The notes under the pieces were generated by a model. It worked only from the letters and a program-made list of their open reading frames with translations. It was not told where the DNA came from and did no database searches. The translations under genes were made by a program, and so were the position numbers. From contig JBILXZ010000003.1 of the NCBI GenBank assembly GCA_044378015.1, positions 17,931 to 81,930 on the forward strand: DNA of 64,000 bases, given 5' to 3'. Positions 1 to 64,000 of the stretch are shown piece by piece. Numbering within the stretch: position 1 is the stretch's first letter; every line of letters starts with the position of its first letter. The DNA comes from Tagaea sp. Its GTDB lineage: Bacteria; Pseudomonadota; Alphaproteobacteria; CACIAM-22H2.

Positions 1-309
1 GGATTCGACGAGGGCGTTGCGGGCGAACTCAAGACGCGCGCCGAAGCTTTCGTCGCCAAGGAATACGAACGATTCGAAGCCGAGCGCGTGCGCCTGGGCG
101 TGTCCGACGAGGTTGCCGAAGCCACCGGCTTCGGCCCGGGCCTCCTCGTGAAGATCGGCGAAAAGGGCGTCAAAACGCTCGACGATCTTGGCGACCTTGC
201 GGGCGACGAACTGATCGACATCGTCGGCAAAGACGTGATCGACGAAGAGACCGCCAACGCCATCATCATGAAGGCCCGCGAACACTGGTTCGCGGCCGAG
301 AAGAAGTAA
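1..309 (+). CDS. nusA: Transcription termination/antitermination factor NusA, C-terminal fragment (5' end lies outside the window)
   Basis: The frame is open from base 1 to the stop at 307-309. The translated C-terminal tail (…[33 protein letters not shown]…) resembles the NusA acidic HhH-type C-terminal domain. It lies immediately upstream of a DUF448 gene and infB, the conserved nusA-ylxR-infB order. Confidence 0.7.
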
Positions 310-327
310 GGCGCAGGTCCGGAACCC

Positions 328-954
328 GTGACCGAAGCGCTCGCCCTCGCCCCCGAAACGGCGCCGGACATCGATGCCGATGCGACGGGCCCGCTGCGCC
401 GTTGCATCGTCACCGGCAAGTCGGGGCCGCGCGCCGATTTCGTGCGCTTCGTGGTGGGACCGGACGCGACGATCGTGCCCGACATTGCGGGCAAACTGCC
501 GGGCCGGGGCATCTGGGTGACGGCGACGCGCGCCGCGCTCGATACGGCCGTTGCCAAGGGCCTGTTCGCCAAAGCCGCGCGCGCGCGCGTATCGGTCGGC
601 GCCGATTTGGCCGAGCGCGTCGGCTTTCTGCTGATGCGCCGCGCCGTCGAGAGCCTCGCTCTGTGCCGACGCGCGGGCCAGGCCGCGTCCGGTTTCGCGA
701 AGGTCAAAGAGAAGATCGAAAAGGGACGCTGCGCCGTGCTGGTCGCGGCCGCCGACGGCTCGCTTGCCGAGCGCGCGCGGTTGGGCGGGCACGACATGCC
801 GGTCGCGACCGGATTGACGGCCACCGAAATGGGCGAAGCCTTCGGCCGCGAGCACGCCGTGCACGCGGCCATCGCACCCGGCGCGCTTGCGCTGCGCGTG
901 CAGGAAGATCTGGCGCGTCTGGCGAGCTATCGCCAGAGTGCGCGCAACGAATGA
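328..954 (+). CDS. YlxR/DUF448-family putative RNA-binding protein with a C-terminal L7Ae-like region (nusA-infB intergenic gene)
   Basis: 208-aa ORF from the track. The N-terminal '[20 protein letters not shown]' motif is typical of DUF448. The position between nusA and infB is conserved. The start is a GTG. Confidence 0.65.
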
Positions 955-973
955 AAGCGATGACGGGCAACAA

Positions 974-3667
974 ATGACGGACAGCAAAGACATCGATCTG
1001 GCCCAAGACGCCAAAAAGAAGCTCGCTCTTGCGGGCAAAACCGGCGGGCGGCTGGAGCTGCGCGCAGGTTCCGGCGTCGGCGGCGACGCGGGCCAAGTCC
1101 GCCAAAGCTTCCCGCACGGCCGCTCCAAGACCGTGCAGGTCGAGGTGCGCAAGAAGCGCGCGCCGGGCGCTGTCCCCGCCGCCGGTGCCGCCGCCGCGCC
1201 TGCAGCCGAAGCGCCGTCGAACGCGCAGGCCGCTGCGGTCGCCAAGCCCGCCGCCAAGCCCCAGGTACTGCGCGCCCTCACCGAAGAAGAGCGCACCGCG
1301 CGCCAGCGCGCGATCCAGAGCGCGATCCGCGCCGACATCGAAGCCAAGCGACGCTCGGAAGAAGAAGCGCGCGTCTTCGACGAAGAAATGAAACGCAAGG
1401 CCGTCGAAGACGCCAAGCGCAAGCAGGAAGACGCCTTCCAGAAGAAGACGGATACGGTCGAAGCCCAGCGCATCGACGAAGCGCAGAAGAAAAAGGCCGA
1501 AGAAGAAACGCTTCGCCTCAACGAAGAAGAAGGCAAGCGCCGCCAAGCCGCCGAAGCGGCGCGCGCGGCCGCAAATCCTGCCGCTGCCGCGCCGGCCGCC
1601 GCCGTCCCGGCGGCGATGCTGGCGCGCGTCGGCGTTGCCGCCACGGCCGAAGACGAAGACCGCCCGCGCCGCCCCGGCGCTTTCCGCCCCGGCCAAACGC
1701 CGGGCCGCGGCGGGGTCGGCATGCGCCCGGGTCCCGGCAAGGCCGCCCCCGAAGGCGGACGCGATCTCAAGGAGCGCCGCCAGAACAAGATGTCGGTGAC
1801 GCAAGCGCTCGAATCGGAGGAAACGATCCGCGTGCGCTCGCTCGCCGCGATGAAGCGCGCGCGCGAAAAGGAACGCTCGCGCATGTTCCAGCAGGGCCCG
1901 TCGGCCAAAGTCGTGCGCGACGTGGTGGTGCCTGAGACCATCACCGTGCAGGAGCTCGCCAACCGCATGGCCGAGCGCGGCGTGGACGTGATCAAGAGCC
2001 TGATGAAAATGGGCGTGATGGCGACCGTCAACCAGACGATCGACGCCGACACCGCCGAACTCATCGTCGCCGAGTTCGGCCACAAGGTGAAGCGCGTGGC
2101 CGAAGCCGACGTCGAAATCGGCCTCGAAGGAGCGGGCGACCAGGACGAAGCGCTCGAGCCGCGCGCGCCCGTCGTCACGATCATGGGCCATGTGGACCAC
2201 GGCAAGACCTCGCTGCTCGACGCGCTTCGCGAAACCGACGTCGCCAAGCACGAAGCGGGCGGCATCACGCAGCATATCGGCGCGTACAAGGTGCGACTCA
2301 AGAACGGCCAGGCGATCGCCTTCCTCGACACGCCAGGCCACGAGGCTTTCACGGCCATGCGCGCGCGCGGCGCCAAAGTGACCGACATCGTGGTGCTGGT
2401 CGTGGCCGCCGACGACGGCATCCAGCCGCAGACGATCGAAGCGATCGCGCACGCCAAGGCGGCCAACGTGCCGGTTATCGTCGCGATCAACAAGGTGGAC
2501 AAGCCGGGCGCGGACTCCAACCGCGTGCGCGCCGACCTGCTGCAGCACGGAATCGCGCTCGAAGGCTACGGCGGCGACACGCTGGGCATCGACGTTTCGG
2601 CCAAGGCCCGCACCGGTCTCGACAAGCTCGAAGAGGCCATTCTGCTGCAGGCCGAAATCCTGGAGCTGCGCGCCAACCCGAACCGCTCGGCGCAGGGCGC
2701 GATCGTCGAAGCCAAGCTCGAACGCGGCCGCGGACCCGTCGCGACCGTGCTCGTGCAGAAGGGCACGCTGCGCGTCGGCGACATCTTCGTGGCCGGCGAA
2801 GAATGGGGTCGCGTGCGCGCCCTCGTGGACGAACGTGGCAAGCAGATCGACGCGGCCGGGCCCTCGACGCCGGTCGAAGTCATCGGCCTCAACGGCACGC
2901 CGCTCGCAGGCGACGATTTCCAGGTCGTGGAAACCGACGCGCGCGCGCGCGAAGTAACCGAGTTCCGCCAGCGCAGGGCGCGCGACGCGTCTTCCGCCAT
3001 GCGCGCGCGCGGCACGCTCGAGCAGATGTTCACCAAGATCCAGGAAGGCGAAGCCAAGGAACTCGCCGTCGTCGTCAAGACCGACGTGCAGGGCTCGCTC
3101 GAAGCCATCGTGGCCTCGCTCACGAAGCTGCGCACCGACGAAGTGGCCGTGCGCGTGCTGCACGGGGCCGTCGGCGGCATCACCGAAGGCGACATCGCCC
3201 TTGCCAAGGCAAGCCAGGGCTTCGTGGTCGGCTTCAACGTGCGCGCCAATCCGCAGGCGCGCGAGATGGCCAAGCGCGACGGCATCGAAATCCGCTACTA
3301 CTCGATCATCTACCAGGTCATCGACGAGATCAAAGCGGCCCTTTCGGGCATGCTCTCGCCGACCTTGCGCGAAAAGTTCCTCGGCAACGCGGAGATCCGC
3401 CAGATTTTCAACATCACCAAGGTCGGAAAGGTCGCGGGCTGCCGCGTGGTCGAAGGCATGGTCAAGCGCGGCGCAAAGGTGCGCCTGCTGCGCGACCAGA
3501 CCGTCATCCACGAGGGCACCCTCAAGACCCTGCGGCGCTTCAAGGACGAAGTGCGCGAAGTGCAGGACGGCTACGAATGCGGCATGGCCTTCGAAAACTA
3601 CGAGGACATCCGCGAGGGCGACCTCATCGAGTGCTTCGAAATCGAAGAAGTCGCGCGCACGATCTAG
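974..3667 (+). CDS. infB: Translation initiation factor IF-2
   Basis: The ATG at 974 (MTDSKDIDL) lies within the track ORF 887..3667. There is a Lys/Glu/Ala-rich N-terminal region, and the G-domain motifs [17 protein letters not shown] and NKVDK are present. Length is 897 aa. Confidence 0.95.
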
Positions 3668-3681
3668 GCGCCGTCTCCCGC

Positions 3682-4263
3682 GTGCGCGACGCCGATCAAA
3701 GGAACAAGCCGGGCGAAATCCCGCTTGTTCCTTTTTTCTTTCTGCGCCACGGCGAGACCGACTGGAACCGCCGGGGCTTGCTGCAGGGCAGCCGCGACAT
3801 CCCTCTCAACGAAACGGGTTTGGCCCAGGCGCATGCCGCCGTCGATGCGCTGCGCTCCGTCGAAATCGCCGCGATCGTCGCAAGCCCTTTGCTGCGCGCG
3901 CGCCGCACGGCCGAAATCGTCGCGGCCGCGCGCGGTCTCGACATCGCGTTTGAACCCGCCCTTGCCGAAACCCATTGGGGTGCCCGCGAAGGCACGCCGG
4001 AAGGCGGGCTGCTCCGCGAATGGTACGAAGGCGACACGCCTGCAGGCGCGGAACCGTTCCGCGAATTCTGCACGCGCATCGCAGGTGCGGTCGCGCGCGC
4101 ATTGGCGCATCAAGCGCCTGTCCTGATCGTCGCACATGGCGGCAGCTTTGCCGCGCTGCGCGAAACGTTGGGTTTGCCGCGTGCGGCGACTCTCGCAAAC
4201 GCGGTGCCGGTGCAGCTGGTACCCGGCCCCTGGCGGATTTCCGCAACGCTCGGCAAACACTGA
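3682..4263 (+). CDS. Histidine phosphatase family protein (phosphoglycerate mutase-like)
   Basis: The catalytic 'LRHGETDWN' motif is near the N-terminus and a second His motif (VAHGGS) follows later. There is no in-frame ATG after the infB stop; the nearest start is the GTG at 3682, so the start is uncertain. Confidence 0.7.
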   Translation: MRDADQRNKPGEIPLVPFFFLRHGETDWNRRGLLQGSRDIPLNETGLAQAHAAVDALRSVEIAAIVASPLLRARRTAEIVAAARGLDIAFEPALAETHWGAREGTPEGGLLREWYEGDTPAGAEPFREFCTRIAGAVARALAHQAPVLIVAHGGSFAALRETLGLPRAATLANAVPVQLVPGPWRISATLGKH

Positions 4264-4312
4264 GGTCCGTCGGCCCGAACGACGTCGCGTCGAGATCGCC
4301 TCGCGCGCCCGC

Positions 4313-6262
4313 TCAGGCTGGACGCATCGCTTCTTTGGCCTTCGCGGCGAGCTGGTCGAGGCTGAACGGCTTGGGCAGGAAATGCACGTTGTCGAAGCCT
4401 TCAAGCGTCTGCCGGAACTGCTCTTCGGCATAGCCTGAAATGCAGATGATTTTGAGATTGGGGAAAAGCTTGCGCGATTCGCGGATCAACGTCGTGCCGT
4501 CCATCTGCGGCATGACAACGTCGGTAATCATCAGATCGACGCTCGATCCCATCTCGCGCACGATCTCGAGCGCGGCGTCGCCGGTTTTGGCTTCGACTAC
4601 TTTGTAGCCCTTGTTGCGCAGGGCGCGGGCGCCGAACAGGCGCACGGCGTCTTCGTCTTCGACGAGCAGCACCGTCCCCGCTCCGGTCAGGTCGCGCCTT
4701 CTTGCGGCAGGCTCGGCCACTCCTTCGGCTTGGGTCGCCCCGACCCAGCGCGGCAGCAGCAGGGTGAAGGTGGAGCCTTGGCCGGGCTTGCTGTCGACCA
4801 GCACGAATCCGCCCGTTTGGCGCACGATGCCGTAGACGGTCGACAAGCCCAGGCCCGTGCCCGAGCCCACGGCTTTCGTCGAAAAAAAAGGCTCGAAAAT
4901 GCGGCCGAGAATTTCGGGCGATATGCCTGTCCCGGTGTCTTCGACCGAAATGCGCACATATTCGCCCGCCGGGATTTCTTCGTCGCCGTGGCGTTCGGGC
5001 GCGGTCTTCACCGCATTGCCGGTGCGGATCGTGAGCACGCCGCCGCCCTGCATCGCGTCGCGCGCATTGACGGCGAGATTGATGATGACCTGTTCGAGCT
5101 GGCCCTGATCGACGCGCACGAGCCACAGGTCGCGCGCGTGCACGACCTTGAGCTCTATGCCTGCGCCGATGAGGCGGCGCAGCAGATGCGAAAGCTCGGT
5201 CAGCGCGTCGGTCGCGTCGATCACTTTGGGCTGCAGCGTCTGCTGGCGCGAGAAGGCCAGCAGCTGGCGCACGAGATTGGCGGCCCGGTTGGCGTTCTGG
5301 CGGATCTGCATGATGTCGGCGAACGAAGCGTCGCCGGGCTGGTGGCGCAGCAGCAAGAGATCGCAAAAGCCGATCATCGCGGTCAGAAGATTGTTGAAGT
5401 CGTGCGCGACGCCGCCGGCAAGCTGTCCCACAGCCTGCATTTTCTGGGACTGCGCGAATTGCTGCTCGAGCCGCCGCTGCTCGCTGATGTCGAGAAAATG
5501 GAGAATAACGGCCCCGGCGCTGCCCGCCGCCTCGTCGAGCGCGCGCGCGAACACGGCGACGACGTGTTCCTTGCCGTCTTCGGCCACGAGCCGCAGATTG
5601 AGCCGGTCCTGGGCGCCGTCGGCGGCGTCGCTGGCGGCCGCACCGGCGGCCAGGCGCCGCAATTTGGCCACGAGTTCGGCGCGTTCTTCGGGGGCGGCGA
5701 ACATCGCCACATTGCGGCCGACCGCCGCTTCGCGCGTTGCCCCGCACAGTCGCTGGAAGGCGCGGTTGGTTTCGGTCAGGCGTCCGTCGGGATCGATCAG
5801 CGCAATGCCGACCGGCGCGTTCTCGAAGAAGCGGCGAAAACCCGTCTCGCTGCGCGCAAGGGCGGTGGCCATTGCCTGGGTGGGGGCTGCGTCGCGGGCA
5901 AAGCCGCGCAGCGCAATGCCGTCGCGCATCTCGGGTTCGAGCGTTTGCTCGACCGTGACGAGAACCGGTGCTGAACCCACGCGACGCAGGCGCACTTCGC
6001 CCTTGGAGGCGTGGCGGTCGGCAAAGGCCTGGAACGGGGCGGCATCGGGCGGAACGGGGTCTGCCAGCACGTCGTGCAGCCTGAGCCCTGCGCAGATTTC
6101 CTCGGCCGGGCGGCCCAGCAGCTCGGCAAACGCGGCATTGGCGAACACGAAACGGCCTGCCGCATCGAGCGCAAAGAAGCCGATCGGCGCCGCGGCGAGG
6201 AAGGCCGCAGCGCCGTTTTCCTGCTCGTTCGCCTGTTTGCCGAAAAACTTGCCCCACGCCAT
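4313..6262 (-). CDS. Soluble hybrid sensor histidine kinase/response regulator (2xPAS, HisKA, HATPase_c, REC)
   Basis: 649-aa ORF with no predicted TM segment. It has two PAS-like regions. The H-box 'AHDFNNLLTAM' is of the CckA/FixL type. N/G-box motifs (NLAVNARDAM, DTGTGI, GTGLGLS) are present, followed by a C-terminal receiver (VEDEDAVR…DVVMPQMDG…KPF). Confidence 0.85.
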   Translation of the reverse strand: MAWGKFFGKQANEQENGAAAFLAAAPIGFFALDAAGRFVFANAAFAELLGRPAEEICAGLRLHDVLADPVPPDAAPFQAFADRHASKGEVRLRRVGSAPVLVTVEQTLEPEMRDGIALRGFARDAAPTQAMATALARSETGFRRFFENAPVGIALIDPDGRLTETNRAFQRLCGATREAAVGRNVAMFAAPEERAELVAKLRRLAAGAAASDAADGAQDRLNLRLVAEDGKEHVVAVFARALDEAAGSAGAVILHFLDISEQRRLEQQFAQSQKMQAVGQLAGGVAHDFNNLLTAMIGFCDLLLLRHQPGDASFADIMQIRQNANRAANLVRQLLAFSRQQTLQPKVIDATDALTELSHLLRRLIGAGIELKVVHARDLWLVRVDQGQLEQVIINLAVNARDAMQGGGVLTIRTGNAVKTAPERHGDEEIPAGEYVRISVEDTGTGISPEILGRIFEPFFSTKAVGSGTGLGLSTVYGIVRQTGGFVLVDSKPGQGSTFTLLLPRWVGATQAEGVAEPAARRRDLTGAGTVLLVEDEDAVRLFGARALRNKGYKVVEAKTGDAALEIVREMGSSVDLMITDVVMPQMDGTTLIRESRKLFPNLKIICISGYAEEQFRQTLEGFDNVHFLPKPFSLDQLAAKAKEAMRPA

Positions 6263-6310
6263 GGCCGCAATTCTAGCAGCGGTTCCGTGGTTCTGTCAGG
6301 ATCCGTTCTT

Positions 6311-7576
6311 TCAGGAATTGCGGCCGAGAATGCGGCCGCACAAATAGAGCGAGCCGCAAATCAGCACCGGCGTTCGCGCGTCGGCCGTGGCCGCAAGATC
6401 GGCGATCGCGGCTTGCGGGCTCGTCGCTGCCGCCGCGTCGGCAATGCCGACCGAGCGGGCTGCCGCAACGATCTCGGCCGCCGGCCGCGACAATGGTTCG
6501 TCTTCGATCGCGATGGCGCGCAGCCGACGCACGAACGGAGCGACATGGCGCAGAAAATCCGCAGGCTCTTTCGTCGCGAGCATGCCGAAAACGAGATCGA
6601 TTTTGCGGCCTTCGGCCCACGCCGCCAACACTTCGCCCGCCGCCTCGTTGTGGCCGCCGTCGAGATAAAGCGGGATCTCGGGGCCCAGCAAATCCAGCAA
6701 CGGCCCCCTCGTAAGCCGCTGCAGCCGTGCGGGCCATTGGGCGGTCGCGACACCTCGCGCGATCGCGGCCTGCGGCAATCCGAGCCCATCGGCGATGGCG
6801 ACGGCGAGGGCCGCATTGTCGATCTGGTGGCGACCGGGAAGCGCAGGGCGAGGCAGATCGTACTTGCGGCCGTCGCGCCGCCACGCAAAACCGTCGGCGG
6901 TCTGGGCGAAACTCCATTCGCGGCCGCTGCGGAACAAGGGCGCCTCCAGCGCCCGCGCTTTGGCATCGAACACGGCGGCGGCCTCCTGCGGCTGCACGCC
7001 GATATAGGTGGGCACGCCCGCCTTGATGATGCCGGCTTTCTCGCCGGCGATAGCGGCCAGCGTTTTGCCCAGATACTGCATGTGGTCGAACGAGATCTGC
7101 GTGAGTCCGACTGCGACTGGCTTTGCGACCAAGTTGGTCGCATCGAGGCGCCCGCCCATGCCGGTCTCAAGCAGCACATAGTCGGCCGGGCTGCGCGCGA
7201 AGGCCAGAAAGGCCGCGGCCGTCGTGACTTCGAAAAAGGTGATGGGGGCACCCGCATTGACCGCCTCGATCTCCTCGAGCAGGGCCGCAAGCGGCGCATC
7301 CTCGATCAGCGTGCCTGCGGTCCGGATGCGTTCGTTGAAACGCACGAGATGCGGCGAGGTATAGACATGCGTTCGTTTGCCAGCCGCTTCCAGCATCGCG
7401 CGCAGGCAGGCAAGCGTCGAGCCTTTGCCGTTCGTGCCCGCCACATGCACGACCGGGGCAAGCCGGTTTTGGGGATTGCCGAGTGCCGCCATCAGGCGCA
7501 CGAGCCGGTCGAGCGACATGTCGATGGCTTTGGGGTGGAGCGTCTTCAGCCGCTCCAGGATCGGATCCGCGCTCAC
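6311..7576 (-). CDS. folC: Bifunctional folylpolyglutamate synthase / dihydrofolate synthase
   Basis: Only the C-terminal 421 aa of track ORF 6311..8410 is FolC-like (…ILERLKTLHPKAIDMSLDRL…HVAGTNGKGST…). The GTG start overlaps the accD stop (GTGA), which suggests translational coupling. Confidence 0.85.
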   Translation of the reverse strand: MSADPILERLKTLHPKAIDMSLDRLVRLMAALGNPQNRLAPVVHVAGTNGKGSTLACLRAMLEAAGKRTHVYTSPHLVRFNERIRTAGTLIEDAPLAALLEEIEAVNAGAPITFFEVTTAAAFLAFARSPADYVLLETGMGGRLDATNLVAKPVAVGLTQISFDHMQYLGKTLAAIAGEKAGIIKAGVPTYIGVQPQEAAAVFDAKARALEAPLFRSGREWSFAQTADGFAWRRDGRKYDLPRPALPGRHQIDNAALAVAIADGLGLPQAAIARGVATAQWPARLQRLTRGPLLDLLGPEIPLYLDGGHNEAAGEVLAAWAEGRKIDLVFGMLATKEPADFLRHVAPFVRRLRAIAIEDEPLSRPAAEIVAAARSVGIADAAAATSPQAAIADLAATADARTPVLICGSLYLCGRILGRNS

Positions 7577-8484
7577 GCCTTGGCGTCTGGGATCTCGAGC
7601 TGCGGCATCGGCATTGCGACGATTTCGGCGCGCGGCTTGGGCTCGGTCAAAAGGCCGATCAGCCGGATTAGCGTGGCGCGCAGTTCGTGGCGATGCACGA
7701 CCATGTCGACCATGCCGTGTTCGAGCAGATATTCGGCCTTCTGGAATCCGGCCGGCAGCTTCTCGCGGATCGTCTCCTCGATCACGCGCGCACCCGCAAA
7801 GCCGATCGTCGCGCCCGGTTCGGCGATCGCGATGTCGCCCAGCATTGCAAACGAGGCCGAAACGCCGCCCGTCGTGGGATCGGTCAGCAGCACGATGTAG
7901 GGCAGGCCGGCTTCCTTGACCTCTTCGGCAGCGATGACCGAGCGCGGCATCTGCATCAGCGACAAAATGCCTTCCTGCATGCGCGCGCCGCCCGAGGCAG
8001 GCACCACGATCAGCGTCGCCTGCTGCAGCACCGCAAGCTTGGCGGCCGCAACGAGGCCTTCGCCCACCGCAATGCCCATCGATCCGCCTTGGAATTCGAA
8101 ATCGAACGCCGCCACGACCGCCGACATGCCGCCGATGCGGCCATGCGCCACCAGTATCGCGTCCTGTTCGCCCGTCTTGTCGCGCGCGGCCTTCAGGCGA
8201 TCGACGTATTTCTTCTGGTCGCGGAACTTGAGCGGGTCGGCGACGACTTTGGGCAGCTCGATGCGCGCATAGACGCCCTCGTCGAACAGCGTTTCGAGCC
8301 GCCGTTTGGCGGGTAGTCGCATATGGTGGCCGCAATGCGGGCACACGCGTTGGGCCGCCTCGAGATCGCGATGGAAGATCATCTTGCTGCAGGCGGAGCA
8401 GGTGTCCCACAGATTGTCGGGCACCTCGGTCTTGCGGACGAGGGCGCGGATCTTGGGGCGGACGAAATTGGTCAGCCAGCTCAT
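7573..8484 (-). CDS. accD: Acetyl-CoA carboxylase carboxyltransferase beta subunit
   Basis: Starts MSWLTNFVRPKIRAL. Has the N-terminal Zn-ribbon CSACSKMIF…CPHCGHH and a carboxyltransferase domain. The track ORF upstream of M79 is unsupported. Confidence 0.9.
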   Translation of the reverse strand: MSWLTNFVRPKIRALVRKTEVPDNLWDTCSACSKMIFHRDLEAAQRVCPHCGHHMRLPAKRRLETLFDEGVYARIELPKVVADPLKFRDQKKYVDRLKAARDKTGEQDAILVAHGRIGGMSAVVAAFDFEFQGGSMGIAVGEGLVAAAKLAVLQQATLIVVPASGGARMQEGILSLMQMPRSVIAAEEVKEAGLPYIVLLTDPTTGGVSASFAMLGDIAIAEPGATIGFAGARVIEETIREKLPAGFQKAEYLLEHGMVDMVVHRHELRATLIRLIGLLTEPKPRAEIVAMPMPQLEIPDAKA

Positions 8485-8494
8485 GGTGTCCCCA

Positions 8495-9307
8495 TCAAGC
8501 GATCTGTTTGGCGCGCGCGCCACGCACGGCGGCGGCGAGGTCGCCCACGAGGCCGTGCAGCGCCGAAGGGGCATGCGACAGCGCCACCAGCGCCGAGCCC
8601 ACGACGCAGGCATCGGCGTGGCGCGCGATGGCCGCCGCCCCGGCCGCGTCCTTGATGCCGAAGCCGACGGCGATCGGCAGCGTCGTCGAACGGCGGATGC
8701 GGGCGACGGCAGCGGCAACCTGGTCGGCGGCGGCCGAGCGCGTGCCTGTCACGCCGAGCACGGCGACGTAGTAGAGAAAACCGGACGCGCCGGCGAGCAC
8801 GGTCGGCAGGCGCTTGTCGTCGGTCGTCGGCGTGGCGAGCCGCACGAGATCGAGGCCTGCGGCCTTCGCAAACGGCCGCAGCTCGGCATCTTCCTCGGGC
8901 GGAAGATCGACGACGATGAGCCCGTCGGCGCCGGCAGCGGCGGCATCGCGGCAGAAACGCTCGGGGCCGTAGATGTAGATCGGGTTGAAATAGCCCATCA
9001 GCACGACCGGCGTGGTCTGGTCGGTCTTGCGAAAGGCGGCGAGCTGGGCCAGCGCCTTGCGCGTCGAGCCGCCCGCTTTGAGCGAACGCAAGGCGGCCGC
9101 CTGCACGGCCGGGCCGTCGGCCATCGGATCGGAGAAGGGCAGGCCAAGCTCGATGATGTCGGCCCCGGCGGCGGGCAGGCCGTCGAGAATCGCCTGCGCA
9201 CGCGCGGCGTCCGGATCGCCCGCCATCACGTAGGTGACAAGGCCCGCGCGCCCTTCTGCGGCAAGGGCTTCAAAGCGTGCGGCGATGCGTGCGGTGGGGC
9301 GGCTCAC
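8495..9307 (-). CDS. trpA: Tryptophan synthase alpha chain
   Basis: Has the TrpA fold motifs (…[23 protein letters not shown]…, [19 protein letters not shown]). The GTG start overlaps the trpB stop (GTGA). Confidence 0.85.
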
Positions 9308-10515
9308 AATTTCACCCCAAGGCGTTCGCCGATGGTGAAGATGTCTTTGTCGCCGCGGCCGCAAAGATTCATGACGATCGTGTAGTCCTTGGGCAGCTTG
9401 GGTGCGATGCGCGCAACGTGGGCGACGGCGTGGGCGGGCTCAAGGGCCGGCAGAATGCCTTCGGTGCGGGAAAGCAGTTTGAAGCCTTCGATCGCCTCGT
9501 CGTCGGTCGCGGCGACGTAATTCACGCGCTTGATGTCGTGCAGCCACGAATGTTCGGGGCCGATGCCGGGATAGTCGAGCCCGGCCGAGATCGAATGGGC
9601 TTCGTCGATCTGGCCGTCTTCGTCCATCAGCAGGAACGTGCGGTTGCCGTGCAGCACGCCGGGCCGCCCGCCTTGCAGCGAGGCCGCGTGCTTTCCCGAT
9701 TCGAGCCCGAGGCCCGCCGCTTCGACCGCATCCATCGACACGTCCCGGTCGTCGAGGAACGGATGGAACAGCCCCATCGCGTTCGAGCCGCCGCCGATGC
9801 AGGCGACCAGCTTGTCCGGCAGCTTGCCTTCGGCGGAAAGAAACTGCTCGCGCGCTTCCTTGCCGATCACGCTCTGGAAATCGCGGACCATCATCGGATA
9901 GGGATGCGGACCCGCGACCGTGCCGATGATGTAGTAGGTGTCTTCGACGTTGGCGACCCAGTCGCGCAATGCTTCGTTCATCGCGTCCTTGAGCGTGGCC
10001 GTTCCCGAAGTGACGGGCTTCACTTCCGCGCCCAGCAGTTTCATGCGGAACACGTTGGGCGCCTGGCGCGCAATGTCGGTCGCGCCCATGTAGACCGTGC
10101 AGGGCAGGCCGAACAGGGCGCAAACGGTAGCGGTAGCAACGCCGTGCTGGCCCGCACCCGTCTCCGCGATGATGCGCCTTTTGCCCATGCGCTGGGCCAG
10201 CAGGATCTGGCCCATGCAGCTGTTGATTTTGTGGGCGCCGGTATGGTTGAGCTCGTCGCGCTTGAGATAGATCTTGGCCCCGCCCAAGGTCTTGGTCAGG
10301 CGCTCCGCGAACCACAAAGGCGAGGGGCGGCCGACATAGTGCGCGAGATAATAGTCGAGCTCTTTCTGGAAGGCCGGATCGTTGCGGGCGGCCAAATAGG
10401 CGCGCTCCACCTCGAGGATCAGCGGCATCAGGGTTTCTGACACGTAGCGGCCGCCGAACAGGCCGAAATGGCCGTTCTCGTCGGGGCCGGCGCGAAAGGA
10501 GTTGATCTGGTTCAT
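9304..10515 (-). CDS. trpB: Tryptophan synthase beta chain
   Basis: Starts [25 protein letters not shown]. Contains the PLP-lysine motif HTGAHKINS and the GGGSNAMG motif. Confidence 0.9.
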
Positions 10516-10561
10516 GGCGGAAAGGGTTATAGCCGAGCAAACGCCGAGGGCCAAGCCCGCC

Positions 10562-11200
10562 TCAAGCCTCGGCAGCCGCGCTCAAAAACCGCCGAATCAA
10601 GCGCGGCGCCTTGTGCCCCGGCCGGTCCTCCACGCCAGAGGACAAGTCCACGCATTTCGCCCCCGAAATGCGCACGGCGGTCGCCAAATTGGCGGCCGTA
10701 AGCCCGCCCGAGAGCATCCAAGGCAGCGGCAAAATCGTGCCCGCCAAAATCGTCCAATCGAAGCTGACGGCATTGCCGCCGGGTAGGGCGTCCGGTCGCT
10801 TGGGCGGTTTGGCGTCGAACAGCAACTGGTCGGCGACCTCCAGATATTGTGCAGCCTGCGCCAGATCTTCGGCCTTCGAAATGCCGAGCGCTTTCATGGC
10901 CGGCAGGCCCGTGCGCGCTTTGATCTCGGCGACGCGCTGCGGCGTTTCGGCCCCGTGCAATTGCCACAGATCGGGCCGAAAGCCGCCAAGGATCGCATCG
11001 AGGTCGGCGTCGCTGGGCTCGACGACAAGGGCCACGCGCACGACCAAGGGCGGCAGGCCGCGCGCCAACCGCGCCGCGGTCGCGGGCAGCACATGGCGCG
11101 GGCTGGGCGCGAAGAAAACGAAACCTGCATAGGCGGCACCGGCCGCCGCTTCGATCGCCGCCGACGTATTGAGGCCGCAGATCTTGACCGCAACGCTCAT
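10562..11200 (-). CDS. trpF: N-(5'-phosphoribosyl)anthranilate isomerase
   Basis: 212-aa C-terminal part of track ORF 10562..11908 ([10 protein letters not shown]…). The ATG overlaps the pyrF stop (ATGA). Confidence 0.8.
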
Positions 11201-11898
11201 GCGGCAATCTCGGCCAGAATGCGGTCGAGAGCGGCGCGTGGATCGGCCGCTTGCGTGATCGGTCGGCCGATCACGAGATGGTCGGCCCCCAGATCCATGG
11301 CTTCGCGCGGCGTCATCACGCGCTTCTGGTCGCCCGGTGCCGCCCAGCTTGGACGAATGCCGGGGACCACGAGTTTGAAATCCGGTCCGCAGGCCGCGCG
11401 CAAGCGGGCGATTTCGTGCGCCGAGCAAACCACGCCGTCGGCGCCGGCCGCTTTTGCCGCCAGTGCCAAACGCAGGGCTTGGTCGCCCGCGGGTCCGATC
11501 TGGCCGATCGCGTCGAGATCGGCATCGTCGAGGCTCGTCAGCACCGTGATGGCGAGAATCCGCATGCGGGAAGACCCGCCCCGATCGGCGGCGGCTCGTG
11601 CCGCTGCGATCATCGCGGAGCCGCCGCTTGCGTGAATCGTGAGGAAAGCGGGCGCGCACGCGCTTGCCGCGCGCACGCCGCCGGCAACGGTGTTCGGAAT
11701 GTCGTGGAGCTTCAGATCGAGGAACAAGGGTCGCGTGCCGGCAACGGCGCGCACGCCTGCAGGCCCGTTGGCGACGAAAAACTCGAGCCCGAGCTTCAGC
11801 GCGAAGCCGCCGCTGCCCAATGCCGCCAGATCGGCTGCGGCCTGGGCCGGGTCGGCCCGGTCGATCGCAACGAACACGGACGGCAACGCATCGGCCAT
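11197..11898 (-). CDS. pyrF: Orotidine 5'-phosphate decarboxylase
   Basis: 233 aa. Motifs are FVAIDRAD…LKLGLEFF and DLKLHDIPNT (catalytic Lys region). This matches the pyrF-trpF-trpB-trpA-accD-folC order typical of alphaproteobacteria. Confidence 0.8.
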   Translation of the reverse strand: MADALPSVFVAIDRADPAQAAADLAALGSGGFALKLGLEFFVANGPAGVRAVAGTRPLFLDLKLHDIPNTVAGGVRAASACAPAFLTIHASGGSAMIAAARAAADRGGSSRMRILAITVLTSLDDADLDAIGQIGPAGDQALRLALAAKAAGADGVVCSAHEIARLRAACGPDFKLVVPGIRPSWAAPGDQKRVMTPREAMDLGADHLVIGRPITQAADPRAALDRILAEIAA

Positions 11899-11982
11899 TG
11901 AAAATCACTCCCCGTTGGGCGATAGAAGCGGCCCTTGCCGCCGCTTGGGTATACGCTCGTTGCCTTCAGGATTGCCAGTGAC

Positions 11983-13182
11983 ATGAACCGCTTCAAGACC
12001 CTCGACGATTTCGACTTCGCCGGCAAACGCGTGCTGGTGCGCGCCGACCTGAATGTGCCCATGCAAGACGGGCATGTCGGCGACGCGACGCGCATCGAGC
12101 GCTTCGCGCCTACGGTGCGCGAGCTCGCCGCCAAGGGCGCGCGCACGATCGTGATGTCGCATTTCGGCCGACCGCAGGGGCGCGACATGGCGCAGTCGTT
12201 GGGCCCCATAGCGCCGGTCTTGGCGGCGGCGGTCGGCAAGCCGGTGGCGTTTGCGGCCGACTGCATCGGCGCAGCGGCCGCAGCGGCGGTCGCGACGATG
12301 AAAGACGGCGACGTTCTGCTGCTCGAGAATCTGCGCTTCCACAAAGGCGAGGAGAAAAACGCGTCGAGCTTCGCAAAAGCGCTGGCCGCGCTCGGCGACA
12401 TCTACATAAATGACGCGTTTTCGTGCGCGCACCGCGCCCACGCCTCGACGGAGGGCATTGCGCACTTGCTCCCCTGTGCGGCCGGACGCGCCATGCAGGC
12501 CGAGCTCGACGCGCTGTCGGCCGCACTCGATCGGCCGAAGCGGCCCGTGGCGGCCATCGTCGGCGGCTCGAAGATTTCGACAAAGCTCGATCTGCTGGGG
12601 CACTTGCTGGCACGCGTCGATATTCTGGTGATCGGCGGCGGCATGGCGAATACGTTTCAGCACGCCAAAGGCATCGGAATCGGCCGCTCGCTGTGCGAGG
12701 CCAACATGGCCGAAACCGCGCGGCGCATTCTTGCCGACGCGCAATCGGGCGGCAAACAGATCGTGCTGCCCGTCGATGCGGTCGTGGCCGCCGCGCTGAC
12801 CGACGGCGCCAATGCCCAAACCGTCGCGATCGGGGCCGTGCCCGACGACGCGATGATCCTCGATATCGGCCCGCTGTCGGTCGCCGAAACGCTGCGCGTG
12901 CTTTCGGGCGCGCGCACGCTTGTCTGGAACGGCCCCGTCGGCGCCTTCGAATTCCAGCCGTTCGACAAAGGGACCACGGCGCTTGCGCGCGGCGCCGCCG
13001 ATCTGTGCGCGGCGGGCACGCTTATGGCCGTCGCGGGCGGCGGCGATACGGTTGCCGCTCTCGGCCATGCCGGCGTGGTCGATCGGTTCGACTACGTGTC
13101 GGCTGCGGGGGGCGCTTTTCTCGAATGGCTCGAAGGCAAGGAATTGCCCGGCGTCGCCGCCCTTTACGTGCGCGGCGCTTGA
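11983..13182 (+). CDS. pgk: Phosphoglycerate kinase
   Basis: Starts [26 protein letters not shown]. Has the characteristic motifs FGRPQG and GGGMANTF. Confidence 0.9.
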
Positions 13183-13207
13183 TGCCGCATCGAACGCGCA
13201 GCCCGGC

Positions 13208-14431
13208 TCAGTTCAAACGACCGGGCGGCGTTTTGCGGTCGGGTAAGGCGTACATTCTGCGCGTTGGCCCTTCGGCCGGGCTGGAACGCAAGGGCGTTCC
13301 TGCAAGACCGACGTTTTCGTCAAGCCCGCCGCGCGTTTCGCCGCGCCGCCAAGCCGCCACCCGCAACTCCGCCGCCGCCTGATCGATTCTGTCGAAGAAA
13401 GACAGAGCGTCGAAGAGTTCGCCCGTATCGATCTTGGCGCCGGATTCGTCGCCGAGCTGGCGCAAGGACATGAAGAACTCGGTAAACAGCGCTTTTTCGA
13501 TGTGGCAGCCGCGGCACGCGACCGCAAGCGCGCGGCCGCCGGGCTCGTAGAGGCAGCGGCGAGCGGATGCGACCGAGATGCCCGTGAGCTTGGCGAACAG
13601 CGCTTCGAAAAGCGACCTTTCGCCCGCTCGGATCAGCGGGAGCAGCATCTTGAGGTCCTGCACCTCGTTGCGGTCGACCGCGAAACGGATGCGCTGCAGC
13701 GTGCCGTCGAGGGCATTCGCACGTCGCTGGTCGGCCACGACGTCGGCCAAGGCTTCGGCGATGGCTTTGTCGAGCACGAAATGGTCGATCTCGAATTTCT
13801 CGACGATGTAGTGGCGCAAAGCCGCCGAAACCCAGCCGTACATTCGCCCGGCCAAGCGCGGATCCAGGTCGTCGCGCCTCAGCAGCATTTCCTGCAGATC
13901 GCTGTCGGCCTGCGAATTCTCGACGAGGATCTCGAACGTGCCCGCCGCGATCGCCGCCCCGTGGTTCTCGAGCACGGCGCGCACGACGTCCTGCTCGCCC
14001 TGGCGCACAAGCGCGTCGCTGACCGGCTCGGAAATCCTTTCGCGCCGGGCGATGGCAAGCCGGTGCTGGACGGTGCGCGAGCGTGTGACGCTCAGCAGTT
14101 CGGCGTCGTCGAGCAGGCCCGAATGCAGCAAAACGGGCCAAGCGACCTCGATGCGGTCGTTGGCCAGCTGCACGATCAAAGCGCGCGGCGCGACGTCTTC
14201 CTGCGCCAGCCGCTCGGCGAGGCTGCGCCGGATCGGCATCTCGAGTTGGTGCAGCAGCCGCTGCAGAATCTCTTCGGCAAGCTCGCGCTCGCGCGCCGAC
14301 ATGGCGCCCAAATCGGTCCCCAGAATAATGTCGCCCATGCGCGTCGCCAGATCGGCGCGCGCGTCCAGGCGCTTGTCCTGAGCGAGAACCAGCAAGCTCT
14401 GCAAATTTGTGCTGTCGAGTGGCGTGGTCAT
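13208..14431 (-). CDS. DUF2336-like hypothetical protein (alphaproteobacterial)
   Basis: About 407 aa, starting at MTTPLDS. The helical repeat-rich composition resembles the DUF2336 family. Third-codon GC content (GC3) is high, as in the rest of this genome. Confidence 0.5.
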   Translation of the reverse strand: MTTPLDSTNLQSLLVLAQDKRLDARADLATRMGDIILGTDLGAMSARERELAEEILQRLLHQLEMPIRRSLAERLAQEDVAPRALIVQLANDRIEVAWPVLLHSGLLDDAELLSVTRSRTVQHRLAIARRERISEPVSDALVRQGEQDVVRAVLENHGAAIAAGTFEILVENSQADSDLQEMLLRRDDLDPRLAGRMYGWVSAALRHYIVEKFEIDHFVLDKAIAEALADVVADQRRANALDGTLQRIRFAVDRNEVQDLKMLLPLIRAGERSLFEALFAKLTGISVASARRCLYEPGGRALAVACRGCHIEKALFTEFFMSLRQLGDESGAKIDTGELFDALSFFDRIDQAAAELRVAAWRRGETRGGLDENVGLAGTPLRSSPAEGPTRRMYALPDRKTPPGRLN

Positions 14432-14699
14432 TCTCGATTCGGCGCTGTGCCGCGCATCCCCTGGTCCGAAATCTCCTGCACCAACATACAATAGTGTAAC
14501 GCCCGGTGCGGCGCTTACGCCAGCACCACTTTTGCATTATGCAGTGCTTTTCAGCGTGTCGTTGTTTCAGCGCATCATGACTTGCATATTGCAATTTTTC
14601 GTTAACAAGGGAAACTTTTTTTTGAGTCAGAGACGTAAGATTTACCGTTTACACGCCAGTTAACGAAAAATTTATCTAATTTTGCCGATAATAGATTCT

Positions 14700-14957
14700 A
14701 TGAACATTCAAACGGCGACAACTGCAATCGGCAATAGCAGCATCCGTCCGGATCCCGCACGGGTTGGCAGCGGGCGCAGCGGCGCGCCGAATCGCACCGC
14801 GGCGGCCGTATCGGCGGAGTTCGCGCAGAACCTTCCGATTCCGGCGCGCGGATCGGCCTTGGCCGAAGTGCGTCTCGCGATCGCGGCGAATTTCTCGGAC
14901 GAAACAAAACCGGCGCGCAATCTGCCGCGCGGCTCGCTCGTCGATCTCGCCATCTAA
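14700..14957 (+). CDS. Hypothetical small protein (85 aa)
   Basis: An ATG (MNIQTATTAIGN…) lies within track ORF 14682..14957. It is transcribed divergently from the DUF2336 gene across an AT-rich region. No family was recognised. Confidence 0.3.
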   Translation: MNIQTATTAIGNSSIRPDPARVGSGRSGAPNRTAAAVSAEFAQNLPIPARGSALAEVRLAIAANFSDETKPARNLPRGSLVDLAI

Positions 14958-15001
14958 CGCTTGCGCTTCGGCATCCGCACGGCCGACACTGCGCATCGCG
15001 C

Positions 15002-15526
15002 ATGGAAGCGGAAAAACAAGTCGGCCCGACTCTTCGCACGGTGCCCGCAGGCGACAATCGCGAACGCCTCGTGTGCGCCGATTGCGGTTTCGTGCAATAC
15101 GAAAACCCGAAGATCGTCGTCGGCGCGGTGGTGCAGTGGCAGGGCCGCGTGCTCTTGTGCAAGCGCGCGATCGAGCCGCGTATCGGCTACTGGACGCTGC
15201 CCGCAGGCTATCTCGAGCTCGGAGAATCGCCCGTCGAAGGCGCCGTGCGCGAGGCGCAGGAAGAAGCGTGCGCCGAGATCGCCGTCGACGCGCTGCTTGC
15301 GATCTATTCGGTGCCGCGCATCAGCCAGGTGCAGCTCATCTATCGCGCCGCCCTGAAAGCGCCCGAGTTCGGACCCAGTCCCGAGAGCCTTGAAGTCGCC
15401 TTGTTCGCATGGGATGCAATCCCGTGGGACGCGCTCGCCTTTCCCACCGTCGCATGGGCGCTTGCCGCATGGCGGCGCATCGGTGCCGCGCCGGCGTTTG
15501 CGCCCGACGTCAATCCGGCCGATTAA
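15002..15526 (+). CDS. NUDIX hydrolase with N-terminal CxxC zinc ribbon
   Basis: Nudix box GYLELGESPVEGAVREAQEEACAEI, and a 'LVCADCGF' zinc-ribbon motif. Confidence 0.8.
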   Translation: MEAEKQVGPTLRTVPAGDNRERLVCADCGFVQYENPKIVVGAVVQWQGRVLLCKRAIEPRIGYWTLPAGYLELGESPVEGAVREAQEEACAEIAVDALLAIYSVPRISQVQLIYRAALKAPEFGPSPESLEVALFAWDAIPWDALAFPTVAWALAAWRRIGAAPAFAPDVNPAD

Positions 15527-16314
15527 GGCGCTTTGCGCAGCGGCTGCGCCAGCAGCGCGCCGAGCTTCTGGTCCGGCGCACGGTTGAAGATGTCGAGCCC
15601 GATCGCCATGCCGAGCTGGCCGCGTTCGGGTTCGGGGCGAAACGTGCCGAACAGACGGTCCCACCATGGCACCGAGAAACCGAAGTTACTGTCGGTCTCG
15701 AGCTTGTCGCGCGAATGGTGGATGCGGTGCAGATCGGGGGTCACCAGAACGAAACGCAGCGCCCGTTCGAGGCGCGCGGGCATCGCGACATTGGCGTGGT
15801 TGAACATCGAACAGGCATTGAGGATCACCTCGAACGCCAGGACGGCTGCCGCAGGCGCGCCCAGCACGGCGATGACGCCGAGCTTGATCGCGATCGAAAG
15901 CAGGATCTCGGCGGGATGGAAACGCGCGCCGCTGGTGACGTCGAGATCGACATCGCTGTGGTGCACGCGATGCAGCCGCCACAGTACGGGCACGGCATGG
16001 AACAGGCGATGCTGGAAATAGATCGCCAGATCGAGCGCCGCGACGGCGGCGACGAATGCGGCCCAGTCGGGCAAGCCCAGCATCGGCAGCAGGCCCTGCC
16101 CGGACTTCGCATAGATAGCCGCAAATGCGACCGCGCCGCCCGGCAGCACGACGCGCACGACGATCGAGTCGAGAATCGCAATGCCGATATTGGCGGGCCA
16201 GCGGCCCTTGCGCCCCAGCGAGGCGGGCCGACGCGGGGCTGCAACCTCCCACAACGCCATGCCGATCAGCAGTCCGAAAAAAACCGCGAGCCGAATTGAA
16301 GCTTCGTATTCCAT
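15523..16314 (-). CDS. Fatty acid hydroxylase superfamily / sterol desaturase family membrane protein
   Basis: Histidine boxes HRLFH, HRVHH and HRIHH lie among hydrophobic segments. Confidence 0.75.
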   Translation of the reverse strand: MEYEASIRLAVFFGLLIGMALWEVAAPRRPASLGRKGRWPANIGIAILDSIVVRVVLPGGAVAFAAIYAKSGQGLLPMLGLPDWAAFVAAVAALDLAIYFQHRLFHAVPVLWRLHRVHHSDVDLDVTSGARFHPAEILLSIAIKLGVIAVLGAPAAAVLAFEVILNACSMFNHANVAMPARLERALRFVLVTPDLHRIHHSRDKLETDSNFGFSVPWWDRLFGTFRPEPERGQLGMAIGLDIFNRAPDQKLGALLAQPLRKAP

Positions 16315-16376
16315 GCGGCTGTCAAACTAGCGCGCAATTTCGGCCGCACAAGGCCGATTCCGGTTTCGCGGGCCCA

Positions 16377-16415
16377 AAACGGAAGGGGCGCAGAGAGAAG
16401 AACCCTCCACGCCCC
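16377..16415 (-). terminator. Rho-independent terminator-like hairpin (GGGGCG…CGCCCC followed by a U-run) downstream of the tiny Lys-rich ORF
   Basis: The minus strand reads ggggcgtggagggttcttctctctgcgcccc ttccgtttt. Confidence 0.45.
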
Positions 16416-16438
16416 CAAATACACCGAGCAGAAGCCGC

Positions 16439-16489
16439 TTACTTCTTCTTCTTAGCGGCCTTCTTCTTCGCCTTTTTCTTCGCAGCCAT
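16439..16489 (-). CDS. Tiny Lys/Ala-rich ORF (16 aa, MAAKKKAKKKAAKKKK); candidate leader peptide or micro-protein
   Basis: An SD GGAG lies 7 nt upstream of the ATG, and the stop is followed by an intrinsic-terminator-like hairpin. It was found by reading the minus strand and is not in the ORF track because it is under 60 aa. Confidence 0.35.
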   Translation of the reverse strand: MAAKKKAKKKAAKKKK

Positions 16490-16834
16490 GATGTGACTCC
16501 TTGTTTCCGATGGAGCCGGACCCGGCAAGGCACGTTAGCGGACGGAGCGGAGCTGGGTGTTTATCCCTGCACTTTCGACCACTAACGGAGTTGGAGCCCT
16601 CCCTGAACACGATCCGACCATCGACAGAACATCATTTCGAACAAGGGCGTGTCAAGGAAAAACAATATGAGGGGGGTTGACATCGCGCCTTCCACTACGC
16701 GTAGCGGCTTCTGCCGAGTCTTGCGGAAAGGAAAAAACACGACGCTAGATTTAGTAAAGCGCATGCAAGAAACCCGCATAAAATCGAAACAAAGTGAAGG
16801 TCTATGGTCCGCACGATGCGGATGAAATTCGTCT

Positions 16835-17761
16835 CTACTTTTCGCCGTCGACGAGGCCCAAAAGACCCGCGGAAAAATTTTGCGCGTCGAAGGATTTCAG
16901 GTCGTCGATTCCCTCGCCGACGCCGATCAGTACCGTCGGAGTCGCGAATCGATTCGCGATCGCGACCAACACGCCGCCTTTGGCGCTGCCGTCGAGCTTG
17001 GTGACGACCAACTTGTCGACCGCAACGATGCTTTTGAAAGTCTCGACTTGCTGCAGAGCGTTTTGTCCGATGGTCGCGTCGAGAACCAGCATCGTGTCGT
17101 GCGGTGCCGACGGTTCGAGCTTCTTGACCACGCGCACGACCTTCTTGAGCTCCTCCATCAAGTCGGCCTTGTTGTGCAGACGTCCGGCAGTATCGATCAG
17201 CAGCACGTCGATGTCGGCCGCGCGCGCCTTCTCGAGCGCCTCGTAGGCAAGGGCTGCGGGGTCGGCACCCTCCTTGCCGGAGACGACCGCAACGCCGGTG
17301 CGCTCGCCCCAAATCTCGAGTTGGCGCACGGCCGCGGCCCGGAACGTGTCGCCCGCCGCCAGCATCACGGATTTGCCTTCGGCTTTGAGTGCGGCGGCGA
17401 TTTTGCCGATCGTCGTGGTCTTGCCACTGCCGTTGACGCCGACCACCAGCACCACATGCGGTCGGTTCGCGCGATCTGGCGACCATGTTTGGGCGACAGG
17501 CGCGAGAATCGCGGCAATGTCGGCTGCAAGCGCGCGGCGCACTTCGATCGCAGGGGTACCTGCCGGAAACTTGCGCGCGCGAATGCCGTCGACGAGTTTC
17601 GCGGCGACGGCTGGCCCGAGATCGGCCTCGATCAGCGCTTCTTCGAGCGCCTCGAGCGATTCGGCGTCGAGCCGCCCGAGATTGAGTGCGCGACCTATGC
17701 CGTCAACGAGCTTGTCGGATGATTTGCGAAGACCGTCTTTGAGTTTCTTGAGCCAGCTCAT
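16835..17761 (-). CDS. ftsY: Signal recognition particle receptor FtsY (short form, NG domain only)
   Basis: 308 aa. Has the GTPase motifs GVNGSGKTT, DTAGR and TKLD. Confidence 0.9.
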   Translation of the reverse strand: MSWLKKLKDGLRKSSDKLVDGIGRALNLGRLDAESLEALEEALIEADLGPAVAAKLVDGIRARKFPAGTPAIEVRRALAADIAAILAPVAQTWSPDRANRPHVVLVVGVNGSGKTTTIGKIAAALKAEGKSVMLAAGDTFRAAAVRQLEIWGERTGVAVVSGKEGADPAALAYEALEKARAADIDVLLIDTAGRLHNKADLMEELKKVVRVVKKLEPSAPHDTMLVLDATIGQNALQQVETFKSIVAVDKLVVTKLDGSAKGGVLVAIANRFATPTVLIGVGEGIDDLKSFDAQNFSAGLLGLVDGEK

Positions 17762-19008
17762 GCGGCGACACCCTCGGCAGCGCTACCGTCGTGGCCGACG
17801 ATGCGCGCACGCAGCAGCGTGCCTTGTTCAGCACCGTACGCCAGTTTCACGCGCACGCCTTGCGCATCGAGGCCATCGCGCCCGGATTTTTCGACGAGAA
17901 CATCGGCAAAGCCGCCGATTCGCGAGTCGAGATATCGCCCCCGCGCGACCGCGACCGCATCGCGAAGCAGCTTGGCGCGCCGCACAACGACTGCGGGTGC
18001 GACCGGCCGCATGCGCGCGGCCGGCGTTCCCGGACGCGGCGAATAGGCGAAAACATGCGCGGCTGCGAGGCCTGCCTCTTCGACGAGCGAAATGCTCTGC
18101 GCGAATGCGGCGTCGCTTTCGGTCGGGAAGCCCGCGATCAGATCGGCACCGATCGCGACGTCGGGGCGGGCCAAGCGCGCGCGCGCCACCACGTCGAGAA
18201 TCTGCTGGCGGCTGTGGCGGCGCCTCATGCGCTTCAAGACGAGATCGTCGCCGGCCTGCGCCGACAAATGCAGAAACGGCGCAAAGCGCGGCTCTTGCGC
18301 CAGCAAATCGAAGATGCGCGCATCGAGCTCGGCCGGATCGACCGACGACAGGCGCAGCCGGGCCAAACCCGGCACGGCATCCAGGATCGCCGCGCACAGA
18401 TCGCCAAGCCGCGGTTGGCCCGCAAGATCGTAGCCCCATGCCGTCAAATCCACGCCGGTGAGTACTGCCTCGCGCCGCCCGGCGGCGACGGCATCGGCGA
18501 CGCGCGCGATCGCGCGCGTTTGCGGCAGCGAGCGCGACGGGCCGCGGCCATAGGGGATCACGCAAAACGTGCACCGATGGTCGCAGCCCTGCTGGATTTC
18601 CACGAAGGCGCGCGTGCGGCCGGGCGCCGGGGCCGCATCGCTTTCGACGAAATCCTGGCGCACCATGATGTCGGACACGCCGGCCGCACGCATCGCCCAT
18701 GTTTCGGGGGCGAGCTTGTCGCGATTGCCGACGACGGCCGCGACTTCCGCCATCGCCGAGAAGCGCGCAGGCTCGATCTGCGCCGCACAGCCCGTCACCA
18801 CGATGCGGCTCGAAGGATAGTCCCGTTTCAGGCGGCGGATCGCGGCGAACGCGTCGCGCTCGGCTTCCTGCGTGACCGCGCAGCTGTTGACGACGATGGT
18901 CTCGTCGTCGCCCGCGTGGGCCAGCATGGTTTCGATGGCAGCTGCTTCAGCCGCGTTGAGCCGGCACCCGAAATTGACGACGCGCGGCGCCGGGCGCGGC
19001 GCGCTCAT
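17758..19008 (-). CDS. mtaB: MiaB-family radical SAM tRNA methylthiotransferase (MtaB-type)
   Basis: Starts MSAPRPAPRVVNFGCRLN (N-terminal MTTase cysteines). Has the radical-SAM motif CDHRCTFCVIP and a C-terminal TRAM-like region. The ATG overlaps the dapF stop (ATGA). The track's 200-aa N-terminal extension is antisense to dapF. Confidence 0.75.
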   Translation of the reverse strand: MSAPRPAPRVVNFGCRLNAAEAAAIETMLAHAGDDETIVVNSCAVTQEAERDAFAAIRRLKRDYPSSRIVVTGCAAQIEPARFSAMAEVAAVVGNRDKLAPETWAMRAAGVSDIMVRQDFVESDAAPAPGRTRAFVEIQQGCDHRCTFCVIPYGRGPSRSLPQTRAIARVADAVAAGRREAVLTGVDLTAWGYDLAGQPRLGDLCAAILDAVPGLARLRLSSVDPAELDARIFDLLAQEPRFAPFLHLSAQAGDDLVLKRMRRRHSRQQILDVVARARLARPDVAIGADLIAGFPTESDAAFAQSISLVEEAGLAAAHVFAYSPRPGTPAARMRPVAPAVVVRRAKLLRDAVAVARGRYLDSRIGGFADVLVEKSGRDGLDAQGVRVKLAYGAEQGTLLRARIVGHDGSAAEGVAA

Positions 19009-19844
19009 CGCGCCCATGCGCCGGTGAAGGAAAGGGCGACTGGTCCCGCCATCAGCACGTGGCCGTTGGCGAGCCACTCGATGTCGAGCGTGTCGTCGGC
19101 ATTCTCGCTGCCATCGACCACGATGCGCGCCTTGCGGCCCGCCAGCAGACCGCGCCGCACGGCCGCAACCGTCGCTGCGCACGCCCCCGAACCGCACGCA
19201 AGCGTGATGCCGGCCCCGCGCTCCCACACGCGCAAGCGCAGCGTGCTGCCGTCGAGCATTTGGGCCACGCCGATATTGGCGCGCTGCGGGAAGATCGGAT
19301 GATGCTCGAGGCCGGGGCCGAGCGATGCCAAATCGACCGACGCGATGTCGGGCACGAAGAATGTCGCGTGCGGATTGCCCATGCTCGTCGCGACCGGATC
19401 GGAAAGCGGACCCGCGCCGAGCGGCACGTGCAGCGTGTCGACCCCATGGGCCAAAGGAATTTCCTGCCATTCGAGCCGTGCCGGACCCATATCGACTGCC
19501 ACGCGCCCGTTCTTGTCGCGCGTCGCGGCAAGGTCGCCCGCGATCGTCTGGATGCGCAGATCGCTGCGCTGCTTCTCGCGCATCACGAGATCGGCCACGC
19601 AGCGCGTGCCGTTGCCGCAAGCGCCCGCTTCGCTGCCGTCGGAATTGAAGAAACGGAAAAACACGTCGGCCGCCGGGTCGGGCGGGGTTTCGAGCACAAT
19701 CAGCTGGTCGAAGCCAACACCCTTGCGACGGTCGGCAATTGCGCGCACGCGCGCCTCGTCGAGATCGAGGGGCTTTTCGCGCCCATCGACCACGACGAAA
19801 TCGTTGCCCAGCCCGTGCATCTTCAAAAACGGCAGCGCTTCCAT
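19005..19844 (-). CDS. dapF: Diaminopimelate epimerase
   Basis: Starts …KMHGLGNDFVVVD. Has two catalytic Cys regions (GNGTRC, CGSGACA). Confidence 0.9.
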   Translation of the reverse strand: MEALPFLKMHGLGNDFVVVDGREKPLDLDEARVRAIADRRKGVGFDQLIVLETPPDPAADVFFRFFNSDGSEAGACGNGTRCVADLVMREKQRSDLRIQTIAGDLAATRDKNGRVAVDMGPARLEWQEIPLAHGVDTLHVPLGAGPLSDPVATSMGNPHATFFVPDIASVDLASLGPGLEHHPIFPQRANIGVAQMLDGSTLRLRVWERGAGITLACGSGACAATVAAVRRGLLAGRKARIVVDGSENADDTLDIEWLANGHVLMAGPVALSFTGAWAR

Positions 19845-20101
19845 GGCCGGGATATAGGGCCGGATCTGGTCGCTTGTCTATTGCGCCTCGATCATGAACA
19901 CAAAGCGAACAAAATTTGAGAAGGAAGCGGAGGTATATATAGGTGCGTCGCGGAAAGTCCTGTCGGCCGCTTGACGCCTTGGCTGCAAAGACTTAGAACC
20001 GCGCCTGTTCAGGGGAAATTTGGTACCTCTGGGCCTACGGGTCTCCCGCCGTCCGCGAGTGTCGCGCACGGCGGACGCATTGCTTTGTGCTTAAGGGTTC
20101 G

Positions 20102-21451
20102 ATGTTCGAGTCGCTTTCAAACAAGCTGGGGTCGGTTTTCGACAAGCTGCGCGGGCGCGGTGCGCTCGTCGAGGCCGATGTCGATGCGGCTTTGCGCGAA
20201 GTGCGCGTGGCGCTGCTCGAAGCCGACGTCGCCCTGCAGGTCGTCAAAGACTTCGTCGCCGGCGTGAAGCTCGAGGCAATCGGCCAGCAGGTCGTGCGCT
20301 CGGTGACGCCGGGCCAGATGGTCGTCAAGATCGTCAACGACAAGCTTGTCGAGACGCTGGGTTCCACGGCGGTCGAACTCAATCTGCGCGCAACGCCCCC
20401 CGTGGCGATCCTGATGCTGGGCCTGCAGGGCTCGGGCAAAACCACGACCTCGGCGAAGCTCGCCAAGCGCCTGGCCCAAAAAGACCGCAAGAAAGTTCTG
20501 TTGGCCTCGCTGGACGTGCGCCGCCCGGCGGCGCAAGAGCAGTTGGCCGTTCTCGGCCGCCAGGTCGAGGTCGAAACGCTGCCCATCGTGGCGGGCCAAG
20601 ATCCGGTCGCGATCGCCAAGCGCGCGATGGATGTCGGCCGCAACGAAGGCTACGACGTCGTCATCCTCGACACGGCCGGCCGCCTGTCGATCGACGACGA
20701 GCTGATGGCCGAGGCGGCGTCCGTGCGCGACGCGGTGGGCCCCACCGAATCGCTGCTGGTGGTCGACGCGCTGACGGGTCAAGACGCCGTCAATACGGCC
20801 ACGCAGTTCAACGCGCGCCTCGGCGTGACCGGCATCGTGATGACGCGCGTGGACGGCGACCAGCGCGGCGGTGCGGCCCTTTCGATGCGCGCCGTCACCG
20901 GCAAGCCCATCAAATTCGTGGGGCTCGGCGAAAAGATGGACGCGCTCGACGTCTTCTATCCCGACCGCATCGCGGGCCGCATTCTGGGCATGGGCGACAT
21001 TGTCGGCCTCGTCGAGAAGGCGCAGGAAAACGTCGCCGCCGAAGACGCCGAAAAGCTGGCGCGCAAGCTCAAATCGGGCGAATTCGACTTCAACGACATG
21101 CTCTCGCAGCTCGAGCAGCTCAAGAAGATGGGCGGCCTCGGCGGCGTCATGAACATGCTGCCGGGCGTGCAGAAGATGAAGGCGCAGATGGCCAACGCCA
21201 ATATCGACGAAAAAGTCGTCGGCCGGCAGACCGCCATCATCCGCGCCATGACAAAAAAAGAGCGCCGCGATTCGAAGCTCCTCAACGGCAGCCGCAAACG
21301 CCGCATCGCGACGGGCTCGGGCACGTCGGTCGAGGAGGTCAATCGCCTCGTGAAGCAGTTCATGGAGATGAGCCGCGTCATGAAGCAGATGGGCAAGCTC
21401 GGCCAAAAAGGAATGATGCGGACCGGGATTGCCAACCTGTTCCGCCGCTAG
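20102..21451 (+). CDS. ffh: Signal recognition particle protein Ffh
   Basis: Starts MFESLSNKL. Has [14 protein letters not shown] and a Met-rich M domain. Confidence 0.95.
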
Positions 21452-21494
21452 AAACGACCGACTTCACGCACCAAACGAAAGGATCGATCCGACA

Positions 21495-21863
21495 ATGTCC
21501 GTCAAAATCCGCATGAGCCGCGGCGGTGCCAAGAACCGCCCGCACTACAAGATCGTCGTCGCCGACAGCCGCATGGCGCGCGACGGCCGCTTCATCGAAA
21601 AGATCGGCTACTACGATCCGATGCGCGCCAAGGAAGACCCGCAACGCGTGGTGATCGACGTCGAGCGCGCCAAGCATTGGCTCGGCCAGGGCGCGCAGCC
21701 GTCCGACCGCGTCGCCTTGTTCCTGCACGCGCTGTCGCTGGTGCCGAAGCCGGTGATCCGTCCGCAGCCCAAGAAGTCGGCGCCGAAGAAGAAGGCGCAA
21801 GAGCGTCTGGCTGCCGCCGCCGAAGCCGCTGCCAAGGCGGCCGAAGCAGCGCCGGCCGCCTGA
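21495..21863 (+). CDS. rpsP: 30S ribosomal protein S16
   Basis: Starts [42 protein letters not shown], with an Ala/Lys-rich C-terminal tail. Confidence 0.9.
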
Positions 21864-21884
21864 GGCTTTGGGTGAGGCTGGCGC

Positions 21885-22442
21885 GTGGCGGATGACGCAT
21901 CGGAGCGGCGGATTCTGGTCGGGGCGGTCGCGGGCGCGCACGGCGTGCGCGGCGAGGTCAAGATCAAGAGTTTCACCGAGCAGGTGCGCGACGTCGCCGC
22001 CTACGGCCCGGTCGAAGACGAAAGCGGCGGGCGCCGCTTTGCGATCAAGATCCGGGGCGAAGCCAAAGGGCTCGTGATCGCGTCCCTCGACGGGGTTGCC
22101 GATCGCAACGCGGCCGAAGCGCTGAAAGGTTTGCGGCTCTACGTTCCGCGCGAAGCGCTCGGCAAGAAGCCCAAGCGCGCACCCAAGGGCACGGAACGTT
22201 GGTTCGTTGCCGATCTGGTCGGGTTGGCGGCGGTCGATACCAAGGGTGCGGCTCTGGGCACGGTCAAGAATGTCGCCAACTACGGGGCCGGCGACATACT
22301 CGAGGTGGCGACGCCGACGGGCGAAAGCCAGCTGTTCGCTTTCACCAAGCGCACGGTGCCCGAGGTGGATATCGCAAACGGACGGGTCGTGATCGACCCG
22401 CCCGTCGAAGTCGAAGCAAAGGAAGACGGAAGCGACGAATGA
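21885..22442 (+). CDS. rimM: Ribosome maturation factor RimM
   Basis: GTG start. Contains [19 protein letters not shown] and a PRC barrel. Confidence 0.85.
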
Positions 22443-23197
22443 GTGTCGGCGGCGAACATCAGGGTCAAGCGACGGGCGGGGGCGCGAAAGCGCCCTGGCA
22501 TGCGCTCGTGCTGACGCTCTATCCGGGCATGTTCCCGGGTCCGCTCGGTGCCGGGATCGTCGGCCGTGCCGCCCAGGACGGCGCCTTCGCGCTCGAGACG
22601 ATCGACATCCGCGACTTTGCGTCCGACAAGCACCGCACCGTGGACGATCTGCCCTTCGGCGGCGGTCCGGGCCTCGTGATGAAGCCCGACGTGGTCGATT
22701 CGGCTTTGGCCGTGGCCATCGCGCGGGCACCCGAAGGGGCCGTCGCGATATGCCTGTCGCCGGCGGGCCGACCGTTCGACCAGAGCCTCGCGCGCGAGTT
22801 TGCGGCAGCGCCCGGCGTGGTGCTGCTGTGCGGCCGCTTCGAAGGCATCGACGCGCGCGTGATCGAAGCGAGGGCCTTGCGCGAGATTTCGATCGGCGAC
22901 TTCGTGCTGTCGGGCGGCGAGCCTGCGGCCATGTGCGTGGTCGACGCCTGCGTGCGGCTGCTGCCCGGCGTGCTGGGCGCGGCCGAATCGCTCGGCGAGG
23001 AGAGCTTCGAAGACGGTCTTCTGGAATATCCCCACTACACGCGGCCCGCCATCTGGCGGGACCGTGAAGTGCCGGCGGTTCTGACCTCCGGCAACCACGC
23101 CAATATCCGCGCCTGGCGGCGGGAGCAGGCTTTGCGCCTGACCGCCGAGCGACGCCCCGATCTGTGGGCGAAGCACCCGGCGCGCGCGCAACACTGA
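22439..23197 (+). CDS. trmD: tRNA (guanine37-N1)-methyltransferase
   Basis: The ATG overlaps the rimM stop (ATGA). Motifs are LTLYPGMF and [10 protein letters not shown]. Confidence 0.9.
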
Positions 23198-23219
23198 GGA
23201 ATCGAAAAGGAGAAAGACC

Positions 23220-23651
23220 ATGTCGTTCATCATCGAGCAGCTCGAAAAAGAGCAGATCGCCAAGCTCGTCGCGGCGCGCAAAGTGCCGGACTTCGGACCC
23301 GGCGACACGCTGCGCGTCCAGGTGAAGGTGCTGGAAGGGACGCGCGAGCGTCTGCAGACCTTCGAGGGCGTGTGCATCGCGCGCAAGAATTCGGGCATCG
23401 CCTCGAACTTCACCGTGCGCAAGATGTCGTTCGGGGAAGGCGTCGAGCGCGTGTTCCCGCTCTACTCGCCGCGCATCGGCGGCATCGAGGTCGTGCGTCG
23501 CGGCGACGTGCGCCGCGCAAAGCTCTATTACCTGCGCGGCCGCACGGGCAAGGCCGCCCGCATTCTCGAAAAGTCGGGCACCAACGCGCCGGCGACTGCC
23601 GCTGACCTGTCGGCCGCCGACCTCGAAGCGGCTGCCAACGAGACGAAGTAG
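23220..23651 (+). CDS. rplS: 50S ribosomal protein L19 (with C-terminal Ala-rich extension)
   Basis: Starts [13 protein letters not shown]…[16 protein letters not shown]…. Confidence 0.9.
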
Positions 23652-23664
23652 GACCGAACACGGT

Positions 23665-23704
23665 CGGTTCCCGCCACCCTTCGCCGAACGAGGGGGTGGG
23701 AACC
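23665..23704 (+). terminator. Imperfect GC-rich hairpin downstream of rplS (possible operon terminator, no clear U-run)
   Basis: cggttcccgccaccc…gggggtgggaaccg. Confidence 0.3.
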
Positions 23705-23735
23705 GGCTTTGCCACGCCTTGAGGGAGGAGCATCG

Positions 23736-25142
23736 ATGACGAAGCCGCGCACCTTGTTCGACAAGATCTGGGACAGCCATGTCGTCCACCGCCAGGACGA
23801 CGGCACTTGCGTGCTCTATATCGACCGCCACCTCGTGCACGAAGTCACGAGCCCGCAGGCTTTCGAAGGCCTGCGTCTCACGGGCCGCAACGTGCGTCGC
23901 CCGGACGCGACCGTCGCCGTCGCCGACCATAACGTGCCGACGACCGACCGCTCGAAGGGCATTGCCGACCCGGAAAGCCGCATCCAGGTCGAAACGCTCG
24001 AGGCCAACGCCAAAGCGTTCGGCATCACGCATTTCGGCATGGACGACGTGCGCCAGGGCATCGTGCACATCATCGGGCCCGAACAGGGCTTGACCCAGCC
24101 CGGCACCACGATCGTGTGCGGCGACAGCCACACGGCCACGCACGGCGCTTTCGGCGCGCTGGCCTTCGGCATCGGTACGTCCGAGGTCGAGCATGTGCTC
24201 GCCACGCAAACGCTGCTGCAGCGCCCCGCCAAGAACATGCGCGTTACGGTCGACGGGCGCTTGGCGCCCGGCGTGACGGCAAAGGACGTGATCCTCGCGA
24301 TCATCGGCAAGATCGGCACGGCCGGCGGGACGGGCTATGTCGTCGAATTCGCGGGCTCGGTCATCCGCGACCTGTCGATGGAAGGCCGCATGACCGTCTG
24401 CAACATGACGATCGAAGGCGGCGCGCGCGCGGGCCTCATCGCGCCCGACGAAAAGACCTTCGCCTATCTCAAAGGCCGCCCCTACGCGCCCAAGGGTGCC
24501 CAATGGGAAGCGGCCGTGAACTATTGGAAGACGCTCCCCTCCGACGAGGGCGCTTTCTACGACAAGGAAGTGGTGCTCGACGCCGCCGACATCCCGCCGA
24601 TGGTCACGTGGGGCACCTCGCCCGAGGACGTGCTGCCGATCGACGCCGTCGTGCCCGATCCCGCCAAGATCGCCGACGAAGGCAAGCGCAACGCGACGAT
24701 CCGTTCGCTCGAATACATGGCGCTGGCGCCGGGCCAGAAGCTTTCGGAAGTGCGCATCGACAAAGTCTTCATCGGCAGCTGCACGAACGGGCGCATCGAA
24801 GATCTGCGCGCGGTCGCGGCGATCGCGAAGGGCCGCAAAGTGGCAGCGCACGTGCAAGCGCTCGTCGTGCCGGGCTCTGGCCTGGTCAAGGAACAAGCCG
24901 AAAGCGAAGGTCTCGACAAGATCTTCCTCGAAGCCGGTTTCGAGTGGCGCGAGCCGGGCTGCTCGATGTGCCTTGCCATGAATGCCGACAAGCTCGAGCC
25001 GGGGGAGCGCTGCGCGTCCACTTCGAACCGCAATTTCGAAGGCCGCCAGGGCCGCGGCGGGCGCACGCATCTCGTATCGCCGGGCATGGCTGCGGCTGCT
25101 GCGGTGGCGGGCCATTTGGCCGACGTGCGCGCGCTGAAATGA
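23736..25142 (+). CDS. leuC: 3-isopropylmalate dehydratase large subunit
   Basis: Starts [17 protein letters not shown]. Has aconitase-family Cys ligand motifs ([15 protein letters not shown]). Confidence 0.92.
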
Positions 25143-25167
25143 GGGCCGCGTCTTGAGCCTCGCCGCC

Positions 25168-25845
25168 ATGTCGATCGGCAATGCAACGGCCGTTTCCGCG
25201 CCGTTCGGTCGGCGCGTGGCGGCTTTGGCGATCGACGCTGCGATTCTGTTTCTCGTTCTTTGGGCGCTGGCGTCGGCCACCAAGACGGTCCTGGGCTCCG
25301 GCGATCTGTGGACGATGCCGTGGAACGAGCCGCGCGTCGTTTCCGTCGAACGCCAAGTCGTGCAGCGCGAAGACGAGCGCATGTACGACAATAGCGGCCG
25401 ACGCACGGTCGATTTCGTCGCCGAAACGCGCCGTTATGCCGACGGCACCGTGCTTATCTTTTCGGTCGTCGAAGGTGCGATCCGCCACGACGACGGCCGC
25501 ATCGAACCGGTCCGCAGCGAAACGCTCGTCGGCCGCAACGTGCGCGCCGTTCTGCAGCTCGTTGCGGCCCAGATCGCGATCGTGCTGCTGCCGTTTGCCT
25601 ATTTTGCGGTTTTCGAAGCGGGCGCGCGCCAAGCCACGCCCGGCAAACGCTGGATGCGGCTGCAAGTCGTCGATCTCGCGGGCCGCCGTCTTTCGCCGGT
25701 GCGCGCGGTTGCCCGCCAGCTTCTCAAAATCTGCGACATCGCCTCGACGGGCATGGGCTATCTGCTGGCCGGCCTCACCGGCTCGGGCCAGGCCTTGCAC
25801 GACATTCTCGCCGGAACGCGCGTCGTCGCGCGCGACGACATCTGA
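25168..25845 (+). CDS. RDD family membrane protein
   Basis: The R-D-D signature is spread over the sequence ([18 protein letters not shown]…, …[10 protein letters not shown]). It is inserted between leuC and leuD. An alternative TTG start is at 25153. Confidence 0.7.
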
Positions 25846-25865
25846 AGGGGAGCGACAGGAACGCC

Positions 25866-26483
25866 ATGGACAAATTCACGGTTCTGACCGGTGTGGCCGC
25901 ACCGCTGCCGATGATCAACGTCGATACCGACATGATCATTCCCAAGCAGCATCTGAAGACCATCAAGCGCACCGGCCTCGGCACGGCGCTGTTCGAAGAG
26001 ATGCGCTACACGCCCGACGGCAAGGAAAAGCCCGACTTCGTGTTGAACAAGCCCGCCTACCGGAAGGCGCAGATCCTGGTCGCAGGCGACAATTTCGGCT
26101 GCGGCTCGTCGCGCGAACACGCGCCCTGGGCGCTGCTCGATTTCGGCATTCGCTGCGTGATCAGCACCTCGTTCGCCGACATTTTCTACAACAACTGCTT
26201 CAAGAACGGCATCTTGCCGATCCGCGTGTCGAAGGAAGATCTCGCCAAGCTGATGGACGACGCCCAGCGCGGTTCGAACGCTACGCTGACCGTCGATCTC
26301 GAAAAGCAGGAGATCAAGGGGCCCGACGGCGGTTCGGTCAAGTTCGACATCGACGAGTTCCGCAAGCACTGCTTGCTGAACGGCCTCGACGACATCGGCC
26401 TCACGATGCAGAAGGCCGGGCATATCGACGCCTACGAAAACAAACAGCGCCAGAGCCAGCCCTGGCTCTTCGCCGCACGCTGA
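25866..26483 (+). CDS. leuD: 3-isopropylmalate dehydratase small subunit
   Basis: Starts [14 protein letters not shown]…, with [17 protein letters not shown]. Confidence 0.9.
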
Positions 26484-26497
26484 ACGGAGACGGATCC

Positions 26498-27610
26498 ATG
26501 GCTTCCAACCGCAAACTGCTTGTTCTGCCCGGCGACGGGATCGGCGTCGAAGTGATGCGCCAGGTGCATCGCGTCGTCGGATGGTTCGACAAGCGCCGCA
26601 CCGTTTCGTTCGACGTCAAGGAAGGTCTCGTGGGCGGCGCGGCGATCGACAAGCACGGCTGGCCGATCGACGACGCGACGATGGATGTCGCGATGAATTC
26701 CGACGCCACGCTGTTCGGCGCCGTCGGCGGCCCCAAATGGGACGGCCTGCCGTTCGAGAAGAAGCCCGAGCGCGGTCTTCTGCGCCTGCGCAAGGACATG
26801 GACCTGTTCGCCAATCTGCGTCCGGCCTTGGTTTTCGACGCGCTCGCCGACGCGTCCAGCCTCAAGCGCGAACTCGTGTCGGGGCTCGATATTCTGATCC
26901 TGCGCGAGCTCACGGGCGGGGTCTATTTCGGCGAACCGCGCGGCGTTTCGACGCTGCCCGACGGCCAGAAAAAAGCGGTCGATACGCAAGTCTACACGAC
27001 GTCGGAAATCCAGCGCATCGCGCGCGTGGCGTTCGAGCTTGCGCGCAAGCGCGGCAACAAGGTGCATTCGGTCGAAAAATCGAACGTGATGCACACGGGC
27101 GTGCTTTGGCGCGAAGTCGTGACCGCGACCCACAAGGCCGAATTCGCCGACGTGAAGCTCGAGCACATGCTCGCCGACAACTGCAACATGCAGCTCGTGC
27201 GCAATCCCAAGCAGTTCGACGTGATCGTGACCGACAATCTGTTCGGCGACATGCTGTCGGATTGTGCTGCGATGCTCACGGGCTCGCTCGGCATGCTGCC
27301 CTCGGCCTCGCTGGGTGCTCCCGACGCCACGGGCCGGCGCAAGGCGCTCTACGAGCCCGTGCACGGTTCGGCCCCCGACATTGCGGGCAAGGACATGGCC
27401 AACCCGATGGCCACGCTGCTGTCGTTCGCGATGATGCTGCGCTACTCGTTCGATCTGCCGGCCGACGCCGACCTCGTCGAACAGGCGGCCAAGAACGTTC
27501 TCGCCAAGGGCATTCGCACGCGCGACATCGCCATGCCCGGCGAAACGCCGGTCTCGACAACCCAAATGGGCGATGCACTTCTGGCCGAACTCGACAAGCT
27601 GGCCGCGTGA
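26498..27610 (+). CDS. leuB: 3-isopropylmalate dehydrogenase
   Basis: Starts [19 protein letters not shown]. Has the NLFGDMLSD motif. Confidence 0.92.
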
Positions 27611-27640
27611 AGCGGCCAGCCCAGACTTACGCACCAGGCC

Positions 27641-28213
27641 TCACGCCGCCGGCGCGTAGCTCCACACCCAGGCGGGCGGCACGTTCAGCATCGAGATGCC
27701 TTTGCGTCGGCCTTTTAGACCGAGCGGCTTTTCTTTGATCGGCGAAGACAGCGAATAGGTGTATTGCAGGATCTCGCCGCCCGGCGCCATAACCTCGAAC
27801 GCGGCGTCGATCAGGCCGCGCTGCAGCTCGATCGGCAGCGGCAGCATCGGGATGCCGGAAATCACGGTTGCAACCTTGCCGACCCATTGCGGGGGCAAGA
27901 GGTCCTTGAGTTTCGTCGCGTCCCCGTGGATCACGTTGACGTTCGGGAATTCGCGGCGCAGATAGGCCGCCATGTCGCCGTCGATTTCGACCAGGAACAG
28001 TCGCTCGACCGGAATGCCCGAGGCGAGCAGCGCTTTGGTCACCGGTCCCGTGCCGGGCCCGAGTTCGACCACGCATTGGTCGGCCTTGAGCTTCACTTGT
28101 TTTGCGATAAGCCGCGCTAAATTGGCCGATGACGGAATGACGGCGCCCACCTTCATGGGGTTCGCGAGCCAGCGTTTGAAGAACAGCAGGCCCTCGAGCG
28201 TATCTTTTTTCAT
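27641..28213 (-). CDS. Class I SAM-dependent methyltransferase, phospholipid N-methyltransferase (PmtA)-like
   Basis: Starts MKKDTLEGLLFFKRWLANP…VGAVIPSS. Has the VELGPGTG SAM motif. Length is about 190 aa, as in Sinorhizobium-type Pmt enzymes. Confidence 0.6.
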   Translation of the reverse strand: MKKDTLEGLLFFKRWLANPMKVGAVIPSSANLARLIAKQVKLKADQCVVELGPGTGPVTKALLASGIPVERLFLVEIDGDMAAYLRREFPNVNVIHGDATKLKDLLPPQWVGKVATVISGIPMLPLPIELQRGLIDAAFEVMAPGGEILQYTYSLSSPIKEKPLGLKGRRKGISMLNVPPAWVWSYAPAA

Positions 28214-28346
28214 GACGACAACGGGCTTTCCAAGCGCGCAAGGAAGGTCTATCGATCCTCGGGCGCAAAAATGCTTCGGCAGGACTTCTCGCAAGCCAAT
28301 ATGAAATTATTAAGGCAATCCGGCAAGACTCGGTTAAGGGGTTGGA

Positions 28347-29360
28347 ATGGCGAATAAAATAGCAGTTATTGGGGCGACGGGCACGATCGGGCGCGAAGTT
28401 CTGCAGGAATTGGCGCAGCGCGGGATCGATCCGCACACTGTGGTTGCCCTCGCCTCCGAACGGTCGATCGGGGCCACGCTGTCCTACGGCGAGGAGACCG
28501 ATCTCACCACCCAGGACCTCGCCCAGTTCGATTTTTCGACGGCGAAGGTCGCGATTTTCTGCACGGCTGCCGCCGTGTCGGCCGCCGCGGTGCCCAAGGC
28601 CGCCAAGGCCGGGGCCTGGGTCGTCGATACTTCGGCGCATTTCCGCATGGAGGCCGACGTGCCGCTCGTTGTGGCCGGCGTCAACGATACGCCGGCCACG
28701 TTCGCGCGCGCCAAGCGCCGCGTCGTCGCCGTGCCCGGGGCGTGCGTGAGCATGTTCGTGCGCGCACTCCATCCGATGCACGACAAAGCCAAAGCCAAGC
28801 GCGCGGTGCTGTCGACCTACCAGGCCGTGTCGGAAGCCGGCAGGCCGGCCATGGACGAGCTTTTCAACCAGACGCGCTCGGTCTACGTGAACCAAACTCT
28901 CGAGCGCCAGCATTTCGCCAAGCAGATCGCGTTCAACACGATCCCGCATTGCGGCGCTTTCGAAACCGACGGCCGCACGTCAGAGGAAAAAGCGCTGGCC
29001 CTAGAGCCGCGCAAGATCCTGGGCGGCGATCTCAACGTCGTGGCGACCTGCGTGCGCGTGCCGGCTTTCGTCGGGCACGGCATATCGGTCGCGGTCGAAT
29101 TCACCGAGCCGATGGGCGTGGCCCAGGCGCGCGGTCTCCTGATCCGCGACGACGATATCGGCCTCGTCGACCATCGCGCCGCCGAAGGGTTCGTCACGCC
29201 CCTCGAGACGCAAGGCGAAACCAAGATATTCATCAGCCGCCTGCGCGACGATCCGTCGGTCGCCAACGGCCTCGCCTTCTGGCTTGCGGCGGACAATCTG
29301 CGCGCGGCTTTGTCTTTGCCGATCGTGACGGTCGCTTTGGCGTTGGCCGAACACGAATGA
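28347..29360 (+). CDS. asd: Aspartate-semialdehyde dehydrogenase
   Basis: Starts MANKIAVIGATGTIGRE. Has STYQAVSEAG and a conserved His (VGHGISV). The catalytic Cys lies in an unusual context, VPGACVS, instead of NPNCST. leuB-asd adjacency is conserved. Confidence 0.85.
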   Translation: MANKIAVIGATGTIGREVLQELAQRGIDPHTVVALASERSIGATLSYGEETDLTTQDLAQFDFSTAKVAIFCTAAAVSAAAVPKAAKAGAWVVDTSAHFRMEADVPLVVAGVNDTPATFARAKRRVVAVPGACVSMFVRALHPMHDKAKAKRAVLSTYQAVSEAGRPAMDELFNQTRSVYVNQTLERQHFAKQIAFNTIPHCGAFETDGRTSEEKALALEPRKILGGDLNVVATCVRVPAFVGHGISVAVEFTEPMGVAQARGLLIRDDDIGLVDHRAAEGFVTPLETQGETKIFISRLRDDPSVANGLAFWLAADNLRAALSLPIVTVALALAEHE

Positions 29361-30097
29361 AGCGGCTGGCGGCGGCCCTGCTGCTGCTGTGGCCGCTGCA
29401 GGCGCTGGCCCAAGCGCCTGCGCCCGCGTCGCCGAACTTGGCCGAACTCGACAGGCTCTATTCCGCGCGCCAATACAAGGCTGCGGCGCAGGCGATGTTC
29501 GCCCCGCGCGACGAGGCGCAAGCGCGCGCGGTTCTCGGCTGGGCGCAAGCGCGGCTGCAGGCCGGAGCCCCCCATCTGATCGGCGTCGCCTACGGCGATC
29601 TGCTGTGGCAGATCGGCGAAGGCCAGCGCAACGATCAGCTGCGCGCCGAGGCGGTCTTGGTGCTGATCTCGACGATCCTCGCCGTGGCGGTGGACGGCGC
29701 AAAATGCGTCGATACCGAAGCGCCCGACACGCGCGTGCGCCAGATTCTCGCCGCGCGCGCCGCACTTCTGCATTACGCGCGCAATCTGCAGCAGGAGCGC
29801 CGCGCGCGGTTGCGCTCGGAAGCGCTCGCGCTCGAACAGAATCTTGCATCGCGCCGTCCGCAGGACGACGAAATCTGCATGGCCGGCCCGCGCGAGATTG
29901 CCCGCCAGCTCGAAACGCCGGGCACGGTCGCGCGCGAACAGCCGCTGCGCCCGGGCATGCTTACGCGCACGGTCGACATCGAGCCGGGTCCGAGCTACCG
30001 GCCGCAATATCTGTCGCCCGAGCGCTGGCACGCGCGCCAAACCACGGTGCGCCGACGTTTTCCAGCGCTGCTCGACCAGCTTGTGCCCGCGACCTGA
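29357..30097 (+). CDS. Hypothetical secreted protein (Sec signal peptide)
   Basis: The ATG overlaps the asd stop (ATGA). Starts MKRLAAALLLLWPLQALAQAP. No family was recognised. Confidence 0.55.
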   Translation: MKRLAAALLLLWPLQALAQAPAPASPNLAELDRLYSARQYKAAAQAMFAPRDEAQARAVLGWAQARLQAGAPHLIGVAYGDLLWQIGEGQRNDQLRAEAVLVLISTILAVAVDGAKCVDTEAPDTRVRQILAARAALLHYARNLQQERRARLRSEALALEQNLASRRPQDDEICMAGPREIARQLETPGTVAREQPLRPGMLTRTVDIEPGPSYRPQYLSPERWHARQTTVRRRFPALLDQLVPAT

Positions 30098-30104
30098 AGT
30101 CGCG

Positions 30105-30743
30105 TCAGCCGACGAAGCCCCAAAACCGCAACGCGACCTCGCCCGCCACGCCGACGGCAAACGCCAGAATGATGTAGGCCGCGATCCGGTTGGCCCAGGC
30201 CAACCCCGTGGTCGTGAAGCGATCGCGGAACAGGCACACGGCCTCCACCACCATTGCCCACCAGAACGCAGCCCCTGCGAACACGCCCGCGATCAGCAGC
30301 CAATCGTCGGCCAATACAGTGCCGTCGGATTTGACGCCGAAGGCCGCGAAGATCGCCAGGAACGACAGCACCGTGATCGGGTTGGTGATGGTCAGGAAAA
30401 ACGCCGAGGTAAGGTCGCCGATCAAGCCTGCGGGGTCTTTGTCGCCGGCGATGGACGGCAGCGGGCGGTACAGAAGCTTGAGCCCCATCACGCACAAAAT
30501 GGCCGCGCCGACGAGCGAGACCACGTCGCGTTCGCGCTCGAGGAAGGTCTGCAGCATCGAAATGCCGAAAGCCGCGACGGCACCGAAGGTGGTGTCTGCA
30601 AGGGCCGAGCCGAGCCCCGAACACAGGCCGGCCAGGCGCCCGTGCACGAGCGTGCGCCGGATCACGAGAACGTTTACCGGGCCGACCGGTGCGGCAATCA
30701 GCAAGCCGACCAACACGCCTTTGACGAAGATCCACTCGAGCAT
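30105..30743 (-). CDS. LysE/RhtB family amino-acid exporter
   Basis: 212 aa with about 6 TM segments, typical of the LysE translocator family. Confidence 0.8.
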   Translation of the reverse strand: MLEWIFVKGVLVGLLIAAPVGPVNVLVIRRTLVHGRLAGLCSGLGSALADTTFGAVAAFGISMLQTFLERERDVVSLVGAAILCVMGLKLLYRPLPSIAGDKDPAGLIGDLTSAFFLTITNPITVLSFLAIFAAFGVKSDGTVLADDWLLIAGVFAGAAFWWAMVVEAVCLFRDRFTTTGLAWANRIAAYIILAFAVGVAGEVALRFWGFVG

Positions 30744-30783
30744 TCAATCTGCCGTGCCAGAAAGAGTCCGGGTTGTCCCTATA

Positions 30784-31617
30784 CTAAAGTTCGGCGACCG
30801 GGAAAAGCGCGGGCGGATGCGCCAGATCCTGCTGGCAAGCCGTCAAAAGCAGATCGAGAACGCCCGCTTTGGCCGTCGCGGCCAAAACCGCGTGCACGGC
30901 CGCGACGGCTTTACGAAGGCAGCTTGAAAGCTCTTCGCCGGCCAGATAATGGGCCAGAAAAAGAGCGGCAAAGGCATCGCCGGCGCCGTAGGCCGGATGG
31001 TCGATGGCGGGTGCGTGCGCCAGAAAGGCGCCCTCGGGGCCGATCGCCAATGCGCCGATGCCGTCCGGCAGCGGGACCGAGGTCGCAACGACGATCCGCG
31101 CAGCTTTGCGGCTGCGCAGCTTTTGCGCCGCTGCAACCGCGTCGGCTGCGGTCGCGATCGTTTCGCCGGTCAGCAGACCGAGCTCGAACGCGTTGGGGAA
31201 CAGAAGATCGGCGAGCGGTTCGAGTGCGCGCACCGCGTCGGCCGCGCCGGGCGTGACGAAAACGCGGCCGCGATCGCCCATCACGGGGTCGAGCGCGAAG
31301 ATCGCGGCTGGGTTGGCGCGTTTGGCGCGCGCGACCGCATCGGCCACCACGGCACCTTGCGCGCCGCTGCCGAGATAGCCCGAAAGCACGCAGCGGCATC
31401 CGTCGAAGAGGCCGCGCGCATCGATCCCGGCAACCAGCGCCGCCATCTCCGCGGCATCGGCCGGCCCGCCCGCGAAGCCGCCGTGGCCCGGATGGTTCGA
31501 GTAGCGCACCGTGTCGATGCGCGCCACGTCGAAGCCCAGGCGCTGCAGGCAAAACACGGCGGCCGAGTTGCCGACGGCGCCGGTCGCGACGGACGATTGG
31601 AGGGACAGGATCTGCAT
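30784..31617 (-). CDS. Pyridoxal/pyridoxamine kinase (PdxK/PdxY family, ribokinase-like)
   Basis: The GAGDAFAALF anion-hole motif is near the C-terminus, and the fold is ribokinase-like. Confidence 0.75.
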   Translation of the reverse strand: MQILSLQSSVATGAVGNSAAVFCLQRLGFDVARIDTVRYSNHPGHGGFAGGPADAAEMAALVAGIDARGLFDGCRCVLSGYLGSGAQGAVVADAVARAKRANPAAIFALDPVMGDRGRVFVTPGAADAVRALEPLADLLFPNAFELGLLTGETIATAADAVAAAQKLRSRKAARIVVATSVPLPDGIGALAIGPEGAFLAHAPAIDHPAYGAGDAFAALFLAHYLAGEELSSCLRKAVAAVHAVLAATAKAGVLDLLLTACQQDLAHPPALFPVAEL

Positions 31618-31765
31618 GCCCGACCTTCATAGCCGAATTCGCCGCAGCCGCACCATGGCGCCGTCGCCGGACGCACGAAGAAGCCGCGGTCGCAAAGCCC
31701 CAATTGCAATGCGTCGGGCGGGCTGACAGGATAGGCGCCAATTTCGGGGGAGGATTCCGATCGAC

Positions 31766-32644
31766 ATGGCCGAATTTCGCACCGTCGCGCGCCGTTCCGC
31801 ACTTTACGTGCCCGGCGCCAACCAAAGGGCGCTCGACAAGGCGCGCGACGTCGATGCCGACGTGCTGATTTTCGACCTCGAAGACGCCGTCCATCCGGAT
31901 CGCAAGGACGTGGCGCGCGATCAGGTGATCGCAGCCTTGCGCAAAGGCGGCTATCGCGCCGAAACGGTCGTGCGCGTCAATCCGCTCGGCGGCAAGCTGG
32001 GCGCGGCCGACATCAAAGCCGCCGCCCGCTCCGGCTGCCAGGCGGTGCTGCTGCCCAAGGTCGAGAGCGCCAAGGAAATGCGCGACGCGGCCCTGCGCCT
32101 TGCCGCCGCCGGCGCGCCCGAAAACGTCGTGCTCTGGGCGATGATCGAAACGCCGCTCGGCGTGCTGCGTGCCCAGGAAATCGCGCTGTCGAGCCCGCAT
32201 CTGGCATGCCTCGTGATGGGCACGTCCGATCTCGTAAAGGATTTGCGCGCGCGCCATTCGGAAGACCGCCTTGCGATCATGCCGTCGCTGGGCTTGTGTC
32301 TGCTTGCGGCGCGCGCGGCCGGGCTGCCGATTCTCGACGGCGTGCATCTCGATCTCAACGACGATGCCGGCTTTGCCGCCGCTTGCCGCCAGGGGGCCGA
32401 CATGGGCTTCGACGGCAAGACGCTGATCCATCCCAAAACGATCGCGGCCTGCAACGCCGCGTTCGGGCCTTCGGCGGCAGACATCGATTGGTCGCGCAAA
32501 GTGATCGCGGCTTTCGAAGCGGCGGCGGCCAATCACGAGGGCGTGATCGTCGTCGACGGCAAGCTCGTCGAGCATCTGCATGTCGAAAGCGCGCGCCGCA
32601 CGGTGGCGCTGGCCGACGCGATCGCCAAGCGCGCCGCAGCTTGA
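31766..32644 (+). CDS. HpcH/HpaI aldolase / citrate lyase beta subunit (CitE)-like acyl-CoA lyase
   Basis: The CitE-like pattern (…VLIFDLEDAV…, …IETPLGV…) suggests malyl-/citramalyl-CoA lyase-type chemistry. Confidence 0.75.
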   Translation: MAEFRTVARRSALYVPGANQRALDKARDVDADVLIFDLEDAVHPDRKDVARDQVIAALRKGGYRAETVVRVNPLGGKLGAADIKAAARSGCQAVLLPKVESAKEMRDAALRLAAAGAPENVVLWAMIETPLGVLRAQEIALSSPHLACLVMGTSDLVKDLRARHSEDRLAIMPSLGLCLLAARAAGLPILDGVHLDLNDDAGFAAACRQGADMGFDGKTLIHPKTIAACNAAFGPSAADIDWSRKVIAAFEAAAANHEGVIVVDGKLVEHLHVESARRTVALADAIAKRAAA

Positions 32645-32953
32645 GGTCGACGCAGCCGTCATCCAAAAGATTCGTGCATATCGATTGCGGCTAAGGTACC
32701 GAACCTCAAATCGCCGGAGGTTTCGCGAACAAGGCCTGGTGCGAGCGGTGCTTCGACTGCAGATCAATTTTCTGATGAAGAAGTGCAAACGTCACGTACA
32801 CGATTGAGCGTATGCGGACGATCGGAAATAAGTCGGGCATTCGCATGCCCATCGTTGCCGACACTGCATTTGATTTCGCCAAACCGCGTTATTGACGAAG
32901 CGATGCGGCATATTTTATCCATAAGAATATCGAATTCTCCGGAGAAAAGAGAA

Positions 32954-33202
32954 ATGGCTGCATTTGAAGCGCTGAGCGGTCGATTTCGCATCGGCGAGCG
33001 AAGCGGTGCCGACTATGCGCTGGTTTCGGCGATCATGCCGGACATTTGCGTTTCGGCGCGGCTGTCGCTCAGCGAAATCAAGACGCTGTTCGGACGCTGC
33101 AGTACCGACAGCACGACCCCCAAACTTTTCGCGAAAGCCGAGAGATCTGTCGTGGCTAGCGCAGTCAAGAGCGTCGCGAGTCAGACGGCGCGCGCGGCCT
33201 GA
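32954..33202 (+). CDS. Hypothetical small protein (82 aa) in lower-GC spacer
   Basis: SD GGAG lies upstream of the ATG (MAAFEALSGRFRIGERSG…). It is antisense to a long spurious ORF. No family was recognised. Confidence 0.3.
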   Translation: MAAFEALSGRFRIGERSGADYALVSAIMPDICVSARLSLSEIKTLFGRCSTDSTTPKLFAKAERSVVASAVKSVASQTARAA

Positions 33203-33274
33203 AGTCGGCGGGAAGGCCGATCTGGTGCGGCGATCCGCTCTGCCATAAGCTGCAACCATGAAGGGTTCGAAACC

Positions 33275-34324
33275 ATGCGTCGACGTCTGATCGCCGCAGC
33301 CGCTTTGATGTGCGCAGACTTTTTGGGGCCGATTTCCGGGCATGCGGCAGAGCCGGAAATGACGCTGCGGATCGTCGGCGGCCTTGCGGGCCAGCCGGTC
33401 TACGCGGCCAAGGAGGTGCCGTTTTGGCAGACGCGAATCGCGGCGGCGACCGGCGGGCGCCTCAAAGGCGAGATCACGCCGTTCGACCGCAGCGGCATTC
33501 GCCCCGAAGAGATGCTGAATCTGATCCAGCTCGGGGCGATGCCGTTCGGAACGGTCCAATTCGGTCCGGCTTCTCTGTTCGAGCCCTTCCTGCTGGGCTA
33601 CGATCTGCCGGGTCTGAATCCCGATTTCGCTTCTTTGCGCGCGAACGCGGCGGCATTTCGCGCGCAAATCGAAAAGCATTTGCGCGATCAGCACGACGTC
33701 GAGCTGCTCGCGGTCTATACTTACCCGGCTCAGCTCGTTTTCTGCGCCGAACCGTTCTCGGATCTTTCGCAGCTTGCGGGCCGCCGGGTCCGCGCCGCGA
33801 GTGCCGCCACCTCGCGCATGCTCGAAGCCTTGGGCGCGCTGCCCGTCCTCGTTCCCTTCGCGCAAGTCGTCGATGCCGTCCACAAGCGCGTCGTAGACTG
33901 CGTCGTCACCGCCGCGACGTCGGGCAACATTCTGGGCCTGCATCGCGCGACGACGCACATCAGCCCGATGCCGATCAACTTCGGACCAATGGGTTTCATG
34001 GCCAACGGGGCGGCGTGGCGCAAGATACCCAAAGATCTGCAGGACATTCTGCGCCGCGAACTCGCCGTTCTCGAGGCCGAGATATGGGACATGTCGGAGC
34101 ACGACACGCGCGACGGGCTCGCCTGCAACGTCGGACAGAAAGCGTGCGCCCTCGGCGAGCGCGGCAAGATGATGCTCGTGCCCGTCTCGGCCGCCGACGA
34201 ACGGCGCATGCGCGAGATTCTGCGCACCCTCGTTCTGCCCGAATGGATCGCGCGTTGCGGCGAGACGTGCCGCAGCGTTTGGAACGAAACGCTGGGCGCC
34301 AAGCTCGACATGCCGATTCCATGA
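33275..34324 (+). CDS. TRAP-transporter DctP-family periplasmic solute-binding protein (orphan, no DctQM partner)
   Basis: Signal peptide MRRRLIAAAALMCADFLGPISGHAAEP. DctP-family motifs are present (…EEMLNLIQLGAMPFGTV…, …LAGRRVRAASAATSRMLEALGALPVLVPFAQVVDAVHKRVVD…). Confidence 0.75.
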   Translation: MRRRLIAAAALMCADFLGPISGHAAEPEMTLRIVGGLAGQPVYAAKEVPFWQTRIAAATGGRLKGEITPFDRSGIRPEEMLNLIQLGAMPFGTVQFGPASLFEPFLLGYDLPGLNPDFASLRANAAAFRAQIEKHLRDQHDVELLAVYTYPAQLVFCAEPFSDLSQLAGRRVRAASAATSRMLEALGALPVLVPFAQVVDAVHKRVVDCVVTAATSGNILGLHRATTHISPMPINFGPMGFMANGAAWRKIPKDLQDILRRELAVLEAEIWDMSEHDTRDGLACNVGQKACALGERGKMMLVPVSAADERRMREILRTLVLPEWIARCGETCRSVWNETLGAKLDMPIP

Positions 34325-34348
34325 TCTCCAGCGGCGAGCGCGTTCAGC

Positions 34349-37300
34349 ATGGCTAGTTTGAAGCGACGCGCAATGGCGCTCGGCGCAGGGCTCGCGCTGT
34401 GCGCGATCCTGGGCGCCGCGACGGCGCTTGTGCTCGCGCGCGGCGAGGCGGCGGCGGTCGCCGTGCTCCGCGGTTCGGTTGCCAGCATCGCCGCGAACAC
34501 CGGCGTGCGCATCGACCGCGAATTGCTTCAGACCGAAACGCTTCTTGCCCGCGTGCCGCTGATACTGCGATCGCTCGACGGCGCGGCGCCCGAAACCGTC
34601 GTCAGCCGCGAGCTGTGGCTGTTCGCCGACCAGTCGACGCTGCTGCGCGACATCCTCGTTGTGGCGGCGGACGGCCGCGTGCTCGCGTCGGCCTTGCCCG
34701 CAGCAAGCCGCTTGCCGCCGGAAACTCTGGCCGCGCTGCTCGGCAGTCTCTATCGGGGTGCGGGCGAAACGGTGGCGATCGCTTTCCCGCAGCGCAACCG
34801 GACAACCGGCGAATGGGTCACGCTGATCGGCCGGACGGTCGAAATCCCGGGTGCAGGCGAAGTTCTGGCGGTCGGGGAGGTCGAAGTGCCCGTCCTCTCC
34901 GAGATGATCGCCGATCGCGGGCCGCTCGAACGGCGCATGGCGATCGAACTGCGCGATGGCCGCTTGATTGCCGCCTCGCCGCACGACGAAATCGGGATGG
35001 GGCTGGTGCGCCAGCCGCTTCCGGAAATTCTGCTCGCACCCGAGAGCCAGTCGCTGGTCGGTGCTCTGCGCGGCAGCGGCGCCGAAACCGCCGTCGCGGT
35101 TCGAACGCTGCACAATCGCGCTTTGGTGCTGGTCGCAACCCTCGACCTGCATGCGGGCTTGGCCGACTGGCGCGCCGAGCGCAACCGGATCGCGGTTGCC
35201 GCAGCCGCATTTGCGGCGCTGATCCTTTCGTTCGCGGCCTTTGCGCATCGCGCGCAGAAAATCCGCTTGCGTTTGATGGATCGCTTGGCGCTGCAGGTTG
35301 CCGTCGTCGAAAACGCCGGAGAGACGATCGTTGTCGCCGATCCGAACGGCTGCATTCTATGGGTCAATCCGGCGTTCGAACGCAGGACCGGCTACACGGC
35401 CGCCGAAGTCGTGGGCAAGCGTCCGGGTGCGTTTCTCCAGGGACCCGACACGGACCCCGCGGCGGTCGCAAGACTTCGCAGAGCGGTCGTAACGCAGCGC
35501 AATTGCGACGTCGAAATCCTCAACTACGCAAAATCGGGCGAGAGGTACTGGCAGCGCGTGCGGCTGGCGCCTGTTCGCGACAGTCTCGGCGAGCTCACGC
35601 ATTTCATTTCCGTCCAGACCGACGTGACGCGCGAGCGCGAGCAGCTCGCGAATCTGGCCGCAGCCAAGCTGGAAGCGGAGCGCAATCTGGCGGTCGCAAG
35701 CGTCGCGCACGGCCAGCTGCGCAACGCCATGGATGCCATGCGCGAGGGCCTGATGCTGCTCGACCGCGACGACCGTCTGCTCAAGTGGAATGCGCAGTTC
35801 GAGGCCAAGCTCGGCCTGCCGCCGGAATTCCTGCGCGAAGGCATGAGCCTGCTGGAGCTGACGCTGGGCGCCCTCGAGATCCGCGAACCGAAGCTGTCGC
35901 CTGCCCTCCGCGCCGGCAAAGCGGCCGCGCGCGTCGCCGTCCATCGCCAGCCGCACATGCGCGAGGAAGAGCTCTCGGTGCGCGGCCGAACGGTCGTGCT
36001 CCGGCGCACGCTGCTGCCGGACGGCGGAATAATGTACGTTTATCGCGACGTGACCGACGAACGGTTTGCGACCGAGCAGCTGCGACGCGCCAACGACGTG
36101 CTGCACGCGTCCGAGACGCGTCTTGCGCTGGCGCTCGAAACGGCGAATCTCGGCTGGTGGGAGCGTGCCGCCGACGGCCGCGTCGGTTGGAGCGCGCGGG
36201 CGCGCGAGATCTGGGGCATCGCGCCCGAAATCGTTCCGAGCGTCGAGGCGTGGCGCAGCTGCCTGCATCCCGACGACCGAGACACCGTCGACGATTCGCT
36301 GGAGCTTCCCGACGGCCGCCATGTGCGCAACTATCGCGTCGTCCACGCGGACGGCAGCGTGCGTTACGTGCGCTCGCAGCGCCTGATCACGCGCGAGAGC
36401 GGCGCTGGCGGCGTGGTGGCGCTGGGAACCGTTCTCGACTGCACCGACCTCGAAACGCTGCGGCAGGCGGCCGAGCGCGACCGCGAGACGCTGGCCAGCG
36501 CGATCAATGCGATGCGCGACGGCATTCTCCTCTACGATGCGGGCGAACGTCTCGTTTCGTGGAACGGCCGCATCGTCGAGATTTGCCCGTGGCTCGAAGG
36601 CGCCCTGGCGCCGGGGCTCGCCTATGCCCGCATCGTGCGCGCGGAACTCGAGCGCGCCGACGGAGACCGCACGCCCGCAGAGATCGAAGAGGCGGTCGCC
36701 GAGCGCCGCCGATCCTTCGCCGAAGACGACGGCAGGATGTTCGAGATCGCGATCGAGGGGCGCGTTCTGCATACGACGCGCATTCCGGTCGCCGCCGGCG
36801 GATCGCTCGGAATCGTGCGCGACGTGACCGAGCAGAAGGCCTACCAAGCCGAACTCGAAGAGGCGCGGCGCGCGGCCGAGGCTGCCAACGAAGCAAAGAC
36901 GCGCTTTCTCGCCAACATGAGCCACGAACTGCGCACGCCGCTCGCGGGCATCGTGTCGATGCTGGGCCTGCTCGACGAGGCCGCTCTCGACGAAGAGGGA
37001 CGGCGGCAGGTGTCCTACGCGCGCGGATCGGCCCAGCACCTGATCGGCGTGGTCGGCAACATTCTCGATCTGTCGAAGCTCGAGATTTCCGATATCGTCC
37101 TCAACCGCCACCCGTTCGATCTCGTCTTGCTGGTGAACGATTCGGTCCAGCCGCTCGGCGCGATGGCGCGCAGAAAAGGTCTCGAACTCGAAGTCGCGAT
37201 CGCGGAATCCGCGCGGGGCTTGCGTGTCGGCGACGCGGCGCGCATCCGCCAGATTCTGACCAATCTGGTCGGCAACGCGATCAAACTCACGGCGGTCGGC

Positions 37301-38389
37301 CGCGTGTCGGTCGCGATTTCGGCGGCGGGCGATTTCGTCACCTTCGCGGTGGCCGATATCGGACCGGGCATTGCGCGCGGCCAGCAGCATCGCCTGTTCG
37401 AGGATTTCGTCCAGATCGATTCGTCGAGCGCGCGGCGCCACGAAGGCGCGGGCCTGGGCCTCGCGATCAGCCGCCGTCTCGCGACCGCGATGGCAGGCGA
37501 CCTTGCGGTCGAAAGCGACGTCGGGCGCGGCGCGACGTTCCGCCTTGTGCTGCCGCTGCCGCCGTTTGCCGGGCCGTTGCCGGCCCTCGCCGAGCCGGCG
37601 GCGGCGCCCGCACCGCTCGACGGCATGTGGCTGCTGCTGGCCGAGGACAACGAAGTGAACCGCTACGGGATCGTGCGCATCCTCGAAGCGCTGGGCGCCA
37701 AGGTCGACGCGGTCGGCGACGGCGCCGCGGCGGTCGCGGCCGCCGCACGGCGCCGCTACGACGCGATTCTGATGGATGTCCAGATGACCGGCATCGACGG
37801 GCTTGAGGCCACGCGCGAAATCCGCGCCACCAGCGGCCCGAACGCGGGCACGCTGATCGTCGCATTGACGGCCAACGCCTTCACGGCCGACCGCAACGAG
37901 TGCCTGCGCGTCGGCATGGATCGGTTTCTGGCGAAGCCGGTCGATGCCGCCGATCTTTGCGAGGCCTTGGCCGATTCGGCGCGCGTGCGGGCTGCGCGTG
38001 CCGCGCCGCAAACGGCGCTGCCCGCCGCGGACCCCGCCTCGTGGATCGACCGCGTGCGCATCGGCAAACTGGAAGCTGACGGCGGCGCGGGGTTTGCCGA
38101 AAGCTTGATCGGGCGCTTCGCGTCGACCCTCGAATCCGAATTGCAGTCCCTCGACGGGGCTTTGGCGGCCGGCGATGTCGTCAAGGTCGCGGCGCTGGGC
38201 CATGCGCTCAAAAGCTCTTCGCGCATGGTCGGTGCGGCGGGCCTTGGCGAAGCCGCCGAGACGCTCGAACGCATCGCGTTCGACGCGGCACCCGAAACGC
38301 TGCGCGAAGCGATCGCCGCCTTCGGCCTGCGCGCGCGGCATTTCCGCGATTTCGCGGCCCGCTTTTTGGAGTCCGACAAAAAAAAGTGA
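34349..38389 (+). CDS. Unorthodox hybrid sensor histidine kinase (TM-periplasmic Cache-like-TM-4xPAS-HisKA-HATPase_c-REC-HPt)
   Basis: 1346 aa. Two TM segments flank a periplasmic domain of about 250 aa. HisKA H-box MSHELRTPL, then N/G boxes, then a receiver (LLLAEDNEVNRY…DVQMTGIDG), then a C-terminal HPt (GHALKSSSRMVGAAGL). Confidence 0.9.
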   Translation: MASLKRRAMALGAGLALCAILGAATALVLARGEAAAVAVLRGSVASIAANTGVRIDRELLQTETLLARVPLILRSLDGAAPETVVSRELWLFADQSTLLRDILVVAADGRVLASALPAASRLPPETLAALLGSLYRGAGETVAIAFPQRNRTTGEWVTLIGRTVEIPGAGEVLAVGEVEVPVLSEMIADRGPLERRMAIELRDGRLIAASPHDEIGMGLVRQPLPEILLAPESQSLVGALRGSGAETAVAVRTLHNRALVLVATLDLHAGLADWRAERNRIAVAAAAFAALILSFAAFAHRAQKIRLRLMDRLALQVAVVENAGETIVVADPNGCILWVNPAFERRTGYTAAEVVGKRPGAFLQGPDTDPAAVARLRRAVVTQRNCDVEILNYAKSGERYWQRVRLAPVRDSLGELTHFISVQTDVTREREQLANLAAAKLEAERNLAVASVAHGQLRNAMDAMREGLMLLDRDDRLLKWNAQFEAKLGLPPEFLREGMSLLELTLGALEIREPKLSPALRAGKAAARVAVHRQPHMREEELSVRGRTVVLRRTLLPDGGIMYVYRDVTDERFATEQLRRANDVLHASETRLALALETANLGWWERAADGRVGWSARAREIWGIAPEIVPSVEAWRSCLHPDDRDTVDDSLELPDGRHVRNYRVVHADGSVRYVRSQRLITRESGAGGVVALGTVLDCTDLETLRQAAERDRETLASAINAMRDGILLYDAGERLVSWNGRIVEICPWLEGALAPGLAYARIVRAELERADGDRTPAEIEEAVAERRRSFAEDDGRMFEIAIEGRVLHTTRIPVAAGGSLGIVRDVTEQKAYQAELEEARRAAEAANEAKTRFLANMSHELRTPLAGIVSMLGLLDEAALDEEGRRQVSYARGSAQHLIGVVGNILDLSKLEISDIVLNRHPFDLVLLVNDSVQPLGAMARRKGLELEVAIAESARGLRVGDAARIRQILTNLVGNAIKLTAVGRVSVAISAAGDFVTFAVADIGPGIARGQQHRLFEDFVQIDSSSARRHEGAGLGLAISRRLATAMAGDLAVESDVGRGATFRLVLPLPPFAGPLPALAEPAAAPAPLDGMWLLLAEDNEVNRYGIVRILEALGAKVDAVGDGAAAVAAAARRRYDAILMDVQMTGIDGLEATREIRATSGPNAGTLIVALTANAFTADRNECLRVGMDRFLAKPVDAADLCEALADSARVRAARAAPQTALPAADPASWIDRVRIGKLEADGGAGFAESLIGRFASTLESELQSLDGALAAGDVVKVAALGHALKSSSRMVGAAGLGEAAETLERIAFDAAPETLREAIAAFGLRARHFRDFAARFLESDKKK

Positions 38390-38461
38390 CGCGCGTGGAG
38401 CTGCACGACGCCGGGAGCCGGTGAGCGCGGTCGGGCCGAAGGCACGCGCCGGCTTCCTTTG

Positions 38462-39247
38462 CTATCTGCCGCGAAAGCGGGGTTTGCGCTTTTCAAGGAA
38501 GGCCGCTCGGCCCTCCTTGTAGTCGTCGCTGGCAAAGCAGGCGGCCGCCATTTCGCGGCAGACTGCGATGTCGCGCGCGTCGGGATCTTTCAGGATTTCG
38601 ACGGCGATGCGCTTGACCGCCGCGATCGTCAGCGGCGCGTTGTCGGCGATGGCGGCCGCCATTTCCATGGCCGTTGCCGCAAGCGCTTCGTGGGCAACCA
38701 CGCGGTTGAGGAGGCCCCATTGCCGCGCTTCGTCGCAGCCGAAGCGGCGGGCGGTGAAAAAGATCTCTTTCGTGGCGGCGGGTCCGATCGTTTCCATGCA
38801 GCGGCGCAAGCCCTCGTAGCCGTAGCCGAGACCGAGCTTTGCCGCGGGCAACGCGAAAACGGCTTTTTCGCTCGCCACGCGCATGTCGCAGCAGAGCGCG
38901 AGCGCAAGTCCGCCGCCCATGCAGTAGCCGTTGATCATCGCGATGGTCGGTTTTGGAAACGCATAGAGCCGTTCGGAGACCCGATCGACGACGTCGTTGT
39001 AGATCGCCGCCGCCTCGGCCGTCGCGCGCTCGCTTGCGAATTTCGAAATGTCCGCGCCCGACGCGAACGCCTTGTCGCCCGCCCCCGTCAGCACGACGAC
39101 GCGCAGATCGGCGTCGGCGGCGAAAGTGTCGAGGATTTCGCCCGTGCGCTGCCACATCTCGAGCGATAGGGCGTTGTGTTTTTCGGGATTGTCGAACGTC
39201 ACGATCCCGATGCGGCCGTCTTTGCGCGCCAGTATTCCATCCGTCAT
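38462..39247 (-). CDS. Enoyl-CoA hydratase/isomerase (crotonase family)
   Basis: 261-aa C-terminal part of track ORF 38462..40522, starting MTDGILARKDGRIGIVTFDNPEKHNALS. Has the oxyanion-hole residues (GAGDKAF…). Confidence 0.85.
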   Translation of the reverse strand: MTDGILARKDGRIGIVTFDNPEKHNALSLEMWQRTGEILDTFAADADLRVVVLTGAGDKAFASGADISKFASERATAEAAAIYNDVVDRVSERLYAFPKPTIAMINGYCMGGGLALALCCDMRVASEKAVFALPAAKLGLGYGYEGLRRCMETIGPAATKEIFFTARRFGCDEARQWGLLNRVVAHEALAATAMEMAAAIADNAPLTIAAVKRIAVEILKDPDARDIAVCREMAAACFASDDYKEGRAAFLEKRKPRFRGR

Positions 39248-39261
39248 TTCCTGTCCGCTCC

Positions 39262-40446
39262 TCAAATCGTGCCGGCGCTTCTGAGCGCCGCAATCTCGTC
39301 GGCGTCCAACCCGAACTCGGCGAGAATCTCGTCGGTGTGGCCGCCGCGCGGCGGCGACGCGCGGGCAATTCGGCTCGGGCTGCGGCTCAGCGCCACCGGC
39401 TGGCCCATCAGCGAAAGATCGCTGTCGGCGACTTTCTGGGCAACGCCCAGATGCCGGATCTGCGGATCGGCGAACATCTCGTCGATCCGGTAGATCGGCC
39501 CGCACGGCACGCCCGCCGCATTGAGCGTGGCGATCCATTGGGCCGTATCGAGGTCGCGAAAACGCGCCTGCAGCGCCGCGTTGAGCGCGTCGCGATTGGC
39601 CGAGCGCAGCTCCGGCGTGGCGTAGGCGGGTTCGGCGATCAACGCACCGAGACCCATTGCCTGCGCGCAGCGCTCCCAGATCGCCTGGCCGGTCGTGGCG
39701 AGATTGAGATGGCCGTCTTTGGTCTCGAACACGCCGGTCGGGATGATCGTCGGATGGTTGTTGCCCGCCTGGCCCGCCACCTCGCCCGCCACGAGATAGC
39801 GCGCGGCCTGGAAATCGAGCATGAAAGCCTGCGCCTGCAGCAGCGAGGTCTGCACCCATTGGCCGCGGCCGGACACTTCGCGCTCGAGCAATGCCGTCAA
39901 GATTCCGAGCGCGCAAAACAGGCCCGCAGTGAGGTCGGCAAGCGGAATGCCCGTGCGCAACGGTCCCTGGCCCGGCACGCCGGTCACCGACATGAGCCCG
40001 CCCATGCCTTGCGCGATCTGGTCGAAACCCGGGCGCGTCGCGTAGGGCCCGTCCTGGCCGAAACCGGAAATGCTGCCGTAGACGATACGCGGATTGATCG
40101 CCTGAAGGTCGTCGTAGGCAATGCCGAGGCGGCGTTTGACGTCGGGCCGGAAGTTTTCGACGACGACGTCGGCCTTGGCGACGAGTCGGCAAAACAGCGC
40201 CGCACCGGCCGGCGCCTTGAGATCGAGCGCGAGGCTGCGTTTGTTGCGATGCAGATTCATGAAATCCGCCCCGTCGCGCGCCGCGCCCATCGGATCGCCG
40301 TCCTCCATGTGCGCAGGCAGCTCGATCTTCACGACATTGGCGCCCCAATCGGCGAGCTGGCGCACGCAGGCCGGGCCCGCGCGCACGCGCGTGAGATCGA
40401 GCACGGTGAAGCGTTTGAGGGCGCTCGAGGCTTCGGCGGCTGGCAT
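39262..40446 (-). CDS. CoA-transferase family III (CaiB/BaiF-like)
   Basis: Starts …LKRFTVLDLTRVRAGPACVRQLADWGANVVKIE…, typical of formyl-CoA transferase/CaiB-family enzymes. Confidence 0.85.
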   Translation of the reverse strand: MPAAEASSALKRFTVLDLTRVRAGPACVRQLADWGANVVKIELPAHMEDGDPMGAARDGADFMNLHRNKRSLALDLKAPAGAALFCRLVAKADVVVENFRPDVKRRLGIAYDDLQAINPRIVYGSISGFGQDGPYATRPGFDQIAQGMGGLMSVTGVPGQGPLRTGIPLADLTAGLFCALGILTALLEREVSGRGQWVQTSLLQAQAFMLDFQAARYLVAGEVAGQAGNNHPTIIPTGVFETKDGHLNLATTGQAIWERCAQAMGLGALIAEPAYATPELRSANRDALNAALQARFRDLDTAQWIATLNAAGVPCGPIYRIDEMFADPQIRHLGVAQKVADSDLSLMGQPVALSRSPSRIARASPPRGGHTDEILAEFGLDADEIAALRSAGTI

Positions 40447-40539
40447 GTCGGTTTCTGTTTCCCCCGGTTTTGACCGTGCGGTCGCTTGCGCATAAGCTGC
40501 GGTCGTTCGGCGGGGAAGTCAAACGCGGGGGCTTGCGGC

Positions 40540-42192
40540 ATGGGCGTGGATTTCGTCTGCGAAAAGCGTCCGGCTATCGGCTCGCGCGGCATGGTCGTCA
40601 CCAACCATCCGCTTGCCTCGGCCGCTGCAGCCGAGTGTCTGCTTGCCGGAGGCAACGCGATCGACGCGGCCGTAACGGCGCTGTTCGCGCTCAGCGTGGT
40701 CGAGCCGATGATGGTGGGCCCGCTCGGCGGCGGTCTTGCGCATATCCGGCTCGCCGACGGCAGTCACCGCGTGATCGACGCGCTGGGTACCGCACCGCGC
40801 AACGCCCGGCCCGACATGTACGAACCGGTCTCGACCGAGCTTTCCAAAAGGCGCGACACCAAGGGTCGCGCCAACGAGTTCGGCCCGCTGGCCGTGGCAG
40901 TACCGGGTGCTTTGGCGGGTTGGTGTCTCGCCCTCGAGAAATACGGCACGATTTCGCTTGCCGACGCGGTCGCCCCCGCAATTCGCCACGCCGAAACGGG
41001 CTTCCGCGCCACGTCGTATTTGGCCGACTGCGTGGCCGACACGGCGGCGCATCTTGCCGGCGACCCGGCCCATGCGGCAACGTTCCTGCCGGGCGGCGCG
41101 CCATTGGCGACGGGCGCGCGCGTGGTGCAGCCGGAATTGGCGGCCAGCCTGCGCTTGATCGCCGAACAAGGCCCTGCAGCCCTTTACGACGGGCCGCTCG
41201 GCCAAGCGCTTGCGGCCCACATGGCCGCCAATGGCGGCCTCGTCGACGCGCAGGATCTTGCCGCATACCGGCCGATCGAACGGGCCCCGGTCGTCGGCAC
41301 CTATCGCGGCTACGAGATCGTCGGACCGCCGCCGCCGTCGTCGGCGGGCGTGCATATCGCGCAAATGCTGAATCTGCTGGAGCCCTACGATCTCGCGAAG
41401 ATGGGCTTCGGCTCGGCCGACGCCGCGCATCTGCTGGCCGAGGCCATGCGCATCGCCTTCGCCGACCGCGCGGTCGCCACGGCCGATCCGGCGTTTGTCG
41501 ATGTGCCGGTCGCGCGCATCGTCTCGAAAGACTATGCCGCGTCGCGCGGACGCGCCATCAAGCTCGAGCGCACCCAGGATTGGGGTCCGGGGATTTCGGC
41601 GGGCGAGTCCGCGAACACCACGCATGTGACGGTCGCCGACGCGTCCGGCAATATCGTGGCGAGCACGCAGACGCTCAACGGCGTGTTCGGCGCTTGCGTG
41701 TCGATTCCGGGCACGGGCCTTGCGGCCAACGACTACATGCACAATTTCGATCCGCATCCGGGCAACGCGCTGTCGATCGCCCCGGGAAAACGCGTGTACA
41801 CGTCGATGGCGCCGACGATCGTCAAGCGCGACGGCAAGCCGGTTTTCGCCTTGGGTCTGCCGGGGGGCTTGCGCATATTCCCTTCCGCGATGCAGGCGAT
41901 CGTCAACCTGATCGACCACGGCATGGGCGCCCAAGAGGCCGTCGAAGCGCCGCGCATCTGGACCGAGGGCGGCGTGCTCGAACTCGAGCCCGGCGTTGCC
42001 GAGGCGACCGCCGCAGATCTGGCGCGCCGCGGCCATCGCATCCAGCGCGTCAAGCGCATCGCGGGCGGAATGGGTTGCGTGCTTTTCGGATCCGACGGCA
42101 TGCTCACGGGCGCGGCGTGCTGGCGCGCGGACGGCACGCCGGTGGCCGTCTCGGGCGGTCTTGCGCGTCCGGGCGTGCGTTTCGCGGTTTAG
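40540..42192 (+). CDS. Gamma-glutamyltransferase family protein, no signal peptide (likely cytoplasmic)
   Basis: Has the autoprocessing site region TTHVTVADASGN. Starts MGVDFVCEKRP without an N-terminal signal peptide. Confidence 0.8.
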   Translation: MGVDFVCEKRPAIGSRGMVVTNHPLASAAAAECLLAGGNAIDAAVTALFALSVVEPMMVGPLGGGLAHIRLADGSHRVIDALGTAPRNARPDMYEPVSTELSKRRDTKGRANEFGPLAVAVPGALAGWCLALEKYGTISLADAVAPAIRHAETGFRATSYLADCVADTAAHLAGDPAHAATFLPGGAPLATGARVVQPELAASLRLIAEQGPAALYDGPLGQALAAHMAANGGLVDAQDLAAYRPIERAPVVGTYRGYEIVGPPPPSSAGVHIAQMLNLLEPYDLAKMGFGSADAAHLLAEAMRIAFADRAVATADPAFVDVPVARIVSKDYAASRGRAIKLERTQDWGPGISAGESANTTHVTVADASGNIVASTQTLNGVFGACVSIPGTGLAANDYMHNFDPHPGNALSIAPGKRVYTSMAPTIVKRDGKPVFALGLPGGLRIFPSAMQAIVNLIDHGMGAQEAVEAPRIWTEGGVLELEPGVAEATAADLARRGHRIQRVKRIAGGMGCVLFGSDGMLTGAACWRADGTPVAVSGGLARPGVRFAV

Positions 42193-42195
42193 CCG

Positions 42196-43161
42196 ATGGC
42201 CGAAAAAATCGTCGTCGTCGACATGCTCAGCGAAACCAACGCGGCACGCCTGCGCGCATTGCTGCCCGAGGGTTTCGCGCTGACGCACGGCACGGTGCCC
42301 GGAGAGGGCCATCTCAAGGAAATCTTGGCCGACGCGGACTACGCGATATCGGGCCAGCTCGCCGTCACGGGCGATGTCCTGCGTGCGGCCAAGAAACTCA
42401 AGCTCCTGCACAAATGGGGCGTGGGCGTCGACAATCTCGACATCGAAACCGCGCGCGAACTCGGCATCAAGGTCGCGCGCACCGCTGGCTCGAACGCCGT
42501 CGCGGTCGCGGAATTCACGCTCGGGCTGATCCTTTCGACCCTTCGCCACATCGCGTTCGGCCACCTGCACCTGCAGCGCGGCGAGTGGCGCGGCGGGCGC
42601 CTGCCGCGGGACAATTTCGCGCTGTCGAAAAAGACCGTGGGCCTCGTCGGCTTCGGCGCCATCGGCCAGACCGTGGCGAAACTGCTGGCCGGTTTCGGCT
42701 GCGCGATCCTCTACACCCAGCGCAACCGCGCGAGCGCCGGGATCGAGGCGGCGACCGGCGCGCGTTTCGTCGCGCTGCCGGAGCTGCTCGGCGCCAGCGA
42801 CGTCGTATGCCTGCATTGCCCGCTCACGCCGCAGACCGTCGGCATGATCGACTACGTTGCCTTGTCGGCGATGAAACGAACGGCGATCCTCGTCAACGTC
42901 GCGCGCGGCGGGGTGGTGGTCGAAGCCGATCTCGTGCGCGCGCTGCGCGAGGGCGTCATCCATGCCGCCGCCATGGACGTATTCTCGGTCGAGCCGCTGC
43001 CGGCCGACAGCATTCTGTGCGGGCTCGACAATCTCGTGATCACGCCGCACATCGCGGCAATGACGGCCGACAGTTTCGCGCCCACCGTCAAGCGAATGTT
43101 CGCCAATATCGAGGCCGTGTCGCGCGGCGAGCCGCTGCCGCCCGGCGACGTGGTGGCGTAG
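42196..43161 (+). CDS. D-isomer-specific 2-hydroxyacid dehydrogenase (NAD-binding)
   Basis: Has the Rossmann GLVGFGAIGQ motif and catalytic His/Glu/Arg positions. Starts 4 nt after the GGT stop. Confidence 0.85.
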   Translation: MAEKIVVVDMLSETNAARLRALLPEGFALTHGTVPGEGHLKEILADADYAISGQLAVTGDVLRAAKKLKLLHKWGVGVDNLDIETARELGIKVARTAGSNAVAVAEFTLGLILSTLRHIAFGHLHLQRGEWRGGRLPRDNFALSKKTVGLVGFGAIGQTVAKLLAGFGCAILYTQRNRASAGIEAATGARFVALPELLGASDVVCLHCPLTPQTVGMIDYVALSAMKRTAILVNVARGGVVVEADLVRALREGVIHAAAMDVFSVEPLPADSILCGLDNLVITPHIAAMTADSFAPTVKRMFANIEAVSRGEPLPPGDVVA

Positions 43162-43173
43162 GCGCAAGTCCCG

Positions 43174-44004
43174 TCAAGCCGAGCGACGCGCCTCGACGAG
43201 CCAGATCGCGCCGCCGAGTGCAACCGCGCCGTCTTTTTCGCGGCTGCCCAGTGCCGCGCGAAGCCGCTCGGCCGCCGCCGCGCGCACCGCTTTGTCGGTG
43301 CCCGCCAACGCGGAACTCGCCGGACCTATCTGCAAGGCAAGATCGACGGCGGCTGCGACGCCGCCCGATGCCGCAAAGCAGACGGCGAAATCGAAAGGCC
43401 GCATCGAGATTTCGGCAAAGCCCGCAGCCGCGAGAATTTTTTCGACGTGCGCGGGGCTCGCCAGCGAAAACGGCCCCGGTCCTTTGGGATCGGGCGGGGC
43501 CGATGGCGGCAGCAGGTCCTCGATGGCCGCCATCGGAATTGCCGCCCAGTCGTTTTCGGCCCAACTGCGCCAGCACGTGAAAACCAGCCGCGCGTGCGGC
43601 CGCAGATTCGCGGCGATCGCGGCACAGGCGGCGATCGGATCGGCGAAAAACATGAGCCCGAATTGGGAGACCGCCAGATCGAAAGGTGCGGGCGCGCGCC
43701 AGTCGGCGATGTCGGCCCGCACCAAAGCGGCTTTGCCGCGCGTTCGCGACGCCGCGACCGCCAGCATCGCCTGCGACACGTCGATGCCGGTCGTGTCGGC
43801 CCCTTGGGCCAGAAGGCGCGCGCACAGATCGCCGTTGCCGCAGCCGACGTCGAGCACGCGCAAGCCCGCAGCCGGTGCCGCGCGCGCGGCGAGAATTTCG
43901 GCGGCCGGGGCGAACATCGTGTCCAGGGCCTCGTGCATCGCTGCCCATTTCGCGCCGACGCGGCCGTCCCAAAGATCGATCTGCGGTTGGTTGGCGCTGG
44001 TCAT
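43174..44004 (-). CDS. Class I SAM-dependent methyltransferase
   Basis: LRVLDVGCGNGDL motif I. Confidence 0.75.
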   Translation of the reverse strand: MTSANQPQIDLWDGRVGAKWAAMHEALDTMFAPAAEILAARAAPAAGLRVLDVGCGNGDLCARLLAQGADTTGIDVSQAMLAVAASRTRGKAALVRADIADWRAPAPFDLAVSQFGLMFFADPIAACAAIAANLRPHARLVFTCWRSWAENDWAAIPMAAIEDLLPPSAPPDPKGPGPFSLASPAHVEKILAAAGFAEISMRPFDFAVCFAASGGVAAAVDLALQIGPASSALAGTDKAVRAAAAERLRAALGSREKDGAVALGGAIWLVEARRSA

Positions 44005-44130
44005 GCTGAGCGTCCTCGTCTTCGGCGCCCCGCGCCGGCGGCTGACATACGCGGCGAATCAAGCCCGTGTAAGACGGCGCTTGTTGCCGGGCCGACCTTG
44101 GGCGCATGATCATACCAACGTTCCAGGGGA

Positions 44131-45072
44131 ATGCGCTTGTCCAACCTGCCGACCGCGCTGCTTGCGAAGCTGCGGCGCGATTTCCGTGTTTTGCCGCCCG
44201 ATCTTTCCGCTTCGCTGCTGATGCTGGCCGCGATGTGCGTCTTCACCGCGACGGGCGTTCTGGTCCGCATCGCGGCCGAGATGCTGCCGGTCGTCGTCAT
44301 CCTTTTCATCCGCCAGATAATGTCGATGGCGATCATGGCGCCGCTGTTTTGGCGCCATCGCAGCGCAATTCTCCATCCGCAGGGCTTGCGCCTGCATCTG
44401 CTGCGCGGATGTGCGGCGATCGTGGCGATGATCTGCGGCAACACGGCCGTGGTCCACATTCCGTTCGCCGACGTGACGGCCATTCAAATGGCCGAAGTGC
44501 TGTTCATCACGGCGCTTGCCGCGATCTTCCTCGGCGAAAAAGTCGGCTGGCGCCGCTGGACCGCGACGGCCGTCGGCTTTGCGGGCGTGGGCGTGATGCT
44601 GCAGCCGTTTTCGGGGCCGATCGAGTTCTACGCGCTGCTCGCACTGGCGGGTTCGGCCGCGGGCGCCGTGTCGGTCGCGACGCTGCGTTTCGGCTCGCGC
44701 TACGACACGGCCGAGACGGTGATTTTCTTCCAAAGCATCGTTCTGGTCGTTTTTCTGGCGCCGCTCGCCTGGTGGTTCTGGGTGCCGCCGTCCGCCAAAG
44801 CGCTTGCCGTCGTCGCCGTCATGGCGGTGATGCTGGCGGCCGGCACTTGGCTTTTCACGACGGCGTTTCGCGGCGGCAAAGCCTCGTCGATAGCGCCGCT
44901 GCAGTATGTGCGCCTGCTGCTGATGGCGGCGGTCGGCTATCTGCTTTACGACGAGACGCCGGGCCTTGCCACGATCGTCGGCTCGGCCCTCATTGTGGGT
45001 GCGGCGCTCTACACGCTGCACCGCAACGCCATGCGCCAGTCGCCGATGCCGCCCGACCCGCGCCCCGATTGA
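44131..45072 (+). CDS. DMT-superfamily (EamA-like) transporter
   Basis: About 10 TM segments in two EamA-like halves. Confidence 0.75.
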   Translation: MRLSNLPTALLAKLRRDFRVLPPDLSASLLMLAAMCVFTATGVLVRIAAEMLPVVVILFIRQIMSMAIMAPLFWRHRSAILHPQGLRLHLLRGCAAIVAMICGNTAVVHIPFADVTAIQMAEVLFITALAAIFLGEKVGWRRWTATAVGFAGVGVMLQPFSGPIEFYALLALAGSAAGAVSVATLRFGSRYDTAETVIFFQSIVLVVFLAPLAWWFWVPPSAKALAVVAVMAVMLAAGTWLFTTAFRGGKASSIAPLQYVRLLLMAAVGYLLYDETPGLATIVGSALIVGAALYTLHRNAMRQSPMPPDPRPD

Positions 45073-45185
45073 GGGGGCCCGTTCCGCGCAGATCGGCGGC
45101 TTGAACCCCCTTGGGACCGGCCCCCGGCAGCCCTATATTGCGCGGCGATTCGTCCCCCCCAATCGGTTCGCCTCTCGGAGTTGCC

Positions 45186-46004
45186 ATGACCGACGCCGTT
45201 ACCGCCGCCGCATCCGACCGCAGCTTTCGCGCCCGTTTGCGCCAATGGGTCGAGTCCGAGCCCGTCCAGCGCGCGGTCATGGCTCTGATCGTGCTCAACG
45301 CGGTCACGCTGGGCCTCGAAACCTCGCGAACCGTCATGGAAGCCATCGGCGGTTTTCTGATGCTTCTCGACGCCGCCATTCTCGCGGTCTTCGCGGTCGA
45401 ACTCGCGCTGCGCATCGCGGCGCACGGGCTGCGCTTCTTCCGCGGCGGCTGGAACTGGTTCGACCTGATCGTCGTCGCGATCGCCCTCGTTCCGGCGTCG
45501 GGGCCGCTGTCGGTGCTGCGCGCGTTGCGCGTGCTGCGCGTGCTGCGGCTCGTGTCGATCGTGCCGTCGATGCGCTCGATCGTCGAAGCGCTGCTGCGCT
45601 CGCTGCCGGGCATGTCGGCGATCATGGCGCTGCTGCTGCTGGTGTTCTACGTGTTCGCGGTGATGGGCACGAAGCTGTTCGGCGAGACCCAGCCCGAGCA
45701 GTTCGGCACGCTGGGAGCGACGTTCCTCACGCTGTTCCAGCTGATGACGCTCGACGGCTGGTCGGGGGAAATCGTGAAACCGGCGCTGGAAGACCATCCG
45801 GCGGCGATGCTGTATTTCCTGCCCTTCATTCTGGTGTCGACGTTCGTGGTGCTGAACCTGTTCATCGCCCTCATCGTCGATTCGATGACGCGCCTGCACG
45901 CCGAGAGCGCCGCCGAGAAGCCCGATCCGCATGCGGCGCTCGCCCTCCAGGTCGAAGCGCTGGCAGGCGAAGTTCGCGCCTTGCGCGAGAAGCTGGCGGG
46001 CTGA
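45186..46004 (+). CDS. Bacterial voltage-gated ion channel, NaChBac/BacNav family (single 6-TM domain)
   Basis: The S4 segment has 4 Arg at every third position (LRALRVLRVLRLVS). The pore is TLFQLMTLDGWSG. The C-terminal neck and coiled-coil (ALALQVEALAGEVRALREKL) and overall collinearity match NaChBac. Confidence 0.85.
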   Translation: MTDAVTAAASDRSFRARLRQWVESEPVQRAVMALIVLNAVTLGLETSRTVMEAIGGFLMLLDAAILAVFAVELALRIAAHGLRFFRGGWNWFDLIVVAIALVPASGPLSVLRALRVLRVLRLVSIVPSMRSIVEALLRSLPGMSAIMALLLLVFYVFAVMGTKLFGETQPEQFGTLGATFLTLFQLMTLDGWSGEIVKPALEDHPAAMLYFLPFILVSTFVVLNLFIALIVDSMTRLHAESAAEKPDPHAALALQVEALAGEVRALREKLAG

Positions 46005-46029
46005 GGCCGATCACCGCGTTGTGGGGCGT

Positions 46030-46389
46030 TCACAATTCGTGGTTCATGTTGGCGATGAACGTGCCGACGCCGTTCGCGCGGCCGTCCGCCGCCAGGATCC
46101 GGTGCGAGACGTCGACGATCCAGCTGTCGGTCTGGCGCCCGCGGCCCGCGTCCGTCCGGGCCGCGAAACAGTCGCGCTCGGCGACTTTGACGGCTGGCAA
46201 CAGCAGTCTGCGCGTGCCGTCGGGACCGCAGAGACAAAAGCGGAAGACCTGGGTGAGGCTGCCCACCGCCCCGCGCTCGATCTCGGCGACGCGGAAGGCA
46301 GCGTCCGCGTTGCGGATCCAGTTTGCCGCGAACAGCATCGCAAGTGCGAAGACGGCGACGATCGCAAATGGCCAGGCGGCGGAACGCAT
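46030..46389 (-). CDS. Hypothetical membrane-anchored protein (119 aa)
   Basis: Has a single N-terminal TM segment (WPFAIVAVFALAMLFAANW) and GC3 typical of this genome. No family was recognised. Confidence 0.45.
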   Translation of the reverse strand: MRSAAWPFAIVAVFALAMLFAANWIRNADAAFRVAEIERGAVGSLTQVFRFCLCGPDGTRRLLLPAVKVAERDCFAARTDAGRGRQTDSWIVDVSHRILAADGRANGVGTFIANMNHEL

Positions 46390-46521
46390 TCGGTATCGCC
46401 CGTGTCCAACGGCAAGTCCGCCTGCGCGCAGGCGTCTTTTTGTCGCATGTCGCGGAAAAAGCGGCGCTCAAGTCGTTAACGTCGCGTAAATGCGGACGCC
46501 GAACTTCCGTTTGGCACTGGA

Positions 46522-48819
46522 TTGTCCGCGGCCGTTCGGCTAAACGAAAAGCATGCGCGTCTGAGGCAAAGCCGCGCCGATCTTCGGGGTGTCTTTCGCT
46601 TGGCCGATTCGTCCGTTTCATCCGCTGCGCCGTCGCCGCCCGCGCAGATCGGCCGCGCGCAGGCGCTGCATCGGCGTCCCGTCACCTACCTGCTTTTGGG
46701 CTTGGTTCTGTCGCTCGCGCTGGCGGCGCTTGCAACGCTCGAGCGCCGCACCGACGTCGAGACGCGCTTTGCGATCCAAACCGAGCGGTTCGTCGCGGCG
46801 CTTGCGAGCCATCTCCGCGTCTACGAGACAGCCTTGTCCGGCGGGGCAGCGCTTTTCGCCGCCTCCGGGGAAATCACGCGGGCCGAATGGGCCGTCTATG
46901 TCGCCGCCACGCGCGTGCGCGAAACGCTGCCGGGCAACCAGGCGTTCGGTTTTGCCCCCTTCGTGCCGGACGCGGCGCGCGAAGCGCATGCGGCGGCCTT
47001 GCGCGCCGAGGCGGGACCCGACTACGAGATCAGGCCGCCGGGTCCGCGCCCCGTCCACGTACCGATCATGTTCAACGAGCCTTATGTCGGCCGCAACCGC
47101 AGCGTCGTCGGGTTCGACATGTATTCCGAGCCGACGCGCCGTGCCGCGATCGACGCGGCGATCGCGGCACGGCGGCCCACAATGTCGGGCAAAGTCGTGC
47201 TGGCGGGCGAGCAGGGCGACGCGCAGCCGCCGGGATTCGTCGTCTACGCGCCGGTCTTCAAGGGTGCCGCGCCCCAACCGCTGGGTTTCGTTTTCGCGCC
47301 GTTCCGCATGCCCGATCTGATGGCCGGGCTTCAGCGCAGCTGGGATTCGGGCCTCGCTTTCCGCATCTACGACGGCACGCAGAAAACCGAAGCCGCCTTG
47401 ATGCACGCGGCATGGCCGCAGAGCCTCGCCGCGCCGCGCAACGCGCGCGACGTCGCGTTCCAGGCATTGGGGCGCAGCTGGACCGTCGAATTCGGCGCCG
47501 GGCAAAGCTTCGAGCGCAACGACGAGATATGGGCGCCGTGGCTGGTGCTGGCCCTCGGCTTCGCGGCGAGCCTGCTGGTCTTCGCCCAGGCGCGCGCCAT
47601 CGCGAAGATCCAGGCCAGCGCCCAAGCGCTCGCGGACGCCAAAAACGCGTCGGAAGCGGCAAGCCTCGCCAAATCCAGTTTCGTGGCGACCGTGAGCCAC
47701 GAGATCCGCACGCCGATGAACGGCATCATGGGCATTTCCGGGCTGCTGCTCGACACGCCGCTCGACTCCAACCAGCGCGAGCTGGCCGTCGCCATCCGCG
47801 ATTCGAGCGAAAGCCTGCTGCTGATCGTCAACGACGTGCTCGATCTCTCGAAGCTCAACGCCGACCGGCTCGAGTTCGAGCAGATCGCTTTCGACCTTCG
47901 CCAATGCGTGCGCGGCGCTCTCGAGGTCGTGCGCCCGCGCGCCGACGCCAAGGGTCTGGCGCTCGAATTCGAAGCCGATCCGAGCCTGCCCGTCGCGGTC
48001 ACGGGCGATCCGGGCCGCCTGCGCCAGATCGCCCTCAATCTCGTGTCGAACGCCGTGAAGTTCACGGAAACCGGATCGGTGCGCGTCGAGCTGGGCATCG
48101 ACGGCGGGGCCGTCGCCGTCGAAGGCCGCGTCGCGCTGTGCATTGCGGTCAGCGACACGGGCATCGGCATAGCGCCGGCCTATCTGCCCAACGTGTTCGA
48201 AGAGTTCGTGCAGGGCGATGCGTCCGTCGCGCGGCGTTTCGGCGGCACGGGTCTCGGGCTCGCGATCGTGCGCCGTCTTGCCGAGCGGATGGGCGGAACC
48301 GTGCAGGCCGCCAGCACCCTCGGGCGCGGCAGCCGCTTCGAGGTGCGCCTGTCGCTGCCCGTCGCCGCCAGTGCCGCCCGCAAGCGCGAGAACCTGGCGC
48401 TGACCGGCGCCATCGCGCGGCTCGAAGAAGCCGCCGAAGCGCTGGGCCGCCCGATCCGCCTGCTGCTGGCCGAAGACAACGCGACCAACCGCCTCGTCGC
48501 GATCGAGATGCTGAAGCCCTATCCCGTGCGCGTCGACGCGGCGGCAAACGGGCTCGAAGCGGTCGAGGCGGTGCGCACGGCGCCCTACGATCTCGTGCTG
48601 ATGGACGTGAACATGCCCGAGATGGACGGTCTCGACGCCACGCGCGCCATCCGCACGCTGCCGGGCGACGCCGGCCGCGTGCCGATCGTCGCGGTGACGG
48701 CGGGCGCGTTCGACGACGACCGCGCGCGGTCGTTCGCCGTCGGCATGAACGGCTATCTCGCCAAGCCGTTCCGCAAAGCGGCGTTGTTCGAGGAAATCGC
48801 CAACGCCTTGCTGCTCTAG
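46522..48819 (+). CDS. CHASE-domain hybrid sensor histidine kinase/response regulator
   Basis: Has an extracytoplasmic CHASE domain (…[27 protein letters not shown]…) between two TM segments, then HisKA ([11 protein letters not shown]), HATPase_c and a receiver ([11 protein letters not shown]…DVNMPEMDG). The start is a non-ATG (TTG), so it is uncertain. Confidence 0.85.
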
Positions 48820-50261
48820 CTCGCGGCGCTCGCCAGCAGAATCTCGCGCTCGTCGAACGCTTCGAGACCCGGCATCAGCGTGTCGGCCTGTTCCAGAAAC
48901 AGCGAGCGGGCCACGCCGCGCACGAGGCGCGGCAACGCGAATTTGTGGCCGCTGATCGAGGTGCATTGCCCGCCGTGGCTCGCCATGGCCGCGTAGCTGA
49001 AACAGAACAGATGCTTGAGATAGGGGGCTTCCCCCGGTCGGCGTTCGAGGAATTCGAAATCGGGGCCGAGATAGGGTGCTGCCCCCAGCCCCGCATGCGC
49101 AAGCTCGGGCGGCGGCGCGTAGCGGTCGGCCCACAAGGCGATGTGGTCGCGCACGAAGTCGAGCTCGGGGCGGCGCGCAAGGTCCGTCGCAAGGCCGGTC
49201 GCGCAGATCAGGAAGTCGGCGACGAGCGGGCCTTTGGGCGTTTCGATTCGGATCGCGTCGCCGTCGGCGCCGACCGCCAGCCAGTCGCGGCCCGGATGCG
49301 CTGCGAAGTTCGGATATGCCGTCGCGGCGGCGACGCCGTTTGCCGTCGGCGGCTGGTCCATGCGACGGAAGGCGACACCGAGCCGCCAGCGCAGCGCATC
49401 CGGCAGATCATAGAAATGGTCGAGAAAGCCCGCCTGTTCGGCCCAGCGATGCGGATTTATCTCGGGCAGTTTGGCGCGCCTGAAACACAGATCGACGCGG
49501 GCCGCCCCGTTGGCCAACGCCCAGGCGGCATTGTCGAAAGCAGACGCCCCGTGGCCGAGGACGGCCACGCGCTTGCCCGCGACCTGCTCGACCGCGATCG
49601 GGCCGTTGGAATGCGCGAACGCGCGGGCGGGCAGATTGTTGCCGATGTGCGCGGGCACGTCCCAGCCGCCGCTGCCTTCGAAACCGGTCGCGAGTACGAC
49701 GCGGCGCGCGCGCAGCGTGCCGGGGCCGTCGGGTCCTTGCAGCGCCAAGGCAAAACCGCCCGCGACCGGGCGAATCGCCGCGACGGTCGTGCGATGCCGG
49801 ATTTTCGCGCCCGTGACGGCGGCGTACCAATCGAGATAGGCCGCCCAATGCACGCGCGCGATGCGCCCGAGCGCGTCCCAGGCCGAGGCGCCGAACTGCA
49901 CTTCGTACCAGCGCCGAAAACCCAGATTCGGCAGCCCGAATTCGAGGCCGACAAGATCCTTGGGCGTGCGCAACGTCGCCATGCGGGCATAGGTCTGCCA
50001 GGGCCCTGCTTCGCCGGGGGCGGCAGCACTCAAACACAGCGTGTCGCAAACGCCCGCGCGTTCGAGGCCGAAGGCAAGACCCAGCGCCGACTGCCCGCTG
50101 CCGACGATGGCGACGTCGCGCCAATCTTCGCCGCGCGGTGCTACCCAGGCGCGGGCCGGATAGGCCAAAGCCGCGATCTCGGCCTGCGCCTGTTCGGCGA
50201 GCGCCCGCAGGGCCGGGCTTGCGAGATCGACCGTCGGATAGCCGGGCTGTTCGTAGCGCAT
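48816..50261 (-). CDS. FAD/NAD(P)-binding oxidoreductase (flavin monooxygenase / N-hydroxylase-like)
   Basis: Has two dinucleotide-binding motifs ([26 protein letters not shown]). Starts MRYEQPGYP. Its stop overlaps the CHASE kinase stop, with the two genes convergent. Confidence 0.65.
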
Positions 50262-50344
50262 TGTTTTCGAGCCAAAAGGGGGTTCTTGCCAACGGGGGGC
50301 GGGCGGCCAATGATGTGCAATTCCCACGCCGGAGCAAGCGCGCG

Positions 50345-50842
50345 ATGACCCCGACCCAAGCCGACGCAATCGTCGATCTCGTGCCGCAGCCGATCGCGGC
50401 CGCGGCGTTCGCCCCGTACGGCCAGCTCGTCGCGGCCACCGAAGACGGCGCTTTGTTCGGGCCGCAGGACGCGCAGCTTGTGCTCGATGCCGGCACGCCG
50501 CGCTTCTACATCATGGCGCTGTCGCGGCGCGAGCCGCTGGTGCGCGGCATCACGCGCCACGCCCGCGTCACGCAGTGCCTGGCCAGCGTCGGCGGCGTGC
50601 CGTGGTATCTGATGGTCGCCCCGCCCGGCGACGCGCCCGATCCGGCGAAGCTCGCCGCCTTCGCGATTCCGGGCGATGTCGCGGTCAAGCTGCATGTCGG
50701 CACGTGGCATGCAGGGCCCTACTTCGCGCCGGCCAAATGCGATTTCTTCAATCTCGAACTTGCCGATACCAACGAAACCGACCACCGCACGCTGCCGCTC
50801 GACCGGGCGTACCGGCTGGTCTTCGCGCCCGCTACGGCATGA
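50345..50842 (+). CDS. Ureidoglycolate lyase family protein (cupin-like)
   Basis: About 165 aa. The pattern …AAAFAPYGQLV…H…TQ…W…WHAGP… matches the ureidoglycolate lyase family. Assigned by recall only. Confidence 0.65.
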   Translation: MTPTQADAIVDLVPQPIAAAAFAPYGQLVAATEDGALFGPQDAQLVLDAGTPRFYIMALSRREPLVRGITRHARVTQCLASVGGVPWYLMVAPPGDAPDPAKLAAFAIPGDVAVKLHVGTWHAGPYFAPAKCDFFNLELADTNETDHRTLPLDRAYRLVFAPATA

Positions 50843-51587
50843 TCTCGCCGCCGTTCGGGTGCAGGAGCTGGCCGCAGAAATAGCGGCTTTCGTCGCTTGC
50901 CAGAAACACGAAGGCGGGCGTCATGTCGGCGGGCTTGCCCAGGCGCCTCAGCGGCAGGGCGGCTGCATGCGCGCGTTTGGCCGCAACCGAAAGCGGATCG
51001 AAGCCCGTGTCGACGAGGCCGGGGGCGACGCCGTTCACCAGGATGCCGGAGGGTGCCAGTTCCTTGGCAAGCGCGCGCGTGAAGCCGACGAGCCCGGCTT
51101 TGGCCGTGCTGTAGGCGAGATATTCGGCGCGCCCGATATAGCCGAGCTGCGAACACACGTTTACGATGCGCCCCTGTTTTTGCCGGCGCATCAGCCCGGC
51201 GGCCGCGCGCGAACACAAGAACGCGCCGCGCAGATGCACGGCCAGCATGCGCTCCCAGTCGGCGAGCGTCGTCTTTTCCAGCTTCTGCGATTTCTGGATG
51301 CCGGCGTTGTTCACGAGGATGTCGAGCCGCCCGAAGCGTTTGCGGTGTGCCGCGAACAAGGCCGCCACGCTCGCCTCGTCGGTCACGTCGGCGCGTACGG
51401 CAATCGCCTGGCGGCCTAGACGCGCGATCGCGGCCACGGTCGCCTCGGCCGCCTTCGGGTCGGCATGCCATGCGACCGTCACGTCGGCCCCTTCGGCCGC
51501 GTAGGCGAGCGCCACCGCGCGGCCGATGCCGGTATTGCCGCCGGTCACCAGCGCCTTCATGCCGTCGAGTTTCCCCGCGTTCGCCAT
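50832..51587 (-). CDS. SDR-family oxidoreductase
   Basis: Has TGGNTGIGRA cofactor motif, NNAG, and catalytic YxxxK (YSTAKAG). Confidence 0.85.
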   Translation of the reverse strand: MANAGKLDGMKALVTGGNTGIGRAVALAYAAEGADVTVAWHADPKAAEATVAAIARLGRQAIAVRADVTDEASVAALFAAHRKRFGRLDILVNNAGIQKSQKLEKTTLADWERMLAVHLRGAFLCSRAAAGLMRRQKQGRIVNVCSQLGYIGRAEYLAYSTAKAGLVGFTRALAKELAPSGILVNGVAPGLVDTGFDPLSVAAKRAHAAALPLRRLGKPADMTPAFVFLASDESRYFCGQLLHPNGGEIMP

Positions 51588-51736
51588 TGCACGCTCCCGG
51601 TTCCCCATTGCGCGAGTCTCGCGCGATTCGGGCTGTCTGCGCAGCAGGTTTTTGGCCGCGCGCGCGCGAAAAAACCGTTGCGCAAGGCGGCGTCTGCGAC
51701 GACCCTGGCGCGCGCTTTCGAAGGAGTTGCTCCGCC

Positions 51737-52579
51737 ATGTCCGCACCGCGACGTTTCCATCTGGCCGGGGTCATGGGGTGGCCGGTGCTGCATTCGCGCT
51801 CGCCGCTCCTGCACAACCATTGGCTTGCGCAAGCCGGGCTCGAAGGCCGCTACGTGCCGCTCGAGATCCCCGTTTCCGGCCTTGCGGCGGCTTTGCGCGC
51901 TTTGCCGGCCCTCGGTTTTGCGGGCTGCAATCTTACCATTCCGCACAAGATCGAAGCGGTGAAGCTGGTCGACCGGCTCGACGAAACCGCGCGCCGCATC
52001 GGCGCCACCAACACGATCGTCGTCGAAAAAGACGGCAGCCTCTTAGGCGCCAACACGGATGCGTGGGGTTTCGTTGCGAGCGTGGCCGAAGCCATTCCGA
52101 CGTGGCGCGCCGATGCGGGGCCTGCGACCGTGATCGGGGCGGGCGGGGGGGCTCGCGCGATCGTGGACGGCTTGCTGCAGCAAGGCTGCCGCGAAATCCG
52201 TGTCGTCAACCGCACGAAGGCGCGCGCCGAGGCCTTGCGCGTCGATTTCGGCAATGCCCTCGAATCGGTCCCTTGGGAAGACCGGCATGCGGCCTTGGCC
52301 GACGCGGCGATGCTGGTCAACACGACAAGCCAAGGCATGAAGGGCCACGACGCCCTCGATCTCGCCCTCGACCGCCTGCCGCGCGACGCGGTCGTGGCCG
52401 ACATCGTCTATACGCCGCTCGCCACGCCATTGCTCGCGGCCGCGCGCGCGCGCGGCAACCCGGCCGTGGACGGGCTCGGCATGCTGATGCACCAAGCCCG
52501 CCCGGCCTTCCAGGCGTGGTTCGGCATTTTGCCCGAAATCGGCCCCGCTTTGCGCGCCACGCTCGAGGCGACGCTGTAG
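51737..52579 (+). CDS. aroE: Shikimate 5-dehydrogenase
   Basis: SD AAGGAG upstream of the ATG. Starts MSAPRRFHLAGVMGWPVLHSRSP…, with a VIGAGGGARA NADP motif. Confidence 0.85.
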   Translation: MSAPRRFHLAGVMGWPVLHSRSPLLHNHWLAQAGLEGRYVPLEIPVSGLAAALRALPALGFAGCNLTIPHKIEAVKLVDRLDETARRIGATNTIVVEKDGSLLGANTDAWGFVASVAEAIPTWRADAGPATVIGAGGGARAIVDGLLQQGCREIRVVNRTKARAEALRVDFGNALESVPWEDRHAALADAAMLVNTTSQGMKGHDALDLALDRLPRDAVVADIVYTPLATPLLAAARARGNPAVDGLGMLMHQARPAFQAWFGILPEIGPALRATLEATL

Positions 52580-52692
52580 CCGATTGCGCGCGGCGCCCGC
52601 GCCCGCTAGGCTGAAACGCATGTAAGATTGTGTCGCCGATGCAGGTGCCGCTTTTGTCGGCCCTGTCGTGGCGACCTGCAGGAGCGTTTTTG

Positions 52693-53928
52693 ATGGTGCG
52701 GCAGAGGCGACCCGAACCCGAACCCGGCGCGTGCGGCACGCGGCGCCGATTCGTGACGGGTGCGTTGGGCGCATTGCTGTCCGCCCCTGCCATTCTGCCG
52801 AGCAAAGCTGAAGCCTTTCCGCAAACGGCGCAGGGCGGCCGGAACGCGCGCGACACGGGACCGCAATTGCGGCTGGAGCGGGTTGGGGTCTGGTCGTTGG
52901 AGTGCGAGGCTGTTCAGTTCAAGTTCAGTCCGGACGGACGGTTCGTTGCCAGCCGGTTTTTGCACAATATCGTCGTGTACGAATTTCCAAGCGGACGGAT
53001 TGTTGCCCGTATTTCTAATCCCGGCGCTATGCGGTCGCTTACATTCGGATTCGGGTTTGAAGGGAAAACCTTGATCAGTTTGTGCCGTGACCGCAGTGCA
53101 GATACGCCAGCGCCCACCGAGATGGTCCAAATTTTTGATATTGAAAGCGGGCGCTTGCTTGATCGACCTGGCCCACCCCCTCTCGAATCGCGCGCGGGCA
53201 TTTTCCCATTGCATGTCGTCACGTCGCTCGATGGCCGATATGCAGCGGTTTTGCTCGCGCAAGGCGGCAAGGAAAAGGCGATCGTCGTGCTCGACACGAA
53301 GGATACGACGGTTCGCAGGGTTCTGTACCAATCTGCGCCCCGGCAAACCTTTCAAGGGGTGCTGGCGGTTTCGGGTGACGGCCTCGTTGCGGTGGCGGAA
53401 TACGACCCGGTTGGCGACAAAGTCGGCGCGCCGCAGCGTGTCGCAATTTTCGATTCGGTGCGCAATGAACGCATTGCTGACTTTGTGGGAACTCGTCAGG
53501 GAGTGGCGTCTCTGCGCTGGAGTCCCGATGGAACTTTGCTTGCGGTCGGCTCCCAGCCCTTAGCGCCACCCGCCGTAGAGCGGTCGAATGAAGGCCCTAA
53601 CGCGCCGAACTCGCCGGCGGTCCGGGATGCGGCTTGGATTTGGGATTTGCGCGAGCGTCGGACGAAGCTTTCGCTTCCCTTCGTGCATTCGCCAGTCATG
53701 AACGCTGCAATTTCGCCGGATAATTTTTGGTTGTTTACTCGACGCTCCAAGTATAGCCGTGATCTGGGCAGCGGAATGAGCGTCTGGCGCGTGTCGGATG
53801 GCGCGGAGATGTTCGCCTACGAAACGCCGGACAGCCGACTCATCAATGATGTCGCGTTTTCGCCTTCGGGCGTGCATCTCGCTTTCGCCGAAAGGAACGA
53901 GTTCAAGGTCTTTCGCGTGATTGCCTGA
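52693..53928 (+). CDS. Tat-signal PD40/WD40-like beta-propeller repeat protein (periplasmic)
   Basis: Twin-arginine motif GTRRRFVTGALGALL. Repeated FSPDG/WSPDG/ISPD/FSPSG motifs. Codon usage is atypical, with many A/T-ending codons. Confidence 0.6.
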   Translation: MVRQRRPEPEPGACGTRRRFVTGALGALLSAPAILPSKAEAFPQTAQGGRNARDTGPQLRLERVGVWSLECEAVQFKFSPDGRFVASRFLHNIVVYEFPSGRIVARISNPGAMRSLTFGFGFEGKTLISLCRDRSADTPAPTEMVQIFDIESGRLLDRPGPPPLESRAGIFPLHVVTSLDGRYAAVLLAQGGKEKAIVVLDTKDTTVRRVLYQSAPRQTFQGVLAVSGDGLVAVAEYDPVGDKVGAPQRVAIFDSVRNERIADFVGTRQGVASLRWSPDGTLLAVGSQPLAPPAVERSNEGPNAPNSPAVRDAAWIWDLRERRTKLSLPFVHSPVMNAAISPDNFWLFTRRSKYSRDLGSGMSVWRVSDGAEMFAYETPDSRLINDVAFSPSGVHLAFAERNEFKVFRVIA

Positions 53929-53964
53929 AGCCGCGCCGCCCAGTGCTGTAGCGCGCGGAGCGCC

Positions 53965-54291
53965 TCAGCCGCTGCCCAGATGCGCCGCGATACGCACGCG
54001 CTCGACGTCGGGAACGTTGAAATCGATGCGATGGCGCACCTGCATCAGCAGCTCGAGCTGCCGCAGCGAAAAGAACACGCGGCCGGCCGTGAGCTGGCGC
54101 AAGATCGGGGTCTGGTTCTTGGGCGCATCCAGGAACACCTGCTTGGCCAGCAGGCACGGCTTGCCTTGGTTGAAGCCGAGTTCGACGAACCAGCGCGCGA
54201 CCGAATTGGACCCGATATAGATCGTGCCCTCGGGGATCTCGAAAGCAGGTTCCGCGGGCACGGCCGACAGAATGTTGGCGGGGTCGGTCAT
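53965..54291 (-). CDS. Hypothetical protein (108 aa)
   Basis: The ORF has high GC3 typical of this genome. No family was recognised. Confidence 0.5.
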   Translation of the reverse strand: MTDPANILSAVPAEPAFEIPEGTIYIGSNSVARWFVELGFNQGKPCLLAKQVFLDAPKNQTPILRQLTAGRVFFSLRQLELLMQVRHRIDFNVPDVERVRIAAHLGSG

Positions 54292-54678
54292 GGCGGAACT
54301 CGAAAGGTCGGGGGAAAAGGGCGCAAGCGACGATGGCCGGTACTCTGTGGCGCGCGCGCGGCGAGTTCAAGCCTCTTGCATGCGCTGTCGTGCCCGTCGT
54401 TTCCGGCGCAAAAATTCTTGCTTTTTGAGATGATTTGTGGATAATAATCTTATGCTTTGGCAAGGCTGAGGCGGTGCTGTTTGATATGGTGAAAAAAAGT
54501 TTGGCGGCCGATCTTGTCGGCAGGCGAAATAGGCGACGAAAAAAAATCTCGCCATTTGGTCGCATAATTCAGTCAAGTATATGACGGGAATAGAAAATAA
54601 ACAGGTTACGAACGTCGCCAATTGTCGCCTTCTGGCGCCTATTGCAACCTATTTCCGCCCGCAAAAGGCTGCGCCGGT

Positions 54679-54819
54679 TCAGTTCGCAATGCGTGCGATG
54701 TGTATGCGTGACTCGTGCTGCGCTGCCCACGCGAAAACGCCTGCAAACACCTCGGCGACAAGATCGAGAAGGAAAATAAACGCAATATAGATGGCGATGC
54801 CCCAAAACAACGTCATCAT
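54679..54819 (-). CDS. Small hydrophobic ORF (46 aa, MMTLFWGIAIYIAFIFLLDLVAEVFAGVFAWAAQHESRIHIARIAN) with strong SD
   Basis: GGAGG lies 6 nt upstream of the ATG. It has one predicted TM helix and sits in a 570-bp AT-rich region. It is not in the ORF track because it is under 60 aa. Confidence 0.3.
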   Translation of the reverse strand: MMTLFWGIAIYIAFIFLLDLVAEVFAGVFAWAAQHESRIHIARIAN

Positions 54820-54864
54820 GGTTTAACCTCCATATAGGTAATTTAGTTATAATTTTAACAAAAC

Positions 54865-55710
54865 TCAAGTGAGTCCCAGCTCACTGCGCAAGACGGCCGC
54901 TGCGATCCCGGATTCGCGCAGATCGCGCAGGCTCGGCGAACCGGCACGCTTGGCGAGACGCTGGCCGTCCGAATCGGCAAGCAATTTGTGGTGATGGTAG
55001 GCGGGCGTTGCGAAGCCGAGCAGCTTCTGCAGCAGGCACTGTAGATGCGTGGCGCCGAACAGGTCTTGCCCGCGCGTAACGAGGCCGATGCCCTGGATGT
55101 GGTCGTCGACCGTTACGGCCAGATGGTAGCTCGTCGGCGCGTCCTTGCGGGCCAGCACCGCATCGCCGAGCGAGTCGGGCGGCACCGTCTGCGGTCCTGC
55201 CGCGCGGTCGTGCCAGGCGAGCGGCCCCGCGATCGCGGTCGCCGCCGCGACATCGAGGCGCAGCGCATAGGCCGCCCCGTTCGCGACGAGCTCTGCCACT
55301 TCGCTTGCCGAGCGCCTGCGGCACGTGCCGGGATAAAGCGGCGCCCCGTCTTCGCTTGCCGGATGGGGGGCCGCCCCGGCAGCGGCGATTTCGCGTTTGA
55401 TGTCGGCGCGCGTGCACACGCATTTGTAGAGCACGCCCATCGCGTCGAGTCGGGCAAGGGCGGCTCGGTAGTCGGCCATGTGTTCGGACTGGCGGCGCAC
55501 AGGCTGCGCCCACTCCAAGCCGAGCCAGGCGAGATCTTCGAAGATCGCGTCCGCGTATTCGGGTCGGCAGCGACCTTGGTCGATGTCTTCGATGCGCAAG
55601 ACAAAGCGCCCGCCGCTTGCGCGTGCGGCATCCGCCGCGAACAGCGCCGAATAGGCGTGGCCGCGATGCAGATAGCCGGTGGGCGAAGGGGCAAAGCGTG
55701 TGTCGGGCAT
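54865..55710 (-). CDS. gluQ: Glutamyl-Q tRNA(Asp) synthetase
   Basis: 281-aa truncated GluRS-like catalytic domain. The N-terminal motif is FAPSPTGYLHRGHAYSAL. Confidence 0.8.
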   Translation of the reverse strand: MPDTRFAPSPTGYLHRGHAYSALFAADAARASGGRFVLRIEDIDQGRCRPEYADAIFEDLAWLGLEWAQPVRRQSEHMADYRAALARLDAMGVLYKCVCTRADIKREIAAAGAAPHPASEDGAPLYPGTCRRRSASEVAELVANGAAYALRLDVAAATAIAGPLAWHDRAAGPQTVPPDSLGDAVLARKDAPTSYHLAVTVDDHIQGIGLVTRGQDLFGATHLQCLLQKLLGFATPAYHHHKLLADSDGQRLAKRAGSPSLRDLRESGIAAAVLRSELGLT

Positions 55711-55788
55711 CGCGCTCGTCTGTGGCAGGCTCGACTTTGAGGGGCAGGCAGGTTAGGGAATCCGGAACGGCAAAAAGGGGGCGGCGGG

Positions 55789-56451
55789 ATGGCGTTCTTC
55801 GAACTCGACGGACCGCGGGCAGGGGCGGAAAAACCCGATTCGCTGGTGGTGCTGCTGCACGGGCTCGGGGCGGACGGCAACGATCTTATCTCGCTGGCCC
55901 CGCTGTGGTCGCGGTTTTTGCCGCGCACCCATTTCGTGTCGCCGCATGCGCCTTTCCCGTGCGACATGGCGCCCTACGGCCGCCAATGGTTCAGCCTGCA
56001 GGACCGCGAGCCCGAGCGCGTCGCGGCCGGCGTGGCGGCGGCAAGCCCGATCCTCGACTCGTTTCTAGACGCCGAGCTGCAGCGCTTCGGTCTGCCGCCC
56101 GAGCGGATGGCGCTGGCGGGTTTCAGCCAGGGCACGATGATGTCGCTTTATGTGGCCCCGCGCCGCAGCCACGCGATCGCGGGCGTGCTCGGCTATTCGG
56201 GCGCCCTGGTCGATGCCGCGAGTTTCGCATCGGCCGTCCGCGCCCGCCCGCCCGTGCTGCTCGTGCACGGCACGGCCGACCCCATCGTGCCGTTCGCGCG
56301 CATGGCGGAGGCGGCGACGGCTTTGGGCGCCGCAGGCATCGCCGTTGAAACTTTGGCGTGTCCGGGGTTGCCGCATTCGATCGACGAGGCGGGGCTGCAG
56401 GCGGGGGCGGAATTCCTGCGCGATCGGCTCGGCACTGTGCCGGCGGCTTGA
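55789..56451 (+). CDS. Phospholipase/carboxylesterase-family alpha/beta hydrolase
   Basis: Nucleophile elbow GFSQG. Also LLHGLGADGND. Confidence 0.8.
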   Translation: MAFFELDGPRAGAEKPDSLVVLLHGLGADGNDLISLAPLWSRFLPRTHFVSPHAPFPCDMAPYGRQWFSLQDREPERVAAGVAAASPILDSFLDAELQRFGLPPERMALAGFSQGTMMSLYVAPRRSHAIAGVLGYSGALVDAASFASAVRARPPVLLVHGTADPIVPFARMAEAATALGAAGIAVETLACPGLPHSIDEAGLQAGAEFLRDRLGTVPAA

Positions 56452-56563
56452 AATGTCACGCCGCTGTAACCGGCCAACGCATTGCTTTCGAAGGCAAGAT
56501 CGCCTATCAAAGAAGAGCTGAAAGTGAACGTCGATTCTCGAAGCGATTAGCGGAGGGGCAGGC

Positions 56564-57217
56564 GTGGACGGCGAAGCGTTCGGGGCGTTAGCAACGAGAT
56601 TGGATCCAGCACCGCTGGATCCGCGCCGGGTTCCTTTCGCCGAAATAGGCTCGCGCAGCAGCCGCGCCGAAGCGTGCCCCGCTCTGGTTCTGAACGCCGA
56701 TTTCCGGCCGCTTTCGTATTTTCCGCTGTCGATCTGGTCCTGGCAGGACGCAATCAAGGCCGTGTTCCAGGATCGCGTTAACGTCGTGTCGGAATACGAC
56801 CGCGTGGTCCGCTCGCCCTCGCAAGCGTTCCGCCTGCCGTCGGTTATCTCGCTCAAAGAATACGTGCCTGCCGCGCGCCGTCCGGCTTTCACGCGCTTCA
56901 ACGTGTTCTTGCGCGACCGCTTCGAGTGCCAGTACTGCGCGGAAGCCTTCCCGGCGCCCGAGCTCACCTTCGACCATGTCGTGCCGCGTTCGCGCGGCGG
57001 GCGCACCACTTGGGAAAACGTCGTCACGGCGTGCTCGTGCTGCAATCTGGTCAAGGGCAGCCGCCTGCCGGCCGAGGCGAAAATGTTCCCGCGCCATCGG
57101 CCGATCCAGCCGACGTCGGCGGCGCTGCAGGAAAACGGCCGCGCCTTTCCGCCCAACTATCTGCACCAGAGCTGGCGCGATTTCCTCTATTGGGACGCCG
57201 AGCTGGAGCCGATCTAA
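56564..57217 (+). CDS. HNH endonuclease family protein
   Basis: HNH motif: FECQYC…LTFDHVVPRSRGGRTTWENVVTACSCCNLVKG. The start is a GTG. Confidence 0.75.
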   Translation: MDGEAFGALATRLDPAPLDPRRVPFAEIGSRSSRAEACPALVLNADFRPLSYFPLSIWSWQDAIKAVFQDRVNVVSEYDRVVRSPSQAFRLPSVISLKEYVPAARRPAFTRFNVFLRDRFECQYCAEAFPAPELTFDHVVPRSRGGRTTWENVVTACSCCNLVKGSRLPAEAKMFPRHRPIQPTSAALQENGRAFPPNYLHQSWRDFLYWDAELEPI

Positions 57218-57378
57218 GCCGGGATTTTTTCGGGCTTCAGATGCTTCTGCGCCGCGCGGATCACGTCGATCAGCCCTTCGCGCGAAACGCGGTCGCGCGC
57301 CATCACCGCGCGGACCATCGGATCGTCGATGAGTTCGGCCAGAGGCGGTTCGTCGTGCAGGAATCGGCGGAGGCGCAT
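57214..57378 (-). CDS. Putative small protein (54 aa, MRLRRFLHDEPPLAELIDDPMVRAVMARDRVSREGLIDVIRAAQKHLKPEKIPA)
   Basis: This is the C-terminal tail of spurious track ORF 57214..58002. It lies wholly in the coq7/HNH intergenic region. GC3 is high. No family was recognised. Confidence 0.3.
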   Translation of the reverse strand: MRLRRFLHDEPPLAELIDDPMVRAVMARDRVSREGLIDVIRAAQKHLKPEKIPA

Positions 57379-57443
57379 GCGAAGCTTATAGGCCGCCAAC
57401 CGTGGCGAAAAAGCGGCATGCGCAAGAACTCTTTGCGGCAGTT

Positions 57444-57998
57444 TCAGAGGCGCGAAGAAAGCCAGATCGCGGCGCGCGAGCCGGCTTTGATCGCGCCGCG
57501 CAGCAGTTCGAAGCCGGGGGCGGCTTCGGCGCCTTGTGCGAGCGCTTCGTCGCGATGCTCGACTTCTTCGCGGCGGAAATCCTCGAGCTGGGTTTTGAGA
57601 TCCGCTTCGCTGTCCGGCAGGCTTTCGATCTGCGCGCGGTAATGTTCGTCGATGACTTCTTCGACCGCCACCGTGCAGGCCATCGCACCTTTGGGCCCGA
57701 GCATCGCGGTGGCGGCACCCAGTGCGAAGCCGGCCACGTGCCACAGCGGCTGCAGCAAGGTGGGCCGCGCCCTGCGTTCGGGCACCAGACGTTCGAAGGC
57801 TTCGAGATGGCGGCGTTCCTGTGCCGCCATGTGCGCGATCGCGGCCCCGGCCGGACTCGTGCGGCCGAGCACGGCAAGCTGACCCTCGTAAATGCGCACG
57901 GCTCCGTATTCGCCCGCCAGATTCACGCGCAGCACGCGGTCGATCAGCTTTTCCCCGGCGGGCTCGCCAGGCAGGCCCAGATTGCGTGCGGCAGTCAT
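57444..57998 (-). CDS. coq7: Demethoxyubiquinone hydroxylase (COQ7 family di-iron carboxylate protein)
   Basis: Two ExxH motifs (QERRHLEA, EEVEHRDEA). Starts MTAARNLG. Confidence 0.8.
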   Translation of the reverse strand: MTAARNLGLPGEPAGEKLIDRVLRVNLAGEYGAVRIYEGQLAVLGRTSPAGAAIAHMAAQERRHLEAFERLVPERRARPTLLQPLWHVAGFALGAATAMLGPKGAMACTVAVEEVIDEHYRAQIESLPDSEADLKTQLEDFRREEVEHRDEALAQGAEAAPGFELLRGAIKAGSRAAIWLSSRL

Positions 57999-58486
57999 GC
58001 AAACTCTTCCTTCCAGCGCTTCAGCGCCGTCCATCCGGCCGCAACGGCAAGGATCGTCGCCACCGACATGTTATAGGCCGCCATCGACAGCCCGGCCAGG
58101 GTCCAAGCCGGCGATTCGCAACGCACGATAGGAGCTGCGAGCAAGCGCGCGCGCAGCTCCTCGAGGCTCGCCGCCGGGCCCTGGCCGCCGCCGCACGCAC
58201 TTGTTCCCTGCCACCAATGCTGCTCGACGCCGACATGGAAGCCGCCGATGCCGGCCGTCGTTGCCAAGCACAAAGCGGCTCCTGCCAGACACAGGGCCCC
58301 CGCCCGGCCCGGAAGTGCGGTGCCGAGGATCGCCAGCGGGATCGCCCCCCAATAAGGGTAGCGTTGCCAGTAGCAAAGCTCGCACGGCGCCAAACCGCCC
58401 AGATGCTGGAAGGCGAGCGCTGCGCCCAACGTGGCGGCCGCCCCGACCGCGACCGCCGCCGCCGCCATGCGCGAATTCGATTCCAT
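57995..58486 (-). CDS. Disulfide bond formation protein B family
   Basis: [13 protein letters not shown] matches the P-C-x-L-C-xx-Q-R pattern of the first periplasmic loop. 4 TM segments. An alternative start is at 58468. The track's N-terminal extension overlaps tRNA-Leu and is rejected. Confidence 0.7.
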
Positions 58487-58575
58487 GTCGGCGATCCTAG
58501 CTTCCGCAATCGCGAATCCCAAGGGGTTGACCCCGGCAAATTCGCCCCTATTATCGCCGCTTCGTTCGGCCCGGT

Positions 58576-58661
58576 GCCCCAGTGGCGAAACGGTAGACGC
58601 GGCAGACTCAAAATCTGTTGTCCGCAAGGACATGTTGGTTCAAGTCCGACCTGGGGCACCA
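58576..58661 (+). tRNA. tRNA-Leu (anticodon CAA), with encoded CCA
   Basis: 7-bp acceptor stem (GCCCCAG/CTGGGGC), discriminator A, anticodon loop CUCAAAA, long variable arm. 86 nt. Confidence 0.85.
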
Positions 58662-58813
58662 TCGACGGCCGAAACATTGTCGGCGATACCGAGCGCAGAA
58701 TTAAGTTTTCCGTCGCCGTTCTGAAACAAATTTGCCCGATAAAGTTCACGCGGGCGTAATCCTGCGTCCGCCATATGCCGCGTATCCCAAGCGCCTTGGA
58801 AAAGGGAACGCGC

Positions 58814-59641
58814 ATGCTGCAGATCGTCGGTCTGACCAAACGTTTCGGCGCAACGGCAGCCGTCGACGGCGTGAACCTCGAAATAGCCGCGGGTGCGATG
58901 GTCGGCATTATCGGCCGTTCGGGTGCCGGCAAATCGACCTTGCTGCGCATGATAAATCGCCTCGCCGACCCTACCGACGGGCGCATCCTCGCGGGCGACG
59001 TGGACGTGGCGAGCCTCAAGGGCACGGCGCTGCGCAAATGGCGCGCCCAATGCGCGATGATTTTCCAGCAGTTCAATCTCGTGAAGCGGCTCGACGTGGT
59101 CACGAACGTGCTCGTCGGCCGCCTTGCATATCGCAGCCTCGTGCCGTCGCTGCTGATGCAGTTCACGGCCGCCGAACGCGCGCTCGCAATACGCTGCCTC
59201 GAGCGCGTGGACATCGCCGAGTTGGCGCTGCAGCGCGCCGACACGCTGTCGGGCGGCCAGCAGCAACGGGTGGCCATCGCGCGCGCTCTGAGCCAGCAGC
59301 CGCGCATGATCCTCGCCGACGAGCCCATCGCGTCCCTCGATCCGCGCAGTGCGCGCATGGTCATGGACACGCTCGCGCGCATCAACCGCGCCGACGGCAT
59401 CACGGTCGTCGTGAACCTGCACGATCTCGACGCCGCGCGCAGCTACTGCAAGCGTATCGTCGGCATGCGCGGCGGCAAAATCGTGTTCGACGGCACGCCC
59501 GACATGCTCGACGCGGCCGCGGTGCGGTCGATCTACGGCGACGATGTTTCCGCCGAAACCGGCGCGGACATGGGCTTCTCGCGGCTCGTCGCGACGGAAG
59601 CGGCCGCCCGCGCCGACGCGCCGCACCAACTTGCGAACTGA
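58814..59641 (+). CDS. phnC: Phosphonate ABC transporter ATP-binding protein
   Basis: Walker [10 protein letters not shown], signature LSGGQQQR, Walker B ILADEP. Confidence 0.85.
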
Positions 59642-59672
59642 TCCTTTCCACCCGCCAACCAGGAGTCCAAAA

Positions 59673-60602
59673 ATGAAGACAACCCGTCGTCAAGCGATCG
59701 TCGGCGCCGCCGGTGCCGCTTTGTTCGCACCCGCCCTCGCCGCCACGCGCGCGCAGGCCCAGGCGAGCTGGCGCGCCCAGTTCCCGGTGCTGAACGTCGC
59801 CGTCATCCCGGCGGAAAACCAGCAGACCGTAATGAGCCGCTATGCGGCACTTCAGGCATATTTGGCCCGCACATTCGGCGTCGAAGTGCGCCTGTTCACG
59901 GCCACCGACTATGCGGGCATCATCGAGGCCCAGCGCGCCAAACGCGTCGAAATGGCATTCCACGGACCCGCGTCGTACGCGCGCGCATTCGAGGTCACGC
60001 AAGGCAATGTCGAGCCGATCGTGATCGAAACCGACATCAACGGCGTGGCGCTCTATCGCTCTGTTATCGTCGTGCGCAACGACAGCCCGGCCCAGAAGAT
60101 CGAAGACCTGCGCGGCAAGACGCTGGCCTTTGTCGATCCCAATTCGATGTCCGGGTTCGTTGCGCCCAACTTCTTCCTCTCCAAGGCCGGCACGCCTGCC
60201 AATACCTATTTCTCGCGCACCGGCTTTGCCGGCAGCCACGACAACGTGGCGCTGGCCGTCGTCAACGGACAGTACGATGCGGGCTTCGTGTGGTTCCGCT
60301 CTGCGTCCGACAGCGTATTCCAGCGCATGTGGGACAAGAACCTGATCCCGAAGGACTCGGTGCGCGTCGTGTGGACGTCGCCCGATATCCCGGAGAGCCC
60401 CTGGGTGGTTCGCAAGGACCTGCCGCAAGCGATGCGCGACGATCTGCGCAAGGCGATGCTCGACATGGTCAATGTCGATCCGGAAGGTTTCAAGCAGATC
60501 ACTGCGGGCAACTCGAAGGGCTTCGTGCCCGGCTCGCACGCGGTCTACGAGCCGGTGCTCGAAATGATCCGTTTCAACCAGTCGCAGCGCCGCGGGTCCT
60601 AA
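59673..60602 (+). CDS. phnD: Phosphonate ABC transporter periplasmic binding protein
   Basis: SD AGGAG. Signal/Tat-like N-terminus MKTTRRQAIVGAAGAALFAPALAA. Has the PhnD fold. Confidence 0.85.
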   Translation: MKTTRRQAIVGAAGAALFAPALAATRAQAQASWRAQFPVLNVAVIPAENQQTVMSRYAALQAYLARTFGVEVRLFTATDYAGIIEAQRAKRVEMAFHGPASYARAFEVTQGNVEPIVIETDINGVALYRSVIVVRNDSPAQKIEDLRGKTLAFVDPNSMSGFVAPNFFLSKAGTPANTYFSRTGFAGSHDNVALAVVNGQYDAGFVWFRSASDSVFQRMWDKNLIPKDSVRVVWTSPDIPESPWVVRKDLPQAMRDDLRKAMLDMVNVDPEGFKQITAGNSKGFVPGSHAVYEPVLEMIRFNQSQRRGS

Positions 60603-60609
60603 CAGCGCG

Positions 60610-61485
60610 ATGAGCGTTGCCGCGACAGCATCGGATGCGGTCGAACGGTTCGAGACCGCCTGGCAGAGCCAGCGCCGCGAGAAGCGGCGCCAGCTCTGGC
60701 TGGGCGGCCTCGTGCTGCTCGTGTGCGTGGCTCTGGCGTCGTACATGGCCGAGGTCAATCCGCGCAATCTGATCGAAGGCCTGCCCGGAGCGTGGAACTA
60801 CATTTGGCGCACGGTGCCCGTGCTGCGCATCGAAACCTTCCGCGCCGACATGGCGGAATGGTATTGGGGCTTCTGGCACTGGCTCAAACTGTTGTTCGAA
60901 ACGATCCTGATCGCGGGCCTTGCCACATTGATCGCGTTCGGGGCCGCCTATGCCGGCTGCTTCTACGCGTCGGCCAATCTCAACGGCTCGCGTACGGGCG
61001 TTTGGATCGTGCGGCGCGTTTTCGAGATTTTCCGCGCTGTCCCTGAACTCGTCTACGCGCTGATCTTCGTGTTCGCGTTCGGCCTCGGTGCCTTCCCGGG
61101 CATGCTGGCGATCGCGATCCATTCGACGGGCGCGCTGGGCAAGCTCTTTGCCGAAGTGAACGAAAACGTCGATACGCGCTCGGTCGAGGGCGTGCAGTCG
61201 GCCGGTGCTTCGTGGTGGCAGACGATGGTGTTCGCGGTGTCGCCGCAGGTGATGCCGAACTACGTGAGTTACGCGCTGCTGCGCTTCGAGATCAATGTGC
61301 GCTCTGCCGCCGTGCTGGGCTTCGTGGGTGCGGGCGGCATCGGCGAAGAATTGCTGCTCGCCGTGCGCCAATTCATCTATCCGGAGATCTCGGCCATCCT
61401 CCTGATGATCATCGCGACCGTCGCGGTCATCGACATGGTGTGCGAACGCTTGCGCACGGGCCTGATGGGCGAGGGGCGCCAATGA
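60610..61485 (+). CDS. phnE: Phosphonate ABC transporter permease
   Basis: 6-TM permease with an EAA-like loop. Confidence 0.85.
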   Translation: MSVAATASDAVERFETAWQSQRREKRRQLWLGGLVLLVCVALASYMAEVNPRNLIEGLPGAWNYIWRTVPVLRIETFRADMAEWYWGFWHWLKLLFETILIAGLATLIAFGAAYAGCFYASANLNGSRTGVWIVRRVFEIFRAVPELVYALIFVFAFGLGAFPGMLAIAIHSTGALGKLFAEVNENVDTRSVEGVQSAGASWWQTMVFAVSPQVMPNYVSYALLRFEINVRSAAVLGFVGAGGIGEELLLAVRQFIYPEISAILLMIIATVAVIDMVCERLRTGLMGEGRQ

Positions 61486-62354
61486 CGAGTCCGCGCATGG
61501 AAACGGCCTTGCCGCACGCCAGCGAAATCGCCGCTCTGCAGACGCGCTATCCGCAGATCTATGCGGCCGAGCAGCACCGCAAGCTGAAGCAATTCGCCGT
61601 CGCGGCAGCGATCGCTTCCTTCATCGGCTTCGCCTTCTGGTGGATCGGCCTGAGCTTCGATCGGTTTATCGCCGGCCTCGGCAAGCTGGGTTGGCTGTTC
61701 CAGTTTCTGTTTCCGCCCAACAGCGGCGGCTGGTTCATGTATTTCCTGACCGGCATGGGCGAAACGCTGGCCATGGCGTTTCTGGGCACGATGCTGGCGG
61801 CCCTTGCCGCCATCCCGCTCGGCTTTCTGGCCGCGCGCAACATCGTCTCCAACCGCATCTTCCATTTCGGTATCAGGCGCAGTCTCGACGGTTTTCGCGG
61901 CGTGGACGCACTGATCTGGGCGCTCGTGTTCGTGAGCGCTGTCGGGCTTGGGCCGTTTGCGGGTGTGATGGCGCTTGCCTTATCGGATGTCGGTACGCTT
62001 TCGAAATTGTTCTCCGAAGCGATCGAGAATGTCGAGCGCGAGCAGGGCGAGGGCGTGCGCGCGGCGGGTGCAAGCAGCCTCCTTGAAACGCGCTTCTCCG
62101 TGGTGCCGCAGGTGCTGCCGGTGTTCGTGTCGAACGTGCTTTATTATTTCGAGAGCAATACGCGCTCGGCGACCGTGCTGGGCGTGGTCGGCGCTGGCGG
62201 CATTGGGCTCGCTCTTGCCGACCGTATCCGCATCAACGATTGGGACCAGGTCTGTTTCATCGTGATCATGATCCTGATCACGGTCTCGATCATCGACGTG
62301 CTGTCGCGCAGCCTGCGCGAAAAGCTCGTCGGCAAACAGCCGCTGCCGGTGTGA
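61482..62354 (+). CDS. phnE: Phosphonate ABC transporter permease (second copy)
   Basis: The ATG overlaps the upstream phnE stop (ATGA). It is paralogous to the preceding permease. Confidence 0.85.
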   Translation: MTSPRMETALPHASEIAALQTRYPQIYAAEQHRKLKQFAVAAAIASFIGFAFWWIGLSFDRFIAGLGKLGWLFQFLFPPNSGGWFMYFLTGMGETLAMAFLGTMLAALAAIPLGFLAARNIVSNRIFHFGIRRSLDGFRGVDALIWALVFVSAVGLGPFAGVMALALSDVGTLSKLFSEAIENVEREQGEGVRAAGASSLLETRFSVVPQVLPVFVSNVLYYFESNTRSATVLGVVGAGGIGLALADRIRINDWDQVCFIVIMILITVSIIDVLSRSLREKLVGKQPLPV

Positions 62355-62362
62355 GCGCGCGC

Positions 62363-63094
62363 TTACGGCGCCTCCACCATGAGCTGCACGCGGTCGGCGG
62401 CAAAGCTCGTCATGCCGAAATCGATCGGCACGTCCTCGACCGACACGTTCACGCTCTCCGTCACCAGGACGGGCCTTGCCGGCGTGAGGGCGAGCAATTC
62501 GATTTCGTCCGTCTCGGCCAAGCGTGCGGTGATGCGGGTCCATTTGCGCCGGTAGTCGGCATGGCCCAACCCCGCCATCGCTTTGGAGATCGAGCGATGC
62601 GTGCGCAGCGCTTCGGCGATGCCCGGCAGGCGCTCGGTCGGAAAGAAATGCAGCGCGTAGCTCGTCGGGCTGCCGTCGGCGCTGCCGACCGAGCGCCACG
62701 CCACGACCGGACGGCCGACGCGCAAGCCGAGCGCCTTGGCGATGGGCTTGGATGCGAACACTTCCGCGATGCCGAGAATTTCGTGGTGCGGTGCCCGGCC
62801 CTGGCGCAGCAGATTTTCCGAAAAGCGCGTGCGGGGGCCGAGCGCATATTCGACGGCCGCCCCGACAAGAAACGAGCCGCGCCCGCGTTCCACGCGCACG
62901 AGGCCGCGCTGCACCAGCCCGCCGATCGCGCGGCGCACCGTATGCCGATTCACGCCGAAGCGGCGCGCAAGCGCGCCTTCCGACTCCAAGCGCTCGCCCG
63001 GCTTGTTGCCGCGCGCGGCGATCTCGCGGAACAGCGCTTCTTCGATGCGCTTCCACACGGCCGGGCTCGTGTCGTCGCCGTAGATCGGTTCCAT
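62363..63094 (-). CDS. phnF: GntR/HutC-family transcriptional regulator (PhnF-like, UTRA effector domain)
   Basis: Has a wHTH (…ESEGALARRFGVNRHTVRRAIGGL…). It sits between phnCDEE and phnGH. Confidence 0.8.
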   Translation of the reverse strand: MEPIYGDDTSPAVWKRIEEALFREIAARGNKPGERLESEGALARRFGVNRHTVRRAIGGLVQRGLVRVERGRGSFLVGAAVEYALGPRTRFSENLLRQGRAPHHEILGIAEVFASKPIAKALGLRVGRPVVAWRSVGSADGSPTSYALHFFPTERLPGIAEALRTHRSISKAMAGLGHADYRRKWTRITARLAETDEIELLALTPARPVLVTESVNVSVEDVPIDFGMTSFAADRVQLMVEAP

Positions 63095-63176
63095 CGACGC
63101 CCCCTTTCTTGCGTCCGCAAAGCGCCACAAAAACTTCTCGGGCCCGCGCTATTCCAGATTCGGCGATCCAAACTAT

Positions 63177-63190
63177 CTTGTATAGACAAG
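63177..63190. promoter_or_regulatory. HutC-type operator inverted repeat CTTGTaTAgACAAG (copy 1) in the phnF-phnG divergent region
   Basis: Matches the GT-N-TA-N-AC core of GntR/HutC operators. The arms are perfectly inverted. Confidence 0.55.
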
Positions 63191-63213
63191 TACGTTGGAT
63201 TGGTCTAAATACA

Positions 63214-63227
63214 CTTGTATAGACAAG
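63214..63227. promoter_or_regulatory. HutC-type operator inverted repeat CTTGTaTAgACAAG (copy 2), 37 bp from copy 1 and about 15 bp upstream of the phnG start
   Basis: Identical 14-mer to copy 1. Confidence 0.55.
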
Positions 63228-63242
63228 TTGGATGATTGGCAA

Positions 63243-63707
63243 ATGACGGTTTCCCTACCCGCACCGGAACCTGCGAACGCCGCGCGCCAGCGCTGGATGC
63301 GCGTTCTGGCCAAAGCCCTGCCGAGCGAGTTGGCGCAAGCGTGTGCGGCGGTCGGCAAGATGCCGCGCACGGCCTTCGTGCGCCCGCCGGAAACGGGCTT
63401 GGCGCTGCTGCGCGGTCGTATCGGCGGTCGCGGGGCGCCGTTCAATTTCGGCGAAGCCACGGTCACGCGCTGCGTCGTGCGGATCGCGGACGACGAAACG
63501 GGACCGATGGGCTTCGGCTACGTGATGGGCCGCGACAAAAGCCGTGCGGAACAGGCGGCGTTGTTCGACGCGCTTTTGCAGCGCGGCAATGCCGCCGTCG
63601 CGCGCCAGATCGACAGGCTCGAAGCGGCGCAGACCGCGCGCGCCGCCGCGCAGTCCGCCCAGGCAGCGACCAGCAAGGTCGATTTCTTCACGCTCGTCCG
63701 GGAGTAG
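63243..63707 (+). CDS. phnG: C-P lyase complex component PhnG
   Basis: Starts MTVSLPAPEPANAARQRWMRVLAK…, with a PhnG-like sequence. Confidence 0.8.
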   Translation: MTVSLPAPEPANAARQRWMRVLAKALPSELAQACAAVGKMPRTAFVRPPETGLALLRGRIGGRGAPFNFGEATVTRCVVRIADDETGPMGFGYVMGRDKSRAEQAALFDALLQRGNAAVARQIDRLEAAQTARAAAQSAQAATSKVDFFTLVRE

Positions 63708-63710
63708 CCG

Positions 63711-64000
63711 ATGATCGCGATGCAGGCCGGTTTTGCAAACCCAGTGGACGACGCGCAAGCGGCGTTTCGCGCCGTGCTCGATGCGATGGCGCGCCCCGGG
63801 CGATTGGCGCATTTCGCCGCGCCCGCCGAATTGCCGCCCGGCTTGGGCCGCGCAGCGGCCGCTTTGGCACTCGCATTGGTCGATATGGACACGCCTGTTT
63901 GGCTAGGTCCGGCCTGTGCCCCGGCCGCCGATTGGCTTCGCTTCCATTGCAGCGCGCGCCTGGCGGCAAGCCCGTCGGCCGCGCGCTTCGCGTTCGCTGC
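63711..64000 (+). CDS. phnH: C-P lyase complex component PhnH (3' end runs off the window)
   Basis: Starts MIAMQAGFANPVDDAQAAFRAVLDAMARPGRLAHF…. Position immediately after phnG. Confidence 0.7.
   Translation, partial: MIAMQAGFANPVDDAQAAFRAVLDAMARPGRLAHFAAPAELPPGLGRAAAALALALVDMDTPVWLGPACAPAADWLRFHCSARLAASPSAARFAFA

What the first reader, a model, noticed from the sequence alone, without database searches (positions are those of the whole stretch)
16330..16720. Self-contained promoter-leader-16-aa Lys-rich ORF-terminator unit upstream of a fatty acid hydroxylase gene
On the minus strand a TTGACA box is followed by a roughly 170-nt leader rich in inverted repeats (cgttag…ctaacg; palindrome GGAGGGCTCC). 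Then comes a GGAG SD and an ATG, with 16 codons encoding MAAKKKAKKKAAKKKK (10 of 16 Lys, using AAG and AAA codons). A hairpin can form between the ORF 3' end (aagaaggccgc) and the sequence after the stop (gcggcttct). A canonical GC-stem plus U-run terminator (16377-16415) follows, about 125 nt ahead of the fatty-acid-hydroxylase start. The layout is that of a classical ribosome-mediated attenuator with a Lys-codon-run leader peptide. Alternatively it could be a poly-Lys ribosome-stalling peptide or a genuine cationic micro-protein. None of these is described for this gene context.
Basis: seen in the sequence. Interest (0 to 1): 0.6.

Follow-up and report, generated by a model that had tools for sequence, protein, structure and literature searches.

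The report
Conserved tiny polylysine gene after ftsY
A previously unannotated, stand-alone gene for a 16-residue lysine-rich peptide, preceded by a folded RNA leader, sits just after ftsY and is kept almost letter for letter across a large group of alphaproteobacteria, so it looks like a real gene of unknown role and not a switch for the neighbouring hydroxylase gene.

Summary
On the minus strand there is a TTGACA box (16655-16650), a structured leader, AAGGAG, ATG 16489, MAAKKKAKKKAAKKKK, TAA 16439 and a terminator-like hairpin (16416-16384). The attenuator reading does not hold. A 15-17-codon Lys/Ala ORF lies about 280-560 nt downstream of ftsY in all 8 FtsY lineages sampled (58-91% FtsY identity) and in two further genomes. 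The gene after it varies: hydroxylase, EamA, GDSL lipase, or convergent NUDIX or SMR genes. In most lineages the terminator is 51-60 nt past the stop, and no conserved antiterminator exists. The ATG, the SD spacing and an in-frame stop (TAA, TAG or TGA) are always kept, and indels come in whole codons. Eight synonymous DNA versions encode the identical peptide, which stays 100% identical where FtsY is only 58-62% identical. The leader is a rod-like stem P1-P2-P3 supported by covariation and leaves the ribosome-binding site open. Rfam, Pfam, NCBIfam, PDB and the literature give no match, and public gene calls miss it or call the wrong strand. Similar short ORFs with other leaders occur in Burkholderiales metagenome-assembled genomes (MAGs). 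Best reading: an independent, strongly expressed micro-protein gene whose polycationic product probably binds a polyanion (ribosome or nucleoid). That function is inferred, not shown.

The parts
16650..16682 (-). Conserved promoter-like block: TGTCAAcCCCCC..ATATTG(A/T)(A/T)TTTCC (AT-rich, UP-element-like), then an invariant TTGACA (16655-16650)
   Evidence: TTGACA is invariant in 30 of 30 distinct group A sequences, and the block upstream of it is highly conserved. The TTGAC-to-ATG distance is 154-167 nt in all of them. No canonical -10 was detected, so promoter function is inferred from conservation only.
16484..16626 (-). Structured 5' leader (covariance-model R1 match). It forms a rod-like stem: P1 16618-16610 with 16523-16515, P2 16603-16597 with 16530-16524, P3 16587-16579 with 16541-16533, and a variable apical hairpin. 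It is followed by the unpaired stretch CCAUCGGAAACAAGGAGUCA
   Evidence: Each homologue folded alone gives the same architecture. On the sequence-only alignment A2, 77.6% of cells are paired against 32-51% in slid controls, 18 of 25 pairs change on both sides, and 0 of 500 shuffles reach the observed score. The R1 search gives 133 bits here, one hit per locus, and hits only ftsY-linked units. No Rfam family matches.
16497..16502 (-). Shine-Dalgarno AAGGAG, 7 nt before the ATG
   Evidence: (A/G)AGGAGTC is present in all homologues found through FtsY, with a variable 4-6 nt between GGAGTC and the ATG. It is unpaired in most predicted folds.
16439..16489 (-). 16-codon ORF encoding MAAKKKAKKKAAKKKK, plus TAA
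   Evidence: The ORF is conserved in all 8 FtsY lineages sampled and in L001 and L033. There are 8 synonymous DNA versions of the identical peptide, the stop is TAA, TAG or TGA, and indels are whole codons. Its DNA identity to the window (76-100%) exceeds that of ftsY DNA (65-85%) in every comparison. The antisense frame has no start codon and no conserved ends.
16431..16463 (-). Hairpin between ORF codons 9-12 (GAAGGCCGC) and the sequence right after the stop (GCGGCUUC), with the last four Lys codons and the stop in the loop
   Evidence: It is predicted in every 16/17-residue lineage with different sequences, for example GGCGAAGA/UCUUCGCC, GAAGAAG/CUUCUUC and GCCGCGAA/UUCGCGGU (-15 to -21 kcal/mol). 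It is weak in the 15-residue lineages (-5 to -11). Its function is unknown.
16374..16416 (-). Intrinsic-terminator-like hairpin GGGGGCGUGGAGGG-uucuu-CUCUCUGCGCCCC(U), followed by UUCCGUUUUGG
   Evidence: Found by the terminator scan. A terminator-like hairpin follows the ORF in the lineages scanned, with a different sequence in distant ones (13-bp GCGUUGGACGG stem plus a U-run).

Best explanation
This is an independent, single-copy transcription unit of roughly 290 nt encoding a translated polycationic micro-protein. The product is MAAKKKAKKKAAKKKK, about +10 net charge, and probably loses its initiator Met. It is not a cis-regulatory leader of the hydroxylase gene. Three things are shown. The unit (promoter-like block, structured leader, SD, ATG, 15-17 Lys/Ala codons, stop, terminator-like hairpin) is conserved as a block downstream of ftsY across a broad Rhodospirillales-like clade, whatever gene follows. 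The ORF evolves like a coding sequence under strong purifying selection. The leader is a covariation-supported rod-like stem that begins about where transcription should start and leaves the ribosome-binding site unpaired. Three steps are inferred. An invariant TTGACA with an AT-rich upstream block would drive strong transcription. The 5'-terminal stem would act mainly as an mRNA stabiliser or protein-binding platform, not as an on/off switch, because it does not sequester the SD. The open A-rich ribosome-binding site would give efficient translation. The most speculative step concerns the peptide. It probably works by binding a polyanion as an Ala-striped Lys helix. The likeliest partners are rRNA/ribosome (as with other tiny basic ribosomal proteins) or DNA (as with Lys/Ala-rich H1-like tails).
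For: Linkage: 8 of 8 FtsY lineages (FtsY identity 59-91%) carry the ORF 280-560 nt after ftsY on the same strand. So does every metagenome locus of this type that has enough upstream sequence. Only 2 of 80 hydroxylase loci have it, and both are next to ftsY. Downstream neighbours differ and are convergent in L089, L090 and L092. Coding signature: the ATG, SD and an in-frame stop are always present, stop identity varies, length changes are whole codons, and 8 synonymous versions encode the identical peptide. AAG (252) and AAA (52) are used almost exclusively where any A-R-N triplet would satisfy an RNA-only purine-repeat constraint. The peptide is 100% identical where FtsY is only 58-62% identical. 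The antisense frame is not viable. Leader structure. Terminators in all lineages scanned. No known RNA or protein family matches. Relatives of 20-31 residues are absent from a collection of 15 billion called proteins. Comparable stand-alone short ORFs with their own promoter-like and terminator signals but different leaders occur in Burkholderiales MAGs.
Against: There is no transcript, ribosome-footprint or peptide evidence. No canonical -10 was found, so the promoter and the transcription start are inferred. The peptide is low-complexity, so homology between the alphaproteobacterial and betaproteobacterial groups cannot be established. The metagenome hits were selected by a pattern that fixed the SD and the first seven codons; only the loci found through FtsY or the hydroxylase are unbiased. 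Near-invariance of the ORF DNA and of flanking motifs (CCAUCGGAAAC, CGCUCGGUGCRU) suggests extra RNA-level constraints, so a dual-function RNA is not excluded. The antisense frame that shares wobble positions would show the same substitution pattern; it is rejected only because it lacks a start codon and conserved ends. The proposed binding partner rests on composition and analogy alone.
Confidence: 0.7

Rival explanations
1. Classical ribosome-mediated transcription attenuator. The speed of translating the Lys-codon run, set by Lys-tRNA supply, decides whether the terminator forms and so controls read-through into the fatty-acid hydroxylase or whatever gene lies downstream.
For: The window has the layout SD, Lys-rich ORF, hairpin overlapping the ORF end, terminator, then a co-directional gene about 70 nt later with no obvious SD. 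In window-like lineages the stop-to-terminator gap is only 16-23 nt.
Against: The downstream gene is not conserved and is convergent in three lineages. None of the neighbours is a lysine biosynthesis or transport gene. In most lineages the terminator lies 51-60 nt past the stop. The best pairing of the post-stop segment with the terminator's 5' arm is only -8 to -15 kcal/mol, against -20 to -31 for the terminator itself, and it is not conserved. A leader of about 130 nt upstream of the ORF is not part of any known attenuator design.
Confidence: 0.05
2. Regulatory or dual-function RNA. The conserved roughly 290-nt transcript acts mainly as an RNA, for example as a base-pairing sRNA or as a protein sponge whose (AAG)n tract mimics the A-R-N repeats bound by Hfq. 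Translation of the Lys run would then serve as a sensor of lysyl-tRNA or decoding capacity that gates RNA stability or activity.
For: Nucleotide-level conservation of the leader helices and of non-coding motifs flanking the ORF. The ORF/post-stop hairpin covaries. Neighbours have a lysine theme: dapF and mtaB upstream in group A, and lysA directly upstream in two Burkholderiales groups. The role of MtaB in tRNA-Lys modification is from my own knowledge. S. meliloti rnTrpL/peTrpL show that a small-ORF RNA and its peptide can both act in trans (PMC6614838, PMC7298713).
Against: Codon choice is restricted to Lys (AAR) and Ala, not to generic A-R-N triplets. Substitutions to Ser (TCC) and Thr (ACC/ACG) break A-R-N but keep a small polar residue. 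The start, the stop and the frame are conserved everywhere. No target or seed could be identified. Betaproteobacterial units keep the peptide type but have entirely different leaders.
Confidence: 0.17
3. Poly-lysine ribosome-stalling or sliding element. Consecutive Lys codons arrest or frameshift ribosomes to control the fate of the element's own mRNA or to recruit rescue systems.
For: 10 of 16 codons are Lys. Poly-Lys or poly(A) tracts can stall or slip ribosomes (own knowledge).
Against: AAG outnumbers AAA 252 to 52, and the longest A-run in the window ORF is 5, which avoids the long A-runs needed for sliding (own knowledge). The Lys runs are regularly broken by Ala at fixed positions, which points to a constraint on the product. 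No cis target is conserved.
Confidence: 0.05
4. The real gene is on the opposite strand and encodes a hydrophobic Phe-rich peptide (..FFFLAAFFFAFFFAAMM), as some public gene calls imply.
For: JGI and NCBI pipelines called 25-residue and 85-residue proteins on that strand in L081 and L086-88. That frame shares wobble positions with the Lys frame, so it shows the same substitution pattern.
Against: It has no conserved start codon. In many lineages the frame is only 16-23 codons from stop to stop with no ATG, GTG or TTG at its head, and its ends differ between lineages. The SD, the promoter-like block and the terminator all face the other way.
Confidence: 0.01

Closest known systems
Leader-peptide transcription attenuators (trpL, hisL, pheL, thrL; S. 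meliloti trpL giving rnTrpL and peTrpL, PMC6614838 and PMC7298713)
   Same: A very short ORF (14-30 codons) dominated by one amino acid's codons, with an SD, followed by an intrinsic terminator. In S. meliloti both the released RNA and the peptide have trans functions.
   Different: It is not upstream of a conserved operon for the cognate amino acid. No antiterminator/terminator alternative is present. A long structured leader precedes the ORF, whereas attenuator structures overlap or follow it. The terminator is usually more than 50 nt from the stop. The peptide sequence itself is conserved, not just its codon content.
Tiny, highly basic, lineage-specific ribosomal proteins: bL37 (24 residues) and the eL41-like protein of Mycobacterium smegmatis found only by cryo-EM (PMC5876184); bTHX and eL41 (own knowledge)
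   Same: 15-33 residues, extreme positive charge, partly helical, single-copy, core within one clade, and missed or barely annotated by gene callers.
   Different: Those proteins are rich in Arg as well as Lys and have been seen bound to rRNA. There is no sequence similarity, and no structural or biochemical evidence exists here. This peptide uses Lys almost exclusively, even in a GC-rich genome.
Dual-function sRNAs such as SgrS/SgrT, RNAIII/hld and SR1/SR1P (reviewed in PMC12612679)
   Same: A transcript of a few hundred nt with its own promoter-like signal and terminator, conserved RNA structure, and a very small ORF.
   Different: No base-pairing seed or target has been identified. The structured part is a 5' closing stem, not an exposed seed.
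Bacterial Lys/Ala-rich histone-H1-like nucleoid proteins and Lys-rich tails of HU or SWIB-domain proteins (own knowledge; examples recovered)
   Same: The same AKKA/AKKK-type composition. The search pattern also retrieved N-terminal tails of HU-like, SWIB-domain and long H1-like proteins that begin MAAKKKA...
   Different: Those are 60-200-residue proteins, or tails attached to folded domains. Here the basic segment is the whole gene product. The similarity is low-complexity and may be convergent.

Membership tests
Leader-peptide (ribosome-mediated) transcription attenuator | Short translated ORF enriched in codons of the regulated amino acid | tested here: met
   10 of 16 codons are Lys, with an SD 7 nt upstream.
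Leader-peptide (ribosome-mediated) transcription attenuator | Conserved position in the 5' leader of an operon for synthesis or transport of that amino acid | tested here: not met
   The downstream gene varies (FA hydroxylase, EamA, GDSL lipase) or is convergent (NUDIX, SMR). The unit is linked to ftsY upstream instead.
Leader-peptide (ribosome-mediated) transcription attenuator | Mutually exclusive antiterminator and terminator hairpins, with the ribosome on the ORF choosing between them | tested here: not met
   An ORF/post-stop hairpin exists in 16/17-residue lineages. However, the pairing of the post-stop segment with the terminator's 5' arm is weak (-8 to -15 against -20 to -31 kcal/mol) and not conserved. 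The stop-to-terminator gap is 51-60 nt in most lineages.
Known RNA families (Rfam 15: riboswitches, r-protein leaders, alphaproteobacterial sRNAs) | Covariance-model match at or near the gathering score | tested here: not met
   No hit in the window at gathering threshold other than a tRNA elsewhere. Only noise (E 0.13 or worse, under 19 bits) appears in 16200-16900. No hit at the homologous leaders of 7 other loci.
Known protein families (Pfam-A, NCBIfam) and solved structures | Profile or sequence match | tested here: inconclusive
   No hits for relatives of 20-31 residues. The tools refuse queries under 20 residues and filter low-complexity sequence, so absence is weak evidence.
Tiny basic ribosomal proteins (bL37, bS22/eL41-like, bTHX) | Stoichiometric presence in purified ribosomes or density in a ribosome structure | not testable with these tools
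   This needs ribosome purification with top-down mass spectrometry, or cryo-EM, from a carrier organism.
Tiny basic ribosomal proteins (bL37, bS22/eL41-like, bTHX) | Core, single-copy, highly conserved gene within its clade with strong expression signals | tested here: met
   Present in 8 of 8 FtsY lineages, one copy per locus or contig. The peptide is more conserved than FtsY. Invariant TTGACA with an AT-rich upstream block, a strong SD and a terminator.
Dual-function sRNA | Demonstrated base-pairing regulation of target mRNAs in addition to coding | not testable with these tools
   No genome-wide target prediction or experimental data are available. The conserved non-coding motifs are noted but unexplained.
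Poly(A)-track ribosome sliding or stalling element | Long uninterrupted A-run (consecutive AAA codons) | tested here: not met
   AAG 252 against AAA 52 over 32 distinct ORF versions. The longest A-run in the window ORF is 5.

The most novel reading that the evidence does not exclude
The 15-17-residue Lys/Ala peptide is a previously unseen core cellular component of a large alphaproteobacterial clade, with analogues in Burkholderiales. It could be a new ultra-small ribosomal or ribosome-associated protein, or a minimal H1-like nucleoid peptide. It would be produced from an mRNA whose conserved 5' stem and ORF/post-stop hairpin tune its output, possibly in response to lysyl-tRNA decoding capacity, given that dapF, mtaB and lysA are neighbours.
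Probability: 0.3. Interest if true: 0.8.

Novelty: new variant of a known kind. Interest (0 to 1): 0.62.

Why it matters
If translated, this is among the shortest conserved bacterial proteins. It is effectively a free polylysine helix, and it is better conserved than the essential SRP receptor gene next to it. It has escaped detection for practical reasons. Gene callers ignore ORFs under about 30 codons, and here they sometimes call the wrong strand. Trypsin-based proteomics would cut a peptide like this into pieces too small to identify. The case shows that synteny-anchored comparison of 'intergenic' DNA can recover core micro-genes. It also gives a concrete candidate for a new ribosome- or nucleoid-bound peptide, together with a new covariation-supported 5'-leader RNA motif. 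Finally, it corrects an attractive but wrong attenuator annotation for the hydroxylase gene.

Tried and rejected
- **Rfam:** the window at gathering threshold, the region at permissive E-values, and seven related loci gave nothing relevant.
- **Protein and structure libraries:** Pfam, NCBIfam and PDB searches with relatives of 20-31 residues gave no hits. The tools refuse queries of 16 residues.
- **Called proteins:** exact look-up of longer relatives in the 15-billion-protein collection found none.
- **Literature:** searches for the peptide string and for lysine-rich small proteins, leader peptides or new ribosomal proteins found no description of this element.
- **Viral contigs:** a scan for the ORF found only Lys-rich N-termini of longer proteins.
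- **Promoter scan:** no canonical -35/-10 pair in the window, L089, L159 or L102.
- **Global fold:** the z-score of the whole 346-nt region is unremarkable (-1.25). The structure only became clear from comparative analysis.
- **Leader elsewhere:** the leader covariance model did not find the leader in the window outside this unit, nor in the betaproteobacterial or other groups.
- **Rejected readings:** an antiterminator alternative and antisense poly-Phe coding.
- **By eye only, not conserved or not matching:** LexA-like GTTC repeats, sigma-32, sigma-54 or EcfG-type promoter motifs, and IHF or CtrA boxes in the upstream block.

Full report
**Observation.**
- TTGACA lies at 16655-16650.
- A leader of about 130-165 nt follows, with inverted repeats.
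- AAGGAG lies at 16502-16497 and the ATG at 16489.
- The ORF has 16 codons encoding MAAKKKAKKKAAKKKK, with TAA at 16441-16439.
- GAAGGCCGC (16463-16455) can pair with GCGGCTTC (16438-16431).
- A terminator-like hairpin spans 16416-16384 (14 pairs, 9 G-C) and is followed by TTCCGTTTTGG.

Two details need correcting. No canonical -10 follows the TTGACA. The terminator ends about 70 nt before the hydroxylase ATG, not 125 nt. A screen for small ORFs with at least 40% Lys in the window and in 80 unrelated loci found only this ORF and two homologous copies. Rfam has no match. The fold energy of the whole region is not unusual by itself (z = -1.25).

**Is it tied to the hydroxylase?** I fetched 80 hydroxylase homologues from reference genomes. 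Only two carry the ORF, L001 and L033. In both it encodes the identical peptide and lies downstream of ftsY. In L033 another gene of about 300 residues separates it from the hydroxylase. The three intergenic regions align at 82% mean column identity, and the ORF, the SD and the promoter-like block are nearly invariant.

I then went through FtsY. Eight homologues spanning 62-91% identity to the window's FtsY in the protein search were looked up on their contigs. All eight have a 15-17-codon Lys/Ala ORF on the ftsY strand, about 340-350 nt after the ftsY stop. The peptides are:
- MAAKKKAKKKAAKKKK
- MAAKKKAKKKAKKKI
- MAAKKKAKKKAKKKV
- MAAKKKAKKKTAKKKK
- MAAKKKAAKKKAAKKKK

The next gene differs between lineages:

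| Next gene | Loci |
|---|---|
| FA hydroxylase | window, L081 |
| EamA | L082-L088 |
| GDSL lipase | L091 |
| Convergent NUDIX | L089, L092 |
| Convergent SMR gene | L090 |

A cis-acting attenuator cannot have a convergent gene as its target. The unit therefore belongs with ftsY's downstream flank, not with the hydroxylase.

**Wider sampling.** One metagenome scan used AGGAGTC-N4-6-ATGGCNGCNAARAARAARGC and returned 100 stretches. Of these, 74 are short ORFs of 25 codons or fewer, in 63 distinct contexts. Every ftsY-type unit with enough upstream sequence has ftsY upstream, with FtsY identity 58-91%. The same scan found stand-alone short Lys/Ala ORFs in other contexts:
- MAAKKKAAKKAKKKL and relatives, in 71-73% GC contigs with a short leader.
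- MAAKKKAKKSKKKKI/V and MAAKKKAKKKVAKKKAAKKK, about 300 nt downstream of lysA.
- A 23-residue form near a tRNA and an rRNA operon in a 46% GC contig.

These appear. Neighbouring proteins place the first groups in Burkholderiales/Betaproteobacteria metagenome-assembled genomes (MAGs). The pattern fixed the SD and the first seven codons, and the peptides are low-complexity. I therefore do not claim homology between the groups, only that the same kind of micro-gene recurs. The pattern also hit Lys-rich N-termini of HU-like, SWIB-domain and H1-like proteins. In viral contigs it hit only such tails.

**Coding or not?**
- Across 32 distinct ORF DNA versions, the ATG, the frame and a stop are always present.
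- The stop is TAA, TAG or TGA, and length differences are whole codons.
- Eight different DNA versions encode the identical 16-mer, differing only at third positions.
- Codons are AAG (252), AAA (52) and GCN, with rare Ser, Thr, Val, Ile, Leu or Gln codons. A purine-repeat RNA motif such as A-R-N would also allow AGN or AAY, which are essentially not used.
- The ORF's DNA identity to the window (76-100%) exceeds that of ftsY DNA (65-85%) in every comparison.
- The peptide is 100% identical where FtsY is only 58-62% identical.

The antisense frame shares wobble positions and reads poly-Phe. Pipelines called it as a gene in L081 and L086-88. It has no start codon, and in many lineages it is a 16-23-codon stop-to-stop stretch with non-conserved ends. 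In L091 the caller over-extended the sense frame to 63 residues. Relatives of 20-31 residues are absent from the 15-billion-protein collection. No Pfam, NCBIfam or PDB match exists.

**The leader.**
- The TTGAC-to-ATG distance is 154-167 nt in all 30 distinct ftsY-type sequences, although the inner sequence is variable.
- Each sequence folded alone gives the same rod-like architecture. P1 is CGGAUCG/CGAUCYG. P2 is GGGAGGG/CCCUC. An asymmetric internal loop of about 8 nt follows, then P3 and a variable apical hairpin. After the stem comes an unpaired CCAUCGGAAAC-AAGGAGUCA-N-AUG.
- On a plain MAFFT alignment (A2), 77.6% of cells in the 25 pairs of P1-P3 are paired, against 32-51% when partners are slid by 1-3 columns.
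- 18 pairs change on both sides. The covariation score is 0.359 against 0.07-0.16, and 0 of 500 shuffles reach it.
- A covariance model built on this alignment hits only the ftsY-type units (33 hits, 57-134 bits), once per locus, and once in the window at 16484-16626. The Burkholderiales units have unrelated leaders.

P1 begins about 37 nt after the start of TTGACA, which is about where a transcript would start. The stem is therefore probably 5'-terminal. That arrangement, with the SD left open, fits an mRNA-stabilising or protein-binding 5' stem better than a riboswitch-like translational switch. This is an inference; the stabilising role of 5'-terminal stems is from my own knowledge.

**The 3' side.** A terminator-like hairpin follows the ORF in every lineage scanned, at -20 to -31 kcal/mol. 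The stop-to-hairpin gap is 16-23 nt in window-like lineages but 51-60 nt in most others. The best pairing between the post-stop segment and the terminator's 5' arm is -8 to -15 kcal/mol and is not conserved. No attenuation geometry is preserved.

In all 16/17-residue lineages the sequence after the stop is complementary to codons 9-12, through different sequences, at -15 to -21 kcal/mol. In the 15-residue lineages it is weak. Its purpose is unexplained, as is the conserved CGCUCGGUGCRU motif after the stop.

**Mechanism proposed.**
- **Shown:** an independent, single-copy, clade-wide unit with coding-type conservation, a covarying 5' stem and a terminator-like hairpin.
- **Inferred:** the unit is strongly transcribed, given an invariant TTGACA preceded by a conserved AT-rich block in a GC-rich genome. 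It is efficiently translated and yields an approximately +10 peptide. The Ala residues at positions 3, 7 and 11 would line one face of a helix.
- **Most speculative:** the partner. Composition and precedent point to a polyanion. One candidate is rRNA/ribosome; tiny basic ribosomal proteins were discovered only by cryo-EM in mycobacteria (PMC5876184). The other is DNA, as with Lys/Ala-rich H1-like tails. The exclusive use of Lys over Arg in a GC-rich genome is more typical of the second.

A dual-function or sensor RNA is the main rival. S. meliloti rnTrpL/peTrpL are precedents for a small-ORF RNA and its peptide both acting in trans (PMC6614838, PMC7298713). The lysine-related neighbours (dapF, mtaB, lysA) are a circumstantial hint in that direction.

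**Novelty and verdict.** I found no description of this element or peptide. It is a real feature. The attenuator label should be dropped. It is best filed as a new, unannotated micro-protein gene family with a new 5'-leader RNA motif. The kind (a small-protein gene, possibly on a dual-function RNA) is known, but the form is new. Interest is moderate to high because of the extreme conservation, the minimal size and the lack of any annotation. It is tempered by the absence of expression or functional data.

Noticed in passing
L081 5265-5342 (-); L086-L088 about 5123-5380 (-); L091 5127-5318 (+): Public gene calls at the homologous spot are wrong. There is a 25-residue and an 85-residue 'protein' on the opposite strand (poly-Phe frame), and a 63-residue over-extension of the sense frame. 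The true 15-16-codon ORF is never called.
   Followed up: yes
L159 about 4601-4648, L103, L119, L155, L162; L138 about 3059 (-); L102 about 2834, L116, L158, L166, L114: Burkholderiales MAGs carry analogous stand-alone Lys/Ala ORFs of 15-20 residues with their own promoter-like hexamers, different leaders and strong terminators. Two of these groups lie about 300 nt downstream of lysA.
   Followed up: partly
window 17758-19844 (dapF, mtaB) and the lysA neighbours in L159 and L138: The neighbours have a lysine theme. dapF and the radical-SAM methylthiotransferase mtaB (which modifies tRNA-Lys, from my own knowledge) precede ftsY in the alphaproteobacterial group. lysA precedes the ORF in two betaproteobacterial groups. 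This could be ancestral lysA-dapF synteny, chance, or a functional link.
   Followed up: no
window 16683-16834 (-): The stretch between the ftsY stop and the promoter-like block also contains conserved blocks (GATTTTATGCGGGTTTCT and TAGTGG about 12 nt before TGTCAA) of unknown role. No terminator-like site was detected after ftsY in the window.
   Followed up: partly
window 16417-16430 (-) and homologous positions: The 3'-UTR motif CGCUCGGUGCRU is conserved and forms a small hairpin with a UCGGU loop, or a UUCG tetraloop in L140, right after the stop in nearly all ftsY-type units. The Burkholderiales group C leader begins with a hairpin whose loop (ACCGA) is its reverse complement.
   Followed up: no
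window 16315-16383 (-); L001 3960-4000: Weak promoter-like hexamers sit immediately before the hydroxylase ATG (TTGTGC-N16-TAGTTT in the window, TTGGGG-N16-TATGCT in L001, overlapping the terminator tail). The hydroxylase may therefore have its own, possibly near-leaderless, promoter and need not depend on read-through. This was seen by eye only.
   Followed up: no
L100 4663-10334: In a 46% GC contig, a 23-residue MAAKKKAKKKVAKKPAKKAKKRK ORF lies between a tRNA gene and a 5S-23S rRNA operon. The 23S match spans 3464 nt, which suggests an insertion.
   Followed up: no
L193-L202 (viral contigs): Phage proteins of 62-67 residues and longer begin with the same MAAKKKAKKKAK motif as an N-terminal tail. 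No stand-alone short ORF was found in viral contigs.
   Followed up: yes
window 58576-58658 (+): The only Rfam hit in the window is a tRNA with a long variable arm (55.7 bits).
   Followed up: no

What the first reader, a model, noticed from the sequence alone, without database searches (positions are those of the whole stretch)
32645..38389. Orphan TRAP DctP-family binding protein paired with a 1346-aa unorthodox (HK-REC-HPt) hybrid sensor kinase
A DctP-family periplasmic binding protein with a signal peptide lies 25 bp upstream of, and on the same strand as, a giant hybrid kinase. No DctQ/DctM permease genes are nearby. The kinase has a periplasmic Cache-like domain between two TM segments, four PAS domains and a full phosphorelay cassette. 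This layout recalls binding-protein-dependent kinases such as TorT/TorS and LuxP/LuxQ, but uses a TRAP-type binding protein. No cognate terminal response regulator is present in the window. The pair is preceded by a roughly 600-bp lower-GC spacer that carries an unrecognised 82-aa ORF.
Basis: partly seen in the sequence, partly recalled or inferred. Interest (0 to 1): 0.6.

Follow-up and report, generated by a model that had tools for sequence, protein, structure and literature searches.

The report
TRAP-type binding protein paired with sensor kinase
A periplasmic binding protein of the kind that normally feeds TRAP transporters is here permanently paired with a membrane sensor kinase instead, and the same pairing recurs in well over a hundred other bacteria, which suggests a previously undescribed way of sensing a small organic acid.

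Summary
A 349-aa DctP-family binding protein (33275-34324) lies 24 nt upstream of a 1346-aa TM-dCache-TM-4xPAS-HisKA-HATPase-REC-HPt kinase (34349-38389). There is no DctQ/DctM and no stand-alone response regulator in the 64 kb.

The pairing is not chance:
- 78 of 80 genome loci fetched through the binding protein have a receptor with the same ~300-aa periplasmic module immediately downstream.
- 44 of 47 metagenome loci fetched through that module have the binding protein immediately upstream.
- The receptor output varies (classic, hybrid or unorthodox kinase, GGDEF-EAL, rarely MCP) while binding protein and sensor module stay together and co-diverge.

The sensor module has a dCache fold but lacks the RxYF pocket motif (0 of 91). 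The binding protein keeps the TRAP carboxylate-clamp arginine. Best reading: a LuxP/LuxQ- or NspS/MbaA-like co-receptor system built on a TRAP-family binding protein. I found no description of this in the searchable literature.

Two corrections. The "82-aa ORF" is the decayed 5' remnant of an MCP gene. Close relatives carry a single-domain response regulator directly after the kinase, and this window has lost it.

No physical interaction or ligand has been shown. Verdict: new variant of a known kind, moderately interesting.

The parts
32645..33274 (.). 630-bp lower-GC spacer between the HpcH/HpaI aldolase gene and the SBP gene. Relatives carry a methyltransferase, a PAS_5 gene and/or an MCP gene here.
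   Evidence: GC is about 0.56 against 0.65-0.70 in the flanks. blastn aligns 32949-33131 to the 5' end of the MCP gene of L082/L083, and 33190-33298 to the region just upstream of the SBP in relatives. The methyltransferase and PAS_5 genes of L081 have no match in the window.
32954..33202 (+). 82-aa ORF, the decayed 5' remnant of a methyl-accepting chemotaxis protein gene (pseudogene fragment).
   Evidence: Its first 57 aa are 56% identical to residues 1-57 of the 674-aa MCP that lies 70 nt upstream of the SBP in L083/L082 (E 3e-12). There is no Pfam hit. The TM1 segment is interrupted by charged residues, and the tail differs from the 66-aa remnant in L086/L087.
33275..34324 (+). DctP-family (TRAP-type) periplasmic solute-binding protein, 349 aa, of a divergent subfamily that is always paired with a receptor.
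   Evidence: Pfam DctP 62.8 bits and NCBIfam TRAP_S1 67 bits. The AF2 model has pLDDT 92.5 and a TRAP SBP fold, with target-normalised TM 0.82-0.84 to 4n4u, 2pfy and 6wgm at 14-20% identity. R173 aligns with SiaP R147 and with the GTRFR motif of DctP7. C157, C209, C284, C291 and C332 are invariant and C328 is nearly invariant; the two nearest PDB homologs lack a Cys at the aligned positions that could be read (C157, C209; for 4n4u also C284, C291).
34349..38389 (+). 1346-aa unorthodox hybrid sensor kinase (TM-dCache-TM-PASx4-HisKA-HATPase-REC-HPt).
   Evidence: Pfam and NCBIfam domain calls. It is 78-80% identical over its full length to orthologs in L081/L083. Catalytic motifs are intact.
34448..35182 (+). 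Periplasmic sensor module (aa ~34-278), a tandem-PDC/dCache fold flanked by TM1 (aa 8-33, nt 34370-34447) and TM2 (aa 279-301, nt 35183-35251). It is the proposed docking partner of the SBP.
   Evidence: Profile hit to 3lif, E 4.8e-13. Model pLDDT 93.7. Foldseek matches 3lif, Mlp24/37, PctA-C and DctB. The RxYF pocket motif is absent in 0/91 family members. Its divergence tracks the SBP.
35300..36838 (+). Cytoplasmic array of four PAS domains (aa ~318-830).
   Evidence: Pfam PAS/PAS_9 318-427, PAS_7 462-574 plus a second stretch, and PAS_3 612-682. The domain order in the ortholog is given.
36893..37561 (+). HisKA (H859) and HATPase_c kinase core (aa 849-1071).
   Evidence: Pfam; H, N, G1 and G2 boxes.
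37634..37969 (+). Receiver (REC) domain, aa 1096-1207.
   Evidence: Pfam Response_reg 83.7 bits; REC HMM.
38105..38308 (+). HPt domain (aa 1253-1320, His1285).
   Evidence: Pfam Hpt 36.7 bits, cutoff 24.6; HALKSS motif.
38390..38464 (.). 75-nt junction between the kinase stop and the convergent enoyl-CoA hydratase gene. In close relatives a 145-148 aa single-domain response regulator gene sits here.
   Evidence: L081, L083, L085 and L086 all carry the RR (89-92% identical to one another) directly after the kinase. The window has none. blastn shows the flanks align while the ~450-nt RR gene is missing.

Best explanation
The two genes encode a binding-protein-dependent sensor.

Proposed mechanism:
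1. The exported DctP-family protein captures a small carboxylate-containing ligand in the periplasm.
2. In a ligand-dependent way it docks on, or changes its grip on, the tandem-PDC (dCache-type) periplasmic module of the kinase.
3. That module has lost the usual small-molecule pocket motif and acts as a reader of the binding protein.
4. The signal passes through TM2 and the PAS array to the kinase core. Phosphate then moves H859 -> REC Asp -> HPt H1285 -> a response regulator.

In close relatives that regulator is a CheY-like single-domain protein encoded right after the kinase. In this genome the gene has been lost, so the relay must end on an unlinked regulator or the system is partly disabled.

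What is shown: gene anatomy, folds, intact catalytic motifs, reciprocal co-conservation, output-domain swapping, co-divergence, lack of DctQM and lack of RxYF.

What is inferred: the physical SBP-sensor contact, the direction of regulation, the ligand identity and the downstream target.
For: - Anatomy and domains.
- SBP to receptor: 78/80 genome loci have a 700-1060 aa ORF starting about at the SBP stop. The window kinase's N-terminal module is detectable there in 65/80 by tblastn alone.
- Receptor to SBP: 44/47 assessable metagenome loci fetched through the sensor module have the SBP directly upstream on the same strand, and one more has it divergently.
- Output swapping on a constant input. 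Of the 77 partners classifiable in the genome loci, 36 are HisKA-HATPase-REC, 5 HisKA-HATPase only and 34 GGDEF-EAL; the window kinase (HisKA-HATPase-REC-HPt) is a further case. In a wider sample of 57 there are 32 HK, 18 GGDEF, 1 MCP and 2 HWE/HisKA_2. GGDEF-EAL enzymes do not regulate transporter transcription directly, so adjacency is better explained by a shared periplasmic input.
- Co-divergence: SBP against sensor distances r = 0.95. The partial correlation controlling for the same receptor's cytoplasmic PAS_7 is 0.77, against 0.18 for the reverse.
- The sensor module has a dCache fold but 0/91 members have the RxYF motif that marks ligand-binding Cache pockets (motif described in PMC6050961).
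- The SBP keeps the TRAP carboxylate clamp. R173 equals SiaP R147, with invariant Q153 and T212 at the other two clamp positions.
- No DctQ/DctM in the window or in 83 loci. The five loci with a nearby TRAP operon have their own canonical DctP, about 26% identical to the paired SBP.
- Known precedents for the same logic with other SBP families (LuxP/LuxQ, NspS/MbaA, ChvE/VirA, TorT/TorS, BctC/BctE) are tabulated in PMC8050422.
Against: - No interaction was measured or modelled; the tools do not offer a complex prediction.
- The closest solved homolog of the sensor module (3lif, rpHK1S-Z16) is reported to bind AI-2 directly and to be activated without any SBP (PMC7584622). A dCache of this general type can therefore sense ligands by itself.
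- Absence of RxYF does not prove absence of a pocket. According to the same paper, rpHK1S-Z16 and KinD lack the five PctA pocket residues and still bind AI-2.
- The mirror-tree signal is confounded by shared phylogeny and by unequal evolutionary rates.
- DctQM elsewhere in these genomes cannot be excluded, so the SBP could be dual-function.
- In this window the adjacent RR and the upstream MCP are lost, so the local system may be degenerating.
Confidence: 0.6

Rival explanations
1. The SBP is a bona fide transport component that serves a DctQM permease encoded elsewhere. Its adjacency to the receptor reflects co-regulation or a dual role in transport and signalling, as for BctC with BctA and BctE.
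For: - The protein has a complete TRAP SBP fold with the conserved carboxylate-clamp Arg.
- Orphan SBPs that use distant permeases are known for the TTT family (PMC5812351).
- In 5/51 metagenome loci a full dctPQM operon lies 1-3 kb away.
- Genomes of these taxa usually hold several TRAP systems (my own knowledge).
Against: - There is no DctQ/DctM within +-10 kb in the window and 83 loci.
- Nearby TRAP operons already have their own canonical DctP, of different types in different loci.
- The SBP subfamily is very divergent: 14-20% identity to solved TRAP SBPs, Pfam score only 63 bits, with subfamily-specific cysteines.
- Partners include GGDEF-EAL enzymes, which do not control transporter transcription directly.
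- The reciprocal, near-obligate pairing is not expected for a transport SBP.
Confidence: 0.15
2. The dCache module binds the small-molecule signal directly, as rpHK1S-Z16, PctA or DctB do. The SBP is then an accessory: a ligand scavenger or buffer, a negative regulator in its apo form, or a folding or stability partner, rather than the primary sensor.
For: - The nearest solved homolog, 3lif, binds AI-2 (Kd 0.18 uM) and crystallised with citrate.
- dCache_1 is weakly detectable in 15/57 members.
- Several polar residues in the distal module are strongly conserved, including R100, E155, R162 and E177. They could line a pocket.
Against: - The RxYF motif is absent in 0/91 members.
- An rpHK1S-Z16-type homolog has no SBP neighbour, so it represents a different, SBP-independent branch.
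- The SBP is far better conserved than the sensor module (60-66% against 31-46% between Burkholderiales HK-type and DGC-type systems). This fits the ligand-specific component being the SBP.
- Strict co-occurrence argues for an essential rather than an auxiliary role.
Confidence: 0.15
3. In this particular genome the locus is a decaying remnant. With the adjacent response regulator deleted and the neighbouring MCP, PAS_5 and methyltransferase genes lost, the SBP-kinase pair no longer has an output and is on its way to pseudogenisation.
For: - The RR is present in all four close relatives that extend far enough and is missing only here.
- The MCP is reduced to an 82-aa fragment with a disrupted TM1.
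- The methyltransferase and PAS_5 genes of L081 are absent.
- There is no stand-alone RR anywhere in the 64 kb.
Against: - Both ORFs are full-length, without frameshifts, at 73-80% identity to orthologs, and have coding-type GC3 of 0.79-0.82.
- All catalytic motifs are intact.
- Most HK-type members of the family in other lineages also lack an adjacent RR, so an unlinked partner is the norm for the family.
Confidence: 0.1

Closest known systems
LuxP/LuxQ (Vibrio harveyi AI-2 sensor)
   Same: A periplasmic SBP encoded next to, and acting through, a membrane hybrid kinase whose periplasmic region is a tandem PAS/PDC (dCache-like) domain that does not itself bind the signal. Output is a multi-step phosphorelay (PMC8050422 Table 1).
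   Different: LuxP is a Peripla_BP_4 (ribose-binding-protein type) SBP, not DctP/TRAP. LuxQ lacks the PAS array and the HPt, which is the separate LuxU. The window kinase scores 241 bits against the LuxQ model cutoff of 1200, and Pfam LuxQ-periplasm was not detected.
NspS/MbaA (Vibrio cholerae polyamine sensor)
   Same: An SBP gene directly upstream of a receptor with a dCache-like periplasmic domain, with no cognate transporter. The GGDEF-EAL output is identical to that of about 40% of the family found here.
   Different: NspS is SBP_bac_8 (PotD-like). The window's receptor is a kinase, not a GGDEF-EAL enzyme.
TorT/TorS (TMAO sensor)
   Same: An SBP-dependent unorthodox HK-REC-HPt kinase. TIGR02956 TorS gives the best NCBIfam match to the cytoplasmic half (316 bits).
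   Different: TorT is Peripla_BP_1. The TorS periplasmic sensor is an all-helical bundle, not dCache. The score is far below the TorS cutoff of 676.5.
TRAP transporters (DctPQM; SiaPQM; Bordetella DctP6/DctP7)
   Same: The SBP fold and the carboxylate-clamping Arg. The best PDB sequence match is DctP7 (2pfy, E 2e-21). According to PMC5812351, the cognate membrane genes in B. pertussis appear non-functional for one of that pair (DctP6/DctP7).
   Different: No DctQ/DctM partner, obligate pairing with a signalling receptor, subfamily-specific cysteines, and only 14-20% identity to solved members.
BctC/BctE (Bordetella citrate TTT system)
   Same: An SBP of a secondary (non-ABC) tripartite transporter family that signals through a sensor kinase.
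   Different: BctC is TctC-family and also serves its transporter BctBA encoded alongside. The BctE sensor domain is 2CSK_N, not dCache.
rpHK1S-Z16 (PDB 3lif) and GcbC, direct-binding dCache diguanylate cyclases
   Same: The closest solved structure to the sensor module: profile E 4.8e-13, Foldseek E 2e-12, target-normalised TM 0.74.
   Different: It has the RxYF motif (RSYF) and binds AI-2 or citrate itself. An rpHK1S-Z16-type homolog has no SBP gene upstream. Identity is only about 20%.

Membership tests
TRAP transporter (DctPQM) system | DctP-family (PF03480) extracytoplasmic solute receptor | tested here: met
   Pfam DctP 62.8 bits > 23.4; NCBIfam TRAP_S1 67 > 50; TIGR00787 dctP 44 < 175. 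TRAP SBP fold, target-normalised TM 0.82-0.84.
TRAP transporter (DctPQM) system | DctQ and DctM membrane subunits encoded with the SBP | tested here: not met
   None in the 64-kb window (Pfam; tblastn YiaM/YiaN) nor in 83 related loci. The query's sensitivity was shown. The rest of the genome was not available.
TRAP transporter (DctPQM) system | Conserved Arg that clamps the substrate carboxylate (SiaP R147) | tested here: met
SBP-dependent signalling receptors (LuxPQ / NspS-MbaA / ChvE-VirA type) | SBP gene adjacent to the receptor gene and co-conserved with it | tested here: met
   78/80 and 44/47 in the reverse direction.
SBP-dependent signalling receptors (LuxPQ / NspS-MbaA / ChvE-VirA type) | Direct, ligand-modulated binding of the SBP to the receptor's periplasmic domain | not testable with these tools
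   No multimer prediction or experiment was available. The only indirect support is co-divergence and loss of the RxYF motif.
LuxQ (NF041947) / LuxQ-periplasm (PF09308) | Score above the curated cutoff | tested here: not met
   NF041947 241 bits against a cutoff of 1200. PF09308 is not among the Pfam hits.
TorS (TIGR02956) | Score above the curated cutoff, and a helical TorS sensor domain | tested here: not met
   316.6 bits against 676.5, matching only residues 837-1311. The periplasmic domain has a dCache fold.
dCache_1 (PF02743) sensor domains | Pfam gathering score | tested here: not met
   21.4 bits against 45 for the window protein. dCache_1 is detected at E<=1e-3 in 15 of 57 family members.
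dCache_1 (PF02743) sensor domains | Tandem PDC fold between two TM helices | tested here: met
   Model pLDDT 93.7. Foldseek top hits are 3lif, Mlp24/37, PctA-C and DctB. Profile hit to 3lif, E 4.8e-13.
dCache_1 (PF02743) sensor domains | RxYF ligand-pocket motif of the membrane-distal module | tested here: not met
   0 of 91 family sequences carry R-x-[YF]-[FYW] in the equivalent region. The columns aligned to 3lif RSYF are unconserved.
Unorthodox (H1-D1-H2) hybrid histidine kinase | HisKA His, HATPase N/G1/G2 boxes, REC and HPt His in one polypeptide | tested here: met
   H859, N-box 975, G1 1003, G2 1033, REC 1096-1207 and HPt H1285.

The most novel reading that the evidence does not exclude
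A whole clade of TRAP-family (DctP) binding proteins has left transport altogether. It serves as the dedicated ligand-binding subunit of a family of dCache receptors that have given up their own pocket. This two-gene input module has been plugged onto kinases, phosphorelays, c-di-GMP enzymes and at least one chemoreceptor across Alpha- and Betaproteobacteria. It would be the first TRAP-family SBP shown to act in signal transduction. It would also add a 14th SBP family to the 13 listed as signalling partners.
Probability: 0.5. Interest if true: 0.65.

Novelty: new variant of a known kind. Interest (0 to 1): 0.55.

Why it matters
SBP-dependent receptors are known from only about a dozen characterised cases, and the reviews read here list none that uses a TRAP/DctP-family protein (PMC8050422, PMC9602780).

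If the pairing is functional, it has three consequences:
- It defines a widespread input module: more than 580 matches in a one-genome-per-species collection, and 188 sensor-module clusters.
- That module controls two-component signalling in Acetobacteraceae, Azospirillaceae and Telmatospirillum-like bacteria, and c-di-GMP turnover in Comamonadaceae.
- It implies that these genes, currently annotated as 'TRAP transporter substrate-binding protein', are mis-assigned to transport.

The system is directly testable: one soluble protein for ligand screening, one periplasmic domain for binding assays, and easy read-outs (c-di-GMP, biofilm) in culturable Acidovorax, Alicycliphilus and Azospirillum strains.

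Tried and rejected
- The search for homologous proteins with the Ala-rich sensor module returned nothing, a word-index failure. The exhaustive HMMER scan replaced it.
- The search for related loci with the 34-sequence sensor alignment failed for lack of a conserved stretch. A 12-sequence alignment worked.
- I considered that ORFs of 1230-1290 aa in L014, L058 and L063 were SBP-receptor fusions. This was rejected. They are artefacts of my ORF caller extending the receptor frame upstream over the SBP gene, and one search shows a separate SBP stop.
- I considered that the MCP upstream in relatives shares the sensor module and might be a second client of the SBP. This was rejected. Its periplasmic region is helical, and BLASTP shows no similarity.
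- I considered that the experimentally studied AI-2 receptor rpHK1S-Z16 belongs to this SBP-coupled family. This is not supported. A 55%-identical homolog has no SBP neighbour. The exact R. palustris locus could not be retrieved.
- Ligand inference was left as a weak lead only. The best PDB neighbours include pyroglutamate binders (2pfy, 6wgm), and a gamma-glutamyltranspeptidase gene lies near the pair in two unrelated lineages. However, all TRAP SBPs score almost equally and identity is below 20%.
- The sigma-70 promoter scan found nothing and is uninformative for this taxon.
Full report
**1. What is in the window**

The window is about 66% GC, and its genes show the GC3 bias typical of a high-GC proteobacterium.

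Two ORFs on the + strand match the finding: 33275..34324 (349 aa) and 34349..38389 (1346 aa). They are 24 nt apart with no terminator-like structure between them.

The first protein:
- It scores as a DctP-family TRAP solute-binding protein, Pfam PF03480 at 62.8 bits and NCBIfam TRAP_S1 at 67 bits.
- It has a basic and hydrophobic N-terminus consistent with export.

The second protein:
- It has hydrophobic segments at residues 8-33 and 279-301.
- It has four PAS domains, HisKA, HATPase_c, REC and HPt.
- The H-box (H859), N/G1/G2 boxes and the HPt histidine (H1285) are intact.

The periplasmic region between the TM segments reaches only 21 bits on Pfam dCache_1 (cutoff 45). Two further results settle the fold:
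- A profile of 34 family members matches PDB 3lif at E 4.8e-13 over residues 38-281.
- An AlphaFold2 model (pLDDT 93.7) matches 3lif, Mlp24/37, PctA-C and DctB, which are tandem-PDC/dCache structures.

The binding-protein model (pLDDT 92.5) has the TRAP SBP fold, with target-normalised TM 0.82-0.84 to 4n4u, DctP7 (2pfy) and 6wgm. Identity to these is only 14-20%.

**2. The surroundings**

Pfam annotation of about 40 window genes shows housekeeping and metabolic genes: infB, pgk, ffh, rpsP, rimM, rplS, leuCD, asd and others.
- Just upstream of the pair is an HpcH/HpaI aldolase gene.
- Downstream lie a convergent enoyl-CoA hydratase, a family III CoA-transferase, a gamma-glutamyltranspeptidase and a 2-hydroxyacid dehydrogenase.

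There is no DctQ or DctM. E. coli YiaM/YiaN find nothing in the window or in 83 related loci. The same query finds DctM in other loci, so it is sensitive enough.

A REC-domain HMM on the six-frame translation hits only three proteins, all hybrid kinases:
- this one;
- a PAS-HK-REC at 4313-6262 (-);
- a CHASE-HK-REC at 46522-48819 (+).

**3. Is the pairing real?**

The binding protein has many relatives: 177 clusters at E<=1e-5. The relatives are mostly Acetobacteraceae (Roseomonas and allies), Azospirillum, Methylobacteriaceae, Hyphomicrobiaceae and Burkholderiales/Comamonadaceae.

*Forward test.* In 78 of the 80 best loci, a 700-1060 aa ORF begins within a few nucleotides of the SBP stop, often overlapping it. 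By tblastn alone the window kinase's N-terminal 310 residues are recognisable there in 65 of 80.

*Reverse test.* Loci were fetched from metagenomes through the sensor module.
- 44 of 47 assessable loci have the SBP gene directly upstream on the same strand.
- One more has it divergently.
- Two have none.

No other gene is conserved across lineages.

**4. Output swapping**

The partners share the periplasmic module and a following PAS_7 domain but differ in output.
- In the genome loci, 36 are HisKA-HATPase-REC, some with HPt.
- 5 are plain HisKA-HATPase (Azospirillum).
- 34 are GGDEF-EAL.
- 30 of 37 GGDEF-EAL partners have intact GGDEF and EAL motifs.

An exhaustive HMMER scan of 1.84 billion representatives finds only 188 clusters with this module. 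Among 57 diverse members there are 32 kinases, 18 GGDEF proteins, one MCP and two HWE/HisKA_2 kinases.

Within Burkholiales-level comparisons, that is within Burkholderiales, kinase-type and GGDEF-EAL-type systems have SBPs 60-66% identical while their sensor modules are 31-46% identical.

A constant SBP+sensor input with interchangeable outputs is what a two-component input device would show. It is hard to reconcile with an SBP that merely happens to be regulated by its neighbour.

**5. Evidence on mechanism**

(a) *The pocket motif is missing.* Ligand-binding Cache/PDC domains are characterised by an RxYF motif whose Tyr points into the pocket (PMC6050961). 3lif has RSYF. None of 91 sensor modules of this family has such a motif, and the aligned columns are unconserved. 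The family instead conserves a different set of polar residues: N56, R57, R100, E155, E177, E200 and R278.

(b) *The SBP keeps the TRAP carboxylate clamp.* Invariant R173 aligns with SiaP R147. Invariant Q153 and T212 occupy the positions of SiaP R127 and N187. The SBP also has five invariant cysteines plus one nearly invariant one. At the aligned positions that could be read, the nearest PDB homologs have no Cys. This fits a periplasmic, disulfide-bonded protein.

(c) *Co-divergence.* SBP and sensor-module distances over 74 pairs correlate at r = 0.95. Controlling for the cytoplasmic PAS_7 domain of the same receptor leaves a partial correlation of 0.77, whereas SBP against PAS_7 given the sensor drops to 0.18. 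This suggests co-evolution but is not proof, because of shared phylogeny and rate differences.

**6. The main caveat**

The closest solved homolog, rpHK1S-Z16 (3lif), is reported to bind AI-2 directly (Kd 0.18 uM). Its cyclase activity is reported to be stimulated in membranes prepared from E. coli, that is without an SBP (PMC7584622). It also crystallised with citrate.

A 55%-identical Rhodopseudomonas homolog of that protein has no SBP gene upstream. It also reaches the dCache_1 model in the precomputed annotation. I therefore regard it as an SBP-independent sister branch.

It still shows that a dCache of this type can sense by itself. Direct ligand binding by the sensor module, with the SBP as an accessory, remains a live rival.

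**7. Transport rival**

In five of 51 metagenome loci a complete dctPQM operon lies 1-3 kb from the pair.
- Each has its own canonical DctP, at 167-271 bits on Pfam against about 63-77 bits for the paired SBPs.
- These DctPs belong to different TRAP subtypes in different loci: 4xfe-like, and TakP/ketoacid-like.
- The one compared (L109) is about 26% identical to the paired SBP.

The paired SBP is thus an additional, specialised paralog. A dual transport and signalling role through an unlinked permease cannot be excluded without whole genomes and experiments.

**8. Corrections specific to this window**

Close relatives were examined: SBP 68-75% identical and kinase 78-80% identical, in Telmatospirillum-like MAGs (L081, L083, L085, L086).
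- They carry a 145-148 aa single-domain response regulator whose start overlaps the kinase stop.
- It is followed by the same ECH, CoA-transferase, GGT and dehydrogenase genes as in the window.

In the window the ECH gene ends 75 nt after the kinase stop and the regulator gene is absent.

Upstream, L082 and L083 have a 674-aa MCP 70 nt before the SBP. The window's '82-aa ORF' (32954-33202) corresponds to the first 57 residues of that MCP (56% identity, E 3e-12). Its TM1 is interrupted by charged residues and its tail is unrelated. L086 and L087 carry a similar 66-aa remnant with a different tail. It is a gene remnant.

The window therefore holds the most reduced version of the locus. The SBP and kinase are nevertheless intact. 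Most kinase-type family members in other lineages also lack an adjacent regulator.

**9. Comparison with known systems**

The logic is that of LuxP/LuxQ, NspS/MbaA, ChvE/VirA, TorT/TorS and BctC/BctE. These are all listed, with their SBP families, in Table 1 of PMC8050422.
- That table contains no DctP/PF03480 member.
- The TRAP/TTT review mentions signalling only for the TTT protein BctC.
- A 2022 follow-up states that 13 SBP families are known to interact with receptors and predicts that more will be found.
- Nine full-text searches, with different term sets, found no description of a DctP-family SBP acting through a receptor.

The library lacks most subscription-journal papers, so prior mention elsewhere cannot be ruled out.

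The kinase is not a LuxQ or TorS ortholog, since its scores are far below the curated cutoffs. The SBP fails the 'has DctQM' criterion of a TRAP transporter.

**10. Verdict**

The most likely mechanism is SBP-mediated ligand sensing through a pocket-less dCache (confidence about 0.6). Physical interaction, ligand and output remain to be shown. The finding is a new variant of a known kind of system, and it is of moderate interest to specialists in TRAP transporters, Cache sensors and c-di-GMP signalling.

Noticed in passing
window 32954-33202 (+): The 'unrecognised' 82-aa ORF is the decayed 5' end of an MCP gene that is intact in relatives (L082/L083). A similar 66-aa remnant with a different tail occurs in L086/L087.
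   Followed up: yes
window 38390-38464: A single-domain (CheY-like) response regulator gene that overlaps the kinase stop in four close relatives is cleanly missing here. The flanks still align.
   Followed up: yes
window 46522-48819 (+) and 4313-6262 (-): There are two further hybrid kinases without an HPt domain (CHASE-HisKA-HATPase-REC and PAS-HisKA-HATPase-REC). There is no stand-alone response regulator or separate HPt protein anywhere in the 64 kb. The only HPt domain in the window is the one on the 1346-aa kinase.
   Followed up: partly
window 38465-43161; L081/L083 15560-20258; Comamonadaceae loci (e.g. L028 4289-5914): An ECH / CoA-transferase III / gamma-glutamyltranspeptidase / 2-hydroxyacid dehydrogenase cluster is conserved next to the pair in the window's clade. 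A GGT gene also lies within 6 kb of the pair in Comamonadaceae. The nearest PDB neighbours of the SBP include pyroglutamate binders. Together this is a weak hint at a gamma-glutamyl or 5-oxoproline-type ligand.
   Followed up: partly
window 33275-34324 (residues C157, C209, C284, C291, C328, C332): The paired SBP subfamily has five invariant cysteines and one nearly invariant one (C328). At the aligned positions that could be read (C157, C209; for 4n4u also C284, C291), DctP7 and BB0719 have no Cys. These are probably three periplasmic disulfides and could serve as a subfamily signature.
   Followed up: partly
L109 29-5913; L129 883-5805; L088, L118, L119: In a minority of metagenome loci a complete dctPQM operon with its own canonical DctP sits 1-3 kb from the SBP-receptor pair. 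In L109 and L088 an FrhB/FdhB-like gene lies in between; in L129 it is a divergent GntR/FCD regulator.
   Followed up: yes
L136 (Rhodopseudomonas sp. B29) 1904-2542: A homolog (55% identity) of the AI-2/citrate-binding dCache cyclase rpHK1S-Z16 (PDB 3lif) has no SBP gene upstream. This separates the direct-binding branch from the SBP-coupled family.
   Followed up: partly
window 45111-46004 (+): A 297-aa Ion_trans/PKD_channel protein, a single-domain voltage-gated-type cation channel homolog.
   Followed up: no
window 56564-57217 (+) and 58775-63130: A stand-alone HNH endonuclease gene, then a phosphonate-type ABC transporter (ATPase, PhnD-like SBP, permease) with a divergent GntR/UTRA regulator.
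   Followed up: no
L045 and L057 (upstream of the SBP); L033, L046: Some Rhodoferax and Burkholderiales loci carry a second GGDEF-EAL receptor gene immediately upstream of the SBP or nearby. I did not check whether it has the same sensor module, which would mean one SBP serving two receptors.
   Followed up: no

Follow-up and report, generated by a model that had tools for sequence, protein, structure and literature searches.

The window analysed here (a DNA stretch of 64,000 nucleotides) contains, on the plus strand, a coding sequence for a single-domain voltage-gated cation channel of the NavAb-like BacNav lineage (45186..46004; Pfam, BLASTP, AF2). According to the ORF list and the translation, this ORF encodes 272 aa and is terminated by a stop codon. 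A Shine-Dalgarno-like GGAG motif (45177..45180, plus strand) was read from the sequence 5 nt (45181–45185) before the ATG at 45186, and a sigma-70-like promoter candidate (TTGGGA, 17-nt spacer, TATATT; 45111..45139, plus strand) precedes the start codon by 47 nt. The consensus scan, which scores the consensus match alone, gave one such site against 0.1 expected from shuffles. A longer form beginning at the TTG at 45111 is unlikely, because that TTG falls within the candidate -35 hexamer and GGAG precedes the ATG at 45186. The 272-aa form was also predicted by gene callers in four metagenome assemblies. The same frame of the opposite strand is stop-free, but it encodes a low-complexity sequence rich in Arg, His and Gln and has no support as a gene.

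The neighbours of the gene in the window and the closest genomes are alphaproteobacterial. A search for a second channel paralogue using tblastn within the window found none. A conserved operon or functional neighbourhood was considered and rejected: the upstream EamA transporter gene stands beside the channel gene at only one other genome locus (L008), with a weak match in L036, and the methyltransferase gene and orf119 accompany it only in contigs of the same species. In several lineages a hybrid histidine kinase lies close to the channel gene, but there are too few cases, and kinases are too common, for a conclusion.

The protein, whose length is in the family range of about 260–290 aa, consists of one six-helix domain, which matched the Pfam family Ion_trans (PF00520; residues 29–240, E = 3.5e-45); NCBIfam gave no specific model, the sole match being a sub-threshold TRP. 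At E <= 1e-10, 7464 homologues were found, and the PDB chains of NavAb and NavMs were matched with E about 1e-68. The BLASTP alignment with NavAb (46% identity, E = 9e-84) is ungapped across residues 17–236, which bears out the collinearity proposed in a preliminary description of this DNA. Modeling using AlphaFold (AF2) led to a monomer model with a pLDDT of 88.8, the helices of which fit S1–S6, P1 and P2. A Foldseek search of the PDB with this model returned NavAb, CavAb and NavMs as the top 50 matches (TM by target up to 0.93, rmsd about 1.5–2 Å), with CavAb as the best structural match; in this monomer model the subunit takes the domain-swapped-type NavAb fold with P1, filter and P2. The product is almost certainly a subunit of a BacNav-family channel of the NavAb-like branch. 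By comparison of sequence and model, it is confirmed as a genuine bacterial voltage-gated cation channel and a close relative of NavAb; it is predicted to be homotetrameric and depolarisation-activated, and published mutant data speak for loosened Na+ selectivity.

The voltage-sensor domain S1–S4 (residues about 25–125; 45258..45560, plus strand) was modelled as helices 25–45, 48–86, 88–101 and 106–125. Its residues N38, E45, D62, F69, E72 and D93 show no or almost no variation among 84 homologues and correspond, with an offset of 13 in the BLASTP alignment, to NavAb N25, E32, N49, F56, E59 and D80. These include the charge-transfer Phe (F69) and the acidic counter-charges E72 and D93, which are invariant. 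The S4 segment (45501..45560, plus strand; GPLSVLRALRVLRVLRLVSI) carries, as had been noted earlier, four gating arginines, one at every third position (R112, R115, R118 and R121), all of them invariant in the 84-homologue alignment and aligned with NavAb R99, R102, R105 and R108. The pore module (residues 140–236; 45603..45893, plus strand; translation and AF2) comprises S5 (140–165), P1 (176–187), the selectivity filter, P2 (192–203) and S6, which is modelled together with the neck as helix 208–244, so that the previously described pore helix is present as both P1 and P2. The S6 residues T219, N224 and I230 are conserved among the 84 homologues. The C-terminal region, a coiled coil in the preliminary description, is seen in the monomer model as a heptad helix of about three heptads (45927..45998, plus strand; residues 248–271), with L-V-L-V-L-L at a spacing of 4-3-4-3-4. 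It is preceded by a PDP break, the last 24 residues being PHAALALQVEALAGEVRALREKLA, and L259, E262 and R267 are nearly invariant in the same homologues. This helix is presumed to form the four-helix coiled coil of the tetramer.

Could the gene be a decayed or non-conducting relic, or an artefact of gene prediction in GC-rich DNA? The region is GC-rich and the ORF list includes many overlapping spurious ORFs in all frames, and several engineered NavMs filter mutants are non-functional. Against this, the frame is intact with its thousands of homologues, the fold is predicted confidently, the exact protein was found on 43 contigs, 38 columns are invariant across the 84 homologues, every gating charge included, and 14 consecutive P-loop residues are the same throughout two bacterial orders. 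Judged from the sequences, such a reading is highly improbable and is effectively refuted by conservation.

The selectivity filter is the octad T188-L189-D190-G191-W192-S193-G194-E195 (45747..45770, plus strand; translation and ungapped NavAb alignment), which lies on NavAb T175-L176-E177-S178-W179-S180-M181-G182. The T, L and W of the canonical BacNav filter are retained, while the canonical filter itself is not matched: compared with the TLESWSMG of NavAb, four residues are changed (Glu177 to Asp190, Ser178 to Gly191, Met181 to Gly194 and Gly182 to Glu195). The first two had been reported in the preliminary description, and the alignment leaves no room for their misalignment. The NavAb BLASTP alignment is ungapped through the core, and in a family-wide MAFFT alignment of 224 sequences T, L, D/E, G/S and W each occupy a single column. 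The changes to Gly194 and Glu195 are two further substitutions beyond that pair. Gly194 stands at filter position 7 in the NavAb register. In the MAFFT alignment it is treated as an extra residue, and Glu195 falls into the column of Asp7 of CavMr, NavPp and EukCatA. Natural precedents exist for single changes, namely Asp3 in NsvBa, Gly4 in CavMr and the TLDGW of diatom EukCatA.

The stretch TLFQLMTLDGWSGE (residues 182–195) is 100% invariant in 44 proteins whose overall identity falls to 52%. Their sources are MAGs of Rhodospirillales and members of the Caulobacterales, cultured lake isolates included. Of 80 species-level genomes, 18 also encode the TLDGWSGE octad, and this invariance indicates that the filter is under purifying selection. 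A sequencing error or private mutation is excluded by the identical octad in the 43 other proteins and the 18 species genomes. An exhaustive search of representatives returned mostly eukaryotic four-domain channels and no more than 27 proteins of less than 800 aa; it is of little use as a census, because the scores, in which the four domains are summed, are dominated by such channels.

In neighbour-joining (NJ, distance-based) trees, the TLDGWSGE proteins form a clade with 98–98.5% bootstrap support within the NavAb-like assemblage. The channel lies outside the cluster of CavMr/NavPp and the Bacillus channels (87%) and outside EukCatA (100%). A separate clade (91.5%) unites CavMr and NavPp with three other AnclNavs and leaves out the window protein. 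Membership of the CavMr/AnclNav group is thus ruled out by the NJ tree, the identity to CavMr being 38%. A horizontal origin shared with diatom EukCatA is likewise excluded, since all bacterial sequences fall outside the EukCatA clade and the identity is 37%. A joint clade of the Rhodospirillales and Caulobacterales filters received a support of 29% or less and was lost on masking the filter columns; the trees are compatible with one as well as with two origins of the filter in these orders. The TLDGWSGE channel is an uncharacterised variant within the known BacNav family.

One of the filter carriers, Aquidulcibacter paucihalophilus TH1-2, originates from a eutrophic lake (PMC5712168). According to record titles, other carriers are MAGs of pond, river and glacier-stream origin. 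Cultured carriers comprise, besides TH1-2, Hyphomonadaceae UKL13-1 and the Caulobacteraceae isolates MiH-15 and RH-10. The carriers of TLESWSM in the same genome scan belong mostly to Roseibium, Stappia, Labrenzia and Pelagibacterium. We take these genera to be marine, and the TLDGWSGE carriers to be freshwater organisms, on the basis of record titles and general knowledge of the genera. The filter is strictly conserved among alphaproteobacteria of lakes, ponds and rivers, and marine relatives have TLESWSM; as judged from organism names, this pattern suggests tuning to low-Na+ water.

A search of the literature yielded no recording from a TLDGWSG channel. Analysis of published data on related filters leads us to propose, with roughly even confidence, that the channel may be a weakly selective voltage-gated one that admits Ca2+ as well as Na+, and perhaps also K+ or Li+, at a PCa/PNa of roughly 0.3–30, and that is homotetrameric, depolarisation-activated and NavAb-like. 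The shorter Asp190 ring at the high-field-strength (HFS) position would remove the outermost Na+ site. In NavMs, the E178D mutant (LDSWSM) has a PCa/PNa of 0.5 and a PK/PNa of 0.4 versus <0.2 in the wild type, and the outer Na+ site is absent in its crystal (PMC4972137). NsvBa (TLDSWGSG) is naturally non-selective: the D186E substitution alone brings back Na+ selectivity and removes the Ca2+ and Ba2+ currents, and NaChBac E192D:A195G reproduces its behaviour, which was interpreted as an adaptation to the ionic environment of Bacillus alcalophilus (PMC4225499). The diatom channel OsEUKCATA1 (TLDAWAD) is permeable to Na+ as well as Ca2+ (PMC6509283). The earlier statement that engineered Asp filters push NaChBac towards Ca2+ agrees with the PCa/PNa values of 35 for LEDWAS and 133 for LDDWAD.

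Gly191, just above the HFS ring, would eliminate the first water-exchange hydroxyl and widen the mouth, and the loss of the Met181 side chain at Gly194 would remove a divalent-excluding element. In NavAb, PCa/PNa rises from <0.05 in the parent to 0.36 in M181A and 0.47 in S178G/M181A (PMC12919392). Glu195 would add an extra outer ring of four negative charges. Taken together, the four changes could result in a pore that is not strictly Na+-selective any more and that offers a route for voltage-gated Ca2+ entry or depolarisation. The published single mutants in NavAb-like scaffolds each loosen Na+ selectivity in part at most. NavAb S178G and NaChBac LEGWAS (PCa/PNa 0.15) are still Na+-selective, and therefore the effects are context-dependent and need not be additive. 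Since Gly4 alone gives no Ca2+ permeability in NavAb or NaChBac, the Ca2+ inference is also less direct than the preliminary description implied. NavMs filter positions 6 and 7 tolerate few changes, five such mutants being without current (PMC4972137), so that extrapolation from single mutants to a natural four-residue combination is risky.

The same observations bear on whether the channel is still an essentially Na+-selective, or Na+/Li+-selective, BacNav in which the filter changes compensate mutually or tune conductance or gating. In NavAb S178G, the PCa/PNa, PK/PNa and PCs/PNa values all stay at <0.05 and only PLi/PNa rises, up to 2.18; selectivity is unaltered in NaChBac LEGWAS. NavPp is Na+-selective despite three acidic filter residues, so that the charge of a filter, taken alone, predicts selectivity poorly. 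The database names of the channel protein, 'voltage-gated sodium channel' or 'ion transporter', would fit such a function and are all automatic. However, Asp at the HFS position loosened selectivity wherever it was tested (NavMs E178D, NsvBa and NaChBac E192D), and removal of Met181 in NavAb increased PCa/PNa at least 7-fold. Strict Na+ selectivity would also bring little benefit in fresh water poor in Na+, the apparent habitat of the clade. We consider preserved Na+ selectivity rather improbable.

In a channel that is highly selective for Ca2+ (PCa/PNa >100), a native prokaryotic CaV resembling CavMr, Gly4 would widen the mouth, the Asp3 ring would bind Ca2+ and Glu195 would act as Asp7. In CavMr (TLEGWVD; PCa/PNa 218), Gly4 is the key determinant: G4S lowers the ratio to 11.9, V6T to 40 and D7M only to 144, which shows Asp7 to be dispensable, and NavPp-D4G gains Ca2+ selectivity with a ratio of 41 (PMC7041947). 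According to the 'beacon' rule, a one-domain channel is Ca2+-selective if HFS+1 is Gly, be the HFS residue Glu (CavMr) or Asp (CatSper2/3/4) (PMC10120453). The position of Glu195 in the Asp7 column of the MAFFT alignment and a net filter charge that would be -8 per tetramer, the same as in CavMr, are also in favour. Nevertheless, Gly4 did not confer Ca2+ permeability in either canonical scaffold tested, NavAb or NaChBac, and the present protein is NavAb-like rather than an AnclNav and lacks the long Cys-containing P2–S6 loop of CavMr. In addition, CavMr requires Val6, a position occupied here by Ser, and Asp3 in NavMs and NsvBa leads to non-selectivity rather than to Ca2+ selectivity. High Ca2+ selectivity is accordingly a possible but unlikely property, and weak selectivity with Ca2+ passing alongside Na+ is the reading we prefer. 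It is doubtful that the TLDGWSGE clade represents a second, independent native bacterial Ca2+-selective voltage-gated channel that arose within the NavAb-like lineage, which is crystallisable, and not in AnclNav, and was fixed in freshwater alphaproteobacteria because Ca2+ instead of Na+ is the usable inward carrier there.

BacNavs are the main structural models of sodium and calcium selectivity. Two results on them are at odds: the Ca2+ selectivity of CavMr hinges on Gly4, whereas NavAb S178G prefers Li+ and excludes Ca2+. The channel described here is a natural NavAb scaffold in which Gly4 is combined with three other changes, each of which would loosen Na+ selectivity, and whose filter has stayed unchanged in two bacterial orders. 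Current recordings and a crystal structure of a TLDGWSGE channel would tell which residue combination sets Na+/Ca2+ discrimination. If a second native Ca2+-selective origin were true, it would provide a natural, structurally tractable test of Gly4 in CavMr versus NavAb S178G, and the ingredients missing from the latter would be Asp3, the loss of Met7 and Glu8. If the freshwater/marine split holds, it would clearly exemplify channel selectivity that follows habitat chemistry and would hint at voltage-gated Ca2+ entry in abundant lake bacteria, some of them cultured. At present, all TLDGWSGE proteins are labelled 'voltage-gated sodium channel' in the databases.

A comparison with known channels indicated that NavAb (Arcobacter butzleri) and NavMs (Magnetococcus marinus) have the same length, architecture and phylogenetic group as the window protein. 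All of them have the gating charges and counter-charges, the C-terminal helix, Q185 (NavAb Q172), T188, W192 and the Asn of S6. Unlike these channels, the window protein has TLDGWSGE instead of TLESWSMG, with four of the eight positions changed, including the Glu that defines Na+ selectivity; K198 also replaces R185 of NavAb. CavMr (Meiothermus ruber), a member of the AnclNav group, is the only characterised native prokaryotic CaV. The window protein resembles it in having Gly at filter position 4 (Gly191), one ring of acidic residues at position 3 and, shortly after Trp, another acidic residue. However, it belongs to a different clade, the alignment at 38% identity contains 25 gap positions, and CavMr has Glu at position 3, Val at position 6 and its long Cys-bearing loop, where the window protein has Asp, Ser and no such loop.

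Asp at filter position 3 is shared with NsvBa of Bacillus alcalophilus, which in contrast belongs to the Bacillus group and is placed with NaChBac and not with the window protein. NsvBa has Ser at position 4, an extra Gly at position 6 (GxG motif) and no Glu at position 8, whereas the window protein has Gly at positions 4 and 7; the outer filter is W-S-G-E here and W-G-S-G in NsvBa. The TLDGW core is found in paralogues of diatom EukCatA (OsEUKCATA1 TLDAWAD; paralogues TLDGWAD and TLDGWSG), and EukCatA2 of Fragilariopsis cylindrus contains the identical heptad TLDGWSG within TLFQFMTLDGWSG. Characterised EukCatA members pass both Na+ and Ca2+. Unlike the window protein, they are eukaryotic (37% identity) and form a separate clade (100%) on the AnclNav/Bacillus side, and the common heptad is therefore convergent. 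The start of P2 in EukCatA is one residue shorter, and its final Gly falls in the Glu195 column of the MAFFT alignment.

The closest engineered filter, which is also in the closest scaffold, is that of LivAb-M181A (NavAb S178G/M181A, TLEGWSA), with a PCa/PNa of 0.47 and a PLi/PNa of about 1. None of the engineered NavAb filters (LivAb S178G TLEGWSM, S178G/M181A and the CavAb TLDDWSD type) joins Asp3, Gly4, Gly7 and Glu8. CavAb depends on Asp at position 4, where the channel described here has Gly.

The channel gene occupies positions 45186–46004 on the plus strand and encodes 272 residues, ending with a stop codon. The filter TLDGWSGE was translated from 45747–45770, which confirmed the reading frame and the TLDGWSG motif given in the preliminary description. 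A candidate sigma-70-like promoter (TTGGGA-17-TATATT) was found at 45111–45139 (one site versus 0.1 expected). A longer frame beginning with the TTG at 45111 is improbable, because this codon sits inside the −35 hexamer, GGAG is located 5 nt (45181–45185) upstream of the ATG, and four independent metagenome assemblies also contain the 272-aa gene call. The ORF is real.

The protein showed an Ion_trans match in Pfam (E = 3.5e-45), and in the PDB sequences the chains of NavAb, CavAb and NavMs, the last also a NavAb-like scaffold, matched it at about 1e-68; the higher scores of eukaryotic four-domain channels merely reflect summing over four domains. BLASTP alignment with NavAb (46% identity) contained no gap over residues 17–236, so the register is fixed, with a constant offset of +13, and the collinearity noted earlier holds. 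The filter residues T188, L189, D190, G191, W192, S193, G194 and E195 correspond to NavAb T175, L176, E177, S178, W179, S180, M181 and G182. The replacement of the high-field-strength (HFS) Glu by Asp (filter position 3) and of the following Ser by Gly (position 4) was therefore read correctly, and the ungapped alignment and the model revealed no misalignment of the D-G positions. The S4 segment, GPLSVLRALRVLRVLRLVSI, carries four arginines with a spacing of three, as previously described; R112, R115, R118 and R121 match the gating charges R99, R102, R105 and R108 of NavAb. F69, E72, D93 and N224 of the voltage sensor and S6 match F56, E59, D80 and N211. Apart from the differing filter residues, these positions show no or almost no variation across an alignment of 84 sequences. 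With a gating machinery that looks canonical throughout, voltage activation is predicted with high confidence; that the channel is non-functional is very improbable. An AlphaFold2 model made from the same alignment (mean pLDDT 88.8) comprises the expected pore helix P1 (176–187), a four-residue filter turn, helix P2 (192–203) and a separate C-terminal helix at 248–271. The C-terminal 24 residues, PHAALALQVEALAGEVRALREKLA, show a 4-3-4-3-4 hydrophobic spacing, as would suit the coiled coil proposed earlier. The top 50 Foldseek matches in the PDB were NavAb, CavAb and NavMs only (target-normalised TM up to 0.93, rmsd 1.5–2.0 Å).

Reference sequences were taken from the source data accompanying Shimomura et al. 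2020, and neighbour-joining trees (208 core columns, 200 and 100 bootstraps) were built with them; being distance trees on a biased sample, they resolve which group a sequence belongs to but not the fine branching order. The protein fell within the NavAb-like assemblage, in a TLDGWSGE clade with 98–98.5% support (22 sequences, or 26 including genome loci). A second TLDGWSGE group contained 16 Caulobacterales sequences (74–88%); a joint clade of both groups received at most 29% and disappeared once the filter columns were masked. CavMr, NavPp and three other AnclNavs formed a separate clade (91.5%) that joined NaChBac and the natural non-selective channel NsvBa (87%), and the diatom single-domain EukCatA channels formed a 100% clade on that side. 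Membership in AnclNav or EukCatA is ruled out, since both form clades apart from the protein. The paralogue numbering of EukCatA seems to differ between papers: Helliwell et al. gave 'TLE-WAD' as the filter of PtEUKCATA1, a recorded channel (PMC6509283), and the Shimomura et al. source data list PtEuKatA1 as TLDGWAD and PtEuKatA2 as TLEWAD (PMC7041947, supplementary file 2). By descent and fold, the protein belongs to the NavAb-like group of the BacNav family.

Among the best 120 of 7464 homologues, the filter heptads were TLDGWSG (25), TLESWSM (25), TLEGWPD (22), TLDDWAN (22), TLEGWSG (11), TLESWTT (5), TLDGWVG (3) and seven different singletons. In species-representative genomes, a scan picked up 80 loci, with TLDGWSG followed by E in 18, TLESWSM followed by G in 57, TLEGWSD in three, and TLEGWPD and TLDGWST in one each. 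Pooling the best homologues with these loci gave 44 TLDGWSGE proteins, 52%–99.6% identical to the window protein, in all of which (44/44) the 14 residues 182–195, TLFQLMTLDGWSGE, are 100% invariant while the flanks vary freely. This pattern shows strong purifying selection on exactly the TLDGWSGE filter. In the 90%-cluster representative P0001, residue 159 in S5 differs (YVFAGMG versus YVFAVMG); since V159 varies nowhere else in the 84-sequence alignment, this Gly may be an assembly error.

Other natural filters were revealed as well. One clade (89.5% bootstrap) unites 23 NavAb-like channels with TLDDWAN or TLDDWVN (including P0035, P0038, P0044, P0052, P0056, P0062, P0066 and P0120; named members are Acetobacteraceae bacterium and Roseococcus sp. 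DSY-14). Their filter nearly equals the engineered Ca2+-selective CaChBac/CavAb filter TLDDW(S/A)D, and they look like natural 'CavAb-like' channels, seemingly uncharacterised. Two large types with Gly4 are TLEGWPD (22 sequences, 96% clade; including P0031, P0033 and P0036) and TLEGWSG-D (11 sequences; including P0025, P0026, P0027 and P0032). TLDGWSG-E, TLEGWSG-D, TLDGWVG-E and TLEGWPS-D share the pattern W-x-[GS]-[DE], in which position 8 is acidic. The many NavAb-like Gly4 sequences in our census contradict the published claim that canonical BacNavs lack Gly4. The supplementary dataset of Shimomura et al. itself holds such sequences, e.g., Tabrizicola TLEGWAD; this so far undescribed diversity is visible in public data.

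Among the papers searched, none contains the strings TLDGWSG, TLEGWSG, TLDDWAN or TLEGWPD, and a single, unrelated one has TLDGW; the functional argument was therefore built on published single changes. At position 3, NavMs E178D has PCa/PNa 0.5, PK/PNa 0.4 and PBa/PNa 0.3 (wild type <0.2), half the unitary conductance and no outermost Na+ site in the crystal (PMC4972137). In NsvBa (TLDSWGSG), the single change D186E brings back Na+ selectivity and eliminates divalent currents, and NaChBac E192D:A195G becomes NsvBa-like (PMC4225499). At position 7, NavAb M181A has PCa/PNa 0.36, read by its authors as a loss of divalent exclusion, and S178G/M181A has PCa/PNa 0.47 with PLi/PNa of about 1 (PMC12919392). 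High Ca2+ selectivity would follow from the 'beacon' rule, by which a one-domain channel with Gly at HFS+1 is Ca2+-selective (PMC10120453); Gly4 is essential in CavMr (PCa/PNa 218, G4S 11.9), and NavPp D4G reaches 41 (PMC7041947). This rule is contradicted in the protein's own scaffold type by NavAb S178G, where PCa/PNa stays <0.05 and the sole shift is PLi/PNa up to 2.18 (PMC12919392); NaChBac LEGWAS has an unchanged PCa/PNa of 0.15 (PMC2229573). At position 8, multiple alignment showed that NavAb-like and Bacillus channels are one residue longer than AnclNav, EukCatA, TLEGWPD and TLDDWAN channels and that Glu195 shares a column with the outer Asp/Asn of the shorter filters, so it may be a functional counterpart of CavMr Asp7; CavMr-D7M showed Asp7 to be dispensable there (PMC7041947). 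High Ca2+ selectivity is thus rather unlikely. Retained Na+ (or Na+/Li+) selectivity, to which the two Gly4 mutants point and the position 3 and 7 mutants do not, also seems doubtful. In the closest scaffolds, three of the four natural changes loosen Na+ selectivity and none by itself yields high Ca2+ selectivity, which is why we rank first a Ca2+-permeable, weakly selective, voltage-gated channel, a reading given an even chance. The earlier interpretation, by which the ion selectivity could be unusual, is supported.

The nearest genomes, by their MAG labels, were Telmatospirillum sp. (90%), a pond Rhodospirillaceae bacterium (88%), 'Asaia bogorensis' (78%) and Azospirillum sp. (77%). Within Caulobacterales, the filter is carried by, among others, Aquidulcibacter paucihalophilus TH1-2, Hyphomonadaceae bacterium UKL13-1 (complete genome CP012156), the Caulobacteraceae isolates MiH-15 and RH-10, and MAGs with names suggestive of ponds, glacier-fed streams and a river survey. 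The TLESWSM loci of the genome scan belong mostly to Roseibium, Stappia, Labrenzia, Pelagibacterium and Maritimibacter, which are marine or saline genera. These names, rather than statistics, suggest a split between freshwater TLDGWSGE and marine TLESWSM channels.

The gene surroundings are ordinary chromosomal. The upstream neighbours are a methyltransferase gene, which is on the opposite strand, and an EamA transporter gene; the latter is the sole flanking gene that also adjoins the channel gene elsewhere (in genome locus L008, plus a weak match in L036). No second channel gene was found within the window by tblastn. About 500 nt downstream, a plus-strand gene (46522–48819) encodes a CHASE-domain hybrid histidine kinase (CHASE, HisKA, HATPase_c, Response_reg). 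In six other loci, the channel gene has within 0.1–1 kb a hybrid kinase gene whose product is about 40% identical over the kinase-receiver part, namely in four of Caulobacterales (L013, L026, L028 and L035; about 3700–4940, minus strand) and two with a TLESWSM channel (L016, 6840–7964; L021, 1899–2993; both minus strand). Chance may explain this proximity, given that kinases are common and that the four loci of Caulobacterales amount to one event. Between the channel and CHASE kinase genes, three of the four assemblies call a 119-aa antisense ORF (46030–46389, minus strand), where the remaining one has a 152-aa plus-strand ORF instead; the antisense ORF had no Pfam match and no homologue beyond same-species contigs, and probably reflects GC-rich DNA rather than a true gene. 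About 7 kb upstream, a plus-strand gene (about 35186–38390; 1–3205 of locus L001) encodes a 1338-aa sensor kinase with multiple PAS domains, whose kinase core shares 40% identity with the CHASE kinase core (tblastn match at 36896–37978); the neighbourhood therefore contains two related hybrid kinases.

The TLDGWSGE channel is a new, uncharacterised form within a well-known family, with a predicted function and nothing categorically new. As a natural and structurally tractable experiment, it bears on the open contradiction over Ca2+ selectivity, and it raises a testable ecological hypothesis. In function, it may resemble NsvBa or NavMs-E178D, being non-selective via Asp3, or the NavAb S178G/M181A double mutant, and, less probably, CavMr.
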